From NCBI GenBank assembly GCA_001687465.1, contig LVLI01000338.1:1-64000 (forward strand): DNA of 64,000 nucleotides, given 5' to 3'. Origin of the DNA: Halocafeteria seosinensis. Lineage: Eukaryota. Positions 1 to 64,000 of the stretch are shown piece by piece. A program made the position numbers and the translations under genes. How positions within the stretch are numbered: the stretch's first letter is position 1; every line of letters starts with the position of its first letter. The notes under the pieces are model-generated. The model was not told the origin of the DNA. It searched no databases and saw only the letters and a list, made by a program, of their open reading frames with translations.

Positions 1-2247
1 CCTACTACTTCCCAAACAGCAGAGAGGACAAGCTCTGTCACAGTTACTCCCGCTCCAAGTGAGACAGCCTCCCAGTCGAGAACAAGCAGCCACACTAGTA
101 CGCCTACAAGTTCTAAAACTTCATCGCCTACTACTTCTCAAACAGCAGAGAGGACAAATTCCGTCACAGTTACTTCCTCTCTCTGGGCTACGGGCACGAC
201 ATCTGATACGGCGATACCTCTACATACTGACACTCGGTCACCTGGCATGTCCAACAGTGCTTCATCCACTGCTACAGTTCCAATAGCATATAGCATTAAC
301 CCTTCTGTGACAAACAGTGGAAAACCTTCATCGACTGGCACACCTCTAAGCATCAGCACTCGCACACCTAGCATGACGGATGGTGAGTTCCCTACATTTA
401 CTTCGGCTGCTATGACATCTCCGAGCACAGGAAGTAGCACACCCAGGGAATCCGCCTCTTCGACTACGGTTGGACCGGATATGAAGACTAGAACGCAAAG
501 TCCCTCAGCTACGATAAGTGCCCCTACTCCGACAACACTGGGTACCGGACAGAGCACCACTAGTCCCAGTGAGACAAGGCTAATAGCGGCTACAAGGACA
601 GCTGAAACTGGTGTTCCTACGTCTACAAGCTCAGAAAGCGGAATAGTAGGCGGCAGCAGAACTTCTTCCCCCAGTGTCAGTGTATCCTTCACCGACAATG
701 GTCACACCAAGGCCGCTTCATATACCCAGCAACGAACAACTTCTATGCCGGTGGAGCGGAGTGGGACTGTTACAAGCTCGCTTTCGCCAGAACGCACAAG
801 GAGTAATACAATGAACGCTAGTCCGGTAACGTATTCACCGAGCTTGTCCGACACACCCAAAGAGTTCTCTCCCACCTCTTCGCAAACATTCCAAGGAATT
901 TATTCTGGAATTGTATCCAATTCTTCATACGTCAGCCCAGTTAATACGGGGTCGGATTGGCCATCGAGCTCGTTATCTAGTACGACGGCAAATCACCCAA
1001 CTCCTTCGGTTACCAAGACTGCGGAAGTGGAACGCAGTGTACTGCCTAGCTCGTTAGCAACAAGAACGCAAACGACGGCAACTGCTTCCATCATTTTCTA
1101 CGCCAGCTCAAGCAAGACTCCTATTGAAACCAAAGAGCACAATTCAACGTCACAATCACCTGCTGTGGATCTTACCCCGACACCAAGTGAGGAAGGCGAT
1201 AGCCTAGCGCCGTTATCGACTGCAGACGGAAAGAGCGAATTGAGTTCATTGCTACCATTAACTTCAGTGGTATTGTTGGTGACTTTGCTCATGTTATGTA
1301 TCATCTTCATCGTATATAGAAGACGACGCAACCAAAGGCAGACCAGGGTATTGAGAAATCCAGACTCAGTTTTGGCAAAACAGCTGGGGATTCCGATTGA
1401 TCAGCTTCGAACTAGTCAAGGTTTTACCTACACTAGCCACTTTAATATCCAGGGAGCCTCCGAACTCGCACTCGGGAGCGAAGCCAAGAGGGCAAAGCAG
1501 GCATCTATACAAGCTCACATGGAATCAAGTGTCACTTCGACGACGGCGTTGAATAACGGACAACTGGCATACATCAATCCTCTCGCCGGTACCGCATTAC
1601 CCCAAACCGCAGCGACCACAGAGCACAAGGATGATAGACGAGAAACTCGGAATAGATTTGCTCTTACTTCCCAGGAAACAAAGCAGAGGACGATAAGCGC
1701 TCAAACTCCTTCCAGCGTTAAACGAGGATCGATAGAGTGTCAGTCACCGATCTTCTTTCCTGGAGCTACAAGTCCCATGTCCTCAAAACAAGAGGTAGTA
1801 TTTGTTGACTTAAGCATGAAGGAGCACCATGCATCGAGCGATAACGTTCGTGTTGTTTCCGTGAACGCCCCGAAACTCGGTCATGGAGAAAAACGGACGC
1901 CGGCAAATAATAGACCTTTAGTGAAAGTGGCAATTGCGTCACAAGTCGACAAATCCAAGATGAATCGTATAGACCGCGCGAAATTGTCACTGCGCATCTG
2001 GAAGGCAAAGCTTCTCTCGGAACCGCCTCCTCTTATTGAAATCGAGATGACTGATTGCCCCGAAACGCCTTCCACTGAGTTCAAAAATACTGTGCAAGAG
2101 CGCCGGTTAGAATTCGCGAACTCAAGGATTGCCCAAAAAGGCGCTCTTTCGCCGGAAACTAAAGAGCATCACCAGAGTCAGTTGAAATTGGAATTGGCGC
2201 CAAGAGCAATATTCCAACCAAGATCAGTCAGAGCTAAACGTCGGTAG
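1..2247 (+). CDS. Family member A (5' truncated by the window): Ser/Thr mucin stalk, single TM, conserved cytoplasmic tail
   Basis: Frame is open from base 1 (PTTSQTAERTSSVTVT..., repeated at 127, period 126 bp). TM LLPLTSVVLLVTLLMLCIIFIVY is followed by RRRR. Tail motifs AKQLGIP, YINPL, VFVD, VRVVSVNAP and KLSLRIWKAKLLSEPPPLIEIE are shared with paralogues. Confidence 0.85.
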   Translation, partial: PTTSQTAERTSSVTVTPAPSETASQSRTSSHTSTPTSSKTSSPTTSQTAERTNSVTVTSSLWATGTTSDTAIPLHTDTRSPGMSNSASSTATVPIAYSINPSVTNSGKPSSTGTPLSISTRTPSMTDGEFPTFTSAAMTSPSTGSSTPRESASSTTVGPDMKTRTQSPSATISAPTPTTLGTGQSTTSPSETRLIAATRTAETGVPTSTSSESGIVGGSRTSSPSVSVSFTDNGHTKAASYTQQRTTSMPVERSGTVTSSLSPERTRSNTMNASPVTYSPSLSDTPKEFSPTSSQTFQGIYSGIVSNSSYVSPVNTGSDWPSSSLSSTTANHPTPSVTKTAEVERSVLPSSLATRTQTTATASIIFYASSSKTPIETKEHNSTSQSPAVDLTPTPSEEGDSLAPLSTADGKSELSSLLPLTSVVLLVTLLMLCIIFIVYRRRRNQRQTRVLRNPDSVLAKQLGIPIDQLRTSQGFTYTSHFNIQGASELALGSEAKRAKQASIQAHMESSVTSTTALNNGQLAYINPLAGTALPQTAATTEHKDDRRETRNRFALTSQETKQRTISAQTPSSVKRGSIECQSPIFFPGATSPMSSKQEVVFVDLSMKEHHASSDNVRVVSVNAPKLGHGEKRTPANNRPLVKVAIASQVDKSKMNRIDRAKLSLRIWKAKLLSEPPPLIEIEMTDCPETPSTEFKNTVQERRLEFANSRIAQKGALSPETKEHHQSQLKLELAPRAIFQPRSVRAKRR

Positions 2248-2309
2248 CTCGTGATAAAAAACCTGCAATGTAATATCACTGACCGACCATACGTTTGTTC
2301 TATGTTAGA

Positions 2310-4027
2310 TTAGTTCCTGTGCGACTTTGATTTTAGGAAAATTTTCTTCTCACTAGCCGTCGGAGGCAATGTAGGGGTAAACTCTTTCTTGGAAATGCTC
2401 CCTCGGTTCATGCTTTCTCTTTGACACTTGTTCTCTTCTGCTTCTACTGAGATGTCTTTCCTCATCTCACTTTTACTCATTACAAATGCTAGGGTTTGAG
2501 CACGGGTATAGACTTGCTGCTTTTGGCTTGCTACCAGTAGGAGATCCCTCTGGGCGCTTTGGTAGTGTGCTGAAATTGTAGTGAATCTCGGGATCGACAC
2601 TGACTTGTACCAAAGGAGCAGGTCTGGCCAGAACTTTCGACTTCCATAGGGGCCAGCTAAGCCTTACTTTATCAGCAAACCGCATTCCGGTATAGTCCAG
2701 ATTGGAAGCCGATAGCAGACAGATTGGCTGGTTGTCGTCTGTGCGAATCTTGCTTTTGCTTTTGTGTCCACAGATATAACGGACATATTGCTCACGATCT
2801 TCGACGAAATCCGCGGATCCACTATGTCCACTCTTCCGTCGCCAGAACTGCTGGCTTAATAGATAGCGCTTTCCCGTGTCACTGCTTCATTATCTGAGGC
2901 ACGTGTATTCAGTGGATTGGCGCGATCAGACGTTGGTGCATTTCCAATATCAACTTGGCTCGAATGAAATTCCAGTTGCACTGTCCCCTGGGCTGATACT
3001 GGTAGAATTCTAATCTGATTGAGAGATAAACCAAGTTCAGCCGCATACATTTCAACAGTATTGGTGGGCTACTTTTATCTGTAATTACCCACACTTCGGA
3101 GGACCATTGTGTACGTCCACTGATTCGTAGAGTTTCCCTGTTATATCGCCAACATCTGCGGAATTTCCTGTTGTTCGTCAGACGCAAGACTCCCACCACT
3201 ACCAACCATGGGATCTGAGTATATAGAGTACCTGACCTCAAACGACTGCCTTCCAGAAAATATGTGCCCAATAAGTCCGCCAGAGCCTGAATCTAGGAGA
3301 GAGCCTGCAGCATAGCTGTTCTTTATTCTAACGGTGCCACTGTCTTCTCCTGTTCCGAAGCCACAGATTCCTCCTACATCCGCTTGTTCACTACTGCCGA
3401 TGCCTCCAATAGAGGAGCAGCGAAAGATATTAGGTAGGTTAAATCACCGCCCACGATTCCTCCTGAGCGGTCGTCAGTCATCTTACCTTTTGATGACGAG
3501 TAACTGATATCAATTTCACCGCCATTCTGGGCACATCGCCAACCACAGATTCCTCCACTGTATTCACCAGAAATTGTCCCACTCGAACTGGAAGAATGCA
3601 CTTTGATGAACTTTTGTTCAGCGCGAACGAGGAATCCTGCTTCTCTATTTGTGGCTCCGTTTAACATATGAACGTGAAGAATGAGAGGTGCTTGGTCTTA
3701 GGAGTCAACGACGTCGCTAATGGCGATTAATCCCAAGAAGTTTTCGATCCCCGAAAGGTCTCTAGTTAGTTTTTCCATTTCCCTCGAAGGTTTCATCCGG
3801 TCGAAGCAAAATGTAGTGTTCATCCGACTATCCGTAGTCTGCCCATCTGAGAACGGAGCAGTGCAATTGAAATAGTTTCGTCTCTGGGCTATACGAAAAG
3901 CATGGCTCCTGGTCGTCTTGAATGGCCGATCAGTGCTCGCACCGGTGGCTTCCTCCACAGACGGTAGTAAGAACCAATAATATACCGAGAAGGTCTGGCA
4001 CCCTAATTGAATGGTATTTACTGCCAA
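2310..4027 (-). pseudogene. Disrupted family member (ectodomain and tail remnants; stalk/TM missing)
   Basis: Pieces lie in several frames: DLSGIENFLGLIAISDVVDS*DQAPLILHVH, SSGTISGEYSGGICG, GGICGFGTGEDSGTVRIKNSYAAG, MYAAELGLSLNQIRI, ANPLN, RFADKVRLSWPLWKSKVLARPAPLVQV, GSISKKEFTP. In-frame stops and frameshifts are present. Confidence 0.85.
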
Positions 4028-5498
4028 TTATCACGGAACGCATTCTTTAGAGGGTCAACGTGGTGCACCTTGTGGCTGGAACCGACTTGCTCTTCAGGTC
4101 AGGTGCAAAGGCACTTTGCTGGGAGGGGAGCCAACCAGTGGTCTCCAAAGTTTAGAACTCAACTAGCAAGCGCATCCACAATCAGTCGACGCTGCCAAAA
4201 GAGAAAAAAAAATTAACTCAATGGAGGACAATGATGCTCGAATCGAAGTCCAGTTCCTTGTCGATAAATCCAACGGTAACTTTTCCCAGTGCGCAATCGG
4301 GACAGAAGAACGCCTTGTGGTTTTATTTCAGGGTGAAAAATGTCCCGGTGTTGACAGACGAGGTATACAATGCCAACCTTCGCTTGTTTTTTCCTTGTGT
4401 GCCTTCTCGACGTTCAATACAGTCGTGGAGTCGCACGTGATCGCACGGAGGAATCTCCAATGGCCCGTTGTTGGCAACGGGTGCAATACTGTAATTCCAC
4501 TCCAGTGATAACTTTGATCTGGAATAAGGTATCTTCTGTCAGTACCGGACTGTCAAGATTCTATTCGGGCTGGGGTCCGAATGGTACGTGGCTTCGATCA
4601 TTCCGTACGTCTTTGGAACTTCCAATGGCACCCGTTCTCACCACCCGAAGGCCCAGCATTGAACCATCCCTTGCGGTGGTTATTTTTGTATGGGCAGCCG
4701 GGGCAGGTAATAGTGCCTGTCGAACATTCAGTGCAGCATTCCATAGAAATGCGCACAATGTGCTAAAACGCAAGACGCTTTGCGTTTTAGTTATTGTCGA
4801 ATGTCTTGTTCCTGTCGCAACAGTTACAAAAGTGATGGGTCTACTCTCCAAATTTCCCTTTTCTGGATGATCTCTGACTCTGGAAGGCCCGGAACTTCGA
4901 GGGGTGTATTTATGTATTGGGTATTCTCCCACCAGCTCTGGCGCTGGCGAGGTAATCGACAAGAATTCCAGAGTTTATTGGAACTGCCGCAGTGGTATCT
5001 TCAGGCATGGAAATGCCAACGGAGACCAGGCCCCACTCAGTATGCACAATTGACCACATGCCCTTCGTGATTCTTCAGGATTCACATTGAAGTTACCATC
5101 GCCGTTCAGAACGTTTCCGCCAATTTCCGACTGCTTCAACGGGCTTTGAGCCTCGATAAAGTGTCAATTGTTTCGTTTGGTTGACTCCCAGAATTTCGAA
5201 TCCATCGATACTCTCACATGGTACAGGGTTTAAGAAGAAAACATCCAGCCGGGCCACCTTGCGATAAGTCACCACTCTTTTTTTGAGCTGAAATTTGTCA
5301 TTAGAGACGGAACAGAGTTAGTTAGACGCTCCTGCAGAAGCCCACTAAGCAGCGATAGATACCCAAACGACAAACTTTGTGCGTCTTTCTCGCATTTTGC
5401 AATCTTATCATACCTTCCAGATCTAGAGGCGGTCTGGAAGAACGTTCTAGTCCCGGAATCCCACTACCAGCTGAGCTACGTCTGGCATCACTGGCCCT

Positions 5499-8225
5499 AT
5501 GGTAAAAATGGGATTATACAGGAGATCTATGAGTTATGATGGTCGTCCAAGGACGGGCAAAAAACCAGCTTGCTCAACCCGATACTCGCACCTCTATGGA
5601 GTGTACGTAGGCATTACTGCAGCGTTGGTATCCTTAGCTCCCGTGGAGTCCGTAGTGACTTTCCCTAATGCGGTTTTGAAGGCCTTCCTCGAGCACACCA
5701 TTGATAAGACACCTCGAAGCCAAATCCTTTGCTCTGCTGAGAAAACGGTGCTCCTGCCTGGCAACTCTACGTTGACGGCCGGCCATGAAGACAGAAGCTG
5801 GGCTGAAGGGCCCTTGGCGGTTCTGCGACAGGGTCGATCACCTACGGCTTGTCAGGAACTCTTGCAGGGAGCTGTCAACGCAGTTGATGTAACAGGAAAA
5901 GAGCTCTTTCCTCTAGAGCACCGGGTTTCTCCGAGTTGTTTGGTAGCCGGATATGCCCAACTGCCATTTTCTTTGTCTCTCTGGTTCCGTTTTGCGCTGC
6001 GTCTGGTATACTGGAGTATTGGAGAGAAATGTCCTCATAAGAACATCATTGATGTTGTACTGCCTTGGACTTTCTGGACAGGCAAGCTTGGTCGAAGTGT
6101 GTGCACTCGTGCCAGGAATTACCACACAGTACTAAGCTTTAACGGATACTACATAAGAAACTGTGTCAATACGGAGCGTGGAGAGGGTTACTGCATTCGT
6201 GAAATACTTCCGGTAATATGCGGGGGGAAAAGACTTCGAGGTACATGCGCAACCCACATCTATAAGTGTATGATTACATCACATTCGTTGGAAACAACCA
6301 AAACGGTCAGGATACGTGGAGAACTGGAGACAAATTACGTGCTACTACGGAGGGCTAACATTACAAATGTCAATAGCGCGGCCTCCACGCGAAGTTCTGA
6401 TACCTTCTTGGAAACTATCCAATCATCATTACAAGGGGAAGTTCGTCGTTCCTCCGCTGTCTGGATTGACTCCTGGAGAAAAACTCCTGTACAATCCTCT
6501 TCTTCCCGGAAGTACGATAGTATTGGCAAAGCGCTCGTCAATCGGCAAGGTAGTAAACTGTCGACTCCCTTAACATGTGATTTTCGGTGGCTTAATTCTC
6601 GGGAATTTGCTTCAGCACCAACAATAACGCCCAATGATGAGCTAGAATATTTGCTGGATCGAGAATTGTCTGTTTCGTGGATGTCTATCGCTTCAGCGAC
6701 AAGTACTCGCAGGCATAAAGTGACAGTTGGATTCCTCCTTCCATGGCTACTAGGATTAGCTATGTTGCTCAGTCCGTCAGGCATCTGGAATAGCAGATGT
6801 AAGAGGGAGCAAGCCCATAGGAAGCGAATATTATGGTTTCGAAACTGGAGTGGCGCATGTATGGGTTCTAAAACCAAACTCGGAGCTATTTCTCTCACTA
6901 TCCTTATCATGTTGGCATGGATCAGTGGAGGGAGTGACTTACGAAGCAGTATTATAGAGGGAAGGGAACCGTGCTTTGCGCATAACCCGGATGCTAAGAT
7001 GTTCCAGATAAAGTGCAGTCGCGTGGAATGGAACACCGAGGGTTACGATGCAGAGACGTTTATTTCTCTGGATGCATTGGATACATTTGATGGTGGTGGG
7101 AACATCATTGACTTAAGTGGAGTCAGAGATTTTAGAGGGTTATTTACAATTATAAACATGAATGTGGTATCGTTTCACGAAGCCCCCGTCATTCGGAATA
7201 TTCATGTTATAAATGGAGACACTGCAGTAGGAGGTGGATTTATCGTTCAACAAAACCAAAGGCATTTTTCAGTTGACTCATGTAGCTCATCGGGGGAGAT
7301 ACACTCGAAAAGCGGAGGCATATGCGGTGCTAGGTGCGGTCGCGATAACGGCGAAATCGAGATACTGAATTCTTATTCAACCGGGACAATTAACGGCAAT
7401 GATGCTGGTGGTATCGCAGGACAAGCTACTGGACAAGGTGGTGGAATGGTCCGGATCTCCCGGTGTTACTCCACAGGTAGAATTAAAGCAGCTTGGGCAG
7501 GCGGTATCTGTGGTGACGAAGCTGGGCATAGTAGTGAAGTGCACATAACACAGTCGTATTCGATGGGGAGTATTGACGGTGAAGGCAGTGGTGGTATATG
7601 TGGTGACGAGCCAGCACACAGCAATGGCGAAGTACATATCAGTGATTGCTATAGTCGCGGAGCGATTTCCGCAGACCAGGCCGGAGGCATTACAGGAGCG
7701 TCCACGGGAGGCCGAGGCAGTCCACCCTCGGGAAGTGTATATATTTCTAGGACTTATGCTTCCGGTGCCCTAACAAATACCGGAGCTGGTGGATTGATTG
7801 GTAATATTGGCACGGGAGCAACCGGCACCATCAGCGTAAGACATTCCTTTGGTAGAGCAAGTATTGTGGGAAAAGATCTCGGCAATCACTTAAGAACGTT
7901 TGGTAATTCTCACTCCTTAGATGATATCCGAGAGAGACTAATTCGGGAGCGTGAAATATGGGTTGTTGCTGGAACCGATGAGCTACCCATTCTTCGCTTC
8001 CAACTCCCAAGTTTATCCCCAACCCCCTCTCCAACAACTTCAGCCACTCCTACAGCTACCAAAGCAACATCAAATTCACCGACAACATCGAGGACAGCTT
8101 CAAATTCAGGAAGTAATACGCCTTCATCCACCCCAACATCTACACCTACAATAACACCATCCAACTCGCCACATGTGTTTGGGACCAGGAGAGTCTTACC
8201 AGTACAACGACCCCAGAGGGTGTAA
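5499..8225 (+). CDS. Family member B: one GLUG-like ectodomain, short stalk, no C-terminal TM (probably secreted); long open leader 5499-6860, alternative start ATG 6861
   Basis: Signal-like LGAISLTILIMLAWISGG precedes SDLRSSIIEGREPCF, TFDGGGNIIDL, SYSTGTINGNDAGGIAG-type repeats and LPILRFQL. The ORF ends GTRRVLPVQRPQRV. Confidence 0.85.
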   Translation: MVKMGLYRRSMSYDGRPRTGKKPACSTRYSHLYGVYVGITAALVSLAPVESVVTFPNAVLKAFLEHTIDKTPRSQILCSAEKTVLLPGNSTLTAGHEDRSWAEGPLAVLRQGRSPTACQELLQGAVNAVDVTGKELFPLEHRVSPSCLVAGYAQLPFSLSLWFRFALRLVYWSIGEKCPHKNIIDVVLPWTFWTGKLGRSVCTRARNYHTVLSFNGYYIRNCVNTERGEGYCIREILPVICGGKRLRGTCATHIYKCMITSHSLETTKTVRIRGELETNYVLLRRANITNVNSAASTRSSDTFLETIQSSLQGEVRRSSAVWIDSWRKTPVQSSSSRKYDSIGKALVNRQGSKLSTPLTCDFRWLNSREFASAPTITPNDELEYLLDRELSVSWMSIASATSTRRHKVTVGFLLPWLLGLAMLLSPSGIWNSRCKREQAHRKRILWFRNWSGACMGSKTKLGAISLTILIMLAWISGGSDLRSSIIEGREPCFAHNPDAKMFQIKCSRVEWNTEGYDAETFISLDALDTFDGGGNIIDLSGVRDFRGLFTIINMNVVSFHEAPVIRNIHVINGDTAVGGGFIVQQNQRHFSVDSCSSSGEIHSKSGGICGARCGRDNGEIEILNSYSTGTINGNDAGGIAGQATGQGGGMVRISRCYSTGRIKAAWAGGICGDEAGHSSEVHITQSYSMGSIDGEGSGGICGDEPAHSNGEVHISDCYSRGAISADQAGGITGASTGGRGSPPSGSVYISRTYASGALTNTGAGGLIGNIGTGATGTISVRHSFGRASIVGKDLGNHLRTFGNSHSLDDIRERLIREREIWVVAGTDELPILRFQLPSLSPTPSPTTSATPTATKATSNSPTTSRTASNSGSNTPSSTPTSTPTITPSNSPHVFGTRRVLPVQRPQRV

Positions 8226-8706
8226 AATTGACAGACTGAAGTGAATCGTCTTATGGCGGAGGCTGCGGCAGATGTACTAGCATACTCCTACCTAATTCTA
8301 TATTTCAGCCACAACATGAGGAGTAAATCTACCTCGGATACCCTCCAGTATCCATATGAACATCCTCGCGCTACGGTATCAACTTTGGGAGGCGATTAGA
8401 CTAGTTTTCTTGCCACTGCGTTGGAAACGAAGCAAAGGGTACAACACGTGTTTCCTGCAGCAACCCTTCGATACAACGAACCATGATTAAGCTGTTCCGC
8501 CACGCAAACCGTGATTATGTTCGTTTTCTAACTTCCGGTGTCGAATTAACATCTTACAAGGTACCAAGAGCGCTAACTTAACGCGTCGGACTCTCACAAT
8601 ACCCTTGGTTCTTCGACTCGTCGGAATCGCTCGGATGTGTAGAAGTTTCAGGTTTAGTATCCACTTCAGCAGTAGAGGAAGCAACACCTTGAATTGGCGT
8701 TTCCTC

Positions 8707-8781
8707 ATGTCAAATGGTAATGCATTCGAAGAAAGGTTTCTGTACAGTGTTTCAGAGTTGGTTCTTCGCTTCTGTTCGCTA
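8707..8781 (+). repeat. Dispersed non-coding segment, copy 1 (paralogue at 19757-19852)
   Basis: atgtcaaatggtaatgcattcg...tctgtac...gtttcagagttggttcttcgcttctgttcgcta matches atgtcaaatgataatgcatccg...tctgtac[+~21 nt]...gtttcagtgttggttcttcgcttttgttcgcta. Confidence 0.8.
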
Positions 8782-8938
8782 GATTTGAACTAAATCTCTC
8801 GACTAGCTCGCGCAGGTTTTGCTGTGCGTAGTTAATCTCTCAAAATACACGACAAAGGTACTCGAGAAAAGCATAGTGTCACCACATATCCGAAGGTCAC
8901 TATAGAGTATGACCCACAACTGCAATGTTCCAGAGAGT

Positions 8939-9560
8939 TTATTTTTCCTGAGTTGCAAGACTCATCGACGACCCTTGTGCTTGGGAGCGAAGCGTTGCGG
9001 CCGTCAGTCTGGAAGAGTCGCCTTGCTTTTTTGCGGTTCCTCGAAGCACGCTTGGATCAGTTGAGTAACACGATTTAACGATTGTGGTCTGGGTCTTCTT
9101 GGTGTAACGTGTCTTCATATGAGGCAATGGAAGGAAATCTGGGTTCAACGACGGCGATTGTCTTTGGCTTCGCGTAAATAGCACATTCCTCATGCTGCCT
9201 GGATGTCGTCGTCTCTTCAGACAATCACTTTCGGCCAACTCCTTCCCTCTAACGCGTCCGCTCCGAGGAGACGCCACCCGTGATCCTCGCAGTGGGTGCC
9301 GATGTGCTGCTTGATTTGCAGACAACATTTTCAAGTTGGATTCTTTTGCGGAGACGAATGGCGTATTAGCTGAAGTTAGGTGTGGTCATTTCGAGACAGA
9401 AAGTTCCGGGAAAGGGCGCTTGGGAAGTAGCTAAAGTCCACCGCCATTGAATGGGGGTCGACACTTTGGGTTTGCTCTATTTTTCGATTTATTGCTGCCT
9501 CCAGGTCGACGGTAGCCAGTGCTAGGTAGATGTCTAAATCCTTACGGTATTTGGGCTGAG
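8939..9560 (-). pseudogene. Degraded copy of the distal cytoplasmic tail of member D
   Basis: MLSANQAAHRHPLRGSRVASPRSGRVRGK...KRRRHPGSMRNVL versus member D MLSANQAKHGHQQGGLGVTSPQSRQVRGK...KRRRHQGSMRDVL. Nucleotide similarity to ~21950-22330, with frameshifts and no ectodomain. Confidence 0.8.
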
Positions 9561-10715
9561 TGACCCTAAGCTTTCGCTGCCATATATCATTTAATTTGAT
9601 AGGAAAATCTTTTGGCACACCACTGGCAGGCAATGTATTCTATTCCAAGTTCATATTTGAACACAATAAGCCACAGTACAAAAATGTAATGGATTGGAAG
9701 GAATAAACAGCACTTTTGCCTGCCCCCGCGTCCAAGGTATGGTATGCATTTAAATGGAATAGTACTCCTGTTCTACCCCTCTATCCAGAATGCAAAATCG
9801 CCGTGGAGGCTCGTCCACAACGTAGGCTACCTAACGGGCTGCACTCTCATTCCGGTGGGAATGCTCAGGCCTTTACTACTCTTACAATGCTCCCATTTGG
9901 AAGTTGACGAAGTCGCTACCCGGTGGATTCGTTTGCAGTCCCGTAGTTCCGTCCTTTCGCATTCTGCACCAGCTAATTTCTCATCTCTCTTTCAGGTTGT
10001 GTGGTTCCCACAACTGCTGCTGTACCAGCCGACGGTTGTATGTCTCGGAGATAAGTCAATTTTGCCCTCGACGCGGGGGCTTGGAAATAGGGTGCGTCAG
10101 CCCGACGGTACAGCAAACACCGTTCCCCAGGTCGCAGTATGTACATACACCGTCGCAACCGCCACGGTTTCTACAGTTCAGCGTGGTGTGCGGAAACTTC
10201 TAGGTACAATAAAATGGCAAAATAGAAACTCCCTTTCCCACCAGATTGGTCTGGAACGAATCTATTACTTGTAGTACCACGTGTTGGCGACACATACAGT
10301 AGGACACGTTCTGTCCTCCACGAATACGAATACGTAGGAGGAATACAAAGCACATCGGCTGCGCTACTCGGGCACGAGGGGGAACCTATGAGTACTATCA
10401 ATGCCAGGAATCCACCTTGTAAGTGTTTATTCCGGCCAAGACGGTAGCCTGCGAAGCACTGCGTTATTGTCCGACATATGAAAGCCGTAAAATAGCAATG
10501 GGGTAGTAGGGATGCATTCTGCTTCAGACACTGTCCGGTAACGAACAGGGTGGGAGGGGCTTGGAATCCAATGTTCTCGTCTATACAATGGACGATATTG
10601 ATATTGTATGGCCCAGAAAGGCTCTTTGGCTATACTGTGGAATCAAATCTACGTCCTGGTCTTCTTCTTGTAGTGCAGTAAATGAACGGTCAAGGTCCAT
10701 GGAGCAGTGAATAGC

Positions 10716-13700
10716 ATGGCTTTCCACAAAGACAATATGAGCATCCTAGACCAATTCAAGCACTACAAGAACCACGATAGAAGTGATTCTTTGAGGGATT
10801 CAGCACATAGGAACTGCAGGGTGCTTCGCCTAGCAGCAGTGGTAGGCATGCTACTAGTTGGAATTCCCGCAACGGCAACCGATCTCCGGACAACAATTCT
10901 GAACGAGAATGAACCATGCATTAAATACAGTACAGACACCCTACTATTCAAACAAGTATGCGATATTGACTGGAGTGATAGAGGTTATGGCGATAATCAC
11001 CATATCACTTTGGAAGCCAAAGAGCAATACAACGGAAACGATTACGTCGTGGACTTAACAGGAATCGGTTCGTTCAAGGGAATGTTTCGAATGGACGATA
11101 TTATAGATAAAGCAGAGGATGCCCCCAAGATCCTCCATGTGCACATTCGAGGTGGAACTGTTGCCCCTGCAGGAGGGTTTATTGTCCGTGAGAAGCAGAA
11201 ATTTTTCCGCGTTGATGGTTGTAGCTCCAGTGGTGAGATTGGTGGTGGCGAGTGGAGTGCCGGAATAGCAGGATTCAGATCGGGCTATGACGGAGGACAT
11301 GTAGTCATCGAGAATTCGTATTCCAAGGGAGATATGACAGTAATCAGTTCTGGTGGGATAATTGGAGCCGACGCTGGGCGCAAAGGGGGGACGGTAGTCA
11401 TCTTGCGGTGCTTTTCCTTGGGACAAATTGGAAACTCTGGGGACGCCAGATCTGGAGGCGGTATCACTGGCTGGGGTCCTGCGTTTGTTGGTGGGTTGGT
11501 AAACATCACCCAATGTTACTCTTTGGGAAATATTGTTGGGTATGAAAGCGGTGGAATTCTTGGTGCAGATAGCGGCAGAGACAATGGGATTGTGTATGTA
11601 ACGGAATGCTTTACTTCAGGTAACGTTTCAGGCAACGCTGCAGGTGGTATTAGCGGAGACGAAACAGGGAGCACCAATGGCTTTGTTAAAATAAAAGATT
11701 CATACACTACAGGAGCAGTGAAGCACGATAGTGTGAAAACTGGAGGAGTCTGCGGCCAGCTAACCGGAACAACCGGTGGCACTGTAGTTATCGAGAATGT
11801 ATACATGTTATCCTCTCCTCCAGATCGCACGTTTATGATCGGGGAGGCGGAGGCCGATGCTAACAGCATCGTTGTGAGACGTTCTATTCACGAAGGCGCC
11901 TCAAATCTAGACCTCATAGATGAAGGTGACACCAGCGCTCTGCAGACTGAGCAGTATTCAGGCGACCTGGAGGATATTGAAGGGCAATTATATTCCCTTA
12001 ATGGAACCCCAGTCTGGTCAGACGCAACCTGGTTCGTACCCGCTCCTAACCAGTACCCGCAATTACGGGGAATCATGCGACCTTGGAACAAAGACAGCAG
12101 GTTCTACCCTCTACGACAACTCTCTTGCGGAACGGGTAGAGCTCCAAGGCACGACGACGTAGGGTGCATCCAATGTTCACCTCATCAAGCTGCAACTGCT
12201 TCGGACTTTGAATGCCATACTTGCAAATTTGGCTCCACTCCGGATGATGCCAAGCAAGGCTGTGTTAATTTGAGGGACCGGGAACCTTGCATTAATACGA
12301 ACACAAGTTTACACGTGGTCCAGGAATGTGATATTCACTGGATGAACAGAAACTATAGAAATGAAGACCATTTTCTATTGTGGCCTGGCGAGGTGTTTGA
12401 CGGAAAGGGCTACATGATCAACTTGAGCGGGATGACAGGATTCAAAGGAGTATTCGTCCTTAATGATAGCACGGTAAAATCGCTCGAACAGGCGCCTACG
12501 ATAAGGGGTGTCCATGTTATTAATGGAACAACCGCACCCAGGGGTGGATTCATCGTGCAACCCGACCAATCTTCCTTCACCGTATTCTGTTGTCGGACAA
12601 CGGGAGACATTGATGGAATGTATAGCGGTGGAATAGCTGGTAGTGACAGTGGGAAGATGGGGCAAGTGGTTATTGAGAATTCCTACTCCAGCGGTCGAAT
12701 AAGAGGGAAAGCCGCTGGGGGTATTGTTGGGCAATTTGCGGGCCGGAATGGGGGTGTGGTGAACATAACGAATTGCCACTCTACAGGTGATATCGAGAGA
12801 CCATATGCTGGGGGAATATGTGGGTCAGATACCGGAGTTAATGGGAGCGTCTATGTTGTCCGATCGGATTCATCCGGTGCTATTTCAGCGATAGGGTGCG
12901 GAGGAATTGCTGGAGCAAAGGGTGGGAACAACGGTCTCTTGCATGTTTTAGAGTGCTATAGCACTGGGAATATCAGCAACGACTGGGCGGGAGGCATTTG
13001 CGGCTATACCGCAGGAGCACATGATGGTGAGGTGCGGATTCAAAATTCGTACTCAACGGGCTATCTGCATCCAGAGACTGCCCAAACAGGTGGCATATGT
13101 GGCGCAGGGACAGGAGTGGATGGTGGTACGGTCTCCATTCGAGATGTTTACATGCTCTCTGTTCCACCACCACCGCGTACTAGGAGAACATTTCTGATTG
13201 GTCAAATTACGTCAGATGCCAGCCACGTGGAGGTGAAGTACTCTGTGCACGGAACACAAGACGGAACGACAAATGCTAGTACCATAGTTGAACAAGGCGC
13301 TGCAAGTATCCTGGAGAAGGAAGGCAATTCGGGAAACTTGTCAGACATTACGAGGAAACTGTACCAGACCGGATCACATCAATGGCCTGAGGAAATATGG
13401 TTTATTCACGTATATCAGAATGTTCGGTTTCCGCAACTACAAAGAAATCCGGAGGTGTCTCAAGCGAGCCCATCTCTCGCAGCAATGGTGTCCCCAAAGA
13501 AGACCCCTTCTAGCAGCGTATCCCGAAGTCCCAATACTACTCCTAGTTCGACATTGACAAAGACGGCATCTCCTACCAACACAGTCTCAAGCAGCCCATC
13601 TATGAGCACTACAAGAACTCCAACCCCAACTTCTTCACCAAGCACGAGTCCTAGTAGAAGCTCATCTAAAACGGCAAGTAGAACGACTTCGTTGACTCCC

Positions 13701-16700
13701 GCCACGAGTGCCTCAGAGACGTCTAGTAGGACTGAGACGGTGACTACTACAACGTCGACTTCACCCAGCCTGTCGACGTCGTCAACCGTCACACCGTCAG
13801 TCAGCGCAAGCCGGAGTCCTTCCACCACGGCTTCGTTAACTGCCTCCTCAACCAGCACTCCTACGATGAGTTCTTCGAGATCCGGTCCCAGTACACAGAG
13901 TGCAACCCAAAGCAAGACACCTTCATCTACCATCACCAATACTAAAACGCCCTCAAGAACCAAGACCAGTACGAAGACAGCAACCCAAACCTTTTCTAAG
14001 ACGCCGTCATTAAGCACCAGCCCCAGTAGCAGTTCGTCCGAAACGGGAAGTAAAACGGCTGTGTTGACTGCCTCCTCAACCAGCACTCCTACGATGCGCT
14101 CCTCGGAATCCCGTCACAGTACACAGAGTGCAACCCAAAGCAAGACACCTTCATCTACCATCACCAATACTAAAACGCCCTCAAGAACCAAGACCAGTAC
14201 GAAGACAGCAACCCAAACCTTTTCTAAGACGCCGTCATTAAGCACCAGCCCCAGTAGCAGTTCGTCCGAAACGGGAAGTAAAACGGCTGTGTTGACTGCC
14301 TCCTTAACCAGCACTCCTACGATGCGCTCCTCGGAATCCCGTCACAGTACACAGAGTGCAACCCAAAGCAAGACACCTTCATCTACCATCACCAATACTA
14401 AAACGCCCTCAAGAACCAAGACCAGTACGAAGACAGCAACCCAAACCTTTTCTAAGACGCCGTCATTAAGCATCAGCCCCAGTAGCAGTTCGTTCGAAAC
14501 GGCAAGTCGAACGGTTTCGTTGACTGCTTCCTCAACCAGTACTCCTACGATGAGCTCCTCGGAATCCCGTCACAGTACACAGAGTGCAACCCAAAGCAAG
14601 ACACCTTCATCTACCATCACCAATACTAAAACGCCCTCAAGAACCAAGACAAGTACGAAGACAGCAACCCAAACCTTTTCTAAGACGCCGTCATTAAGCA
14701 TCAGCCCCAGTAGCAGTTCGTCTGGAACGGCAAGTCGAACGGCTACCATGAGTTCCTCGGAGTCCCGTGGCAGCAGACAAACTGTTACCAAAACGGTCAC
14801 ACCTTCATCTGCCATCACCAAAACTAAGATTCCATCAGGATCCAAGACCAATACAAGGACGGTAGCCCCAACCTCCTGTGAGACGGCGTCATCAAGCATC
14901 AGTCCCAGTATCAGTTCGTCTGAAACGGCTTCGTTGGCGACCTCAGCTACCATGAGCTCCACGGAATCTGGTAGCAGTACACAAACTGTGACCCCAACTA
15001 TGACACCTTCATCTACCGTCGCCAAGACAGAACCATCTTCTGTATCGTCGATATCGTCTGCGAGTGGCTCCGGACGGAAAGCCACACCGGGAATGGCTAG
15101 AAGTACCTATGCGATCACACCAAGCACGCACGCACCTTCTACTCTGGAGACACCATCGCCTTGGAACACTACGGAGTCAAGTTCAGTAACACCCAGCCCC
15201 ACTGAAGTAGCTATGCTTACTCGTGCTGCGAGCTTATCGTCGCGCATACGTCCTCCCAACAGCTCGCCGGAAGGCGCTGCAAGGCCAACACTTACGCCAA
15301 GCTCATCATCTAGCCCAGCATCAACTCCGTCTGCAACGATAGCTACTTCGGCGACTTTGTCTCCCAGTATGACATCATCCAGAAGCGGTACAAGTACAGC
15401 CTCAGGTAGTACTACACCTTCAGCTACTCCGACTCAAACGGCAACATCCAGCGTTACATCGTCCAATTCTCCTACACCTACTCCTAGTACAACGACATTG
15501 AACGGCACAAAGAGCGTAGTTTCGGATTGTGGAACAGCTATACCTGGAAACTGCATTACGGCAATATATTCTTCAAGAGTCGACATTCCCGCCCCTCGAA
15601 CTCCTGGAGTGCCTGAACCTAATACTAGAAATCTGCGCACAATGTCGGAGGTCGTTGGGACAGTTCAGAGCACCCATGGACTGGTTCCCATAGCCAAAGT
15701 GGTTTGTCGCCAGGACATGGGTAGTGGACAATCGGTTGACAGGCTCTACTCAGGCTGTTCTGAGCAATTCCGGTCAACACAGCTAGACTTACCGCTACCG
15801 GCATCGCCTAGACTATCTGTGACCGGAAATGCATCTTGTGAGGGCAGGATGCAAAACAAGCCAAATTGTAGAATGCTGACTTTTAAAAGTAATTTAGAGT
15901 TTAAAGCCAATGCTTCCCAATGGATTCGCAGTCAAAGGCGTTTGGTGCAGCCGCCGGAAAGCAATGGGCGCATGCGCCGACTTGAAACTTCGTTGCTGGG
16001 GATTCCTGTTACATTAGAGCTCAGGCTGGATAGAGAAACCATTGTGACTGTTTCACAAGACGTTCGCATTGAGTTGGATGAACCAGAAGACGACGGGGAA
16101 GCGAGTAACGATGTCGATGCTGAGGAGTTTCTAAAATTGAGCCCTCAGTCAACCACGTTAGAAGGACAGCGCACAACGAGTCCACCGGCATTAATAAGCC
16201 GTGATATTCTTGTTAGCTTAGCGGAAGGAAGCATCTGGAAATGGGTGCCTCCGCGGGACGCTGAAGACTATATTGTGCTTCCGGATGCCGGCACGGCCAC
16301 CTCCACTGGCTCATTTGTGCAGACGGTATTTGCCCGCGTCCCCACGGCACCCAGTGGTGAAACGTCCCTCTCCGTTACGCTCTACGTCGTTAACCGTGAT
16401 GGTTCCGAATCAACTGCCAAATTGCAGCTCTTAGTTATAATAGAGGAGGCTGATACCTCTATTTCCTCGGAGTTGCTTTCTGTCAGTTTAAGCACTAGCG
16501 AACCAGCTTCGGTTCGTTCTTTGTTGATGATTAATGACGGAGCTCTTTCAGCACAGTGGACTGCTCAAGTTCTACTATCAGATGGATCGGAACCACATCA
16601 GTCTCCTTTTTGGGCACGGTTGCAACACTCTCACGGGACCGTCGGTGGGCACGGTTCCACTCAGAGCATACACCTGGTGTTCGATCCCTCTGCCGTCGAA

Positions 16701-19700
16701 AGTACTGGCAGAAGAACCGCGTGGCTCGTCATCGAAACGAATTCGTGGAAGGGGGAAATTCAAAGCTTCGCCGCTGACATGGACCCCCCAACAACAACTA
16801 TATCACAGTTAAACGGCACACGCTTCGTGGTGAAGTTGGAACTCTTAGTGACCTCCGTGTTTATATGCGATCCGCCTCAAGAGAACACAAAGCCACTGGA
16901 GACTTCGTTTTTATCGGTGAGCATAGTCAACACTGAAATACAGCCCATAGTTGTGAGACCAGTTCAGTTTACCGTTCAAGCCCCAAGAACTAACTTTACC
17001 CTCTCGCCAACATATGTCAACCGCGGGTTGCAGCTAGCACGCTGGCTGAGATTGTCTCCGCGATTTACTTCCATTGCTTCGGGTGTATCCAAAACCCTTC
17101 GCCTCGAAGCGTCGTATCTGCATGAGGAATTAAACCAATTATTGGGAAAAAACGATTGTCCCTGTCACTTTAACGTCACGTTTCAGCTGTTGGTATTCTT
17201 TGTGTCAGATTCCCGGAACGAGGAGCCTACAGATATTCGATCGTTGAAGCTATCCTTCTCTTTCATTCAAGGTGGGGCCATTCCGTTGAAATCCAGTGCT
17301 ACAGCGACTAATACAACCGTCACAGTAGGTGGAAGTAGCACAATCATCGTTACATTACGGGATACCTTCGAAAACCCTAATGCATTTGTAACCTTCCTCG
17401 AAAACGGGGAGCAGCAGAATACAGATGGGAACCCTCTTACAATAACCGTAACGCCCACTTCAGTGGTCAAAGTAACAAGCAAGAAGCGAATGGTGCCTGG
17501 CAGCGTGATAAGGGACCTCACCTTGCTGGTTGATGCCGTCTCCCTTGGAGAAGCATGGATTGACATTCGGATCAACGGAACCTCGATTCACGGATCGCCA
17601 ATGAAGATTACCTCTATCCCCGTAGACTGCCATGGTGTGTTTGAGGTTCCGACACCATTAGGTCTCGAGTGTGAATGCCAAGCGGGCTACCGTCGGGAGA
17701 AGGAGAGCAATGCGCGCTGCGTCGCTTGTGATGAAGGACGATTTTCCGATAAACCCACAAATGGCCAGGAGTGTAAACCGTGTTCTTCGGGACAATTTTC
17801 GGAACCAGGCAGTACGCGGTGTTACACGTGTCCAGACACTGGCGTCAACTGCTTCCAGGGGAAACTTCGGTTGAGGGATGGATTTTGGTGCGAAACATGC
17901 TCTTCTTCTTTTTCAAGTGATAATGGAGCCTCATCAAGAAGAGAGTCTATTGTTGAACGAGTATCACAGGGAGAGGAGGTAGTGTTCCATGAATGTCGCT
18001 TGGTCTCAGCTTGCAATGTAAACTCAACGTCGTTTAAGTCCGAGTGCTCGCGTGGTTATCAGGGGCCCGTGTGCGACGTGTGCGCCTCAAACTATGTCAA
18101 ATCGGCATCCATGACTGAGTGCACAAAATGTTCTGATTCGTCGGCTGACAAAGTGTGGACTGGCATCGGTGTTTGTGTCCTTATTTGTGCAGTAACAGGC
18201 GTGGCCTATCACCATTCGGAAGCTTCCGCTAACAAAGCTACTTCATCAAGGGCGGAGCCGAGCAACACACTTCCGAGCCAGGGTGCCGATCAGGTGGAGA
18301 GCATGGAGCAGCTGGAATGGTCAAAAAGTGTTAATCAAATTGGGTTAATTGTCATTGACTATTTTCAGATCATCACTATCATTGGGTCATTGGCTATTTC
18401 CCCGTTCGAGGGAGGATCTTCGTCTAACGTCGTCTCCAGATTATCCAACTTGGCATTGCTTAATCCTTCGCAAACGGCCCCCTTCCGCTGCGTGACCGGC
18501 TTTGACCTATTCACCAGTGTGCTTCTATCGATGATGTTTCCATTTGCCTTGGTTGTGGTTATACTGATATTGCAGCCATTTGTTGATCGGTTTATGGCTG
18601 GAAACGTTGGATTTTCAGCACATTTCGAAAATGCGTTTCCTACCATGGTGCTTTTCTTGGAGTTACTGCACACTTCTGTGACGAACGCTGCTATTGCTTC
18701 TCTGCGCGACTATCCTTACAAAATTGATTCAACGGATCGGTTGGCAATTTCTCTCGACATCGAATCGGGAAGTTCAGAGTACACAACTCTACGGTTGGTT
18801 GCCGTGCTGGTGGTAATTGTGTATGTGTTCGGGTTTCCACTTCTGTCAACGTTCTTACTGTGGACGCAGCTACGACTAGTAAAGACATCACAGGAAGCCA
18901 CGCGCATGTACTTTCGTTTCGCTAATGTCATCGGAGGATTCAACGTACTGCGAGGAGGTTACATGTGGCCTTGCATCGAGATTCTTCGAAAAGTTATTCT
19001 AGTATTTATCGACATTTACACTAAAACCCCGACAGAGGAATTAACGCTCGTAACTGCTGTCTTGCTGGTGAGTTACGTGATAGGCGTGCTGGTTCGTCCA
19101 TATAGAATATGGTGTCTGAATGCGGTTGAGCTACTCAAGATATTTTTAGCGGGAGCTACTACGGCTCTTGGAGCCTTGCGATTCGGCATCGAGGCGAGCA
19201 ATCTGGATGTCCCAGATGATTTTTCCATTACTCTTGTCCAGTCTTTTGTGATCGTTACTCAAATATTGATGGTGGTCAGCGCCGTACTGGCCGTCTTGTT
19301 GATCATTCCGCAGGCAGTACGTGAGATGAAGAAGAAGACACGAGAGTGGTGTTTGCTCACCTATAGTGTATTTAGGAGATGGTGGACCACTTTTAAAGAG
19401 CACGAACGAGTTTCTTCATCAGATGAAGGAGCCGAGAGTTTCCATGCTCTGGAGCAGAAAGCAGTTGAGGAATCTGATGAGAAACAACTGGTTACGGGTT
19501 CCCCCTCTACGTTGGAGGAAGGGCGGTATGCTGCAGGTAGACATGATTTTGAAGGACGTCATGACTTTTTGCATGGTAGTTCCATATGTTCGCCTGTGGA
19601 GCTTGGTTACCCCTCCTCCCGTCCCATGGCAGATGGCGATGAAGAACGACGACGTCGTATCAGTACATTGTACATGGGACTCCCAGGAGCAATATCAGAA

Positions 19701-19706
19701 GAATAG
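10716..19706 (+). CDS. Family member C: ~3000 aa multi-pass receptor-like protein (2 GLUG-like modules, mucin stalk, Ig/filamin-like region, Cys-rich region, multi-TM C-terminus)
   Basis: Signal LAAVVGMLLVGIPATA|TDLR. Modules at ~10878-12070 and ~12267-13450; S/T stalk ~13460-15500. Filamin-like DIRINGTSIHGSPMKI and Cys-rich CVACDEGRFS..CKPCSSGQFS follow. About 8-9 hydrophobic segments carry IDYFQII, WPCIEILRKVILVF and RPY..NAVELL, typical of protist TRP-C/PKD-like multi-TM surface proteins. Confidence 0.9.
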   Translation: MAFHKDNMSILDQFKHYKNHDRSDSLRDSAHRNCRVLRLAAVVGMLLVGIPATATDLRTTILNENEPCIKYSTDTLLFKQVCDIDWSDRGYGDNHHITLEAKEQYNGNDYVVDLTGIGSFKGMFRMDDIIDKAEDAPKILHVHIRGGTVAPAGGFIVREKQKFFRVDGCSSSGEIGGGEWSAGIAGFRSGYDGGHVVIENSYSKGDMTVISSGGIIGADAGRKGGTVVILRCFSLGQIGNSGDARSGGGITGWGPAFVGGLVNITQCYSLGNIVGYESGGILGADSGRDNGIVYVTECFTSGNVSGNAAGGISGDETGSTNGFVKIKDSYTTGAVKHDSVKTGGVCGQLTGTTGGTVVIENVYMLSSPPDRTFMIGEAEADANSIVVRRSIHEGASNLDLIDEGDTSALQTEQYSGDLEDIEGQLYSLNGTPVWSDATWFVPAPNQYPQLRGIMRPWNKDSRFYPLRQLSCGTGRAPRHDDVGCIQCSPHQAATASDFECHTCKFGSTPDDAKQGCVNLRDREPCINTNTSLHVVQECDIHWMNRNYRNEDHFLLWPGEVFDGKGYMINLSGMTGFKGVFVLNDSTVKSLEQAPTIRGVHVINGTTAPRGGFIVQPDQSSFTVFCCRTTGDIDGMYSGGIAGSDSGKMGQVVIENSYSSGRIRGKAAGGIVGQFAGRNGGVVNITNCHSTGDIERPYAGGICGSDTGVNGSVYVVRSDSSGAISAIGCGGIAGAKGGNNGLLHVLECYSTGNISNDWAGGICGYTAGAHDGEVRIQNSYSTGYLHPETAQTGGICGAGTGVDGGTVSIRDVYMLSVPPPPRTRRTFLIGQITSDASHVEVKYSVHGTQDGTTNASTIVEQGAASILEKEGNSGNLSDITRKLYQTGSHQWPEEIWFIHVYQNVRFPQLQRNPEVSQASPSLAAMVSPKKTPSSSVSRSPNTTPSSTLTKTASPTNTVSSSPSMSTTRTPTPTSSPSTSPSRSSSKTASRTTSLTPATSASETSSRTETVTTTTSTSPSLSTSSTVTPSVSASRSPSTTASLTASSTSTPTMSSSRSGPSTQSATQSKTPSSTITNTKTPSRTKTSTKTATQTFSKTPSLSTSPSSSSSETGSKTAVLTASSTSTPTMRSSESRHSTQSATQSKTPSSTITNTKTPSRTKTSTKTATQTFSKTPSLSTSPSSSSSETGSKTAVLTASLTSTPTMRSSESRHSTQSATQSKTPSSTITNTKTPSRTKTSTKTATQTFSKTPSLSISPSSSSFETASRTVSLTASSTSTPTMSSSESRHSTQSATQSKTPSSTITNTKTPSRTKTSTKTATQTFSKTPSLSISPSSSSSGTASRTATMSSSESRGSRQTVTKTVTPSSAITKTKIPSGSKTNTRTVAPTSCETASSSISPSISSSETASLATSATMSSTESGSSTQTVTPTMTPSSTVAKTEPSSVSSISSASGSGRKATPGMARSTYAITPSTHAPSTLETPSPWNTTESSSVTPSPTEVAMLTRAASLSSRIRPPNSSPEGAARPTLTPSSSSSPASTPSATIATSATLSPSMTSSRSGTSTASGSTTPSATPTQTATSSVTSSNSPTPTPSTTTLNGTKSVVSDCGTAIPGNCITAIYSSRVDIPAPRTPGVPEPNTRNLRTMSEVVGTVQSTHGLVPIAKVVCRQDMGSGQSVDRLYSGCSEQFRSTQLDLPLPASPRLSVTGNASCEGRMQNKPNCRMLTFKSNLEFKANASQWIRSQRRLVQPPESNGRMRRLETSLLGIPVTLELRLDRETIVTVSQDVRIELDEPEDDGEASNDVDAEEFLKLSPQSTTLEGQRTTSPPALISRDILVSLAEGSIWKWVPPRDAEDYIVLPDAGTATSTGSFVQTVFARVPTAPSGETSLSVTLYVVNRDGSESTAKLQLLVIIEEADTSISSELLSVSLSTSEPASVRSLLMINDGALSAQWTAQVLLSDGSEPHQSPFWARLQHSHGTVGGHGSTQSIHLVFDPSAVESTGRRTAWLVIETNSWKGEIQSFAADMDPPTTTISQLNGTRFVVKLELLVTSVFICDPPQENTKPLETSFLSVSIVNTEIQPIVVRPVQFTVQAPRTNFTLSPTYVNRGLQLARWLRLSPRFTSIASGVSKTLRLEASYLHEELNQLLGKNDCPCHFNVTFQLLVFFVSDSRNEEPTDIRSLKLSFSFIQGGAIPLKSSATATNTTVTVGGSSTIIVTLRDTFENPNAFVTFLENGEQQNTDGNPLTITVTPTSVVKVTSKKRMVPGSVIRDLTLLVDAVSLGEAWIDIRINGTSIHGSPMKITSIPVDCHGVFEVPTPLGLECECQAGYRREKESNARCVACDEGRFSDKPTNGQECKPCSSGQFSEPGSTRCYTCPDTGVNCFQGKLRLRDGFWCETCSSSFSSDNGASSRRESIVERVSQGEEVVFHECRLVSACNVNSTSFKSECSRGYQGPVCDVCASNYVKSASMTECTKCSDSSADKVWTGIGVCVLICAVTGVAYHHSEASANKATSSRAEPSNTLPSQGADQVESMEQLEWSKSVNQIGLIVIDYFQIITIIGSLAISPFEGGSSSNVVSRLSNLALLNPSQTAPFRCVTGFDLFTSVLLSMMFPFALVVVILILQPFVDRFMAGNVGFSAHFENAFPTMVLFLELLHTSVTNAAIASLRDYPYKIDSTDRLAISLDIESGSSEYTTLRLVAVLVVIVYVFGFPLLSTFLLWTQLRLVKTSQEATRMYFRFANVIGGFNVLRGGYMWPCIEILRKVILVFIDIYTKTPTEELTLVTAVLLVSYVIGVLVRPYRIWCLNAVELLKIFLAGATTALGALRFGIEASNLDVPDDFSITLVQSFVIVTQILMVVSAVLAVLLIIPQAVREMKKKTREWCLLTYSVFRRWWTTFKEHERVSSSDEGAESFHALEQKAVEESDEKQLVTGSPSTLEEGRYAAGRHDFEGRHDFLHGSSICSPVELGYPSSRPMADGDEERRRRISTLYMGLPGAISEE
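13830..14745 (+). repeat. Coding tandem repeat, 228 bp (76 aa) x4, near identical, in the stalk of member C
   Basis: agtacacagagtgcaacccaaagcaagacacc starts at 13890, 14118, 14346 and 14574. Confidence 0.95.
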
Positions 19707-19756
19707 GGGGAAACAAAAAAAAAAAGGGGGAAACTGGATGGAAGGCATAACGTGTG

Positions 19757-19852
19757 ATGTCAAATGATAATGCATCCGAGGGAGAGCTTCTGTACTCATC
19801 CTAAAATCGTGTTAACAGCGTTTCAGTGTTGGTTCTTCGCTTTTGTTCGCTA
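19757..19852 (+). repeat. Dispersed non-coding segment, copy 2 (paralogue at 8707-8781)
   Basis: See copy 1. It lies ~50 bp after the stop codon of member C. Confidence 0.8.
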
Positions 19853-20264
19853 TGTTCCAAATCAGTCGTCCGGGAGACCATATAGCAATGGCATTGCAGC
19901 GAAGTAACGACGTTTGAAAGTATCACGTATGGAACCATTAAGGTCTATTCTATGTCTGAGTACGCGGTTCGTTGATAAAATCATAATGCTTAAATCAAGC
20001 CATGGTTTGGGTGTCGTTGTGCGTGATTAGGACTTGACATGACTTTCTTCTAAGATAAGATAATCTCTCTAGCTACAGTCGTATCCAGAAAATCCAGGCC
20101 AGCATGTGCATAGATTATCTTTTCCACATTGCCCATGTCCCGAACATGAGCTTGCTGCGTGACAATGCGAAGATACAGTCCTTTAAAGACAACTTCAAGA
20201 TTGTACTTCAGAAGCTGTTTCTGAGCCTGACGGGTAACTCCGCTCGCATGTCCATACACTTTCA

Positions 20265-20645
20265 CACAATTCGGGAAATCTGAGTGATATAAAATGACAT
20301 TTGTATCATCACAATGGCAAACAAATATGGGACGATGAACTATGTGCCGTACAAGACACTGAAAGTTTGCCAATGCTCCGCTTTCAGCTACCAAGTCCAA
20401 CTCCAAGCCCAAGCTCCAGTCCTTCAGTGACTGGAAACGTGACAACCGCCTCTACTTCCACAGTCTCTAGCTCAGTCACGCTATCCTACTCCGGGACTCT
20501 ATCCCTTCGACTTCACCCAGTCTGTCGGGTTCGTCATCGTCACCCCGTCACTCAGTTCAAGCGGTTTCACGAGATACGACGCTCCAGGAGCATCACACGG
20601 GGTCTGACAAACACGCGTCAGCTCGGAGTCTGTCATCAAAGCTAG
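20265..20645 (+). pseudogene. Fragment: ectodomain C-cap plus start of stalk
   Basis: NSGNLSDIK*HLYHHNGKQIWDDELCAVQDTESLPMLRFQLPSPTPSP matches SGNLDDIRGQLYHHGGVQQWDNEAWAVNGRDALPILRFQL of member E. TGA replaces the conserved Gly. Confidence 0.85.
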
Positions 20646-21872
20646 AGGATCCCCGCTTACAGCTGCATTGATTTTTCGAGTTTTATAGATTCCGCACCAA
20701 ATTCTCAGGATCTTTCAAAGCGCTCGCCTTCGGGAGCCATCCGGCGCAAGCGAAGGATGTCGCCATTGTCCCCGTAAAATCCATGGGAGAAGAGAGTCCG
20801 TCGAAGTCGCAGAATTTTGGCAACCATTCACGATTGCGCCTTACAACTCGTTCCGTGTCGACACAGTGCTTGTACACAGATGGCAAAAATAAGGGCGGAA
20901 AAAGTTTATTCCTGATACTGTATCGACAGTACTGCTTCTCTCATTCTGATATCGATAGTACCATGGTACTGCTTCTCTCATTCTGGGCGGGTAGCCCTTG
21001 CAAAATAAATTTGGATGGGAGTTGTGCCAAGCAGTCTGATGGCAGAATATTTTGTAATGGTCAAGGAGAAACGTTTACGCACCTCAAGACTACATTGCTC
21101 GTATAGCCCGCCAAACAAGAGCCAAGTAAATTGCATTGTATCTGAAGTGGCGACTCACTCCAATGGCTACCTCAGGTTACCAGCCGGGCACAGATTTGTC
21201 CCTGCCACAAATCCAGTCTGAATGTCTTTGCATATCTGTAAGCGCAAAGAGAGAGCCAGATGTGGAGTAACTTGACCTTCTACTCGGTCTCCTCGGTACT
21301 GGGTTTTTCAGAGGAGCTACATATATTTATACTGTAGCACAAACCAAAGGCTGATAGGATTTTTAGACACCGCTTAATATATAAGATGCCGCTTCTTAAT
21401 ATAATGTTTCTTCAGAGACCACCTGCTGATAGACCTTATGCATGCTGTAGCTGTGTTGACTTCGCCGATGGCCATGTGGGGTTGCTGCGGAACAATCCAA
21501 GTGTTTGCCCAACGATGAAATCTTGACCGTGATCTTTGCTTGAAACCAAGGCCTAGGTAGCTACATTGTGATTAGCAGCCGGTAGTAGTACAATTTACAA
21601 CCGTACCGGTAGTACTTGCAAGCATCGGAGAGCAGCGATCGTAGCAGTGGAAGAAATTTTCACAGGTGGGTCAGAGTGTAGTGGACGACTAGACAGTGCT
21701 CCAGCAAATTGTCATTTACATCGTGCTTTCTATGAATACAAGAGAACGGGTAGTGTAGGAGACTGGAATGCTACAAATTCTTTTGTATCGCAAGAGCAAC
21801 ACGGGGACACAGCAGCTCCATTCCCAGCCAGCGTGGTATCCGCGTGTGGCTCGTTCTGATCGACATGTGGGC

Positions 21873-24800
21873 TCATCGATTTCCTCTGTGCCGGCGAGCG
21901 AAACGTTGCCGCCGTAACTCTGAAAGAGTAGTCTTGCTTTTCGTGGCTACCTGAAGCACGCTTGGGCCAGTCGGAGCAATATGATTTAGCGATTGTGGCC
22001 GTGATCCTCTTTTCTTGGAGTTTTCAGTTGAGGTGTCGGAAGGAAGTACTGGAGTAAATTCTTTCCTCCAATGACTTCTTGGGTTCGACACGCGGCGATG
22101 GTCTTTGGCTTCGCGTGATAGCACGTCCCTCATACTGCCTTGGTGTCGGCGCCTCTTCGCTCTCTCGGAGAGAGGGTGAATGACTCCCTTTTGAATTTTG
22201 CCTCTAACTTGTCTGCTCTGAGGAGACGTCACCCCTAGTCCTCCTTGTTGATGACCATGCTTTGCTTGGTTGGCTGACAGCATTCTTAAGTTGGATCCCT
22301 TTGCTGCGGCGAATGCCAGTGTGCTCGCTTGAGAAGTACCTGAAGAGCCAACCCGATTAAACGAGGAACGACCTCTTGGAGCTGCTCTTTCACTGGATTT
22401 ATTGTCCTCTCCAGTGTCGACAGTAACCAATGGGGGAGGCTCAGCGAGAAGTTTTGCCTTCCACTGCCTCAATTTAAGCCTCGTTTTGTCTGCACTGCGC
22501 ATGTCCGCTGTATTGATTTGGCTAACCAGCGCCACCTGCACGGGTTCATGACTTGCACTATGTTTTGTCGCCGAGTCCAGCTTTGGTGCTGTTACTGATA
22601 CCACACGGACACTATCAGCAGCCGAAGAGGCACCCGACGTATACCCACAGAGGTCCACAAATAACACTAGCGGACTGCTTCCCGGGGAATTAGCAGCGAC
22701 TGCCGTATTTGCATTCATTTTGTCTATTCGTGTCTCACCTGAGCATGCCCTGGTTCTTGTAACACTCCGCTGCACCGCTCTTCGTTGTGAAAGTGCAAAG
22801 GCATCTGATGTTTGTTTTTGATCACCATCGTTCAAGGGATTGATACACGTCGCCTTGTTTGCTGGGTTTGCCAAAGGATTGACATTAACAAGCCCACTTT
22901 CTCCAATAGCGGCTTTGGACTTGACTTCTGAACTCTGTTTAGCTTCCAAGGCGCCAATCGGCGTTGCCAAGAAACTGCTGTGTTGGCTACCATCTGCTTG
23001 CATTTCTTTAAAGCCCCCCAGTGCCGTAGACTGTTGTATACTTGAGGACAGCTTGAAGCTTTCCACAGGTATCCCCAGCTGAGCTGCATATAAGTGTCGA
23101 GGGTCAGTGGTATCCCGTGCCATACTCGTATTTCGTCGCCTCTTAAAGACAATCAAAATAAGAATCACTAGCAGTAGCATAGAGAACACGGAAATCATCG
23201 CAACTTGAGCTGGTACCGGCACTAGCTCAGCCTGCTGTGACGACACACTACTGAGAACCTCAGTTTCCGTCGAAGCAGTGGGTGTAGGTGAACTTGACTC
23301 AGCCACTGTTCCATTACCATGCGGGGCTGAACCACTAGCAAGAATCGGAGAAGGACTGCTTGTTAGGTTGGAGGCGCTTCCGTTAGCAAGGGAAGAAGAC
23401 GTATTGGCTGAAGACGCTGTAGGAGAAACCGTCGTCGATACTCTTATACCAAGATGTTTCGATGCACTGGGATGGCTAAAAGCCGATGCCCCCATCAAGT
23501 CCGACTGTACAGGTGCAGCAGTAAAGGAAGAGTTTCCAGCAACGACTGCTGCACTCTTTGTGGCATTAATGCTCCAAACGAGCATCGCAGAAGTGTTGAA
23601 ATTTGCTCCAGAGGGTGCTGGACTTACATGAGCAGAAAACCCTGACGGTGATGCAGACGCACCGGCTGGACTGTCTAATGAGACAGTTTCAACTGGGTCG
23701 GCACTTTTTCCGGTTGTGTTGCTATCTAAACCTGATGAGCTTTCATTAAAGGCGCTAGCAGTTGCGACAGTTCCAGTTCTCGAAACCTTGGGTGTTTGCA
23801 TGATCAATTCACTACTTGATGACCCTGATGATTCGTTGATCGAGCTCAATGAATCATTGGGAGATTGAGAAGGCCTCACTAGATCAACCCTGCTACTGGT
23901 AGCCGCGCTGCTGAGAGGAGTCCAAATAGACTCCGGATATGCAGTACGTTGTACTAGAGAATGGGTACTTGCGATACTCGTTATTGCTTCAGTTGCATTT
24001 GCCCTTCTTGTCGAAGTTGGGCTAACCGTGCTTGAATCCGCTGAGGCCGAGGATGACGCAGCCGTCATTGGTGTGTTGGACCTGCTGACAAAACGATGCA
24101 TAGTACTGTTGTTGCTTTGGAAAGTGAAGGAAGCGTGAGTCGGCGTTGGACTTCCTGCTCTTGAAGAAGAACTGGTAGACGAACTTGGCACACTCTCGAG
24201 AGGGGTGCTTGATGTGGACGGCGTGCTCGCGAGAGTTGAGCTTCTGGATACCGTATCGGAAATTGATGCGTTTGAAGAAGGTGAGCTAAAGCTAGTATTA
24301 GACGCTGGACTCGTAGCAGCAGCAGCTGTATCGCCTGGCATAGTAGAAACAATATCACTGAAGTTTGATGATGTCGCAATACTAAAGCCAAAGGTTGCCA
24401 CAGTGGGGCCAAAAGCGGTCGGAATAATGGAGATCGATGGGGAAATGCTGCGAGGGCTGCTCGTCGAAGCAGTACCGCTGCTGGTGCTAGACCGAGTTTC
24501 AGTCGGTATGTCCATGCTAGATACTAACGGAGGCGAGTAAATCACAGAGGATGAGACAGTTGATATCCGTGACCCTGACGGGGTTATAGTTGGTGAACTA
24601 GTTTCCGATTGCTCCGCCGTAGGACTAGCCGCTTTGGCAGTTGAATGCGTCGGTGAGTCGGACGGATCCCTAGAGCTAGTTGTTGAGAATGAAGCAGATG
24701 AGCTTTCTGCTGTTGCCGCACTGGTGCTTTGTGAGACAGGTATCGAGTTAGCGGAAGTAGCTGAGGCACTCATTGTCCATAGCATATCTGATTTTGTAGA

Positions 24801-27800
24801 GGAGCTAGACTCACTGGGCGACGTAGAAACGAATGCCCTTGATGAGATGGAGCCGCTACTTGTGGGACTTGAGCTACCCTTTGACGATGTTGATCTTGAG
24901 CAGCTTGGTGACGAGAATGGACTTGTGGAAACAGATAAGTTTGACGTAGAAGATTCACTGCTGTTTGCACTGTCCGTTGTGATCTGCGTTTCCGACGGAC
25001 TACTGGACGATGTCGAGGTAACGTGTGGGGTTGACGCGAACGGTCCAGTACATGTAGGGCTGGTGCTCTGCTTTTCCGATGGAATAATTGACGGCGTCGG
25101 AGAGCTTGGCTCGCTTGATGATGATGATGGGCTCTTGGAAACCGATGGGGTCGACGCGAACGACCCACTACTTGTTGGACTAGCCATTGCGCTCTGAGTC
25201 GGTGATGGGTTGATTGACGTAGTCGAAGAGCTTGACCAGTTTGGTGAAGAGGACGATGCCTTGGAAATGGAGGACGTGGGCGTCAATGATCCACTACTTG
25301 TTGCGCTCTGCGACGTGGCTGACGAACTTGACGAGCTTGAAGACGAAAGAGTCGTGGTAGCGGATGAGGTCACAGTGGATGACTCGCTACCTGCAGGACT
25401 CTTGAGAGAGCTCTGCGTGCCCGATTCACTACTCGTAGGACTCTTGGTAGCGCTCCACCTTTCTGATGGAGTAGCTAACGACGTTGAAGGGCTGAACTCC
25501 TTTGGTGTTAACAATGGGCTCTTGGAAACGGAAGAAGTCGCCATGAGGGATCCAGTACTTGTTGAACTAACTGTTCCGCTCTTAGTTGCTGACGGAGTGT
25601 TTGACGTGCTCACGGAACTCGAGGAGCTTGGCGGGGAAGACGGAATCTCTGAAATTGATGAGGTCGGCGTTGTGAATGCACTCTTTGTAGTACTTGTGGT
25701 GGCCGAGAGAGTGTTTGACATGGTCGAGGAGCTTGACCAACTTGGCGAAGAAGATGGATACTCGGAAACCAATGAGGTCGGTATGAATGATCCGCTCCCT
25801 GTAGGAATTGTGGTGACTGAGGGAGTGTTTGACCTGGTCGCGGAGCTTGACCAACTTGGCGAAGAAGATGAATTTTCGGAAACCGATGCGTTCGGTGGGA
25901 ATGATCCGCTCCCTGTCGGGCTTTTGGTGGCCCTTTGTGCGCCGGTTGGAGTGTTTGGCGTCATTGACGAGTTTGACCATCTTGACGAAGAAGATGGAGT
26001 CTCGCAAAGGGATGAGCTCGGCGTCAAAGATCCACTCCTTGTATAACTTGCGGTGGCGCTATGCGTTTCTGTAGGAGTGTTCGGAGCGCTCAAGGAGCTT
26101 GACCCGCTCGGTGAAAACGACGAAGTCTCGGAAGCGGAGGAAGTAGGCGTGAAAGACCCACTCCGTGTTGAACTTGTGCTGACACTGTGTGTTGCTGACG
26201 GAGTATTTGACATGGTCGAGGAGCTTGACCCGCTCGGTGAAAACAACGAAGTCTCGGAAACGGAGGAAGTAGGCGTGAAAGACGAAGTCTCGGAAACGGA
26301 GAAAGTAGGCGTGAAAGACTCACTCCGTGTTGGACTTGTGCTGATACTGTGTGTTGCTGACGGAGTATTTGACATGGTCGAGGAGCTTGACCCGCTCGGT
26401 GAAAACGACGAAGTCTCGGAAACGGAGAAAGTAGGCGTGTAAGACTCACTCCGTGTTGGACTTGTACTGACACTGTGTGTTGCTGACGGAGTATTTGACA
26501 TGGTCGAGGAGCTTGACCCGCTCGGTGAAAACGACGAAGTCTCGGAAACGGAGAACGTAGGAGTGGAAGACTCACTCCGTGTTGGACTTGTGCTGACACG
26601 GTGTGTTGCTGACGGAGTATTTGACATGGTCGAGGAGCCTGAGCCACTCGGTGAAAACGACGAAGTCTCGGAAACGGAGGAAGTAGGCGTGAAAGACTCA
26701 CCCCGTGTTGGACTTGTGCTGACGCTGTGTGTTGCTGACGGAGTATTCGACATGGTCGAGGAGCTTGAGCAGCTTGGGGACGAGGACGGAGTCTTCGAGG
26801 CTGATGACGTCGACGTTGGAGTGTCACTATTTGTTGCGCTCTGTGATGCCAACGCAAGATTTGATACTGTGGAGGAGCTTGACCCGCTTCGTGATAAAGA
26901 TGGCGTTGTCGAAGAGCTGGAGGTTGCGGTCCTCGTTACCGGTGGAGTTTCTGATGCTGCTGTAGCGCTAGACCAGCTGGGTGATGACGATGAAGTAATC
27001 GATCTCGATTTTGTTGCTATGGATGATTCACTACTGCTGGGGCTCCTTGACTCAGTCGTGGTTGGGGTGGTTGAGCTTGAAATTGAAGGGGTAGATGTGA
27101 TCGTCCTCGACGGACACAGAGAGTCTTCATACTTCGGAGGTATATCTAATAAATTTTCCTGCAATTCGGGGAAAGGATAATCACTTGTGTGTTGGCGAAA
27201 AACCCATATAGAAGAGGGCCACTTGTAATCTTCACGGCGATAAAGCTGACCCCTGATACGATTTAAATCACCTGAGTTGCCTTCGTTCGTGAACGTTGCC
27301 TCGTCTTCCATGTCGTTCACGAGCCTCGTTTTGTCTGTACTGCCGTCGCTGGTATCAGCACTGTGAACTGAGTACGTTACACTGACTTCTGCCTCAGAAG
27401 AGACACCCCCTATCAAGAACGACACAGGGCAAGATAACGCATATACATTTCTCACATGCACTATACCACCGCTGGTCCCCGTTGCCGCTCCACATATGGT
27501 ACCTCCATTCGTTCCTCTGTCTCTAATAGCTCCTGTGGTGTAGCAGTTCTGAATTTCAACGCTGCTCTGGTCTCCGTTAGCTGTTTGGACACCGCTAATA
27601 CCACCTGCCCTGTCACCTAAAACATCTCCGGTAGCAAAACATTGGGATACGACAACCGTTCCAAGTGAAGCTGCTGCGCGAGCGCCGCATAGTCCCCCGG
27701 CACCATCGCCTACAATATTTCCAGTTGAATAGCTTTTGGTTATTTCCCCAAAACCTTCCGTTCCAGCACCGGAACCAGCGATACCTCCACTCATTACTCC

Positions 27801-29888
27801 CTTAATCTCGCCATTAGAACTACAATGATCGACTTTGAAGTACTGCTGTCCATGCCGAATAATGAATCCCCCATCTGCAGCCGTGCTGCCCTTCCGCGTG
27901 TGCACATTTTTTATGATAGGAGCCGTTTCGCGGGAATGGACATTGGTATTGACAACAAATATCCCTGGGAACTCCTGAAATCCCTCCAAGTCCGTAACGT
28001 ATCCTTGCCCGTCAAAGGTCTGACTGGAATTCAGGAAGATGGGACTATTATTTGTATCCCTCCATTTGATATCGCATATTTGCACTAACAGCTTTGATTC
28101 GTCACATTTTGTGATACAGTCCACATCATCTCGAATTTTCCCGCAGCGAATGCACTCCGTTTGTTCGGTATCAGGTTCATACCCCCGGGGGCATTCCCGG
28201 CATTCTAGGTCTTGCTCATCGGCAACTGTACCAAACGGACACTGTACACACACTGTTCTGTCTTCATCTGGTTCCTCTCCTTGTTCGCATTCGCGGCATT
28301 CGAAATCTTCCTCACCAGCAACTGTACCGGACGGACATGGTATGCACTCTTTTCTGTCTTTGTCTGGTTGCTCTCCTTGTTCGCATTCGTGGCAATCTGA
28401 ACTGGATTCCTCAGCAACAGTACCTGCGGGACATGATTCGCATGTCGCCTGGTTCTCCTTTGGCTTTTCACCATGCGAACAGGAGTGACACTCAGACTCA
28501 GCCATAGTAGACACCTGATGTACCGGGCAGTCTGTGCATTCATCGTGATCCTCCGTGGGCTGGAAACCTACTCCACAGGCTTTGCACTTCATGTCTTGCT
28601 CTGGTCCACACAACGGTTCCGGATTTCTTCGTAAAAGTGGAAAGTGACGTAATGCACGCTCAGGAGGGATAAACCAAACCGCATCTGACCAGATTTGGTC
28701 GTCGTTAGTTTCGTAGAGTCGGTTCCGAATAACCTCCACAGTATCACAATTTCCCTCCATTTCAAGGATTTCTGCAGGCCAGTCCACATCCGAATCGATT
28801 ATGCGCTCCACCGAACGATGCACAGAGAACTTAACGGTCACTCTTTGTGGTGGGTCTCCACCTGATGTTCCAATGCCTCCAATCATATATGGTCTTTCTT
28901 CTGAGAGCATGTATGTGTTTTCGATCGTCACCATGCCACCATGGATCGCCGTTTTGGCTCCACATATTCCACCAGTGTTGGTATTGCTTTTAAGGATCCC
29001 TGTGGAATATGAGTCACGTATATCGAGATCTCCTTCGCTATGTGCTGCGCCGGCACCTGTCAATCCTCCAGAGTCTTCCCCCGCAATATCTCCCGTGGAG
29101 AAACACTGGGATATGTCTAGATCACCACCATCTCTACCAGCGTTCGCTCCCACGATACCACCCGCACGGTCTCCTTCAATTGTACCAGTGGAATGAGAAC
29201 GCTTTATCGAAGCTTTCCCTTCGTATGCACTATCGGCACCGGCGATTCCGCCACTTCCCTCTCCCGCTATCGTTCCTGTCGAGCTGCAACTATCGACTTT
29301 GAAAAACTGTTGCTCCACTTGAACAACAAAGCCAGCTCTAGCAGCCGTAGAGCCCCCAATAATGCGCACATTTTTTATAGTCGGGGCATCTTCAAAGCTT
29401 TTCACCTCAGAGCTTATTTTGAATAAACCAATGAATGACTCCACCTCTCCCAAATCTATTTTATACCCTTGTCCGTTGAAGCTCTCCCTGGGTTTCAGCA
29501 AGATGTAATCGTCATTTTCGTAGTCTCCCCACTCAATGCTATCCGTTTGAAGTAACTGGCCATGTTCGTCAGATTTAATCCAACCAACCTCATTCCTCAA
29601 ATTCGTCATGCTACATATTAGCGGTGGAGCGAAACACAGCAGTAAGAACACTAGTAAGTGGACGCTACTTGGTGATACTCTCGGGAGTCGGCGTCGCTGG
29701 GACTGTAAAGCAGGACAGTGAGCTAAAGATGACGATTTTCTGTTAGACTGCACATTCCTACGGTAGCATCCCAGCTTTGAGTCTTCCTCTTCTACACGAA
29801 TCCGCAGTGCATGTTGCACGACCACCACCAAAGCATCAAGTGCTAGCAAGAGGCGACTCAAATAAGCACTGGAGCCAACATTCATCAT
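21873..29888 (-). CDS. Family member D: 2671 aa single-pass protein (2 GLUG-like modules separated by Cys-rich repeats, very long mucin stalk, TM, conserved tail)
   Basis: Signal VHLLVFLLLCFAPPLICS. SFNGQGYKIDL and TFDGQGYVTDL module starts, with GGIxG repeats. TM VAMISVFSMLLLVILILIVF-KRRR. Tail LYAAQLGIP, VNPL, LFVDL, VRVVSVTAP, RLKLRQWKAKLLAEPPPLV, RKEFTP. Confidence 0.9.
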   Translation of the reverse strand: MMNVGSSAYLSRLLLALDALVVVVQHALRIRVEEEDSKLGCYRRNVQSNRKSSSLAHCPALQSQRRRLPRVSPSSVHLLVFLLLCFAPPLICSMTNLRNEVGWIKSDEHGQLLQTDSIEWGDYENDDYILLKPRESFNGQGYKIDLGEVESFIGLFKISSEVKSFEDAPTIKNVRIIGGSTAARAGFVVQVEQQFFKVDSCSSTGTIAGEGSGGIAGADSAYEGKASIKRSHSTGTIEGDRAGGIVGANAGRDGGDLDISQCFSTGDIAGEDSGGLTGAGAAHSEGDLDIRDSYSTGILKSNTNTGGICGAKTAIHGGMVTIENTYMLSEERPYMIGGIGTSGGDPPQRVTVKFSVHRSVERIIDSDVDWPAEILEMEGNCDTVEVIRNRLYETNDDQIWSDAVWFIPPERALRHFPLLRRNPEPLCGPEQDMKCKACGVGFQPTEDHDECTDCPVHQVSTMAESECHSCSHGEKPKENQATCESCPAGTVAEESSSDCHECEQGEQPDKDRKECIPCPSGTVAGEEDFECRECEQGEEPDEDRTVCVQCPFGTVADEQDLECRECPRGYEPDTEQTECIRCGKIRDDVDCITKCDESKLLVQICDIKWRDTNNSPIFLNSSQTFDGQGYVTDLEGFQEFPGIFVVNTNVHSRETAPIIKNVHTRKGSTAADGGFIIRHGQQYFKVDHCSSNGEIKGVMSGGIAGSGAGTEGFGEITKSYSTGNIVGDGAGGLCGARAAASLGTVVVSQCFATGDVLGDRAGGISGVQTANGDQSSVEIQNCYTTGAIRDRGTNGGTICGAATGTSGGIVHVRNVYALSCPVSFLIGGVSSEAEVSVTYSVHSADTSDGSTDKTRLVNDMEDEATFTNEGNSGDLNRIRGQLYRREDYKWPSSIWVFRQHTSDYPFPELQENLLDIPPKYEDSLCPSRTITSTPSISSSTTPTTTESRSPSSSESSIATKSRSITSSSSPSWSSATAASETPPVTRTATSSSSTTPSLSRSGSSSSTVSNLALASQSATNSDTPTSTSSASKTPSSSPSCSSSSTMSNTPSATHSVSTSPTRGESFTPTSSVSETSSFSPSGSGSSTMSNTPSATHRVSTSPTRSESSTPTFSVSETSSFSPSGSSSSTMSNTPSATHSVSTSPTRSESYTPTFSVSETSSFSPSGSSSSTMSNTPSATHSISTSPTRSESFTPTFSVSETSSFTPTSSVSETSLFSPSGSSSSTMSNTPSATHSVSTSSTRSGSFTPTSSASETSSFSPSGSSSLSAPNTPTETHSATASYTRSGSLTPSSSLCETPSSSSRWSNSSMTPNTPTGAQRATKSPTGSGSFPPNASVSENSSSSPSWSSSATRSNTPSVTTIPTGSGSFIPTSLVSEYPSSSPSWSSSSTMSNTLSATTSTTKSAFTTPTSSISEIPSSPPSSSSSVSTSNTPSATKSGTVSSTSTGSLMATSSVSKSPLLTPKEFSPSTSLATPSERWSATKSPTSSESGTQSSLKSPAGSESSTVTSSATTTLSSSSSSSSSATSQSATSSGSLTPTSSISKASSSSPNWSSSSTTSINPSPTQSAMASPTSSGSFASTPSVSKSPSSSSSEPSSPTPSIIPSEKQSTSPTCTGPFASTPHVTSTSSSSPSETQITTDSANSSESSTSNLSVSTSPFSSPSCSRSTSSKGSSSPTSSGSISSRAFVSTSPSESSSSTKSDMLWTMSASATSANSIPVSQSTSAATAESSSASFSTTSSRDPSDSPTHSTAKAASPTAEQSETSSPTITPSGSRISTVSSSVIYSPPLVSSMDIPTETRSSTSSGTASTSSPRSISPSISIIPTAFGPTVATFGFSIATSSNFSDIVSTMPGDTAAAATSPASNTSFSSPSSNASISDTVSRSSTLASTPSTSSTPLESVPSSSTSSSSRAGSPTPTHASFTFQSNNSTMHRFVSRSNTPMTAASSSASADSSTVSPTSTRRANATEAITSIASTHSLVQRTAYPESIWTPLSSAATSSRVDLVRPSQSPNDSLSSINESSGSSSSELIMQTPKVSRTGTVATASAFNESSSGLDSNTTGKSADPVETVSLDSPAGASASPSGFSAHVSPAPSGANFNTSAMLVWSINATKSAAVVAGNSSFTAAPVQSDLMGASAFSHPSASKHLGIRVSTTVSPTASSANTSSSLANGSASNLTSSPSPILASGSAPHGNGTVAESSSPTPTASTETEVLSSVSSQQAELVPVPAQVAMISVFSMLLLVILILIVFKRRRNTSMARDTTDPRHLYAAQLGIPVESFKLSSSIQQSTALGGFKEMQADGSQHSSFLATPIGALEAKQSSEVKSKAAIGESGLVNVNPLANPANKATCINPLNDGDQKQTSDAFALSQRRAVQRSVTRTRACSGETRIDKMNANTAVAANSPGSSPLVLFVDLCGYTSGASSAADSVRVVSVTAPKLDSATKHSASHEPVQVALVSQINTADMRSADKTRLKLRQWKAKLLAEPPPLVTVDTGEDNKSSERAAPRGRSSFNRVGSSGTSQASTLAFAAAKGSNLRMLSANQAKHGHQQGGLGVTSPQSRQVRGKIQKGVIHPLSERAKRRRHQGSMRDVLSREAKDHRRVSNPRSHWRKEFTPVLPSDTSTENSKKRGSRPQSLNHIAPTGPSVLQVATKSKTTLSELRRQRFARRHRGNR
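26095..26770 (-). repeat. Coding tandem repeat, 126 bp (42 aa) x~5, one unit with an extra 36 bp
   Basis: gacatggtcgaggagc at 26209, 26371, 26497, 26623 and 26749; unit MSNTPSATHSVSTSPTRSESFTPTFSVSETSSFSPSGSSSST. Confidence 0.95.
28150..28590 (-). repeat. Cys-rich 32-aa (96 bp) repeats, GCC2/GCC3 or ephrin-receptor-like
   Basis: CPAGTVAEESSSDCHECEQGEQPDKDRKECIP / CPSGTVAGEEDFECRECEQGEEPDEDRTVCVQ / CPFGTVADEQDLECREC. Confidence 0.85.
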
Positions 29889-31067
29889 CCGCCACTAAAT
29901 TCCAAAGAAATAAAGAAGCCTCAGCCTCGATCTCAAGTAGTGCTAGTTAGCGGTTGATAGTTTGGTCATGTAAGAATAAGGATTTCTCCTTTGTTTCTTC
30001 CCGCACTACTTGGCAGGGAACCGGGAATTGGCTGTTTGTTGGCAAGACCGGCGGCAAAAAATAATCTCCCGATGTCCAACGACACCAGTCCCTTTCTCCT
30101 TGTTATAATCGACTCTTTTTTTTTCTCAATGTCCCCGGGTAATGAATATTAAAGCCATTAAAAAGTAGATCGATAAATATCCTGGGAAGACCATCTGCAA
30201 CGGTCCGTATTGCGAAATCGAACGGTCTATCGTTTTTTCTTTGTTGGCGAATCGTCGAAGGGGGGAAAGTGCGATAGCTTGTTCTCGCCCGCAAAGAACG
30301 ACCATAAAATGCGTATTTACAGATACAGAACCGACGTGGAACAATAAGTTTAAAAAACAGAGGGTCGTTATTCACAACAAAAACAATACATCATGAAGGT
30401 GTAGTCTTCGTGTTCGAGGCGCCCAGGGCGGGGCCGGGGGATCCCACCTGCGGAAGGACTCGTTCTTAATGCTCGAAGTGCGATGTAACCTAGCCATGAG
30501 CAAGGCGTATACGATTGCATCAGTCCTGCTGTTTGTGTCGCAAGTAGAAACAACGCAGAAAGACGGACAACTTGACGTGCGATTGAGCGGACACATCAAA
30601 CTTCCTCCCAAACTGACACCGACCTGCAGAAATGCAAGTGGCACCTCTCGGTGATAGTTAAATGAATTACACAAATGAATGGTCGTACTTATTTAAATCA
30701 TGATGCGCCATGAGAACAACGTGTCGCTGTAGGAATTCATACTACGTGAATGGCTTCAGTTTTCACAGCCATGGTATGTGCTGGCCAACAGTACTGAGTA
30801 AGATAGAGGAATTGTGGCAAACTATTGTGCATGCATAGTTGCTCGATTGGCGCTAAAAGTGGATACTTAACCCTTCAAAACTTCTGGCTATAGTCTCAAG
30901 GAAGACAAGAGTCATGATCGTTAGCACAGAAGGCATCCAACATCACGTCTTCCAAGTGCACTACTTTTTCTTGCACTGGACTTTCCGGGGTGGAATGAAT
31001 AGCGGCGCGTGCTAGAGCCGATTTCCGCTGTATTGAGCTCTCGTAATTTTCCTCTTTCCTCTTGCGC

Positions 31068-31760
31068 CTACCGGTGAGTTTGACTTGCTAGATTGGAGAG
31101 AACCCTGCGTCGTGTTGAATGCCTGTCTAAAACCGGCGATACAGAGTCCTTTGAGGAGCTTATCGATGGTAGTAGCGAAACCGAAGAAGTGGATGTAGGG
31201 GATCCACTGCTTGTGAGGTTTGTGATGGAGCATTCCGTTTCCGACGATAACAGTTCTGATGAGGAGGATGACATCGGTGTACAACTTGACCAGGTCGCTG
31301 ACAACCCACTCCTTGAATCCGTGACGGTAAGGAGTACCCGTCATCTATGGGTTTGTGTCACGTGAAACTGCGGAACTTGTGCAGCTCGTGCTTGCTTGCA
31401 ATCTCCGACTGCACCCTGTCTGATGCTTCCAATGTGACTACTGTTATTAGTGCTGATGACAATTCCTCTTTTGCAGCGGCAGGACAAGAGTGGCCGCACG
31501 TAAAATGCGACTTCCTCTGCCATTGGCAATTCAGAAAGAGACTAAAACAAAACCTTTTGCGTTCCAAGTAGCCAAACTCTCCAAGCCGGTCAGCAGGGTT
31601 CTCGGCTGGTACGCTATGATCTCTTGCCCGAACATTACGTACCGACATGTGCATCCTCAAGTGTGGAAGGGCGCACGCACATATACTGTCGATCGCACCG
31701 AGACCTATATCGTATTGTGCCACATTATTTTTTCTTTCATTGTACATAGAATGGTTTTGA
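31068..31760 (-). pseudogene. Heavily eroded family member, probably of the secreted type
   Basis: Across frames: YDIGLGAIDSI (cf. YKIDLGEVESF), TLEDAHV/VRNVR (cf. SFAEAPVVRNVH), GIVISTNNSSHIGSI, stalk TSSGSPTSTSSVS, and an end STRRRVL (cf. GTRRVLP of member B). Confidence 0.55.
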
Positions 31761-32487
31761 GGCTGGTCTAGTCTGTGACTGCGCCACGTGGCGGATGGTG
31801 ACACATGCTTCGCTGAGCTCGCTAAGTGAGTATAAGGAAATATTGAATGAGTGGGTACTTGATGGTCTAATCAAACACAATGACGTGTGAATTGGCTTCA
31901 TTCCGGCTAGTGGAGTACCATCGCGAATTCTCAGCAAATCTATTTCAATAATGTAGGTGCCGGGGTGTACGTTGCAGCATCGAGTACATTACTGATTCGT
32001 CGTTGCAACAGCGCTACAACTGCTATTTTGGGGCAACATTTGCCCTCAGATTAAATAAGAAATGCAAAACCTGCTGTATGGCATCAATCAACAATTTCTT
32101 CCTGTATTTTCTGGAGACTCCATTTTGAAACTTCAAACAGGCACCGCAGACGTATCGGACACGTGATTCAACCGGTTGTCACCCTTCACTTTGATGATGC
32201 TCAGCGATGCCTTCAAACCATTTCGACTTCGGGCCAGTTCCAGAACTAGGTCACGGACTATGCACTAGCGTCAATATACAAACGACAGAAATAGCTCAAT
32301 AGGCAAGTTCACATCACTTGGTTCGCCTCAGAGAATTAAACGTGTAAGGACTTCCTTACATCGGCGGAAGACTCACCAAATAACTGCATGCGATATTTGG
32401 CCAGTGGGACAGAGAATATGGGATTCATGTGTAAGCACTATGAAGGAACAGAGTATATGAATTCCATATCATCAGGAATGTTTTTGT

Positions 32488-35400
32488 TTATTGTTCTTGA
32501 AATGTTACGGACTTACGGCGACCTTGAGCAGGTTGATCACCGCTTTCTGCAGAGGCAGACGCAGGCTGCTGGGTAGCAGCAGCAGCAGTGGACGCATGCT
32601 GTCTTGGATAGATACCAGTCTGAGATGGATCGCCCTCTTCACTAGAATCGTATATCCCTTCACAATACTTGACCATAGAAGTAATATCACTAGGTCTAGC
32701 GTGTGGGAACACGACAGTGAGAAGTTCATCCAAGCGAATAAAACCATCGGCGTCGCTATCGATGCTATCGAACATCGTGGCAGCAAGGCGGCCAATACTA
32801 CTCTTATCCCAAGCCTTACTTTGAACAAACTCTCTAACATCAATCTTGCCATCCCTATCTGAGTCATGTAAGTCAAAGAGGGCCTTAACAGATAACACAT
32901 CAGCAGCAGACGCGGCGCCAAAACGGTATCGCGGCAATCGTCCTTTAATAGCACTTTGGAGCCGAGGCGAGTATTGCTCTACTGCTGTCTCATACAACGC
33001 ACCGCCAATTTCATCAAGCCCGACTCGTTGTTTACTACCCCAGTCACTAGTGCTAGTACCGCGGACTTGAGCAGGAGGTTTGGCAGGCGAACCTGACCCA
33101 CCAAATTTCGGGAAGCGCAGTTTTTGTGCTGGACCGTGCAACTCCAAAGACGGTAGCTTCGATGAATACGGGTCCCACTCGTCAGATAGCTCCCTTGATC
33201 GCTCTGCAGGTTCGGCGACAGACTCTTCGGCAGATGTCTTCTTCTGACGTTGCATGTGTTGCTGGCGCTTTCGTTGTTTTGCTTGTGTGATATGAGTAAT
33301 GGCGGGAATCCCAAGGTCATTGGTCGATTGTACGTTCTTGCTTTTGGTCGATTTCGACGGAGATGACCGCCCTTCTGAAGTGGAGGAGCGATAGATAACC
33401 GGTGTCCATTTGTTAAACAATTGCACTAGCTTCGGAATGCGTTTCTTGGTCGCTTCGGTGAGGTTCCCTTCTTCGTCGAATAGGTATGTGGGTGAATCCC
33501 CACTTGCTGGGGTTTCAGAAGCAGAATAGTTTTCTGGATCTCGAAGGTATTCGCTACTAACGCTTTGATACCTGGAATGATAAAGACCAAGAGCCTTGTG
33601 ATAATTAGACAGGAAACGCTGCCGCTTCTCCTCACTCTCTTGCTCGGACAATGCGCCGACGGACGCAGACTTTGCCACACTCTGACGGAATCTCTGCCGT
33701 TCTCCTTTAGCCACTTTGACGGCTTCCCTCTTAGCATTTTCTTGGCGTTCCTTTTCACACACCTCCAAATAGCGCACCGCATCACTAACGCTTTGTTCCA
33801 AGGAGTCGGCAGCACTACTTATCTGCTGAACCGTACCAAGAACACGTTCAGAGAACAGGTGGTTTACCAACCGGGACATTACGGGGTCGGTTTGGACGTC
33901 TGAAAAGAGTCCTTTCATCTTTGAATCGCTGATTCCGCTTTGCTGAGCATTCGAAGATCCAGATCCACGTGAGCCTTCACGAGCGCTTTTCTCTTCGTCG
34001 TCGCCAGTGGTCCTTCCGAAAAGCGGGCTTTGTTCTCCACTTTTCTGTAAATGCTGCTCCGACAGTTGATCAGTGAGACGCATAGCACGACGGACAAGCG
34101 ACGACTTGCTGCCTCCGGTCTGTCGACTCTTCATGGTGGAGCGGAAATCACCGCTTCCTCGAGTACGCATTATTGAAGAGGTTGTAAATTGACGAGTTTG
34201 CGGAGATGGCGAAGACGATTCCCCTCCCAGGCCTTCCTCATATTCACTTGTTTCGAAGAAAGGAGCTGAAGATATCCTGGAGAGTTGTTGCTTAGCAGTA
34301 GCAGCCGGTGCCTGACGATTCAGCGCTGTCTCCGACTGTGATCTATTCGTGGACCGCGAGTCTAACTTCAAACGCAGGTGCTCGTACCCTTCAAACATTC
34401 GTGAGCTTTGCCGAGAGGCGTTTTGTGAGACGTTAGCGACGTCCTTGTCATCTTGAGGAAGGTTTTTTTGAAGGAACGCCGAAGGTGTAGTGTCCACCTC
34501 CGCTCTTCGTTGCCTCGCTCGCGAATTTCTTTGCTTTTTCTGGTGCTCCTCCTCCTGGAGATGGGAATACTTCTTGACAAGCGGCTCTTGCCCTTGCTGT
34601 CTTAGATAGTGGTCTAGAACTTTTTCTATGCGACGATTTTGTGCTGGGTTACGCGCAGCAGTTGAATTAAACAAGTCATTTTCTCCCGTGTCGATATCTT
34701 CAGCATTTATGGGTTGGTCATCATCCTCGCGGCGCTCCCGAGAATCCACAGAAGTGTCAATAGCACTAGCCACAGAATCTTCGGAATTGTGTTGGGAATC
34801 ATCATCCTCCTCGTCCTCCGAATCCTCACCTTCCTCAATGGCCTTCTGACGGGCCGACGCAGACCTTCTTCGCGAGGTGGTGCGCCTACTGGATCGCCTC
34901 GTTGACTTGGTGTCATGATTTTGACCATTTTGATGGGCATCGATCAGTTCATTTACTTCTCTTTGCAGTCTCTTGCGAGCTTGCGTCAATGCTAACTGCC
35001 GATCATTTTCTGACATCTGACCAGTGAGACCCTCGTTAGCAGCAGCTTCTTCCAAGGTTTCGTGAAACGATTTAAGTTGTCCCATGATACCGGCATTGTT
35101 ACCTTGTCCCAAGAGACTAGCCTCATAGATAGCATCCATCAGTTCACCAAAACCATGAGGAAGACTTGCCACTGTGGGAAAATCCTCATGCGTTGGCAAA
35201 GTATCGCGGACTTCAGGATACTTCCGCAGCAGTTGCATGGCCTGCTGAATATCCCCCGCTACCACACACTTCTTTACGTCCTCTACCACAGCGTCTAATG
35301 CGCGGCCACTTTCGACAGAGGATGCACTTTGAATGCTACTCCGCCGTGCAGTCGTAGGTTTGGTAGCGGTTTCTTCTTGGGATACTCTGCTTCCACGCCT

Positions 35401-38400
35401 GTCCCCTCCCCGTTTGGCCGGCGCTTGAGTACGCTGGGCCTGGTATTGGGTAAACATTTCCTCTCGATTAAAGTGTACCCCGCGTAAGCCCCCAAATTCC
35501 CGCAGAGATTTTCGGTTCGCTTCAATTTTTCCAGATACCGAGGATGCCAATTTGGTAATTAGAGTTCGGCGCCGTTTTGGATCGGAAAGCTCCTTCTTGG
35601 TGGGTGGCTGTATGCGTGAAGGTTCTGAAGAGCTACCGTGGTCACCTGGAGCGTACATCTCTCCTGTTCCAGCTCCCGTGCGTCTCAGCTCATCCACCAT
35701 TTCTAACTCCCGAGATTGTTCCTCCGCTTCTATTTGGCTTTCAAGTTTAAAATCCGCTTGGTAGCGCTCGTAGAGTTGGCCAACTCTTTCCAGCATCATT
35801 TTCGTGTAGTTAATTTTTGTGTCAATCAGCTTCCTTTCGTCAGGGAAAAACCTCCACGGAACGGGTGTGGAGTTATCTTTCTTTCCAGCCTCATCGACTT
35901 TTCTGGCTAGCACACCCAACAGCTCTCCCTGTGGAAACGAACAGAACGAGCGTTAAAATTAATGCACTATATGTAGAATTAAAAGCGAGACAATACACAC
36001 CGTGACAGACCAAATCCGAACAGTGTGATCCGAAGAGAAGGTCAACACTGCCGGCGGAGTATCAATTTGCTCAAATCCTAGGATACTATCGTTTCCAGTT
36101 CGCCATTGTGCTAGGATCGGGACGTCCTTTGTAGATTCCATTGCCATCGGATGTAGTTGAGGGATCGAATCTAAAGAGCCTCGCCGGCCTGAGCCTCGTT
36201 GTTCCGTATTCTCTCTGTGGTCGCCAACCCGTTGTGTACTATGGCTTCTGACAGACGATTTACGCCGCTCTTCCTGATGACTACTTCGTTTAAGAGTACT
36301 CTGGCTTGCGGACGATGATTTGCGTCTCCCTTGCTTGCTCTCTTTCCGCGGAGGCGGGGCTTCATACAAAAAGAAGCTATCTCTTCGTTCGCCATCGTCC
36401 ATGTTAGCGAAGACTTCACGAAACGCGGGTAACGTCGCTGCGCGTTCCATGGCAAGGGCAAGGGCACTTTGCAAATCCCATACTTTGATCTTTCCGAGTC
36501 CATCCGAGACAAGAAGGACCCAAATGAGCTGTTCGTCGGTTTCACCAGCGCTGGTCTTCCCTGCACTCAAATCATAACCCCTCACGCGGACTTGATGAAG
36601 TCGAATTCCAGTGATTGGTGCACCGCTGGGCACAGAGTCAGGCTCAAAGCCCAGAGGCATTGTACTCGCCCGCCGGGCGCTCATCTTAATGGCGGAGCGG
36701 CGATGCTTCTTCCGAGATTTGTACATAAAGAAGCCACCTTCGTGTGGACAACGAGAATTAGCAGCCAAAAATTTGACAGTATTACTCTCTGGATCCCATG
36801 AGGTGGCGGGGACAGAATCAAAATATTGGACGGCTTTCTCCGCAGGATCTTCGATTACCTTTTCCGTACTCTGCTGTAACGCGGCTTTTGCCTGTTCCGG
36901 GGCTTGATTTTCAGCGTTTTCTTCACTGCGGCCTTCCTTCTTTTGCATTGAGGCTGTGGACTTCTCGCTTTCTTCACTCTTTTGTTTCTGGTACTCATCC
37001 AATGCAACCTGCTCGCAATGTTCGAGAGCGACACTTCTAGAGACGGGCTGGATGAGACCCCGCTTTTCATAATCTGAATTGATCAGCGTCACCAGAGGCT
37101 GCCGAATAACATCCATCGCATCAGCCCGAAGAGCCCAAATACAGAGCATTCCGTTGCTGTCGGCAGATATTAGCAATCGTTGACCAGGGATGAATTCCAA
37201 CGCGCTGATATCGGCATAATGACCGCTACAGACCCCCTCAAGGGTAAGAGCCCGGTAATGCCACACGTGGATGTCGCCTTGATTACTTCCTGTGACTACA
37301 GCTTCCAATTCACACGAAACTGCACAAGCGCTGATTGCATCATCATGAGCATCGTTTACCTCCTTGATTTTTGCAAAACTGTTAGTGTCAGAGTCATCCA
37401 GCAAGAGAAGCGTCCGGTCACAGCGAACGACTACGATACTGCGGTTATCATCAATATAGCGGATGGCAACTAGCTCCCTAACATGCGCAGTACTGTTCTT
37501 TCCCCAGCAATCATAGGTTTTCATCAAGACACCCGTCCTAGCGTTAGCGACGCTAACATGCCCACATTGGGATCCAAGTATAAGCTTCTTGTATTGTCCA
37601 TCAAACACAGCGCAGGTGATATCTGATGGTGCCAGATCATACCAAGTGCTCAACTGCTCACCCAAATATGAATGAATCCGTATGTTCTTGTTCACCACCG
37701 CGTAGAAGTTCATTGTCGTCGGATTCCATAGCACTTGGCTTACAATAAGTTTACTGGCTTCCGTAAGGACAGGTCGGAGACGATGTATTCGCTCGGCCCC
37801 GACGGTTACATTACCACTCACAGAGGATGCTTCCATAGTAGTAGGGGTATACTTGACAAGCTGATTGTCGCGAGTATACTGTTGTTGATGTTCACGAGGG
37901 ATCGAAGTCTTTAGTGTTAGTGTGGCAGTTGAGCCGACACCTTTGGATTCTCGGGCTCCGGAGCTGGTGGTTCCTCCTACACTTGCAGACGCCAAAGCTG
38001 GACTTCGGGTATCCAATGTTAACAGGCAGGTTGCGATGCCGGATTGCTTGTTGGTAATATCCCAAACTTTAACGACTCCAATCTGATCGATTGTCACACA
38101 ACGTGGAGGAGTATTCTTTAGTTCTTCGATATCGGAAATTCCAGAGGCCACGACGGACGGATCAGTTGAGGGTTCACTACCGTGAATCATCTTTCCACGG
38201 GAATCGTAAAGTTTTCGTCGAACAAGCTGCTGCGTTGTTACTACGCCTTCACCTTCCGTCTTTTTTTTCTCCGACGGAGGAGAGGAGTCTTCGCCAGATT
38301 CCTCTTCACTGGAAGACTTTTTCTTCGGCTCACGGGTTGTCTTCGCTTGTTGCATATGCTGCGCAGGTAGCATACAAAGATCAATGATAGGAGCACTATG

Positions 38401-40086
38401 CCCAGACATTCTCATAGCCAGATTGCCATGTTCTAAGTCCCATCCGAGCACCTCTGTATCATATCCTGAGGAGAAAAGCAAGCCAGCCTGAGGCACCCAG
38501 ACGATACGTTGGATGCTTCGTTTGTGGCCGGTCATATTCTTTACTAACCGCAGTACATGAGCAGAATCCGTATCCGTATCAACAGCCCGACGATTCGGCG
38601 CTCCTCCAGTTTTTCCCTCGTCAGAATCTTTCTGTTGCATACGTGCTCTTGCTTGCTGTCTCCTTGAATGACCACTTTCGCCTTCAATGGAGGGATGATG
38701 GATACTGCTCATCCCGATCGTCCGATCCAGCGATGAGGAGACCAGAAGCCGGTGAGGCTGAGGCCAAGGAGTTCCACCCCGCATTGAAGGGACGACACAT
38801 TGTAGACAGGTGATCCCATCCGTGTGACACTCATGACGATTGATTAGTACTTTCGAAGTCAGATCAAATACCCAAATGCTTGTATCCGTAGAGGAAGCGG
38901 CAAATAATAGATCCGCTGTAGTGGCCATACAAGTGATAATGCCGCGGGTGTGTAAGGATTCCACATATGTCAGATCACTCATAATACTTGAGAGACCATT
39001 TCGAGAGTCCGACCCATCTCCCAATGAAAGCAGCGACCGCTCCACTCTTTGTGCGATCTGAGTTGCCAGTGTTGCGGGAGGTCGCCAAAGAGAGATCCGA
39101 TTGTTGGACTGTGATACAGCAACTAATTTATGCTGAGGTATGTATATGACTCCCGTGACCGTTGGGACACTACCCATTTGTTGCAGTCGTGCCTTGTATA
39201 GAAACTCTTCCTGAGCGTCAATACTTCCCACTTCATCGCCCTCTCCAGAGTTCTTNCCCCTGCTCTTGTCGGTCCCGCCACTTGAACCTTTATTCGGACG
39301 AACTAGCGATTGATCTCCAGCAGAGCCAACATGCGATAGGACGTCCAATTCGCCAATCAACTGGAAAGTGTTAGGGTTTATCGCCTTGATCTGGGAACAT
39401 TCACTTTCAATGCTCCAAAGTTCATCAAAGTAGCTCATGTAATTCAAAGAGCGAACGAAATTATGACGTATAGCAGAGTCGTCAAAATCGGCGTCATACT
39501 CCAATTTCTGTAAGAGCGGGGACGCTTCAGTTTTGATAGCTTGTCCTCCGGCGTCGATACAATATGTTGTAAATTCGTCCCACTGCAGTACGCCATCGCC
39601 GTTCATATCAATTTCGGCAAACAAATCGACCAGGGAGATGGAAATATCAATTGTTTTCTTGGGCCAGGAGCCGGACGGTCGCTCTTTGTTTTTCACCATT
39701 TCATGAAGTGTTTTAAAGTTACATCCGGTGGCTTCCTCGGGGAGCACTTTGAGCATGACAAAGATAAACTGTGCCATGCTCAGTCCAGGCTCTTCATCCT
39801 TGTTCCCGCCCTCCTCGTAGTCACCACCGGAAGGGGGTGACTGGGAACTGCTCCTATTCATGTTATGAGAATTGGTACGAGCTGCGTGGATATGTGTCCG
39901 TTGACCAGGAAGTTCTAACGGCGGCACGGGGTCGCTCAGGTCCGATAAGCTCGCATAATAGCTGAACTCATTCTGAAGCGTCGTGAGCGCTTCCGTGCTC
40001 TTGAGAAGCATTATCATCTGCGAATGGCGCATTATAAAACAGTGAAAAGGAATGAAATAGCTGCCAAACAGTGAGCTTACCTCCAT
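32488..40086 (-). CDS. EF-hand plus WD40-repeat protein (WDR49/WDR64/EFCAB8-like architecture), ~2490 aa; exons 40086-40081, 40017-36001, 35928-32488
   Basis: N-terminal EF-hand LFAEIDMNGDGVLQWDEF and WD repeats (GHKRSIQRI..YDTEVLGWD, GHYADISAL..LCIW). Splicing restores VRIWSVT|GELLGVL. C-terminal EF-hand pair DSDRDGKIDVREF / DSDADGFIRLDEL. One ambiguous base (n) near 39257. Confidence 0.85.
35929..36000 (-). other. 72-nt GT-AG intron (phase 0)
   Basis: gtgtgt...ttttaac...tttccacag joins ORFs 35959-40086 and 32488-35919 in frame and removes a stop. Confidence 0.9.
40018..40080 (-). other. Probable 63-nt stop-free 3n intron after ATG GAG
   Basis: ATGGAG|gtaagc...cattcgcag|ATG; canonical donor and a T-rich interior. 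Confidence 0.7.
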
Positions 40087-42487
40087 TTTTCTCCCTCCTT
40101 ATTTTCCTTTTCCTCGAATGCTGGCCACTAGCTAACGACGCCACAAAGTGCGCCTTTGAATGGACTCTCCGAAAATGGCCTTGGGGTGTGTATAGCGTCC
40201 GAAATGGGCTCAGAAATGGGAGAGGAAGCGAAAACCAGCCAGACCGTTTAGAAGCGCGTTGCGACTTTTTCACACACAGCCTCCACTAATGCATTCTGTA
40301 TCCCCATCAATGCATTGCCCTCTTCCATCAGTCTAATATAAGTCAACCTTGACAATGGCGATGAAAACTCAATTTTAGACCTCCCTCCATTGAATGAATT
40401 CCTTGCGACCGACCGAGGAAGTCGCAAAAAATCTGCATGGAATGTGAAATTCTCCACTGGGAGTGTCATTGTGCCTATCTTGTTGCACATAGCAAGATCT
40501 GGGGATGAGTTCAACGGTTGTTAGGAAGCGCAAACAAAATGGGCGAGTGGGAAGAATTCGACGGAAATCCCGCTTATTGACACCGAAAGTAGAGTTGGTT
40601 GTAAAGGTGGGTGTACCATGTTCAGATGTCGCCGTTGCCCAATTGTGCTCGGTTGAGTGACTGTGATTTGAATCGACGTAGCTTTCCCATTATGTTTTCC
40701 TCTATAATAGCAAATGAACAAACTATTGTTTACCGGTGTGCTTGCAACCGTGAAAGCTGAAGAACTAGACTATATTGTATGTCGTCTACCAGCTTTGTAC
40801 AGTTGTCAGGGATGCGGAAGCAAATCTTCTATAACGGTACCCGTATCTCCGTTGCATACACAGCAGAGCTGCTTTATAGAATAAGTTTGAAATGCATTTT
40901 GCCCTACTACTACAACGTGTGGGAGTGAGTATTAGGTCCAACTGGATTTCCAATGAGCTCAGAGTTCTGTGGAGTACAATATTCATTACCTGTATACAAT
41001 GCTGCTCAAGCTAGCGTCCTAACGAAATCTCTTTCACGTATAGTGACATAAGATACCAACAGTCGCAGGGTACATTTGATTTGCATGGTTTGTGATCTTG
41101 GCTCCGTGACTTCCTACTCAATCTACGTCGCATGCTTTGCTAGAGCAGCTGCCAAAGAAGCGGACAACAACTTTCGATCCATACACGTGGACTTTTAACT
41201 TAACTACTATGGGAAGCTGATGAGATGCATTTTAAGGCTGACGCACTCGATGAATCGCAGGAGTAGGCATACACTACCACTGTACAGTAGACCTCTGTCC
41301 GTTGTACTGTACAAGTTGTACAGGTATATGTGGTACCTTACCCTGTACCGTGTTGTCATTGATCGATAGTAACTCATTATAAACAAGCAAAATGCTATTC
41401 AATTGACATACTGCGATTCCATTTGCGACGGCGCTGGATTGCAAACCGCCAATCAAAGCAACGGACGTGCTCGTACTCTCAGTGCGTGAACTCAGTAAGC
41501 TGCAACCCGAAGGGAAAGTATATAAAACAAGGACATAGTGGTGGCGCGAAAACAAGTAACAAACTATCGATTCAAAGAGTACGCAATGTGTCGATACCGC
41601 CACTCCGCGTGTCGCAATCTTCAGGAAAATGTGTTTGTCCTCTGGTTCACCTTCAGGCACTATGAAGCAACAGAACTGTCAGAAACCCCACATACCTGTG
41701 GTTTCTTTCGCATGCCGATATTGTGAGAAATGCTATACTGAACGTCGACCCTTGAGGACGAATGTTGCAGCATGTTCCAACAAGGTACAACTTGTACTGC
41801 TGAAATGCGTTCGTCCAAGTCCATATGGGAGAATCTATACCAAATACTCTTTTATGCTCACTCCAGATTAATTGCAAGTGGCATGCCAAGTACAATTGAG
41901 ATGTCGTCCCGTTTTTGTGGCTTCGTTGCTTGTGCCGTTCTTTGTGAGTCACTCGCACACTGTCCACTCTAGAGTTTGGATGTATGATCGCACTGCTTGC
42001 GATCACCTGCTGTCCATCGACAATCAGACGGCACCACGTGGAAGGTTGATTGTAACTGGCGTGTAATGCTGCTACCCAGGAACGATTCCCAGTTCTTCTA
42101 TCATAGATCACCGGTGCTAAACAGAGGGTGACAGCGTTGTAGTGCCACTGTATACCACCAGGCAAGAATTGACCGTCATTCGGTGATTTTGACCTTGTTT
42201 AGCACAAGAGTGGCTAAACGGACAAGGAATGCAAATAATTTTTCACTCTCTGCATTGCCTTGTCTGGAGAGAGTGGCAGAATAGTACCGTTGGGCTTGAG
42301 AGCCGTTGAACTTGTCTGCACCTGGTGGGCGGGTACGATCCATCCGCTCTGCTCACCAACAGAGAACACACAAATAAACGCACTTTCATACATGAACGCA
42401 ATGCGGAGAGTGGGATACACAGGTCTTGGTGGCAGTGAAAGAGACAAGACGCTTCAGGAGTCCTCTTGCTTTACTATATTGCATTAG

Positions 42488-45400
42488 TTGAGACTACCCC
42501 GGCGAACAGAAGCATTCCGAGAACGGTTAAAGCGGACGAAATCTAGTAGCCCCACAACGATCTCAGTTTCCATCCTGTTGATACGCACAATACAGCTAAG
42601 CGTTTCTATCATGAAGCTGAGCATTGCTTACTGGGCACCTGCGGAGACTCACAAGGGGAACGAATCCCACCATGTACCACCGACAGGATACAAGAGGAGG
42701 AAACCGGATACAGTTCATTCCGGTATGACGGATTTGGGGCGAGTCGTCATAAGTATTAGTTTGTTTACCGTGCTTGTCAAGGAGGCAGCGGGAGCGAATG
42801 TTGACTTGCGAGCCAATATCCAAGAGGGGAAGGAGCCTTGTTTTCAGTATTTCCCCAATAAGAATCTGTTTCGAATGAACTGTAGCATTCTCAATTGGGA
42901 AGAACAAGGTTACGGTGATGATACTCATATTTCACTTGAAGTGAAAGAGACATTTGATGGTGGTGGTAGCCAAGGAAACATAATTGATTTGAAAGGCATT
43001 GAAGACTTCTACGGGTTGTTTACGGTTGCGAAAGATGGAGAGAACATTGCGTCCTTGAATGAAGCTCCCTTGATCCGCCATGTTCATGTCAAGCACGGGA
43101 CAACTGCGTCCTCTGGAGGATTTGTTATTCGAAAATACCAGAAGTATTTTATCGTCGATTCATGTAGCGCTACAGGCGATATAACGGATAGTGCTGGTGG
43201 TATATGTGGTCATATGGTGGGCCACAATGAGGGGCATATCAAGATATCACATTCCTACTCAACAGGAACGATAAAGGGCAGTTTGGCAGGTGGTATCACC
43301 GGGGACGATACCGGATACGATCATGGAACTGTCAATATCACGCAATGTTACTCCACTGGAACTATTAAAGGGGGCAAATCAGGTGGTACATGTGGACGGG
43401 ATGCCGCTCGTGCTCACGGTCATGTGTATATCACACAGTCATATTCGACGGGAAATATTATTGGGAGCCACAGCGGTGGTATTGTCGGAGATGATGTAGC
43501 ACACGAGTATGGGGACTTACATATTATCGATTGTTATACCCGAGGAAATATTCGTGGTTCCTTGGCCGGAGGAATCACTGGGGAAAGCGCTGGGGGCTAC
43601 AACGATGTTCAGGAAGCTACAGGTGATATATACATTATTAACACGTATGCGTCTGGTGCAGTGAATAGAGACGATGCTGGTGGGCTCATTGGTGATATCG
43701 ACGGATCAACACGTGGTGTTATCAAAGTGCACTATTCGGTATACAATGATAGAGGTGGTGCGGGCCAAATCGTTGGAAGAAACCAGGGGAATGTTCTCGA
43801 AACGGTAGGCATTTCAGGCAATTTAGATGATATAAGAGGTCAACTCTATCATCACGGAGGGGTCCAGCAGTGGGACAATGAGGCATGGGCTGTCAATGGA
43901 CGTGATGCTCTGCCCATTCTTCGTTTCCAGCTAGTGGATCCAACCCCAACCCCAAGTCCATCGACGACTTCCGCGGCAACCCCCACTCCATCTACAACAC
44001 CGTCAAAGACGTCTACTCTCTCAAGTTCTCCCTCTAGATCAGTTACGCCGACACCATCTTTCAGCCCCACCACAAGTGCTTCAAGCTCGAAAACCCCATC
44101 GGCTAGTGTTTCGCCCTCCCAGACTCCTACATCAACAGCAACGCCGAGCCCTACGGCTTCTTTATCGACTACGCCTTCTAGTTCCAGTTCTCGAACGGAA
44201 ACGAGGACGTCTTCTGTCAGTGGAAGTTCTACCGCTTCCACTTCGACGACTGGTACACCTTCTGGGTCAACGTCTATGACGCCGAGTTGGACCCCGACTC
44301 GCAGCCCCCCGAGTTTATGTTCTTGTACAAGCACTCCCTCGTCCTCAAGCTCAGAAACCGTTACCTTGACTTTGACTCCGTGCCCAACAAGATCCACCGC
44401 GCTGACACCAAGCACGCCCACTTCTCCGACAACTAGTGCAAGCCGCAGTTCCATACACCCACTGCCGAAAACCCAGGATGGGAAATCCGCTAATGCAGGC
44501 CCTGTAATGCCAGGAGTGGCCCAATGGGCTGTGATTTCCGCCGTGAGCGTGATTATTTCTATGGCTGTGGCATTCATTCTCTACCGGCGATCAAGAAATC
44601 GCAATATGTCCAAGTTTACCGACGATCCGAAAAAAGTGTATGCTGCCCAGTTAGGTATACCCTCGAAAAATGTCAAAGTGATGTTTCCTGACAGAGATGG
44701 AAACGCTGCATTCCATATTCACTCTCTGAGTGTTGATGATGAAAATATGGAACTCGCTCATGTCAACCCCCTGAACTTACCGACAAATCGTGGGGAGTCT
44801 TCTTCAGGCCAATCCAATCCGTCATCCGTAAATACTCGACCGTCTCAAACCCAGTTCTCCTATCAGTCCCACACCGTGGCTCCAACGGTAAATAGTGGTG
44901 AAGCACCTGTGACGGTGGCCAATGGAGCAAAAACATTGGGGAGGGCTTCAGTGGAGCCTCCCCAAATAGTCTTTGTGGAACCTCGCGGTCAATCACTGAG
45001 CTCACACAGAGTTCGCATCGTTTCTTCCGCTGCGCCGAGTATTCAGCGTGTCCATAGAACAAGATCTCGAGGCGAATCGTGTCAAGTAAAGGTTGCTTCC
45101 ATAGTTGACCTTGACACCACGTCCATGAAGCGAATAGAACGTCTTAGACTGCGGTTGAGGCAATGGAAGTCAAAGGTGCTTGCTGAGCCTCCGCCTCTTG
45201 TCGAACTGGAAGTAGACAGTGTATCCTCTGAAACGAACAGCGGGGAGCTGTCCAGTAACGCTGCTGCCAGTTCTGACTCCGGTAGTGGTATCGCTCAATT
45301 GAAGTTTGCAAAACCTGATGTCCATGCCGCACGAAACACCCTTTCCGAAGAGACAAAGAACGACCGTTGCCGGCAACCTAGGATTGGTTCGATTGGTAAG

Positions 45401-45505
45401 AAAGAATTTACTCCAGTGCCTTCTCAAACCTCGCGTTCCTCGGCGAGGAGTGGTTTTACATCTGTCAAGCAGAAGGCTGCTGGCTCGCGCCGAGGAAAGA
45501 CGTGA
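42488..45505 (+). CDS. Family member E: one GLUG-like module, stalk, TM, conserved tail (start uncertain: ATG 42611 or 42725)
   Basis: VVISISLFTVLVKEAAGA|NVDLRANIQEGKEPCF, ETFDGGGSQGNIIDL and GGIxG repeats. TM WAVISAVSVIISMAVAFILY-RR. Tail VYAAQLGIP, HVNPL, RLRLRQWKSKVLAEPPPLVELEV, KKEFTP. Confidence 0.9.
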   Translation: MRLPRRTEAFRERLKRTKSSSPTTISVSILLIRTIQLSVSIMKLSIAYWAPAETHKGNESHHVPPTGYKRRKPDTVHSGMTDLGRVVISISLFTVLVKEAAGANVDLRANIQEGKEPCFQYFPNKNLFRMNCSILNWEEQGYGDDTHISLEVKETFDGGGSQGNIIDLKGIEDFYGLFTVAKDGENIASLNEAPLIRHVHVKHGTTASSGGFVIRKYQKYFIVDSCSATGDITDSAGGICGHMVGHNEGHIKISHSYSTGTIKGSLAGGITGDDTGYDHGTVNITQCYSTGTIKGGKSGGTCGRDAARAHGHVYITQSYSTGNIIGSHSGGIVGDDVAHEYGDLHIIDCYTRGNIRGSLAGGITGESAGGYNDVQEATGDIYIINTYASGAVNRDDAGGLIGDIDGSTRGVIKVHYSVYNDRGGAGQIVGRNQGNVLETVGISGNLDDIRGQLYHHGGVQQWDNEAWAVNGRDALPILRFQLVDPTPTPSPSTTSAATPTPSTTPSKTSTLSSSPSRSVTPTPSFSPTTSASSSKTPSASVSPSQTPTSTATPSPTASLSTTPSSSSSRTETRTSSVSGSSTASTSTTGTPSGSTSMTPSWTPTRSPPSLCSCTSTPSSSSSETVTLTLTPCPTRSTALTPSTPTSPTTSASRSSIHPLPKTQDGKSANAGPVMPGVAQWAVISAVSVIISMAVAFILYRRSRNRNMSKFTDDPKKVYAAQLGIPSKNVKVMFPDRDGNAAFHIHSLSVDDENMELAHVNPLNLPTNRGESSSGQSNPSSVNTRPSQTQFSYQSHTVAPTVNSGEAPVTVANGAKTLGRASVEPPQIVFVEPRGQSLSSHRVRIVSSAAPSIQRVHRTRSRGESCQVKVASIVDLDTTSMKRIERLRLRLRQWKSKVLAEPPPLVELEVDSVSSETNSGELSSNAAASSDSGSGIAQLKFAKPDVHAARNTLSEETKNDRCRQPRIGSIGKKEFTPVPSQTSRSSARSGFTSVKQKAAGSRRGKT

Positions 45506-45960
45506 AAAGGTGAGTCCCGTGGTCATGCAGGGTCTACTAGACAAGCGGATATGCTCTTACCCATTGCAGGTAGTTTTTAACACTGTTACTATTTGCTCTT
45601 CAACACACAACTCTATTTGATTACGGAGCAGCAACATCATGTTTAGTCGTTGCAACTTGCACGACGATGGTTAAGCATGTCAGCCTCGTACGTTCACGTG
45701 TACGTTGACATGCGCGTATACATATTCCTGGTTGCTAAAGGAATTGTTTGGTTCGATGCTGCTTCCTACGGACTACATGCAATACAGTAGAGATGCCTTT
45801 GGTTTCCCCCCATGATCACTGTTGCATACCTACCTTTGAGCAGCTACATGTATTTTGCTGATGAGCGTTGTACTTTGCTAAGCATGGTCGAAGTGAACAT
45901 CCAAGACTCAAGAACCGTGAGTATCCTGTAAGATCTGAAAATTGCCGAACGACGCAATGA

Positions 45961-47067
45961 CAGTCGTCCGACCCAACGGCAGCCAGCTCAACTCCAAGTG
46001 CCACCTCGACATCGACACCGAGTTCCACCTCGACGTCGACACCGACGTCTACATGGACGCCATCGCAGACACCTCCAAAGACATCTACCTCCTCGAGCTC
46101 TCCGTCTACAACGGTCACTCGAACAGCATCTTGGAGTGCAACACTGAGCTCCTCCGAGACACCATCTGGAACTGTTTTAGTTCCCAAAACTCCAAGATCT
46201 ACGATAACTACGAGTCCCTCAACAAGTTTCTCCAGTTCGATGACCATTTCACCGTCACGCTCAACATCGGGAACTACGGACAACACTGCTTCTACCAGTG
46301 TAAGCCTTACTTTGGCCACCGTTACGCTGTCGGGGTCAACGTCTGGGACAACTACATCCGCTGCGAGTTGCTCTGGTTCGGTGACGCCTTCCCTATCTTC
46401 GAGAACAAACTATATTGCGATGCATGCATCCCGCACTGGCGCGTCAAACAATTCAGACCCTATGGTGTCAGGAGTTGCTGAAGTGACTTTAACTTCCATA
46501 GTGAGCTGTATGGCCCTCCTGGCCTTAGCATTTATTCTCTCCCGGCGATCAAAGAATCGCAATATGTCCAAGCATGTCGACGATCCGAAAGTACTGTACG
46601 CAGCCCAGTTAGGTATATCCTTGAGCACAGTAAAAGTGATGTTCCCCGACACAGATGGAAACGCTGCATTCCAGATTCATCCTGTGAATGCTGATGACAA
46701 ACCTACGGAAGTAGCTCATGTGAACCTTCTACACCTTTGGGAAAAATCGTGCAAATCCTTCTCCAGACCGGTCGATTCCGTCGAACATTATACTAGAACA
46801 ACTGAAAACCAGTCCTTAGATCAAGCCCAGATTGTAGCTCCAACTTTAGATAGCGGTGGAAGAGAAACGGCAATCTCGGCGAAAGGAGCAGAGAGATCGA
46901 GGTCGGCTTCACTGGAAACTCCCACAGTCATCTTCGTGGAACGCAACGCTGAACCATTGAGCTTAGACGAAGTCCGAATTGTATCTACGGCTGCGCCAAA
47001 TTTGCAGCGAATTGATAAAACAGAATCTTCCGGCAAAACGGCATCACACTGTTGTCTCACCGGTTAG
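45961..47067 (+). pseudogene. Ectodomain-less stalk-TM-partial tail fragment (mosaic of E-like and F-like sequence)
   Basis: Open from a TGA at 45958 (QSSDPTAASSTPSA..TWTPSQTP) to a stop at 47067. It has a TM, LYAAQLGIS and VRIVSTAAPNLQR but lacks the LRQWK..EPPP block. Confidence 0.8.
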
Positions 47068-47122
47068 TCAGGCTTCTATTGGTGCTACTATCCACATTAT
47101 TCGGCACACCGCAGTTAGCCCT

Positions 47123-50100
47123 ATGATTCACTGCCGTTCGGGACGAGTTTTCGTAGTCAACAGAGAGATGAGCCGTTTGGTGTTAACCACTGAACCGCTC
47201 CCAGCAAATTGCGCTTTCCGAAACAGTACCCCGTCTGGAATGAAACCTTGTTTTCCGTATTTTCCTAATGGCAAGTTATTCCAAACGACGCGTACTGTTC
47301 TCCGGCTGGAGGCACATAATTACGAAGCTGATATTTCCTTTGACGCAAAGAAGGCTTTTGATGATGGCAAGGGCATAGAAAATATCATTGACTTGAAGGA
47401 CTTGCCGAGAGGGTCTAGTGAATGGTTATCCGCAGAAGCAGATAAAGCGTTGAGCGCAGGTCCGCAGGGTAGCTCTGCCGCAGGAAGAAATGTATTGAGT
47501 ACAGCGTCCATAGGTAAAGTGATGGCATTTCCTTCTATGTCTGTTGCATATACGTCTGGCGATTGGTCCTTTATTTCTTCGGAGGGTGAATCGCACTACG
47601 CGGCTCACTCATTCCCGGTGGTATATCCTCTGTTGATACTGTTATCAACATTATTCTGCGCCGCACAGTTGGCTAATATTTTGATCATGAGCTGTGTCGA
47701 CTACAACTACCACCATCAATACCGGTCATCGTCAGCGTCAGCGAATGAACTCGGAATTGAATCCCGCTGGAAGGGGATGGTCGGTCGAGGCATTGATAGG
47801 ATTTCTTCGAGCAGCAAGAAGTTGAAACGACGAAAAATCCGGTCATACATGTATTCCACAAAAAGTATCATACAGACGCTCTTGTGCCTTAGCACTCTGT
47901 CGATCTGGGTATGGAACCCTGTGGATGCAAATGATTTGTACAAGGATATTGTTGATGGGGAAGGAGCTTGTCTCCAGCAGGTACTCATTGACCATCTGTT
48001 CACCCACCTCAAGTGGGAGGACCAAAAGTACGATGCTGACACTCAGGTGTCCGTGAAGATAGGCGAGACATCTGATGGGGATGGTCGCGTAGGAAATCTT
48101 ATTGGCTTAGGCGAGAATTTGCTGCACTATTTCAAGGCCACATTGTTGCTTCCTGAGGCACGTCTTGCCGTTGAAAACGATGTGCGTACCAGAGAGTCTC
48201 TTTCGGCAGGTACAGGTATTCATTATGGTACATGCTCTTCACGAGGAGGCAGGGCCATCCCTGTGCCTCAAATTGGAATGGGAGTCATTCTTAGTGCAGC
48301 ATACCTATTCATTTCCGCTACTATTCTACTGGATGGCTACCCGAAAGAGTCAGGCCCTCGCTGTGTGGGTGACTACCATCGAACGTCACCCAGTATCTGC
48401 TTGTATGGTAAAGAAGAGGAGATTAGTGGTTTGAACTTAGTTTGCAGCGGGAAACGGAGACGAAGTAAACTCCAAGCTCGCCAAATGGCTGTTGAATCAA
48501 TCGTTATATATTTCACCACGTTGGCAGCTATGTTGATACTCCCCGGGAAATCGCTCGCTCAAGACTCCGATGATTTGCGAGACAGTATCGTAGACGGCAA
48601 TGAAACTTGTTTCCAGTATTTCCCCGCTGACAATCTCTTTCGGATGACCTGCACTGTGCTCAACTGGAACACCAGCTACAGCAATGACGATGACCACACC
48701 CACATTACGCTTAAGGCGAAAGAGACATTTGATGGTGGTGGTCGTGAAGGAAATATCATTGAGTTGGGGGACACTCAAAGCTTCCCTGGATTATTCCGGG
48801 GTGATAATGACATCGGATCTTTGGATGAGGCTCCGTTGATTCGAAATGTCCATGTCAAGAATGGGAAAACTGCATTTGCAGGTGGATTTATTGTTCAACA
48901 AGATCAAAAGTATTTTGTCGTGGATTCATGTAGCTCAACAGGAGAGATCACGGCTGAGCATGCTGGTGGTATATGTGGTAAGGCGGGTGGCGACGGAGGC
49001 CACATTACAATATCGAATTCCTATTCGACAGGGACAATACAGGGTGGATTTGCAGGTGGTATCGCAGGAGGAGGTGTAGGATCCTATAGTGGGACTGTGA
49101 ATATCACCCAATGTTATTCCACTGGGACAATCCGGGGATACTCAGCAGGTGGTATCTGTGGGGACAATGCTGGTCATGAGAAAGGTCTCGTGTATATCAC
49201 GCAATCGTATTCCACAGGAACTATTCCGGGGGACCATAGTGGTGGAATTACTGGATATGCTCCAGCGCTTAATGATGGTGAAGTACATATACAAGATTGC
49301 TATACGCGAGGACATATTGCGGGTGATACAGCAGGAGGGATTGCTGGGGCATACAGAGAAACAGGCAAAGTATACATAACAAATACGTATGCTTCCGGTA
49401 TCGTCCACCATCAAAATAGTGGTGGAATCATTGGAGAGATAAATGATATTGCAAATGGTGTCCTCAACGTAAAATATTCGGTGTATAATGGCTCGAATGG
49501 GGCCCCTTTGGTCAGAGACGACAACTCCCACGAGGGTGTCTTGAACACGACAGGCATTTCAAACACTTTGGATGATATACAGGGTCAACTGTATCATTTT
49601 AAGGGCGTCCAGAAATGGGATAATGAAATCTGGGCTCTCAATGGCGCGGATACTCTGCCCATTTTGCGCTTTCAATTGATGCAACCACTCGAGCCTGTTG
49701 CAACTGTGGAGCCAAGTCCTTGTGTTGAAGCCCAACCGACATCCCAACGGACACAATTATCGCCCGCAACTCCGGCAGGTACTCCCTCTTCGCCTTCCGC
49801 TCCTGCTGACTTGCGAAGTAGGATCCAAAATGGGAACGAGCGTTGTTTTCAGTATTTGCCCGACGAAAGTCTTTTTCGAATGACGTGTACTGTTCTCAAG
49901 TGGGAAACCAGTAGGTACGATAGGAACACGCACATTAAGCTCAAGGTAAATGAGACATTTGATGGTGGTGGTCGCAACGGAAATATCATTGAGTTGGGGC
50001 ACACTCACGACTTACTTGGATTATTCCGGGTTGAAAATGATGGTGATGACATTGAGTCATTGGATGAAGCTCCGTTGATTCAGAATGTCAATGTCAAGAA

Positions 50101-52963
50101 TGGGCGCATTGCAGAAGGTGGTGGGTTTATTGTTCGAGAAGACCAAAAATATTTTATCGTGGACTCGTGTAGCTCTACAGGGTTGGTCACTAAGCATTAT
50201 GCTGGTGGTATATGTGGTCGTCATGCGGGTCGCAACGGAGGCCACATTAAGATATCGAATTCCCACTCTACAGGGGCAATACAGGGTAAACATGCAGCTG
50301 GTATCGCAGGAGGAGGTGTAGGATCCCACAGTGGGACTGTGAATATCACCCAATGTTATTCCACTGGGACAATTGGAGGAACTCATTCAGGTGGTATCTG
50401 TGGGGATAATGCTGGTCATACGAATGGTCTCGTGTATATCACGCAATCATATTCCACAGGAACTATCGACGGGAAACAGAGTGGTGGAATTACTGGATAT
50501 GCTCCAGCGCTTAATGATGGTGAAGTACATATACGAGATTGCTATACGCGAGGAAATATTGCGGGCGATACAGCAGGAGGGATTACTGGGGCATACACAG
50601 GAACAGGCAAAGTATACATAACAAATACGTATGCTTCCGGTATTGTCCACCATCAAAATAGTGGTGGAATCATTGGAGAGATAAATGATATTGCAAATGG
50701 TGTCATCAACGTAAAATATTCGGTGTATAATGGCTCGAATGGGGCCCCTATGGTCAGAGACGACAACTCCCACGAGGGTGGCTTGAACACGACAGGCATT
50801 TCAAACACTTTGAATGATATACAGGGTCAACTGTATCAGTATAATGGCGTCCAAAAATGGGATAATGAAATCTGGGCTCTCAGTGGCACTGATACTCTGC
50901 CCATTTTGCGCTTTCAGTTGTCCCAATCGTCAAGGGAGCCGAGCTCAACTCCAAGCGCCATGCCGACACCGACGCCGACATGGACGCCGTCTGAGACACC
51001 TCGAAGAACTCCTACTTCATCGAGCTCATCGTCCACCACAGTCACTCCTACATCGTCTTGGAGTGCAACACCGAGCTCCTCCACATCTATAACGCCGTCT
51101 GAGACACCTCCAAGAACCCCGACTTCGTCGAGCTCATCGTCCACCACAGTCACTCCTACACGATCTTGGAGTGCAACACCGAGTTCCTCCACATCTATTA
51201 CACCTTCCGGAACCGCTTCGCTTTCGAAAACTCCAACATCAGCGAGAACTCAGAGTCCCACAACGAGTGTTTCGAGCTCCATGACTGTTTCTATGACTAT
51301 TTCGCCGTCCAGCTCGACGTCGCGAAGTCGGTCGGCGAAAACTCATTCTGCCACTAAAAGTCCTACTGAATCCAGCTCAACCACGTCCACACCATCGAGC
51401 TCAGGTTCTGGAACGGTTACCTTTACAACGAGTTTCTCTAGTTCGATAGCGCCCTCCGTAGCTACGAATGCAAGCTTTACTCCGAACATTCCACCTCAAG
51501 ACTCTCCTGCTGACGTGTCAAAGAATTCAGACCCAATAATGTCCGGAGTGGCCCAAGTCGGTTTGTCGTCCGCGGTGTGTTGCATGGCACTCATTGCTCT
51601 GATTTTCATTGTATACCGGCGCCGAAGGAACAGCTATATGACCAAGCGGGCTGATGACCCGAAGGAAGTGTATGCAGCTCAGTTAGGAATACCCTTGGAT
51701 AATGTCAAAGTTATGTCACAGGGAAAACATGGCGGTGGCAATTTTCAGATCCACACCCTTGGTGCTAGCTTCAGCCGTGCGGATGCATCCGTCTCAGAGC
51801 ATGGGGAAAACAAGGAAGCACATATACTCTCCAAAAATCCAGATGGTGAAATGATGGAGGTAGCTCATGTAAATCCTTTGGATTCCTCGCAAAAGCAGGC
51901 AGAATATCACGATTCACCTTCCTGGGATCAGCACAATATATCTGAGAAATTCTCCCTCAATAAGGGAACTGTTCACCGAAGAGACCTACGCAGAATCGAT
52001 GAGTGCAATGCTAGAGTGGCCAAAGATGACGCGAGCACGGCCTATGCGACCGTTGCTGAGGGTGCAAGTAATGGGATCGAAAAGCTAGGAGCTAGCAACT
52101 TTGCTGCTGAGGAACAAGCAACAAGTTCCATCGTCACTCAGAATGAGAATTTATCCGAATTCGAGCTGGCCAATATCAACCCACTGGCTTCCACTGCACA
52201 GCGGCAACAACCTCAACACGAAAGGGGATTCTCCGATCCAGCCCAGTATACATCTCAAATGTTCTCGCTGGCGCAGAAGCAAGCTCATCGCAGAGCCGTT
52301 GGACAAGATGCGACGCCACATGTAGATGCTGGTGTTGTCCAACCTGGTGCACTGATAGCTGGCGAAGTGTCATCTCCGTCGACTTCAGTGGGCAAACCCC
52401 AAGTGATGTTCGTGGAACCAGGCGCACAGAAAGCGTCGACGGATAAAGTTCGAATCGTTTCCGCTGCTCCGCCAAACCTGCAACGTGCTGATAAAACGAA
52501 GTCCCACGATGGGACATCCGTGGTTAAGGTTGCTTCAGTAGTGGATCTTGATACCTCGGAGATGAAACGCATCGACCGTATGCGGCTTCAGCTGAGGCAA
52601 TGGAAGGCTAGGCTGCTGGCGGAACCCCCACCTCTTGTCGAAGTGGAAGTGAACGATTCATCGTCTGCACAAAGTAGCGCAGGGCTCTGGAAAACGACCG
52701 CTGCTAATCGGGACTGTGGTTCCAGTACAGCTGTTGCTCAACTGGATTTTGCGAAGAGGGATATTCATAACACACGAAGCATGCTCTCTCAAGAGGCGAA
52801 GCAACACCGCCGCCGTAAATTTGAGATTGGGTATGTGTCGAAAAAGGAATTTGCCCCTTCATTGCCTTCGCAAAATTCTAGTGCTTTGGGACGAAGCGTC
52901 TCTTCGTTTTCCGGGAAGAAAACTGTCGCCGTTGGCTCACGTCGAGCTCGTAGTAGGCGTTAG
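47123..52963 (+). CDS. Family member F: long multi-hydrophobic leader, 2 recently duplicated GLUG-like modules, stalk, TM, conserved tail (alternative start ATG 48485)
   Basis: First in-frame ATG is 47123 (frame open from 46979). SIVIYFTTLAAMLILPGKSLA|QDSDDLRDSI precedes two modules. TM VGLSSAVCCMALIALIFIVY-RRRR. Tail MKRIDRMRLQLRQWKARLLAEPPPLVEVEV, KKEFAP. Confidence 0.9.
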   Translation: MIHCRSGRVFVVNREMSRLVLTTEPLPANCAFRNSTPSGMKPCFPYFPNGKLFQTTRTVLRLEAHNYEADISFDAKKAFDDGKGIENIIDLKDLPRGSSEWLSAEADKALSAGPQGSSAAGRNVLSTASIGKVMAFPSMSVAYTSGDWSFISSEGESHYAAHSFPVVYPLLILLSTLFCAAQLANILIMSCVDYNYHHQYRSSSASANELGIESRWKGMVGRGIDRISSSSKKLKRRKIRSYMYSTKSIIQTLLCLSTLSIWVWNPVDANDLYKDIVDGEGACLQQVLIDHLFTHLKWEDQKYDADTQVSVKIGETSDGDGRVGNLIGLGENLLHYFKATLLLPEARLAVENDVRTRESLSAGTGIHYGTCSSRGGRAIPVPQIGMGVILSAAYLFISATILLDGYPKESGPRCVGDYHRTSPSICLYGKEEEISGLNLVCSGKRRRSKLQARQMAVESIVIYFTTLAAMLILPGKSLAQDSDDLRDSIVDGNETCFQYFPADNLFRMTCTVLNWNTSYSNDDDHTHITLKAKETFDGGGREGNIIELGDTQSFPGLFRGDNDIGSLDEAPLIRNVHVKNGKTAFAGGFIVQQDQKYFVVDSCSSTGEITAEHAGGICGKAGGDGGHITISNSYSTGTIQGGFAGGIAGGGVGSYSGTVNITQCYSTGTIRGYSAGGICGDNAGHEKGLVYITQSYSTGTIPGDHSGGITGYAPALNDGEVHIQDCYTRGHIAGDTAGGIAGAYRETGKVYITNTYASGIVHHQNSGGIIGEINDIANGVLNVKYSVYNGSNGAPLVRDDNSHEGVLNTTGISNTLDDIQGQLYHFKGVQKWDNEIWALNGADTLPILRFQLMQPLEPVATVEPSPCVEAQPTSQRTQLSPATPAGTPSSPSAPADLRSRIQNGNERCFQYLPDESLFRMTCTVLKWETSRYDRNTHIKLKVNETFDGGGRNGNIIELGHTHDLLGLFRVENDGDDIESLDEAPLIQNVNVKNGRIAEGGGFIVREDQKYFIVDSCSSTGLVTKHYAGGICGRHAGRNGGHIKISNSHSTGAIQGKHAAGIAGGGVGSHSGTVNITQCYSTGTIGGTHSGGICGDNAGHTNGLVYITQSYSTGTIDGKQSGGITGYAPALNDGEVHIRDCYTRGNIAGDTAGGITGAYTGTGKVYITNTYASGIVHHQNSGGIIGEINDIANGVINVKYSVYNGSNGAPMVRDDNSHEGGLNTTGISNTLNDIQGQLYQYNGVQKWDNEIWALSGTDTLPILRFQLSQSSREPSSTPSAMPTPTPTWTPSETPRRTPTSSSSSSTTVTPTSSWSATPSSSTSITPSETPPRTPTSSSSSSTTVTPTRSWSATPSSSTSITPSGTASLSKTPTSARTQSPTTSVSSSMTVSMTISPSSSTSRSRSAKTHSATKSPTESSSTTSTPSSSGSGTVTFTTSFSSSIAPSVATNASFTPNIPPQDSPADVSKNSDPIMSGVAQVGLSSAVCCMALIALIFIVYRRRRNSYMTKRADDPKEVYAAQLGIPLDNVKVMSQGKHGGGNFQIHTLGASFSRADASVSEHGENKEAHILSKNPDGEMMEVAHVNPLDSSQKQAEYHDSPSWDQHNISEKFSLNKGTVHRRDLRRIDECNARVAKDDASTAYATVAEGASNGIEKLGASNFAAEEQATSSIVTQNENLSEFELANINPLASTAQRQQPQHERGFSDPAQYTSQMFSLAQKQAHRRAVGQDATPHVDAGVVQPGALIAGEVSSPSTSVGKPQVMFVEPGAQKASTDKVRIVSAAPPNLQRADKTKSHDGTSVVKVASVVDLDTSEMKRIDRMRLQLRQWKARLLAEPPPLVEVEVNDSSSAQSSAGLWKTTAANRDCGSSTAVAQLDFAKRDIHNTRSMLSQEAKQHRRRKFEIGYVSKKEFAPSLPSQNSSALGRSVSSFSGKKTVAVGSRRARSRR
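48570..50920 (+). repeat. Tandem duplication of the ectodomain module (period ~1240 bp)
   Basis: 49060-49680 is nearly identical to 50300-50920, including long identical runs such as acaggcaaagtatacataacaaatacgtatgcttccggtat. Confidence 0.95.
50984..51205 (+). repeat. 108-bp (36 aa) x2 stalk repeat
   Basis: acgccgtctgagacacctc at 50984 and 51092. Confidence 0.85.
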
Positions 52964-53439
52964 CTGAACTGGCTGACACCAGCCCACTCAAGGTCGTTTT
53001 TCATTTGCAAGAGGCTCAGCAAGGAGGGGAAGCCGCCAGTCTAGCCCAACTCATGTCCCTGACATTCTCATTGAAGGACCGTCGGCTTTGGTACCCAGGA
53101 TCGTAGTACAAACGAGAATGAAGACAGAATCGTGTGCATGCTCAGCGAAGATTTTCAGGCAACGTTCGAATTGGTTCCACTGTGCCTACGTTTGCAGCGT
53201 GTAAGGAAAATGAAGTCTCAGAACGAACTTGTCTTCTCCTGCGGGGTGCATTGTATTCACCACTTTAGCATCTATCGTGTACTGGGGGCGATTGAACAGC
53301 CATATGGTGCAACAAGGGGATCCTGTATGTAGAGATGTACTCCAAGGGTATGGGTAGTGAACTGCAAGTGTACACCCGCTGGATTCTCAGCCGAGCGCAG
53401 AACACGGCGAAAACGTGTAATCAACATATTATCCTGTCA

Positions 53440-54190
53440 GTTGGATAAAGGGCTATCCGATATAGAGCTGGCTAGCATTTATTCACCCTATGGTATGTCA
53501 AATTTACACCAAGCTCAGTACGAGAGCAGAGTGGAGAGGCAAGCCTCACCTTCAGGTCGGGATACATCTCAACCTACTCGCTGGCGAAGAACCATGTACC
53601 TAGAAGTTTACCTGGTAATGATTCGAAGCCATGCGTAAGCCGTAGTATAGTACAAGGCGGTACACCGGCAGATGTTGTAGAGGAGGCAAAGCGGCAGAGA
53701 GGAGTCTCCAAGTTGTCCTCGTGGAACCTGGCTCCCAAGCTACCTCTGCAGATAAAATCCGAATCATTTCCGCTTATATGCACGATGGAGGTAACACTAA
53801 GTCCGCAATGGAACCAGGGTTTAATGTTGCCGCTGTAGTTGATCTTGATACAGCGGAAATGAAACGCATCAACCGTAGGAGGCTGCAAGGCTTCTCGCGG
53901 AACTGTTATCTCTAGTGAAGTTCGAAGTAGATGGAAATCGCAAGAAGGACTGCTCCTAGTTCAACATATTCTATTGCTAGCAGTGGAGCTGTCGCTCAAA
54001 TAGGCCTTGCGAAACAGAAACCTCGTCGGAAGCATGACATTGGGTATGCGCCGAAGAAGGAATTTGCTCCTCGGTTACCTGCACGGAGCCCCCATTCCGG
54101 ACACAGCCTCTCGATAGTCCCCAAGAAAAACAACGGCAAAGTCTCGTCGTGAACGTGATAGGAATCGAGCCGCAAGAGGTCGAAAACTGT
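53440..54190 (+). pseudogene. Degraded tandem copy of the member F cytoplasmic tail
   Basis: LSDIELASI, VEPGSQATSADKIRIISA, VAAVVDLDTAEMKRINRRRL, then a frameshifting deletion, RLLAELLSLVKFEV, AVAQIGLAK..DIGYAPKKEFAPRLP. Confidence 0.85.
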
Positions 54191-54429
54191 CGCTTGGTGG
54201 TCAACATTTCTTTTTCTCTTAGACCCCTCGCCGTATACCGTATGCATGCATCATCCGCAAACTGAAGCAATTCCAGAAATATGTAATCTTTCAATAAACC
54301 ACTGTTTTCTACCGTCCGTAGGAAATTTGGTAGCTGATAGGTGGCACGTTTGGAAACCTGCTATGTATAAGCTGTACGGGTGTCGATCCGGGAAAAATAA
54401 GTGGACTGTACTTTCCCTACCTCATCGAT

Positions 54430-56214
54430 CTACGGGTATATTTTGCACGACGTCATTGGCAGCCTCCTTGTTAGTCTGTTTCCTTGTGATGTAGCGGTAG
54501 TATGGCCGGAAGAATTAGCACGCGTCTCATTGCGAGTCGGAGTAGGAAGCATAGTGGGTAACTGTCGCATCTGGAAGCGAAGAATTGGTAGGGAGTCACT
54601 TCCATTCGGAGTCCAAACACTCTCGTTCCACCGTCGGGTACCACTAAAACTGTACAGTGTGCCACGAATTCCCGCTAGATTGTCAGAATTTCCTATAGGC
54701 ACCAGATTCTGTCCAGCGTCTTTCCCTACTATTGGTGCCCCCTCATTGCCTCGGTACACGGAGTACTTCACGAGAATATCACCTGAGGCTGTCTCAGGGA
54801 TTTGGCCAATAAGACATCCACCATTGTGCGACGCAACAAAGCCTGAAGCGTAGCACTTTGTTAAACGCACATCTCCGGAGGCGGACAAGTCGCCGCCGCC
54901 AGTGTGGCTTCCTGTAATTCCTCCGGCTTCTTCGCCCGTAATATTCCCCACCGTGTAACAGTCTGTGACGTGGACATCTCCATTGTTCATTGCTATAGTA
55001 GCCCCAACAATACCACCACTGTGCTCTCCTGGGATCTCCCCAGTACTGAAACACTCTTTGATGCGTACAGTTCCTTGGGACTTTCCCGCTCCTGCACCCA
55101 CTATTCCTCCAGTTCCACATCCTGAGGACACCGCTCCAATTCTTCCAGTTGAAAATGATTCATAAATGTCAATGTGACCGTATCGTTCACCGGCCGAAAA
55201 TCCACAAATTCCACCAGCGTCCTGCCCTTGGATGTCTCCTGTAGAAAAACAGCGCTCTATGGTGGCCATGCCCCGGAAACGTCCTGTATGACTACCGATT
55301 ATTCCACCTGCATTAATACCCACTATATGTCCCGTGGAGTGCGAGTTCACCACCTTGATCCGGCCCCCATCGGAGCCACATTCCCTTCCGCAGATGCCTC
55401 CTGCTCCATCATTTGTTATTGCTCCGGAGGAGCTGCAGGATTCCACAACGAAAAATCTCTGATGTCTTTGGAATATAAAGCCACCGTGCGATGCAGTTGT
55501 ACCATTCTTTATATGGACGTTTCGAACAACGGGTGCCTCTGCGAAGGAAGCTACGCTTTTAATTCTGAACAATCCTTCAAACTCTGTAACAGTGTGTAGA
55601 TCGATAGTGTGTCCCGCTCCTTCAAAAGTCTCATTGGAACTAAGGGAAATATAATCATCGGCTTTGTACCGTCTACTCCATAATAGCATGGTGCAGTTCA
55701 ATTTGAACTCCTTACGGCCGGGGAAAAACTCAAAGCATCGCTCAAACCCATGTATAATGTTGCTTCTCAAGTCCGTTGGAGCCGCCGATGCCGTGAGTAG
55801 ATCAGACGCGGATACAACCAATGTTACAAGAGGCAAGATTATTGACCTTCTGGGTTGCACTAACGTAGGGGTGCATCGCCTCTGAAAATGCTTGACGCAA
55901 TCGTTCTTTCTCCCCTTCTTCTGCCAAAGTTCTGACACCAGTTTCCGAAGTTGAAAAATTCGTGAAACGAGCCCTTCCGCGCCACCACAGCCAGTGCAGC
56001 CATGATACATGCCAATCAATCCCAGCAACAGTAGTACCAGTGTCGTTGTCTTTCTGGGAGATGGATCGTCTTTGCCTTGTTTTGAGAGAATGACACAGTC
56101 TCCGATGCTCCGGAGCGGAGCAGTTCGTAATTTACCACTGCTTCCCCAGCGCATGCTGGTGGTATTGCTCATTGCGATGGTGCGGTTTCTAATTTTCGTC
56201 TGGGAGGTTATCAT
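54430..56214 (-). CDS. Family member G: one GLUG-like module, minimal stalk, no C-terminal TM (probably secreted)
   Basis: First ATG 56214. Two hydrophobic leader segments precede APTDLRSNIIHGFERCFEF, ETFEGAGHTIDL, GGIxG repeats and WTPNGSDSLPILRFQM. The ORF ends LTRRLPMTSCKIYP. Confidence 0.85.
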   Translation of the reverse strand: MITSQTKIRNRTIAMSNTTSMRWGSSGKLRTAPLRSIGDCVILSKQGKDDPSPRKTTTLVLLLLGLIGMYHGCTGCGGAEGLVSRIFQLRKLVSELWQKKGRKNDCVKHFQRRCTPTLVQPRRSIILPLVTLVVSASDLLTASAAPTDLRSNIIHGFERCFEFFPGRKEFKLNCTMLLWSRRYKADDYISLSSNETFEGAGHTIDLHTVTEFEGLFRIKSVASFAEAPVVRNVHIKNGTTASHGGFIFQRHQRFFVVESCSSSGAITNDGAGGICGRECGSDGGRIKVVNSHSTGHIVGINAGGIIGSHTGRFRGMATIERCFSTGDIQGQDAGGICGFSAGERYGHIDIYESFSTGRIGAVSSGCGTGGIVGAGAGKSQGTVRIKECFSTGEIPGEHSGGIVGATIAMNNGDVHVTDCYTVGNITGEEAGGITGSHTGGGDLSASGDVRLTKCYASGFVASHNGGCLIGQIPETASGDILVKYSVYRGNEGAPIVGKDAGQNLVPIGNSDNLAGIRGTLYSFSGTRRWNESVWTPNGSDSLPILRFQMRQLPTMLPTPTRNETRANSSGHTTATSQGNRLTRRLPMTSCKIYP

Positions 56215-56624
56215 ATATACAGCTTTGCAGAGTCGTATAGATGCGTCAAGCGTATTTTTCCAGAAGGGCCAGCCGTTGACCAACACTCAACGGTTCTCGT
56301 TGGGGTATGAGGGCGTATACTTTGTATCCAGGTCCAAGGACACGGAACAATAATGGTTAAGCTCATGATACCTTTGAACTCGATCAAGTCGACATGTTAT
56401 GTGTGTGTGTTCATTAGGTGCCCCGCTGGCCACCCTAGAGTCTGAGTACAGACGCCGATGGACAACAATCAATCTTTTGACATAATGGTATGACCCAAAT
56501 AATTATGAAAGCTCCAAATGGCATGCCAGTATGAGGATTGTACCTCTTGATGGTTTTAACTTGAGCATGAGTGATCTCGATTGAATTCGAATGTCGTTTT
56601 CCTTCTTCGATTCCACGATCACTC

Positions 56625-56731
56625 TTCTGCGGAATTCACGGAAGGCGCAGGGTAACTCACAGGTGAGGTACTGGAATTTTTCTGCGGAATTCACGGAAGG
56701 CGCAGGGTAACTCACAGGTGAGGTACTGGAA
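56625..56731. repeat. Perfect 52-bp direct repeat x2 (period 55)
   Basis: ttctgcggaattcacggaaggcgcagggtaactcacaggtgaggtactggaa at 56625-56676 and 56680-56731. Confidence 0.95.
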
Positions 56732-56865
56732 GTTCAGTGTGGGCCCTGATTGACAACGGTACTACGTCGTTACGGTAGTATGAAGATGTTGACGAGTTTG
56801 TTTGTTGGTGATGGTATTTTTTCCTTTGAAACATAAACAGAGAGAGTCGCGGTGGGAACTGTGTC

Positions 56866-57640
56866 TTCCAAAAGCATACGGCCAATGACCCAAACTACAA
56901 GGACAATGGAGAAGACCTCAATTGGGATGACAAGCATGTAAAAGGCATTGCGAATGCATTGCAGGTCGATATTGCATTGAGGAATATTGATTTAAACAAT
57001 GGGTAATCACCGATAGTGGTGCTCAATATTTGGCGAATGCCCTGAGGGAAATGCTCCAGCATCACCTCTTTTATTGCGGACACACTCAGTCAACTGCGCA
57101 ATTTACTGTCGTTGTTGCTGTCAGACTGAAGACTTAAACCAGTGAGTGACAGCAAACCAACTTCTTGTCGCACGACCCACGGCAGCATGCCCATTCTCGT
57201 GAACCAGGCAGCTAATACGCTTCATAGGTTCGTATCAGAAGGACCAATAGCACAAGCTTCTCCTGCAAACTACCGGTATGTACAAGATGCCCCAAATTGA
57301 ACTGGTCTTGAGCGTCGCACGAAACCAACCCCCCATAGTATCGTGATCCCACTCAAAGGATATTCTACTTGGCTGTACATTGTGACGTCTACGGGTTGGT
57401 CACAACTACAGCACACGACGGACCTCCTATGCCTGCCTGCACAGTTCTCCGTGCAACTGTGAACGAACTCGGTTCTTCAGTTTCGCCATCCTATGCATCC
57501 CGTCCCATCTCCATCTCCTGCTGCTCCCTGCGATCACGATGACCAACTTTGGCTCCCTGAATCTTGCTGGTACATACATTCAGGCAAAGACCCTCAAGAA
57601 GCTCTATAGAAGGGACAATCACTTCTTTCGCATAGTTTTC
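56866..57640 (+). pseudogene. Remnant of an RNI-like (NLRC3/tropomodulin-type) leucine-rich-repeat gene
   Basis: ANDPNYK..WDDKHVKGIANALQVDIALRNIDLNNG then, after a frameshift, ITDSGAQYLANALRE. Later SLNLAGTYIQAKTLKKLYRRDN. Confidence 0.6.
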
Positions 57641-58019
57641 GAGCGCTCCAGTCTTTACAACACGTTGTCTCACTGCAGCACATATGATAAAAAGACTATT
57701 AGAAACGTCATGCTAAATGGACCGAGAAATTCATCATGCGTTGCGCGGAACCGACGCCGTTGACGCAACGTTTCGGAAGCTCCCGTTCCATACGCGGATA
57801 CGAGAGAATAAATTTAGGATCTTCTCTGAATATGCTCACGGTGAACAAACGTTCTACAGTCTACCTTCTGATAGTGCGCCGTTCAGCCTACTTGGTGTTT
57901 TGGGAGTGATCAACGATTCATTGGGAGCAAGTCCCGATTTGACTTGCAGAATCGAAGCATCTCAGCAAGATGGCTTCCAGTTTCTCGCCAAAGAAGAGCT
58001 GTTTGCGACAAACCATGCT

Positions 58020-58620
58020 TTTCCTAAGATCCACTGTCCTTCGAGACGAGTTTTCCTGTTCGCCAGAGAGATGATCCTTTTGGCGGTCACCACTAAACCG
58101 CTCTCAACAAACTGCGATTTAGACAGTGGTATCCCGTCTGTAACGAACCCAGTTTACAGTATTTTCCTAATGAGAAGTTTTTTCAAACGGCGGGTACTGT
58201 TCCCGGTCTCAGGACCGACTTGAAGGACGGACCGGAAGAGTCTAGCAAATGGTTATCCGTTGTAGGACGAAAGATATTGAGCACAGTTGCTAGAGCAACC
58301 TGATGGCATTCCTTTCTAAGTGTGTTGCCGATATGTCTGGCAATTGCTCCTCCACTTCGGACGAAGGCGGGCTTCACTCACCCCGGGTGGTATACCCTCT
58401 CTTGATATTGTTGTCAGCAAAACTCTGCGCCGCACAGCTGGCTAATACTTTGGTCAAGGGTCCTGTCGGTTACAGCTACCGGCCACCATTAGGGAATGAT
58501 TCTACATTAACTGAAATCGGAATTAAACGCCACTGGCAGGGGACGGTTGGTCAAGGGCCAGTGCGTAGAACGTGCCATGTCGGTCCGATTATAGGCGTCG
58601 CAGGGCGGACAATAAGAAAG
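58020..58620 (+). pseudogene. Frameshifted paralogue of the member F leader (47115-47800)
   Basis: PKIHCPSRRVFLFAREMILLAVTTKPL vs PMIHCRSGRVFVVNREMSRLVLTTEPL; VVYPLLILLSAKLCAAQLANTL vs VVYPLLILLSTLFCAAQLANIL; EIGIKRHWQGTVGQG vs ELGIESRWKGMVGRG. Confidence 0.85.
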
Positions 58621-59046
58621 TTTGGTGGAGGCCTATAGCGACCCACTGCTGGAGCTTCTTTCCAAGAGTAAGTGTCCTGGTGCAACTGTTCATCGCCAAG
58701 AATCATGCCGATACTTCCCCCAATACGGAAAAAAAATCGGATAAGGCATTTCCAGAGAATGATCCTAACATTACTGCCGTTCTGCCCCATACCATCGGGC
58801 GGCAAGCCTCGGCAGTGCAAATTATTTGGTTGCCAATGATCTATGAAGAAAGAACCTTGCAGCGCATTCCCCGCTCGAGCTCAAAAGACCCCAAACCTTG
58901 CAATTGTAGGACAAACAGCGCGTCCCTGTTCTAGTAATTTCTGTCGATTCTCCGATCAATCTAGCTTTCGATGATCGACAAACGTCGAAGTTGAGACCGC
59001 CATGCCAGTACGTACTATGGTACCTGTCTCCAGTATTAAGCATCGC

Positions 59047-62000
59047 TCATTCCCAGACGGAAAACGGGTGTTCTTCATGACGCTTCAGCTGGTGACGCCG
59101 CATGTAGATCAATTGTGGGTTGTGATACAGAGTCACTGCAAGCCAGCACTTTGCTCGGAGCCGTTGCATGTTACTGTTCTTGTAGGCTCGTTTCGATATG
59201 CGTAATGGACCCTCAGACTCCAATGGTTTCTCAGCCATGGGATTCGTTCGTGGGGTGGAATCTTCGAGGCGCTTCTTCCGTTGCGCCTTGATATCTTCCC
59301 AGAGTGAGGAACATAAGACCATCACAATTGGGTTATTATGAAGATAGTCTATTAAGAGCATACTTCTGAAACTGTTATAAGCACCATCCAACGCAGCGAA
59401 CTTAGCCGGAAGTTTAGTATCATCAATTCGAAGGAATTCTCCCAAACCGAAGACAAAATGAATCTGCAAAGTGGTAAAAGGAGAGCCGGTCAAGAGTTGA
59501 AATAAGTAGTACCGCACCCGCGGTTGAAATAACAACCTTACTTACAGTAAACCTTGCTAAGACCATACTTAGACCTGTCACCAAAGCAGTCATTGAGTGG
59601 ACAACGTCGAACACCGAAAACAACCTCCGGTGTCGGATAACATTGCCGTTTATAATAAAACGAACGAGAATTAGCGATAAAATAGTATTCATCGCCGTTG
59701 TTGCTCCAACAAATCCGGTAAAATACTGAACCCACGGCTCGTTGCGAAGAAGACCCAGTTTTGGGTGCAGCAATATAGTCAGAACTGCTACCACCAAGGA
59801 AGTGAGAACGGTTATTCCTGTAGTTGCAAATGCTGCATGCCATACTTGCTGGGCAATAAACTGCGTGCTTTTAGCTAAGGACTGGTACTTGTTTATGGTT
59901 GAGAATCCATCACGACCACGCAGAACCGTCTGCCGATACCTGTAGAAGAAGGAGCTCCATATTCCGGCATTGGTTAATACTGCAAAGAACGCTCCAAATC
60001 CTACTCCGACATACACTCCCAACTTTATAATTTCAACCCCTTGATCTATAGTCAAACCGCTACTTTGGATTGTTTGAATAAACGTAGATGCTGCTGGTAG
60101 TCTGCGTGCAATTGCGGTCTTACCCTCCTCCTCCAGACGACTAAGTTGCTCTCTCACAGCAGCGTTATCCATCGCTACATTCGCCGCCTGCTGAATTATT
60201 TCCATGTCAACAGAACTTGCAGCCAGACCTGAAGCTTCAGCGGAAGCAGCATGAAGAGCTGCTTTTCCTTGGTCCAGTTCAAATGCGATGTGTCGGGAAA
60301 CAGCAATGCCTGTTAAAATAACTAACATAGTCAAAACAATGCTCATTCCCAGACTAACCAGTAAGCGCTGCGGGAAGAAAAAGTCTGTTTTAGTTTCATA
60401 CAGTTCGTGTTTCCGAGCTGGTGCAGTTTTTGCCAGCATGAATTTGTAGTACTTCTCTAAGAAAAACCCTTTAAGAATGTCGCAGGTACCTGCACTTTTT
60501 CTGTCGTATAACTGGTGCAAATTGCGTTCAATTGCACTCCTCTTCTTGTCAATTCTTCGCGCTTTCTTCAGGAACTCCATTTCCACGGCCTGAGCATGCT
60601 GTGATAGGGTACGTCCAGAAATCTCCGATAGTGAGTAGGATTCTGGTTGCAGAATGTATTCGGCGCGCGCTGGATCAGCTCTCTCCCATTGCGTTTGGTG
60701 CAGTAAAACTGACATAACATAATGCCGTCTGGCATTGCTCACCCTGTTCATCAAATAGAAGTCGTTGTAACGGCCGTCTGGCTCCCGTAACTCAGGGGGT
60801 ACGTTAGCAGCGTCGAGCAATTCCTCTCGAAACTTTCGAAGCGTGTGATAATTTTCCGTGAATCGCTTACGTCCTAGAGAGAGCAAACGGTGAACAAGAT
60901 ATTTAGAGTAGAGTAATCTTCTTCGATAGTAGGTGATGTTGTGGGCCACCCCAAGGTAACACCTCAAGGGGACTAGCGGGACACCATTTTCATTCAGTAG
61001 GATTGCAGTGCCCTTTTCACGCATCGTTCGTTTTGGAAACGTCAAACCACTTTCGGCCTCCGTATAGCTCCGACGAATACACAGTACCACAGAGAGACAC
61101 TTGAGCACTATAGGGAAACAGCAGCAACAACATCCACGACGAGGTTTCTTTCCGCTGCTCACAGCGTCTGCTTTTGTAACCAAGTACTCCATCACCACCA
61201 CGCGAATATAAAGATACATGGCAAATAACGCACAAACCACTGCAGAAGTGATAACCGTCCCAAAGAATGGGTCTGGGTATGACAGATATCGCGCTTGCTC
61301 CGCCAAGAACGTGAATCCTGCCAATGCTAAAACAAGGAAAATAAACATGGACCAGAATGAGGCGCAAGTCATAGCGCACTTGGGGTTTCTCGTGTTGTTT
61401 CCTACTAGAAGAGGTAGAGAAAATATCAGACCGCCTACTACAAACTGCCACCAGTTTTCTAGGCCCCTCTGATTAATTTCCACTGGATTCACAAGAGTAA
61501 CGGGGACAACCCTACTTCGTACGCCCTGAATAACGAAACGAAGGGTATATGCCCCACTACTTCCAGCAATGAAACGTAAATTATCAAATGAAGCGACACC
61601 GTCTTTCCCGACAATAGCGGTGTTGCCAGCTAGCACTGCAAAACCACTCTCATCGTCATCCAACATTGCAGTTGCAACGGCGCTGGCGAAGGCGGGATTA
61701 GCCTTCTGAGTTCCACCGCGTAACGTCCCACCTACTCTAATTGGATCCTCCATGGGGCTATTCAGGAACACTTCACTAGCAACTTTCTCGTTGAGAACGT
61801 TGGTTTCTTCTATGAGAGTCTCAACTTTAAACGGAGTAGAAGGTTTGCTGCTGGCTCCAGATACTGTAAAAAATGCAAAGGAATAGTTTCCTCGGCCACC
61901 AGAAATTAGAATGGGATTAAAGATGGCAATTCCATCCTTTTCCGTATCCTGGGCAATAATGGAGGGGGCAATCTGTCCTCTGCGGTAGTCTTCTCTCTTT

Positions 62001-64000
62001 ATCTCTTCACCATCCACTCCAATCTGCTTATGAATTTTCACATAGATCCTCTGACGAATGGCTGGAACGCCATCAGCCAGCGTAGCTTTCACACGGATTT
62101 CCCCCAGAGGAAGTTCGACATATCCATCCGAGGGATCTTCTGATAGGATAGTTAGGTGCTCTGCTGTGCTTTGCATCCTGAGCTCCGCATTAGACGAGCA
62201 CACACCTAAAGAGCAGAACCTTAGAGAGTAATCACCATCTATCTGAACGGGTGTTAAACTGGCTGAACCCACGCTTTGAAACACCGCCGTCATGTCCTTG
62301 ATGAATGCGGTCCCGCTCGAGTTCGCCAAAGACCCATAGCAACAAGAAGGTACATACGGCTCTAGTATATGTTGAGTTAAGCGTCTTGGAACATGAAGCA
62401 CAGGGTTCTGGATGTCAATACGCCAAAGCAAGGACAGCACGGCCCCCGCTCCCACTGGAGACTTCGCTGGATCTACGGTTATTACAAAAGCTGCATCATT
62501 AATTGTGCTATCAGCGAACAAGATGATCTGCAGTATGGGCTGCTGAACAAACGGAAACGAGGGTGTAATTACCTTTGACGGCGGTTGCAACACGTGGATA
62601 GCACGGACAGGGTTAAGTACATCCATCTCCAGAAACTCGTGCGAGATGATGGTGCTATTTCCTGTGAGCACGCTAAACCGAAGGGTCATTTTGCCCATCC
62701 CACTACAAGCAGATCCTTGTGCAGCGCAAGGGTCTCCGGCAGCGATGAGTACATCTGGAAAGCGAGCAATCCCTTCATCGTCACTAGGATCGGAGAAGAC
62801 TAAGTTGACCATACTGCCAGAGCATGTCTTTGGAGTCCGGTCCGGTACCTCAGAGTTCATACTACAAATAGCCCAATTCCCGTTGCCTATGCTCGTGGTG
62901 TTATCTGAGGATATGTACACCCTAGACCGAACTCCTTGAAGCGGACCACTTTCGCCAACGATTCTTACGGCCATATTGGACACCACGTCGAACCCAATCA
63001 TCCTGGGAGAGCTATAGTTCAAACGATTTCCAGTGATGCGGACTTCGTTCACTTGGCGGAAATAAAACGATACTATCGTCCGATTCATTCTTATCCCATT
63101 TACTGAAATAGAAAACAGAAGCCACCCAGGTGTATCTGGAGCGACACGTCCTGAGACTGCAAGGTTGCCTCGTTGGTTCCAATAACTTGTGACGTTATCA
63201 AAAAACGCATCGGATACAATCGTAGTACATCCTTCCAACGAATATGGGAACGGTATGCATCGTTGCATGATACCTGAGTACGATGGATATTCCAAATACA
63301 ATTCGGTGTAGCTCAGTAGTTCAAAGCTGATATCGAAGTCCCCGTCGTTGATCGGATTGCCTTCAGGGTCCATCATGCGCAATTCCACTTTAGGGAGCTC
63401 TCCCTCATGACCGGAGAGCGAAATGGGTGAAGACAGTGTGCCTTCATGATTTGCTAAATTCACTGAGTACACGGATCCTACTGTAGGAGCCAGAGACAGG
63501 GACATCCACTCAGAAGAGCACGGATAGGTGTTATTGGGGTTCCACGACGCAAACTTGACAAACAAGCTCTCTGGCGAACTAACAAATCCAGGTTCTAGGT
63601 ATATTATAGCAAAGCCCTCCGAATCTGTCACTGACGGAGATGATTCCAGAGTGGTAGACTTCGAACAAATTACATGCACTCTCACTCCTTCCACAGGCTG
63701 TCCGTAGTAATTCGTAGCTTGGATTGTAACGTTACCAGAATTGTCCCCGCGTGGAGAAGCCAACGGAAAGACATGCTTTGAATGAATTTGGATATTGGCA
63801 CAAAATATGTCATTATCTACCCACAATTCGTTATGAACCTCTAGCCGTAGCGCTCCTAGCGGTGTATCATTTCCAAGTTCCGTAAAGCCAATGAGATGCG
63901 TCCCGTTGTCAGAGGACGTGACACGAAACTCACTAAAGTGCATGAGCTGAAGACTCGCTGGCTCAGCAGTGTACGAAAGAGATACGGGAGCCAGCGCCTT
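59047..64000 (-). CDS. STRA6-like: STRA6/RBP-receptor-like multi-pass membrane protein with a large Ig/invasin-like ectodomain; exons >64000-59546 and 59463-59047; 5' end outside the window
   Basis: C-terminal motifs IRHRRLFSVF..GLSMVLARF, LRIDDTKLP..LDGAYNSFRSMLLIDYLHNNPIV and RAKCWLAVTLYHNPQLIYMRR match my recollection of the STRA6 family pattern. Ectodomain repeats DEGIARFPDV and DGVASFDNLRF..GAYTLRF. The frame is open to the window edge. Confidence 0.8.
59464..59545 (-). other. 82-nt GT-AG intron (phase 0)
   Basis: gtaagt...cttgac...ctttgcag joins LARFT|IHFVFGLGEFLRID in frame. Confidence 0.9.

Follow-up and report, generated by a model that had tools for sequence, protein, structure and literature searches.

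The locus examined here raises the question of why the gene for a predicted membrane receptor should be preceded, in its own reading frame, by a long stop-free leader built of receptor fragments, and whether this leader is translated together with the receptor. The whole stretch of DNA analysed (64,000 nucleotides, hereafter the window) is intron-poor eukaryotic DNA with about 48% GC, and contains a cluster of related surface-protein genes (ORFs 5475, 10686, 21873 on the minus strand, 42488, 46967, and 54430 on the minus strand), as well as broken copies. The product of ORF 54430 is 99.3% identical to the EukProt protein P0004 (TSA GECG01), and thus the window and this transcriptome, which we take to be that of the bicosoecid Halocafeteria seosinensis, are likely conspecific. 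H. seosinensis appears to be culturable. The accessible part of a genome preprint for this species gives a GC content of 46.8% and an apparent diploidy (10.64898/2026.06.25.734631), in agreement with the window data, and the organism appears to be diploid. Many species-specific duplications are reported in the accessible text of another article, where the word GLUG is never used (PMC5447177). Exact matching of 10 window translations retrieved no identical protein, and a literature search, mostly in open-access sources, found neither the family nor the leader layout described. DNA-level comparisons of the family cover the copies present within the 64-kb window.

The receptor is predicted to be a type I membrane protein, with a signal peptide, two beta-solenoid ectodomains, a stalk, an anchor and a tail. 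A Pfam scan of the 1946-aa protein gave no match. Modelling of an intact ectodomain with an alignment of 58 sequences yields a confident beta-rich repeat (pLDDT 96), whose closest solved structure by profile is PDB 3n6z (E 2.3e-7), a GLUG/IgA1-protease-like beta-solenoid from Bacteroides ovatus (BACOVA_03286). This structure is also the best match in a fold search, in which the resemblance is weak and partial (E 9.3e-4, TM 0.38-0.41); unlike 3n6z, the protist proteins have an additional stalk, an anchor and a long tail. Pfam GLUG (PF07581) scores 14 bits in one paralog, under its curated cut-off of 20.5 bits, and is not found in the leader-bearing protein. The parts of the open frame, and a related segment further downstream, are the following:

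46967..52963, plus strand: whole open frame, from stop to stop, 1998 codons (translation)
47074..47118, plus strand: out-of-frame H1-like hydrophobic relic (33/45 nt identical to H1 DNA; 0/300 shuffles match the score)
47114..47118, no strand: 5-nt repeat at the junction of a heterozygous deletion (bridge depth, loose ends on both sides)
47123..47215, plus strand: first ATG of the window allele and decayed signal-peptide relic, hydrophobicity gone (alignments, 10-residue hydropathy 0.93)
47216..47404, plus strand: ectodomain relic 1, in frame, lacking the conserved Cys30 (columns 5-71 of the 376 in the profile)
47618..47689, plus strand: H1, predicted stop-transfer anchor (19-residue hydropathy 2.23)
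47816..47842, plus strand: basic cluster 1, predicted to be cytosolic (positive-inside rule)
47849..47929, plus strand: H2, signal-like internal segment that has an ATG of its own and small residues at -3/-1 (putative cleavage)
47927..48250, plus strand: ectodomain relic 2, containing indels that keep the frame and with Cys30 deleted (47927-48112 corresponds to profile columns 2-69)
48278..48331, plus strand: H3, predicted anchor with an in-frame ATG at its start (19-residue hydropathy 2.07)
48380..48484, plus strand: loop, with basic cluster 2 at 48452-48469 (in-frame alignment to the N-terminus of the transcript-derived paralog P0001)
48485..48559, plus strand: H4, classical signal peptide of the intact receptor (hydropathy; putative cleavage site)
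48569..49681, plus strand: intact ectodomain 1, predicted beta-solenoid (model mean pLDDT 96)
49805..50926, plus strand: intact ectodomain 2 (79% identity to ectodomain 1)
50930..51544, plus strand: Ser/Thr/Pro-rich stalk (translation)
51545..51616, plus strand: C-terminal transmembrane anchor with basic residues after it (sequence inspection)
51617..52963, plus strand: cytoplasmic tail of about 450 aa, common to the paralogs, without Pfam match (comparison, Pfam)
57343..58618, plus strand: heterozygous 1276-nt segment with a frameshifted dead copy (58023-58556) of the 5' half of the leader

The original prediction, that no stop occurs between ATG 47123 and ATG 48485, is borne out: these 454 codons (47123-48484) are open and in frame with the real signal peptide, the frame stays open for 52 further codons 5' of ATG 47123, and the remaining five frames contain 14-32 stops each. 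The hallmarks of a pseudogene, stops or frameshifts relative to the intact paralogs, were found neither in the 454 codons nor among 19 allelic SNPs, whereas dead copies in the neighbourhood do carry frameshifts. That this openness exceeds chance stands; the probability first attached to it (about 3e-10) assumed random DNA and does not. A null model taken from the intergenic DNA of the window (944 stops in 24,088 codons) gives a P of 1.3e-8 for an open leader, the longest intergenic open run being 194 codons among 980 runs, and even this overstates the case, since the leader originated as coding DNA. The fairer null of decaying coding sequence leads to 3-8 expected stops if 0.05-0.15 neutral substitutions per site are assumed, with P from 0.07 to 0.0003. 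A codon-usage score ranks the leader frame first of six, yet it has little power, since a real gene scored negative. The leader is real and more than chance, and its layout is recurrent in the family.

Two truncated ectodomain starts had been proposed inside the leader, and the family profile recovers both as relics, at 47216-47404 (E 1e-4) and 47927-48112 (E 1e-3); from 48112 to about 48250 the similarity of the second to the family ectodomain is weaker. The motifs that had been quoted, including KKLKRRKIR and KRRRSK, are all found in the translation, and hydropathy and charge counts reproduce the proposed order, in which a hydrophobic segment, a basic cluster and then a signal-like segment come after each relic. 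The relics are about 40% identical to the intact copies and are still in frame via small in-frame indels. Against intact paralogs, both show a pS (0.18-0.32) above pN (0.10-0.14) in 3/3 comparisons, and profile alignment finds the conserved Cys30 in neither of them. Relic 1 contains a single sequon. The best 19-residue hydropathy reaches 2.23 in H1, 2.07 in H3 and 2.02 in H4; H2, a shorter segment, scores 1.87 over 15 residues and 1.38 over 19, and falls under the 19-residue threshold. An in-frame ATG lies at or just before each of H2, H3 and H4. Moreover, H4 aligns to the N-terminal signal position of short-leader paralogs, and both H2 and H4 have small residues at -3/-1 immediately before an ectodomain start. 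Homology of H1 and H3 to the C-terminal anchor of the family was at chance in 4/4 DNA comparisons, and these two anchors resemble pieces of the hydrophobic N-terminal extension that is often seen in the family. Searches for leader homologs over lengths of 470-3406 aa gave no match, and a length-free search returned four family members only, with no protein matching the whole leader. An Atlas search with the H1-H2 extension gave leads under 0.9 only, two metagenome scans did not find a related locus, and folding the leader and ectodomain together from the single sequence gave no informative model (pLDDT 35).

The stretch is present in four coded runs (X1-X4) belonging to one study. Introns at 59464-59545 (X2-X4, 3/3) and 45508-45567 (X2, X3) are skipped in these runs and retained in X1, so that X2-X4, although none of the four runs is registered as RNA, are taken as RNA-like and X1 as DNA-like. 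Since the runs are possibly the window's own source, the comparison that they allow is one of alleles, not of strains. In X1, a single contig without gaps runs over 47119-48499 at depth 104. Both alleles have an open leader, with 19 listed SNPs, 0 indels and 0 stops; one more leader difference, in an X3 contig, lies outside these 19. The one leader codon hit by two SNPs gives no stop with either change or with both combined. The listed SNPs comprise 11 synonymous and 8 non-synonymous changes, an excess of the former with P 0.018 in a permutation matched for type of change, which becomes 0.053 with one synonymous site fewer; after post hoc removal of a 5-SNP cluster, the remaining 14 SNPs give P 0.004. 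Counted per codon, 10/18 are synonymous (P 0.003-0.019), while the same SNPs read in the other five frames yield 5-8 synonymous changes. All five SNPs at 47495-47822, before H1 and in the H1-H2 loop, are synonymous. This test is based on 19 sites, which come from a single study with no more than 3 samples. Elsewhere, synonymous changes among the listed SNPs amount to 4/14 in the signal and ectodomain start, 2/5 in stalk and tail, and at least 2 of at least 4 in gene 42488, and the test is therefore without a positive control, the intact coding parts showing no synonymous excess among their few listed SNPs. The allelic synonymous signal is moderate. The SNP pattern of the window resembles a mosaic of two alleles.

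A second comparison points the other way. Between the leader at 47120-47790 and the dead copy at 58 kb, pS is 0.149 and pN 0.143, and because the two are equal the 5' half of the leader appears to be free of amino-acid constraint; the substitution pattern is neutral against the dead copy, yet synonymous-biased between alleles. For about 100 codons 5' of the point that matches the deletion junction, the frame of the 58 kb copy is free of stops.

This junction bears on where the precursor would begin. In X1, the window form of the junction at 47118/47119 has a depth of 42, versus 101-104 on its flanks, and the alternative allele is longer at this point by about 0.96-1 kb or more. ATG 47123 lies only 4 nt 3' of the heterozygous deletion. 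One loose end prolongs the similarity of 47074-47118 to H1-coding DNA, and the opposite one matches DNA upstream of the 58 kb copy; both matches stand out against 3759 background windows. Given these matches to paralogous DNA of the window, the longer allele probably represents the ancestral state, with the window allele derived from it by deletion. The right-hand loose end does not match the 58 kb copy itself, and a search of the window with a 20-nt pattern found no match. A transposon insertion at 47118 was also considered, and is rejected because of the matches of both loose ends to paralogous window DNA. The longer allele is readable for 30 nt on each side of the junction, and the 30 letters before 47114 on it form 10 sense codons in the leader frame. 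RNA-like contigs extend 832-960 letters into its extra DNA, and among the records shown no contig crosses the deleted junction in X2 (3/3) or X4 (6/6), while the X3 depth at 47125-47189 equals that of the long-allele contig alone (8/15 records shown). On the window allele, no usable signal peptide follows ATG 47123 (best 10-residue hydropathy 0.93). The original prediction of a precursor starting at 47123 with the topology drawn from there is therefore not supported, for want of a usable first signal and in view of the longer allele, and ATG 47123 is probably not the true start. This start is likely to be further upstream, because the signal relic after ATG 47123 has lost its hydrophobicity and it is the longer allele that gives rise to the RNA-like contigs at the junction. 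That allele likely carries the first signal, and hence the window allele is probably a 5'-truncated version.

With regard to transcription, one RNA-like contig in X2 spans 47114-48740; it has no splice within the leader and continues into the longer allele. The cover in X3 extends over 47114-47494 and 47607-48499, interrupted at 47495-47606, and both alleles are seen there at 48470-48723; X4 leaves most of the leader without cover. The contigs are unstranded and mosaic, and show neither strand, start, level nor single molecules. Those over 51202-53884 are deeper than those of the leader, a difference that does not rank gene parts. A minus-strand intron (CT..AC, 46991-47060) lies next door, in one X3 contig at depth 5.9. 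In scanning initiation, the ribosome meets upstream ATGs first, and the leader has 27 ATGs ahead of 48485, of which 18 are out of frame. Therefore, if a plus-strand mRNA includes the leader and scanning holds, only in-frame translation would yield the receptor. The proposal that the leader is translated is thus probably right, considering the allelic synonymous excess, the unspliced RNA-like contig and the 27 upstream ATGs, with the plus strand of the RNA entering as a presumption.

The layout is found again in the family. The length-free search recovered P0121, a complete ORF of 2430 aa on one assembled TSA transcript, in which a weakly hydrophobic N-terminus is followed by a hydrophobic segment at 215, a basic stretch, a hydrophobic segment at 272 and a decayed ectodomain at 294-673, and then by a hydrophobic segment at 713, a basic loop, a signal at 767, and three intact ectodomains plus part of a fourth. 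Its first ectodomain keeps 55/74 conserved columns and 2/4 cysteines, versus 67-71 of 75 columns and 4/4 cysteines in the three intact ones that were scored. P0121 is thus open for about 790 codons before its first intact ectodomain, and the anchor/basic loop/signal arrangement that had been described for the leader is also predicted in it from hydropathy and charge (for both proteins, the topology comes from simple hydropathy scales and charge counts). Its loops have no detectable homology to those of the window leader, which suggests a separate origin.

Among 24 TSA family proteins, 23 with an ectodomain start were counted, and 7/23 have in-frame extensions of at least 75 aa beyond the signal, versus a background of 4.8% (47/980 runs; P 7e-5); these extensions contain 8 extra hydrophobic segments where 1.8 are expected (P 6e-4). 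Both statistics are to be read knowing that paralogs are not independent and that ORF callers favour upstream ATGs. Such extensions are also present in 12 of 39 other hits, three of which (P0066, P0091 and P0100) are possibly unrelated proteins that carry N-terminal domains. In some extensions the number of hydrophobic segments detected is even, which a simple alternation does not fit, and no similarity is detectable between extensions of different paralogs, save that of the leader with P0001 and a weak match of P0003. P0001 starts within the last loop of the leader, aligned in frame. One allele of paralog 42488 has a 13-nt deletion that shifts the frame of its shorter upstream extension, which for this reason looks dispensable; the TSA protein P0122 represents the intact form.

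Taking these data together, it is proposed, with a probability of about 0.52, that the leader consists of the decayed 5' ends of two sister genes, translated with the receptor as a multi-pass precursor cut by signal peptidase. This proposal draws on a frame open on both alleles, the homology of the relics, the synonymous excess, the RNA-like cover and the layout of P0121. Tandem duplication and deletion in the cluster would have left upstream copies that retained a hydrophobic extension, a signal and an ectodomain start. An mRNA starting upstream would give the receptor only if the relics remain open and thread correctly through the membrane: relic 1 would be lumenal, H1 would act as an anchor, the basic loop would be cytosolic, and H2 would be a cut signal; relic 2 would again be lumenal, followed by H3 as an anchor, a second cytosolic basic loop and H4 as a cut signal, releasing the mature type I receptor. 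What selection would chiefly preserve is the frame, together with anchors and signals, rather than functional small products, and the relic ectodomains would likely be passengers that are degraded.

It is less probable that the leader is an untranslated relic, the mRNA starting within or after it and translation beginning at ATG 48278 or 48485, so that its openness would reflect recent coding ancestry and its RNA would be antisense or read-through. The equality of pN and pS against the dead copy fits this explanation, as do the ATGs at or just before H2, H3 and H4, the antisense splicing nearby, the extension-breaking allele in paralog 42488 and a P0001 that begins inside the last loop; however, it has to account for the synonymous excess between alleles, a frame kept at only about 40% identity to the intact copies, and the 790 open codons of P0121. 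Of another kind is the doubt about whether the pieces have a job of their own, as in the original idea of a polyprotein. Signal peptidase would then free small anchored peptides (relic, anchor and loop) serving as decoys, chaperones or co-receptors, comparable to the small products of viral glycoprotein precursors. The five synonymous SNPs at 47495-47822, the conservation of the last loop in P0001 and the family-wide enrichment of extra hydrophobic segments would agree with such a role, which we nevertheless regard as improbable, since paralog extensions lack detectable similarity apart from P0001 and weakly P0003, the 5' half has equal pN and pS, the conserved cysteines are lost from the relics and no homolog of the whole leader came out of the searches; that the released pieces are functional products is thus not supported.

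The same doubt attaches to a broader version, in which the family would routinely make signal-peptidase polyproteins, paralogs fusing and decaying stepwise from a near-whole ectodomain (P0121) through short relics (the leader) to bare anchor/signal stacks (ORF 5475 and others), and freed peptides being kept as receptor partners. If the leader were translated and left uncut, H2 and H4 would remain as transmembrane helices and the receptor would be tethered at both ends. The dynamic integration of closely spaced signals, described in the accessible part of one study (PMC2174215), lends this some plausibility, but the position of H4 at the signal of short-leader paralogs and the small residues at -3/-1 of H2 and H4 before ectodomain starts make it highly improbable. 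An assembly artefact is scarcely credible: the window does look like a two-allele mosaic, but the gap-free X1 contig at 47119-48499 bridges the junction, and none of the 19 SNPs creates a stop.

The proposed multi-pass precursor can be set beside known systems. Internal signals cut by signal peptidase are known mainly from viral precursors. Nuclear tandem polyproteins of Euglena and dinoflagellates (light-harvesting proteins) arise by intragenic tandem duplication and have several copies per ORF, but their units are intact, plastid-targeted and split at linkers rather than at internal ER signals, whereas the upstream units of the leader are relics. Long or two-domain signal peptides have an extended hydrophobic N-terminal region ahead of the cleavage site, and the leader differs from them in its length of at least 454 aa, its several hydrophobic segments and its ectodomain relics. 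Bunyavirus glycoprotein precursors, according to the accessible part of the source, have N-terminal and internal signals cut by cellular signal peptidase (PMC7926653), and as described there they resemble the leader in being one ORF with internal signal peptides, with a fitting order of anchor, basic loop and signal. Unlike these precursors, the leader belongs to a cellular gene in which decayed paralogs of the final product make up the upstream units, the window allele is without a first signal, and cleavage is predicted only. Because the released units do not look functional and the cleavage is a prediction, the leader is not filed here as a viral-type signal-peptidase polyprotein.

For annotation, the consequence would be that gene callers set the starts of this receptor family inconsistently. 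Should the proposed precursor prove true, a cellular family would be repeatedly reaching this layout by tandem duplication, with dying copies as a source of multi-pass precursors and long leaders, and selection would act on frame and topology, not on sequence.

Another receptor-family paralog has a leader at 5475-6920 (+), open in frame with the gene over some 480 codons. This leader holds three strong hydrophobic segments and no detectable ectodomain relic, and it has possibly decayed further along the path proposed for the leader at 47123-48484, in which in-frame upstream paralogs degrade to relics. A dead copy of the 5' half of the 47123-48484 leader lies inside a heterozygous 1276-nt indel at 57343-58618, together with an open frame of 168 codons (57717-58223); the indel shows in all four sequencing runs (X1-X4; X1 behaves as DNA, X2-X4 are inferred to be RNA). 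Other dead copies of the family are found in the following positions.

Dead family copies, frameshifted or fragmentary
3189-3929, minus strand
20250-20390, plus strand
53700-54150, plus strand

Immediately upstream of the leader, the region 45568-47118 includes a decayed fragment with stalk, anchor and tail (45961-47067). RNA-like contigs covering it run on into the longer allele, the haplotype with about 0.96 kb or more of extra DNA at 47118, and a minus-strand intron (46991-47060) in one X3 contig suggests an antisense transcript from this region.

Alleles also differ over the receptor signal and the start of the ectodomain (48500-48693): this stretch of roughly 200 nt has 14 variable sites, of which 10 are non-synonymous, and a 9-nt in-frame indel; diversifying selection or gene conversion may be responsible for this divergence. 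In gene 42488, a family paralog, a 13-nt deletion allele at 42707, found in X1, X2 and X3, frameshifts the in-frame extension between ATG 42611 and ATG 42725, the TSA family protein P0122 having the undeleted form. Directly 3' of the stop codon of this gene there is a GT..AG intron (45508-45567), spliced in X2 and X3.

In the family member 10686-19706 (+), of 3006 codons, two ectodomains and a repeat stalk are joined to further domains and, near the C-terminus, to several hydrophobic segments; its protein has no match in Pfam. Conserved blocks are common to the cytoplasmic tails of the paralogs (1144-2220, 22224-23250, 44585-45500 and 51620-52960) and have no match in Pfam; they constitute a candidate for an undescribed signalling module.

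Follow-up and report, generated by a model that had tools for sequence, protein, structure and literature searches.

Gene F of Halocafeteria seosinensis, a halophilic bacterivorous bicosoecid, encodes two tandem modules, F1 and F2, that differ at four islands of ~15 nt each, 91-93 bp apart and so in step with the 93-bp coil period of a predicted beta-helix, inside or at the edge of a tract that appears otherwise homogenised between the modules. Judging from the comparison of the two copies, we consider it about an even call that F1 and F2 are old tandem duplicates, that conversion likely homogenised their last two-thirds, and that selection likely kept one ladder of loop residues, slot A, different between them.

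The window, by which we mean the whole 64-kb stretch of DNA that was analysed, is eukaryotic and intron-poor with ~48% GC, and its six genes carry the same 370-residue module in nine intact copies; broken copies are present too. Between gene E and EukProt record GECG01004441.1 identity reaches 99.8%, which places the window in the same species as the GECG transcriptome. The available text of one preprint describes the H. seosinensis genome as diploid with 46.8% GC (10.64898/2026.06.25.734631); according to a second, the species harbours numerous endogenous virophages and polinton-like viruses (10.64898/2026.07.28.741278). Paralogous modules lie on the forward strand in B (6936..8006), in the tandem pair C1 and C2 (10881..13409) and in E (42803..43933, 58% identity to F1), and on the reverse strand in the tandem pair D1 and D2 (27159..29522) and in G (54568..55773). 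Gene F itself (48485..52963, forward strand, 1492 aa) has an architecture, read from its translation, that begins with a predicted signal segment (a hydrophobic N-terminus) and continues through module F1 (48569..49678, 370 aa), a Pro/Thr/Ser linker of 42 aa that is unique in the 64-kb window (49679..49804), module F2 (49805..50920, 372 aa, 79% identity to F1), a Ser/Thr/Pro-rich stalk (50921..51544) holding a 108-bp tandem duplication with copies 90.5% identical, and one predicted transmembrane helix followed by RRRR (51545..51613) and a cytoplasmic tail. This order predicts a type-I membrane protein with extracellular modules.

Folding F1 as a single sequence gave an unusable model (pLDDT 41), and the model from a 63-row alignment, with a pLDDT of 96.4, was used instead. 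It consists of 31-residue coils with three strand segments each, and superposes on the IgA1 protease beta-helix (Z 22.5, rmsd 3.7, 271 aligned) and on 3n6z (Z 21.9, rmsd 4.0, 287 aligned). Polysaccharide lyases and tailspikes follow closely (Z 19-22); sharing a fold reveals no function. A profile match to 3n6z (E 4e-7) and Atlas hits to GLUG and M26-N clusters (score 0.95) point the same way. The Pfam score of F1 for PF07581, 15.4 bits, is below the gathering cut-off of 20.5, and Pfam GLUG matches 7 of 63 family members at E <=0.1. Taken together the module is predicted to be a right-handed parallel beta-helix of GLUG type, sharing fold and repeat with the GLUG and Peptidase_M26_N families (PF07581, PF05342; PDB 3n6z; the N-terminal domain of streptococcal IgA1 protease). 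Identity as an M26 IgA1 metalloprotease was rejected: HExxH is absent from the 1492-aa protein, which has no protease domain. Modules of the eukaryote type form a clade of their own. The available parts of two papers place the IgA1 protease catalytic residues outside its beta-helix domain (PMC7695701) and call the GLUG motif one 'of unknown function', with adhesion suggested (PMC9723798).

Two loop positions recur in each coil. Slot A is defined as the four residues before the AGGI motif and slot B as the loop after GGIxG; in the model the glycine-rich AGGI strand runs between these two loops, which keep the same register from coil to coil. Because equal offsets stack in a parallel beta-helix, a single face likely has the two slots as its rims. 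The stacked ladder proposed in the initial annotation of this DNA is thus borne out at the level of a prediction from register and secondary structure.

The same annotation regarded F1 and F2 as recently duplicated, and this the silent clock contradicts. In the first third of F1 (48569..48961, partner 49805-50200; residues 1-131) dS is 0.54 and 14 of 38 fourfold sites differ, against 3 of 110 in the last two-thirds (48962..49678, partner 50201-50920; residues 132-370), where dS outside the islands is 0.067 (Fisher p=2.6e-7). Between F1 and paralog E the corresponding fourfold differences across three successive segments, of which the first is this same first third, are 13/30, 27/54 and 15/28. 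Over the first third F1 has 70% identity to another paralog, P0001, and 67% to F2, a relationship that the tree leaves as a three-way split; over the last two-thirds, in which their identity is 83-91%, F1 and F2 are sisters with support 100/99 in the same analysis (segment trees of 13 rows, 2 partial rows of 15 being omitted). Background divergence inside the tract is similar in its two halves, at dS 0.09 and 0.06. Since the first third is diverged and nearer another paralog than F2, and the rest is almost free of fourfold differences, the simplest reading of the alignment is that the duplication is old and that the last two-thirds were later overwritten, likely by gene conversion or unequal exchange.

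Against this background the differences between F1 and F2 are local. The modules share identical stretches, as the initial annotation had noted, including one of 44 nt found at both 49088 and 50330, and the six slot pairs that it quoted (ITAEHA/VTKHYA, IQGGFA/IQGKHA, IRGYSA/IGGTHS, IPGDHS/IDGKQS, GHEKG/GHTNG and YRETG/YTGTG) are all present with the codons given. On the forward strand slot A differs in coil 1 (ITAEH at 48947..48961, at the edge of the homogenised tract, against VTKHY at 50186-50200), coil 2 (IQGGF at 49037..49051, IQGKH at 50279-50293), coil 3 (IRGYS at 49130..49144, IGGTH at 50372-50386) and coil 4 (IPGDH at 49223..49237, IDGKQ at 50465-50479). Slot B differs in coil 1 (KAGGD at 48980..48994 against RHAGRN at 50219-50236, one codon more), in coil 2 at one residue (Tyr at 49085..49087, His at 50327-50329), in coil 3 (EK at 49178..49183, TN at 50420-50425) and in coil 5 (RE at 49355..49360, TG at 50597-50602). 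Within residues 125-271 of F1 the 57 nucleotide differences are clustered, with 34 gaps of <=3 nt where 19.1 are expected, a count reached in 0 of 20000 permutations, and the amino-acid differences peak at offsets -2 and -1 before AGGI, which hold 8 of the 28. The amino acid is changed in 11 of the 16 slot-A codons of coils 1-4; coils 5 and 6 carry the same slot-A residues in both modules, as homogenisation would leave them.

The comparison is of just two sequences, with slot classes drawn up once the differences were known and with several tests applied to small counts; read with these qualifications, slot A differs more often than the other family-variable positions of the tract (10/15 vs 11/57, p=0.0008) and more often than slot B, which is equally variable in the family (11/16 vs 6/21, p=0.02). 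It shows no excess over the highly variable sites of the unconverted first third (10/15 vs 19/29). Pooling slots A and B against other variable sites gives a non-significant result (p=0.16), and the slots are only weakly enriched in aromatic residues (FWY, p=0.04; FWYH, p=0.58). A compensated one-base frameshift was considered as the origin of the coil-3 island and rejected (p=0.10, not significant); a codon shift in the coil-1 island gives p=0.007, this being one of four islands tested.

Silent changes are what distinguish how the islands arose. The initial annotation held that silent differences are few over this interval, which is only partly true: F1 48940-49381 has ~15 silent differences per 120 silent sites. 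They are concentrated in the slots (4/18 vs 6/187 codons, p=0.006), and when only unavoidable silent changes are counted, 6 of 30 island codons carry one against 6 of 187 elsewhere (p=0.002), the six in the islands comparing with 0.96 expected (p=0.0003). Among the 12 island codons that changed, four have every base replaced. Since a young copy acquiring point mutations would show no such silent excess, block-wise inheritance of the islands is likely. Against it stands that silent changes overall are not significantly adjacent to replacements (5 of 11, p=0.095), whether adjacency is taken as 1, 2 or 3 codons. Silent divergence in slot A, 0.56-0.69 by pathway counting, which is unreliable in multi-hit codons, matches the 0.54 of the first third and not the local 0.07, and this match favours retention of old blocks over their import from elsewhere.

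Import is nevertheless the alternative that survives best, although we judge it rather unlikely. It supposes one long conversion, after which tracts of 10-30 nt entered the slots from paralogs elsewhere and selection kept those imports that changed the ladder; microconversion in the MHC offers an analogy, as does donor-templated conversion of the VSG type. Block-like changes with excess silent differences are what such imports would leave, and the low, even background across the tract fits a single long conversion. Contigs from public runs add to this, since at loose ends at 48951 and 50380 further close paralogs follow the F scaffold and then diverge at the slots, and a third copy in run X2 (50091-50340) is a mosaic, with F2-type background and F1-type letters at 6 of 7 substitutions within 247 nt. 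That copy also has an F1-type codon at slot B of coil 2, one new slot-B replacement (50224) and a 3-nt deletion. Its pattern, which counts for retention under selection as well, would come either from exchange or from a shared older state that was retained. In the transcript pair P0068/P0183, moreover, all 12 residue differences are confined to residues 362-458 of 1175. The differences of P0124/P0184 are two neighbouring slot-B residues plus one further module site, and in P0003/P0182 the module is identical. Donors, on the other side, are missing where they were sought. For the 8 variable slot-A 21-mers the nearest further matches in the 64-kb window have 4-7 mismatches each, and none of the 8 variant slot-A tetrapeptides recurs among 35 same-species sequences, in which 114 distinct slot-A tetrapeptides occur among 116 coils. 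F and the other window modules share no long exact tract, the longest being 25 nt that lie within a conserved glycine motif and are shared with E. Silent divergence of the islands at the level of old F1/F2 divergence is, in addition, predicted by retention without extra assumptions.

A second alternative, which we regard as clearly unlikely, dispenses with selection: the slots would be unconstrained surface loops whose old mismatches halted conversion tracts, leaving a neutral mosaic. Family-wide variability of both slots speaks for it. Across 9 further close pairs the two slots are equally variable, with differences at 36/141 positions in A and 48/188 in B against 28/235 on the outward strands. 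Whole proteins compared with themselves gave no within-protein pairs; compared coil by coil, 7 of 128 had an internal pair at >=75% identity, in which slot A differs at 20/48 and slot B at 28/59 positions against 18/80. Because close pairs and internal repeats show the same excess, in other organisms as well, variable slots A and B are a trait of the family; what is particular to F, as far as these alignments indicate, is that slots apparently survive within homogenised sequence, and that A is in excess over B. Neutrality is further consistent with a slot-A omega that, when the old dS (0.54) is the reference, comes to 1.6 (0.64-4.3), with 15% of bootstraps <=1 and thus not significantly above 1, and with a slot-A rate equal to that of the unconverted variable sites. 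It does not readily explain why slot B, equally variable in the family and as long a block, was mostly homogenised (6/21 vs 11/16 for slot A), nor why four islands recur at one register.

Recent homogenisation followed by very strong positive selection on point mutations in the slots is, in our estimation, very improbable. Slot-A dN of 0.84 over a local dS of 0.067 gives an omega of 12.9 (5-42), as this reading expects, and the X2 third copy carries fresh single-base replacements, among them the one in slot B at 50224. The unavoidable silent changes (6 vs 0.96 expected), the four codons changed at all three bases and the first third, which shows the modules to be old, stand against it. Two predictions of the initial annotation fare accordingly: dN/dS above 1 is not found over its interval, F1 48940-49381, where the value is 1.02, and of its proposed strong diversifying selection the excess of slot A over other variable tract sites remains, whereas diversification by point mutation after a recent duplication is not supported, given the old modules, the likely converted scaffold, the excess silent changes and the omega of 1.6.

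Equally improbable is an assembly artefact in which part of F1 is an F2 allele from the other homologue or the slots are wrongly phased: the contig pieces are <=464 nt with none covering a whole module, the junction contig of run X1 has a depth of 55.8 against ~104 in its flanks, and run X3 has a divergent version upstream of and inside F1 (47114-48829; 33 other letters, 9 gap positions), yet linker contigs (X1 and X2: 464 nt; X3: 372 nt) join the module end to the F2 start with zero differences in 3 of 4 runs, and contigs agree letter for letter with slots of the F1 type and with slots of the F2 type, for instance at 48930-49098, 49135-49276, 50091-50225 and 50348-50461. These contigs come from four public runs of one study, X1-X3 among them, which may include the window's own source. 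Depth is no measure of copy number, and the X1 value is a weak hint that the two-module form may be on one homologue only.

We therefore return to retention under selection and to the sequence of events it would entail. Long ago a tandem duplication of a predicted beta-helix surface domain would have produced F1 and F2, and conversion tracts or unequal exchanges would since have copied scaffold DNA between the modules. Products in which slot A was overwritten would lose one of two specificities and be removed; for that reason the old slot-A blocks would survive together with their silent changes. On the model F1 and F2 would each present a different binding ladder, and the ladder may bind a variable outside ligand. 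For the putative ligand we set the chances as even that it is a surface glycan or glycoprotein of prey or substrate, with a virus considerably less probable and anything else somewhat less probable again.

Conversion combined with selection is a known process that leaves peaks of divergence; what is new here is the scaffold and the organism. The available text of PMC3924837 describes this signature under gene conversion. As in the model of Teshima and Innan and in the red/green opsins of humans, old duplicates would here be kept similar by conversion with local peaks at likely selected sites, and F1 and F2 show an old duplication with homogenised flanks and linked silent divergence at the old level, on small counts. 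The F duplicates differ from the opsins in being domains within one gene, with four peaks of ~15 nt at the 93-bp coil period, and in being known from sequence alone. Plant NLR receptors offer a second parallel, their LRR domains being solenoids with hypervariable positions at one register per repeat in paralogs that exchange sequence; for the RPP8 family the consulted portion of PMC6771003 describes a hypervariable register under intergenic exchange. F differs in its predicted GLUG beta-helix, its extracellular type-I layout and the location of its variable residues in loops flanking a glycine-rich strand. Of the analogy with VLRs drawn in the initial annotation, what holds is the notion that one face varies on an unchanging scaffold, which DGR targets share; the fold is different. 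VLR identity was rejected on a confident model of a beta-helix with GLUG-like coils rather than a leucine-rich-repeat fold, and neither cassette assembly nor a cassette array or template repeat is seen in the window. The changes are not adenine-specific, as that annotation had stated: the differing sites are A13 C12 G20 T12 in F1 and A17 C16 G11 T13 in F2, so that adenine makes up 13/57 and 17/57. There is thus no DGR signature, and a DGR target was rejected; no template-like match occurs in the window and no reverse transcriptase among 10 scanned sequences.

The module belongs to a family that is large in this organism, with 30 representatives in the EukProt GECG set besides the 9 window modules, and a profile search returned 569 clusters at E <=1e-30. 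In a quick tree of 48 rows, 13 same-species modules and 11 from ENA or Logan form one clade with SH-aLRT 100; of 55 candidate rows, 7 with short matches were dropped (P0238, P0090, L002v, L004v and P0048 are named) and rows of P0059 length stayed in. The best viral fold matches are Hint-domain proteins of CroV (Cafeteria roenbergensis virus), E3T4G7 and E3T4R2 (E 1e-10 and 5e-9; 24-26% identity), and relatives of P0126 lie on giant-virus (GVMAG) contigs with DUF4347 and Hint domains. These giant-virus beta-helix proteins share the coil motif, and their near-identical coils also differ at slots A and B; their flanking domains differ from those of gene F. The tree, in which P0126 stands in for two giant-virus-contig proteins and group labels were assigned by the analyst, gives no transfer donor or direction. 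Scans of viral contigs with a close alignment and with P0076, and of metagenome contigs with F1, gave no matches, and sequence searches that included metagenome contigs found no orthologue from another strain or species. A published description of the module family was not found in the literature searched, with most subscription papers outside that scope, and the available parts of PMC5447177, PMC4987115, PMC4330952 and PMC9723798 do not describe it. The scaffold is apparently an undescribed surface family of protists.

A bolder reading, which we consider quite unlikely, is that this bacterivorous protist diversifies its receptors combinatorially and still does so, with at least 30 surface beta-helix receptors swapping loop-sized tracts coil by coil. 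If true, it would amount to a VLR-like repertoire built by conversion, directed against viruses or prey, on a non-LRR fold shared with giant viruses. For the preferred reading the consequences are nearer at hand. A periodic comb of divergence identifies, at the level of single codons, the likely binding loop of an uncharacterised solenoid, and because F1 and F2 are a natural matched pair, the binding face is directly testable. Being large and having relatives on giant-virus contigs, the family is a candidate for prey recognition or for virus-host conflict in heterotrophic flagellates.

In the beta-helix proteins of giant-virus contigs, near-identical coils diverge at slot A (the four residues before AGGI) and at slot B (the loop after GGIxG). 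The related proteins encoded by contigs L001-L005 (IMG/VR; three of the five bear GVMAG names) carry DUF4347 and Hint domains, and the top viral fold matches, BFVD entries E3T4G7 and E3T4R2, come from Cafeteria roenbergensis virus. Among transcriptome records of the family, P0068 (GECG01006582.1) and P0183 (GECG01006581.1) are near-identical, and all 12 of their differences fall inside residues 362-458 of 1175, a cluster that looks like a single conversion tract. Sequence comparison also identified a frameshifted module at 3094-3929 on the reverse strand and a short module fragment at 20271-20390 on the forward strand, and these broken copies could serve as a sequence reservoir.

Module number may itself differ between homologues, since in sequencing run X1 depth at the module junction (window 49657-50120) is about half that of the flanks, although depth there is not a measure of copy number, and run X3 of the same study holds a divergent version of window 47114-48829. 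The stalk of gene F contains a 108-bp tandem duplication (50984-51207, +; 90.5% identical by sequence comparison). Upstream of its start, the F reading frame remains open over about 500 codons (46979-48484, +) and includes two decayed module N-termini (47216-47401 and 47930-48202); long N-terminal extensions are also present in many GECG paralogs. Between genes E and F, a remnant at 45930-47067 (+) consists of stalk, transmembrane segment and tail without an ectodomain, and is preceded by an in-frame stop.

Gene C (10707-19706, +) encodes two modules and a long stalk followed by Cys-rich and multi-pass membrane segments, a layout that by eye resembles an adhesion receptor; a Pfam scan of this gene returned no match. 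Gene D (21873-29888, -) places Cys-rich repeats between its two modules, and these gave a weak Ephrin_rec_like match in the domain scan. Inspection by eye of the cytoplasmic tails of gene D, gene F (48485-52963) and the genes at 1-2247, 42488-45505 and 46240-47067 revealed two common motifs, a YAAQLGIP-like element that follows the membrane helix and, close to the end of the tail, WKAKLLxEPPPL, and this resemblance in sequence suggests a shared signalling or trafficking role.
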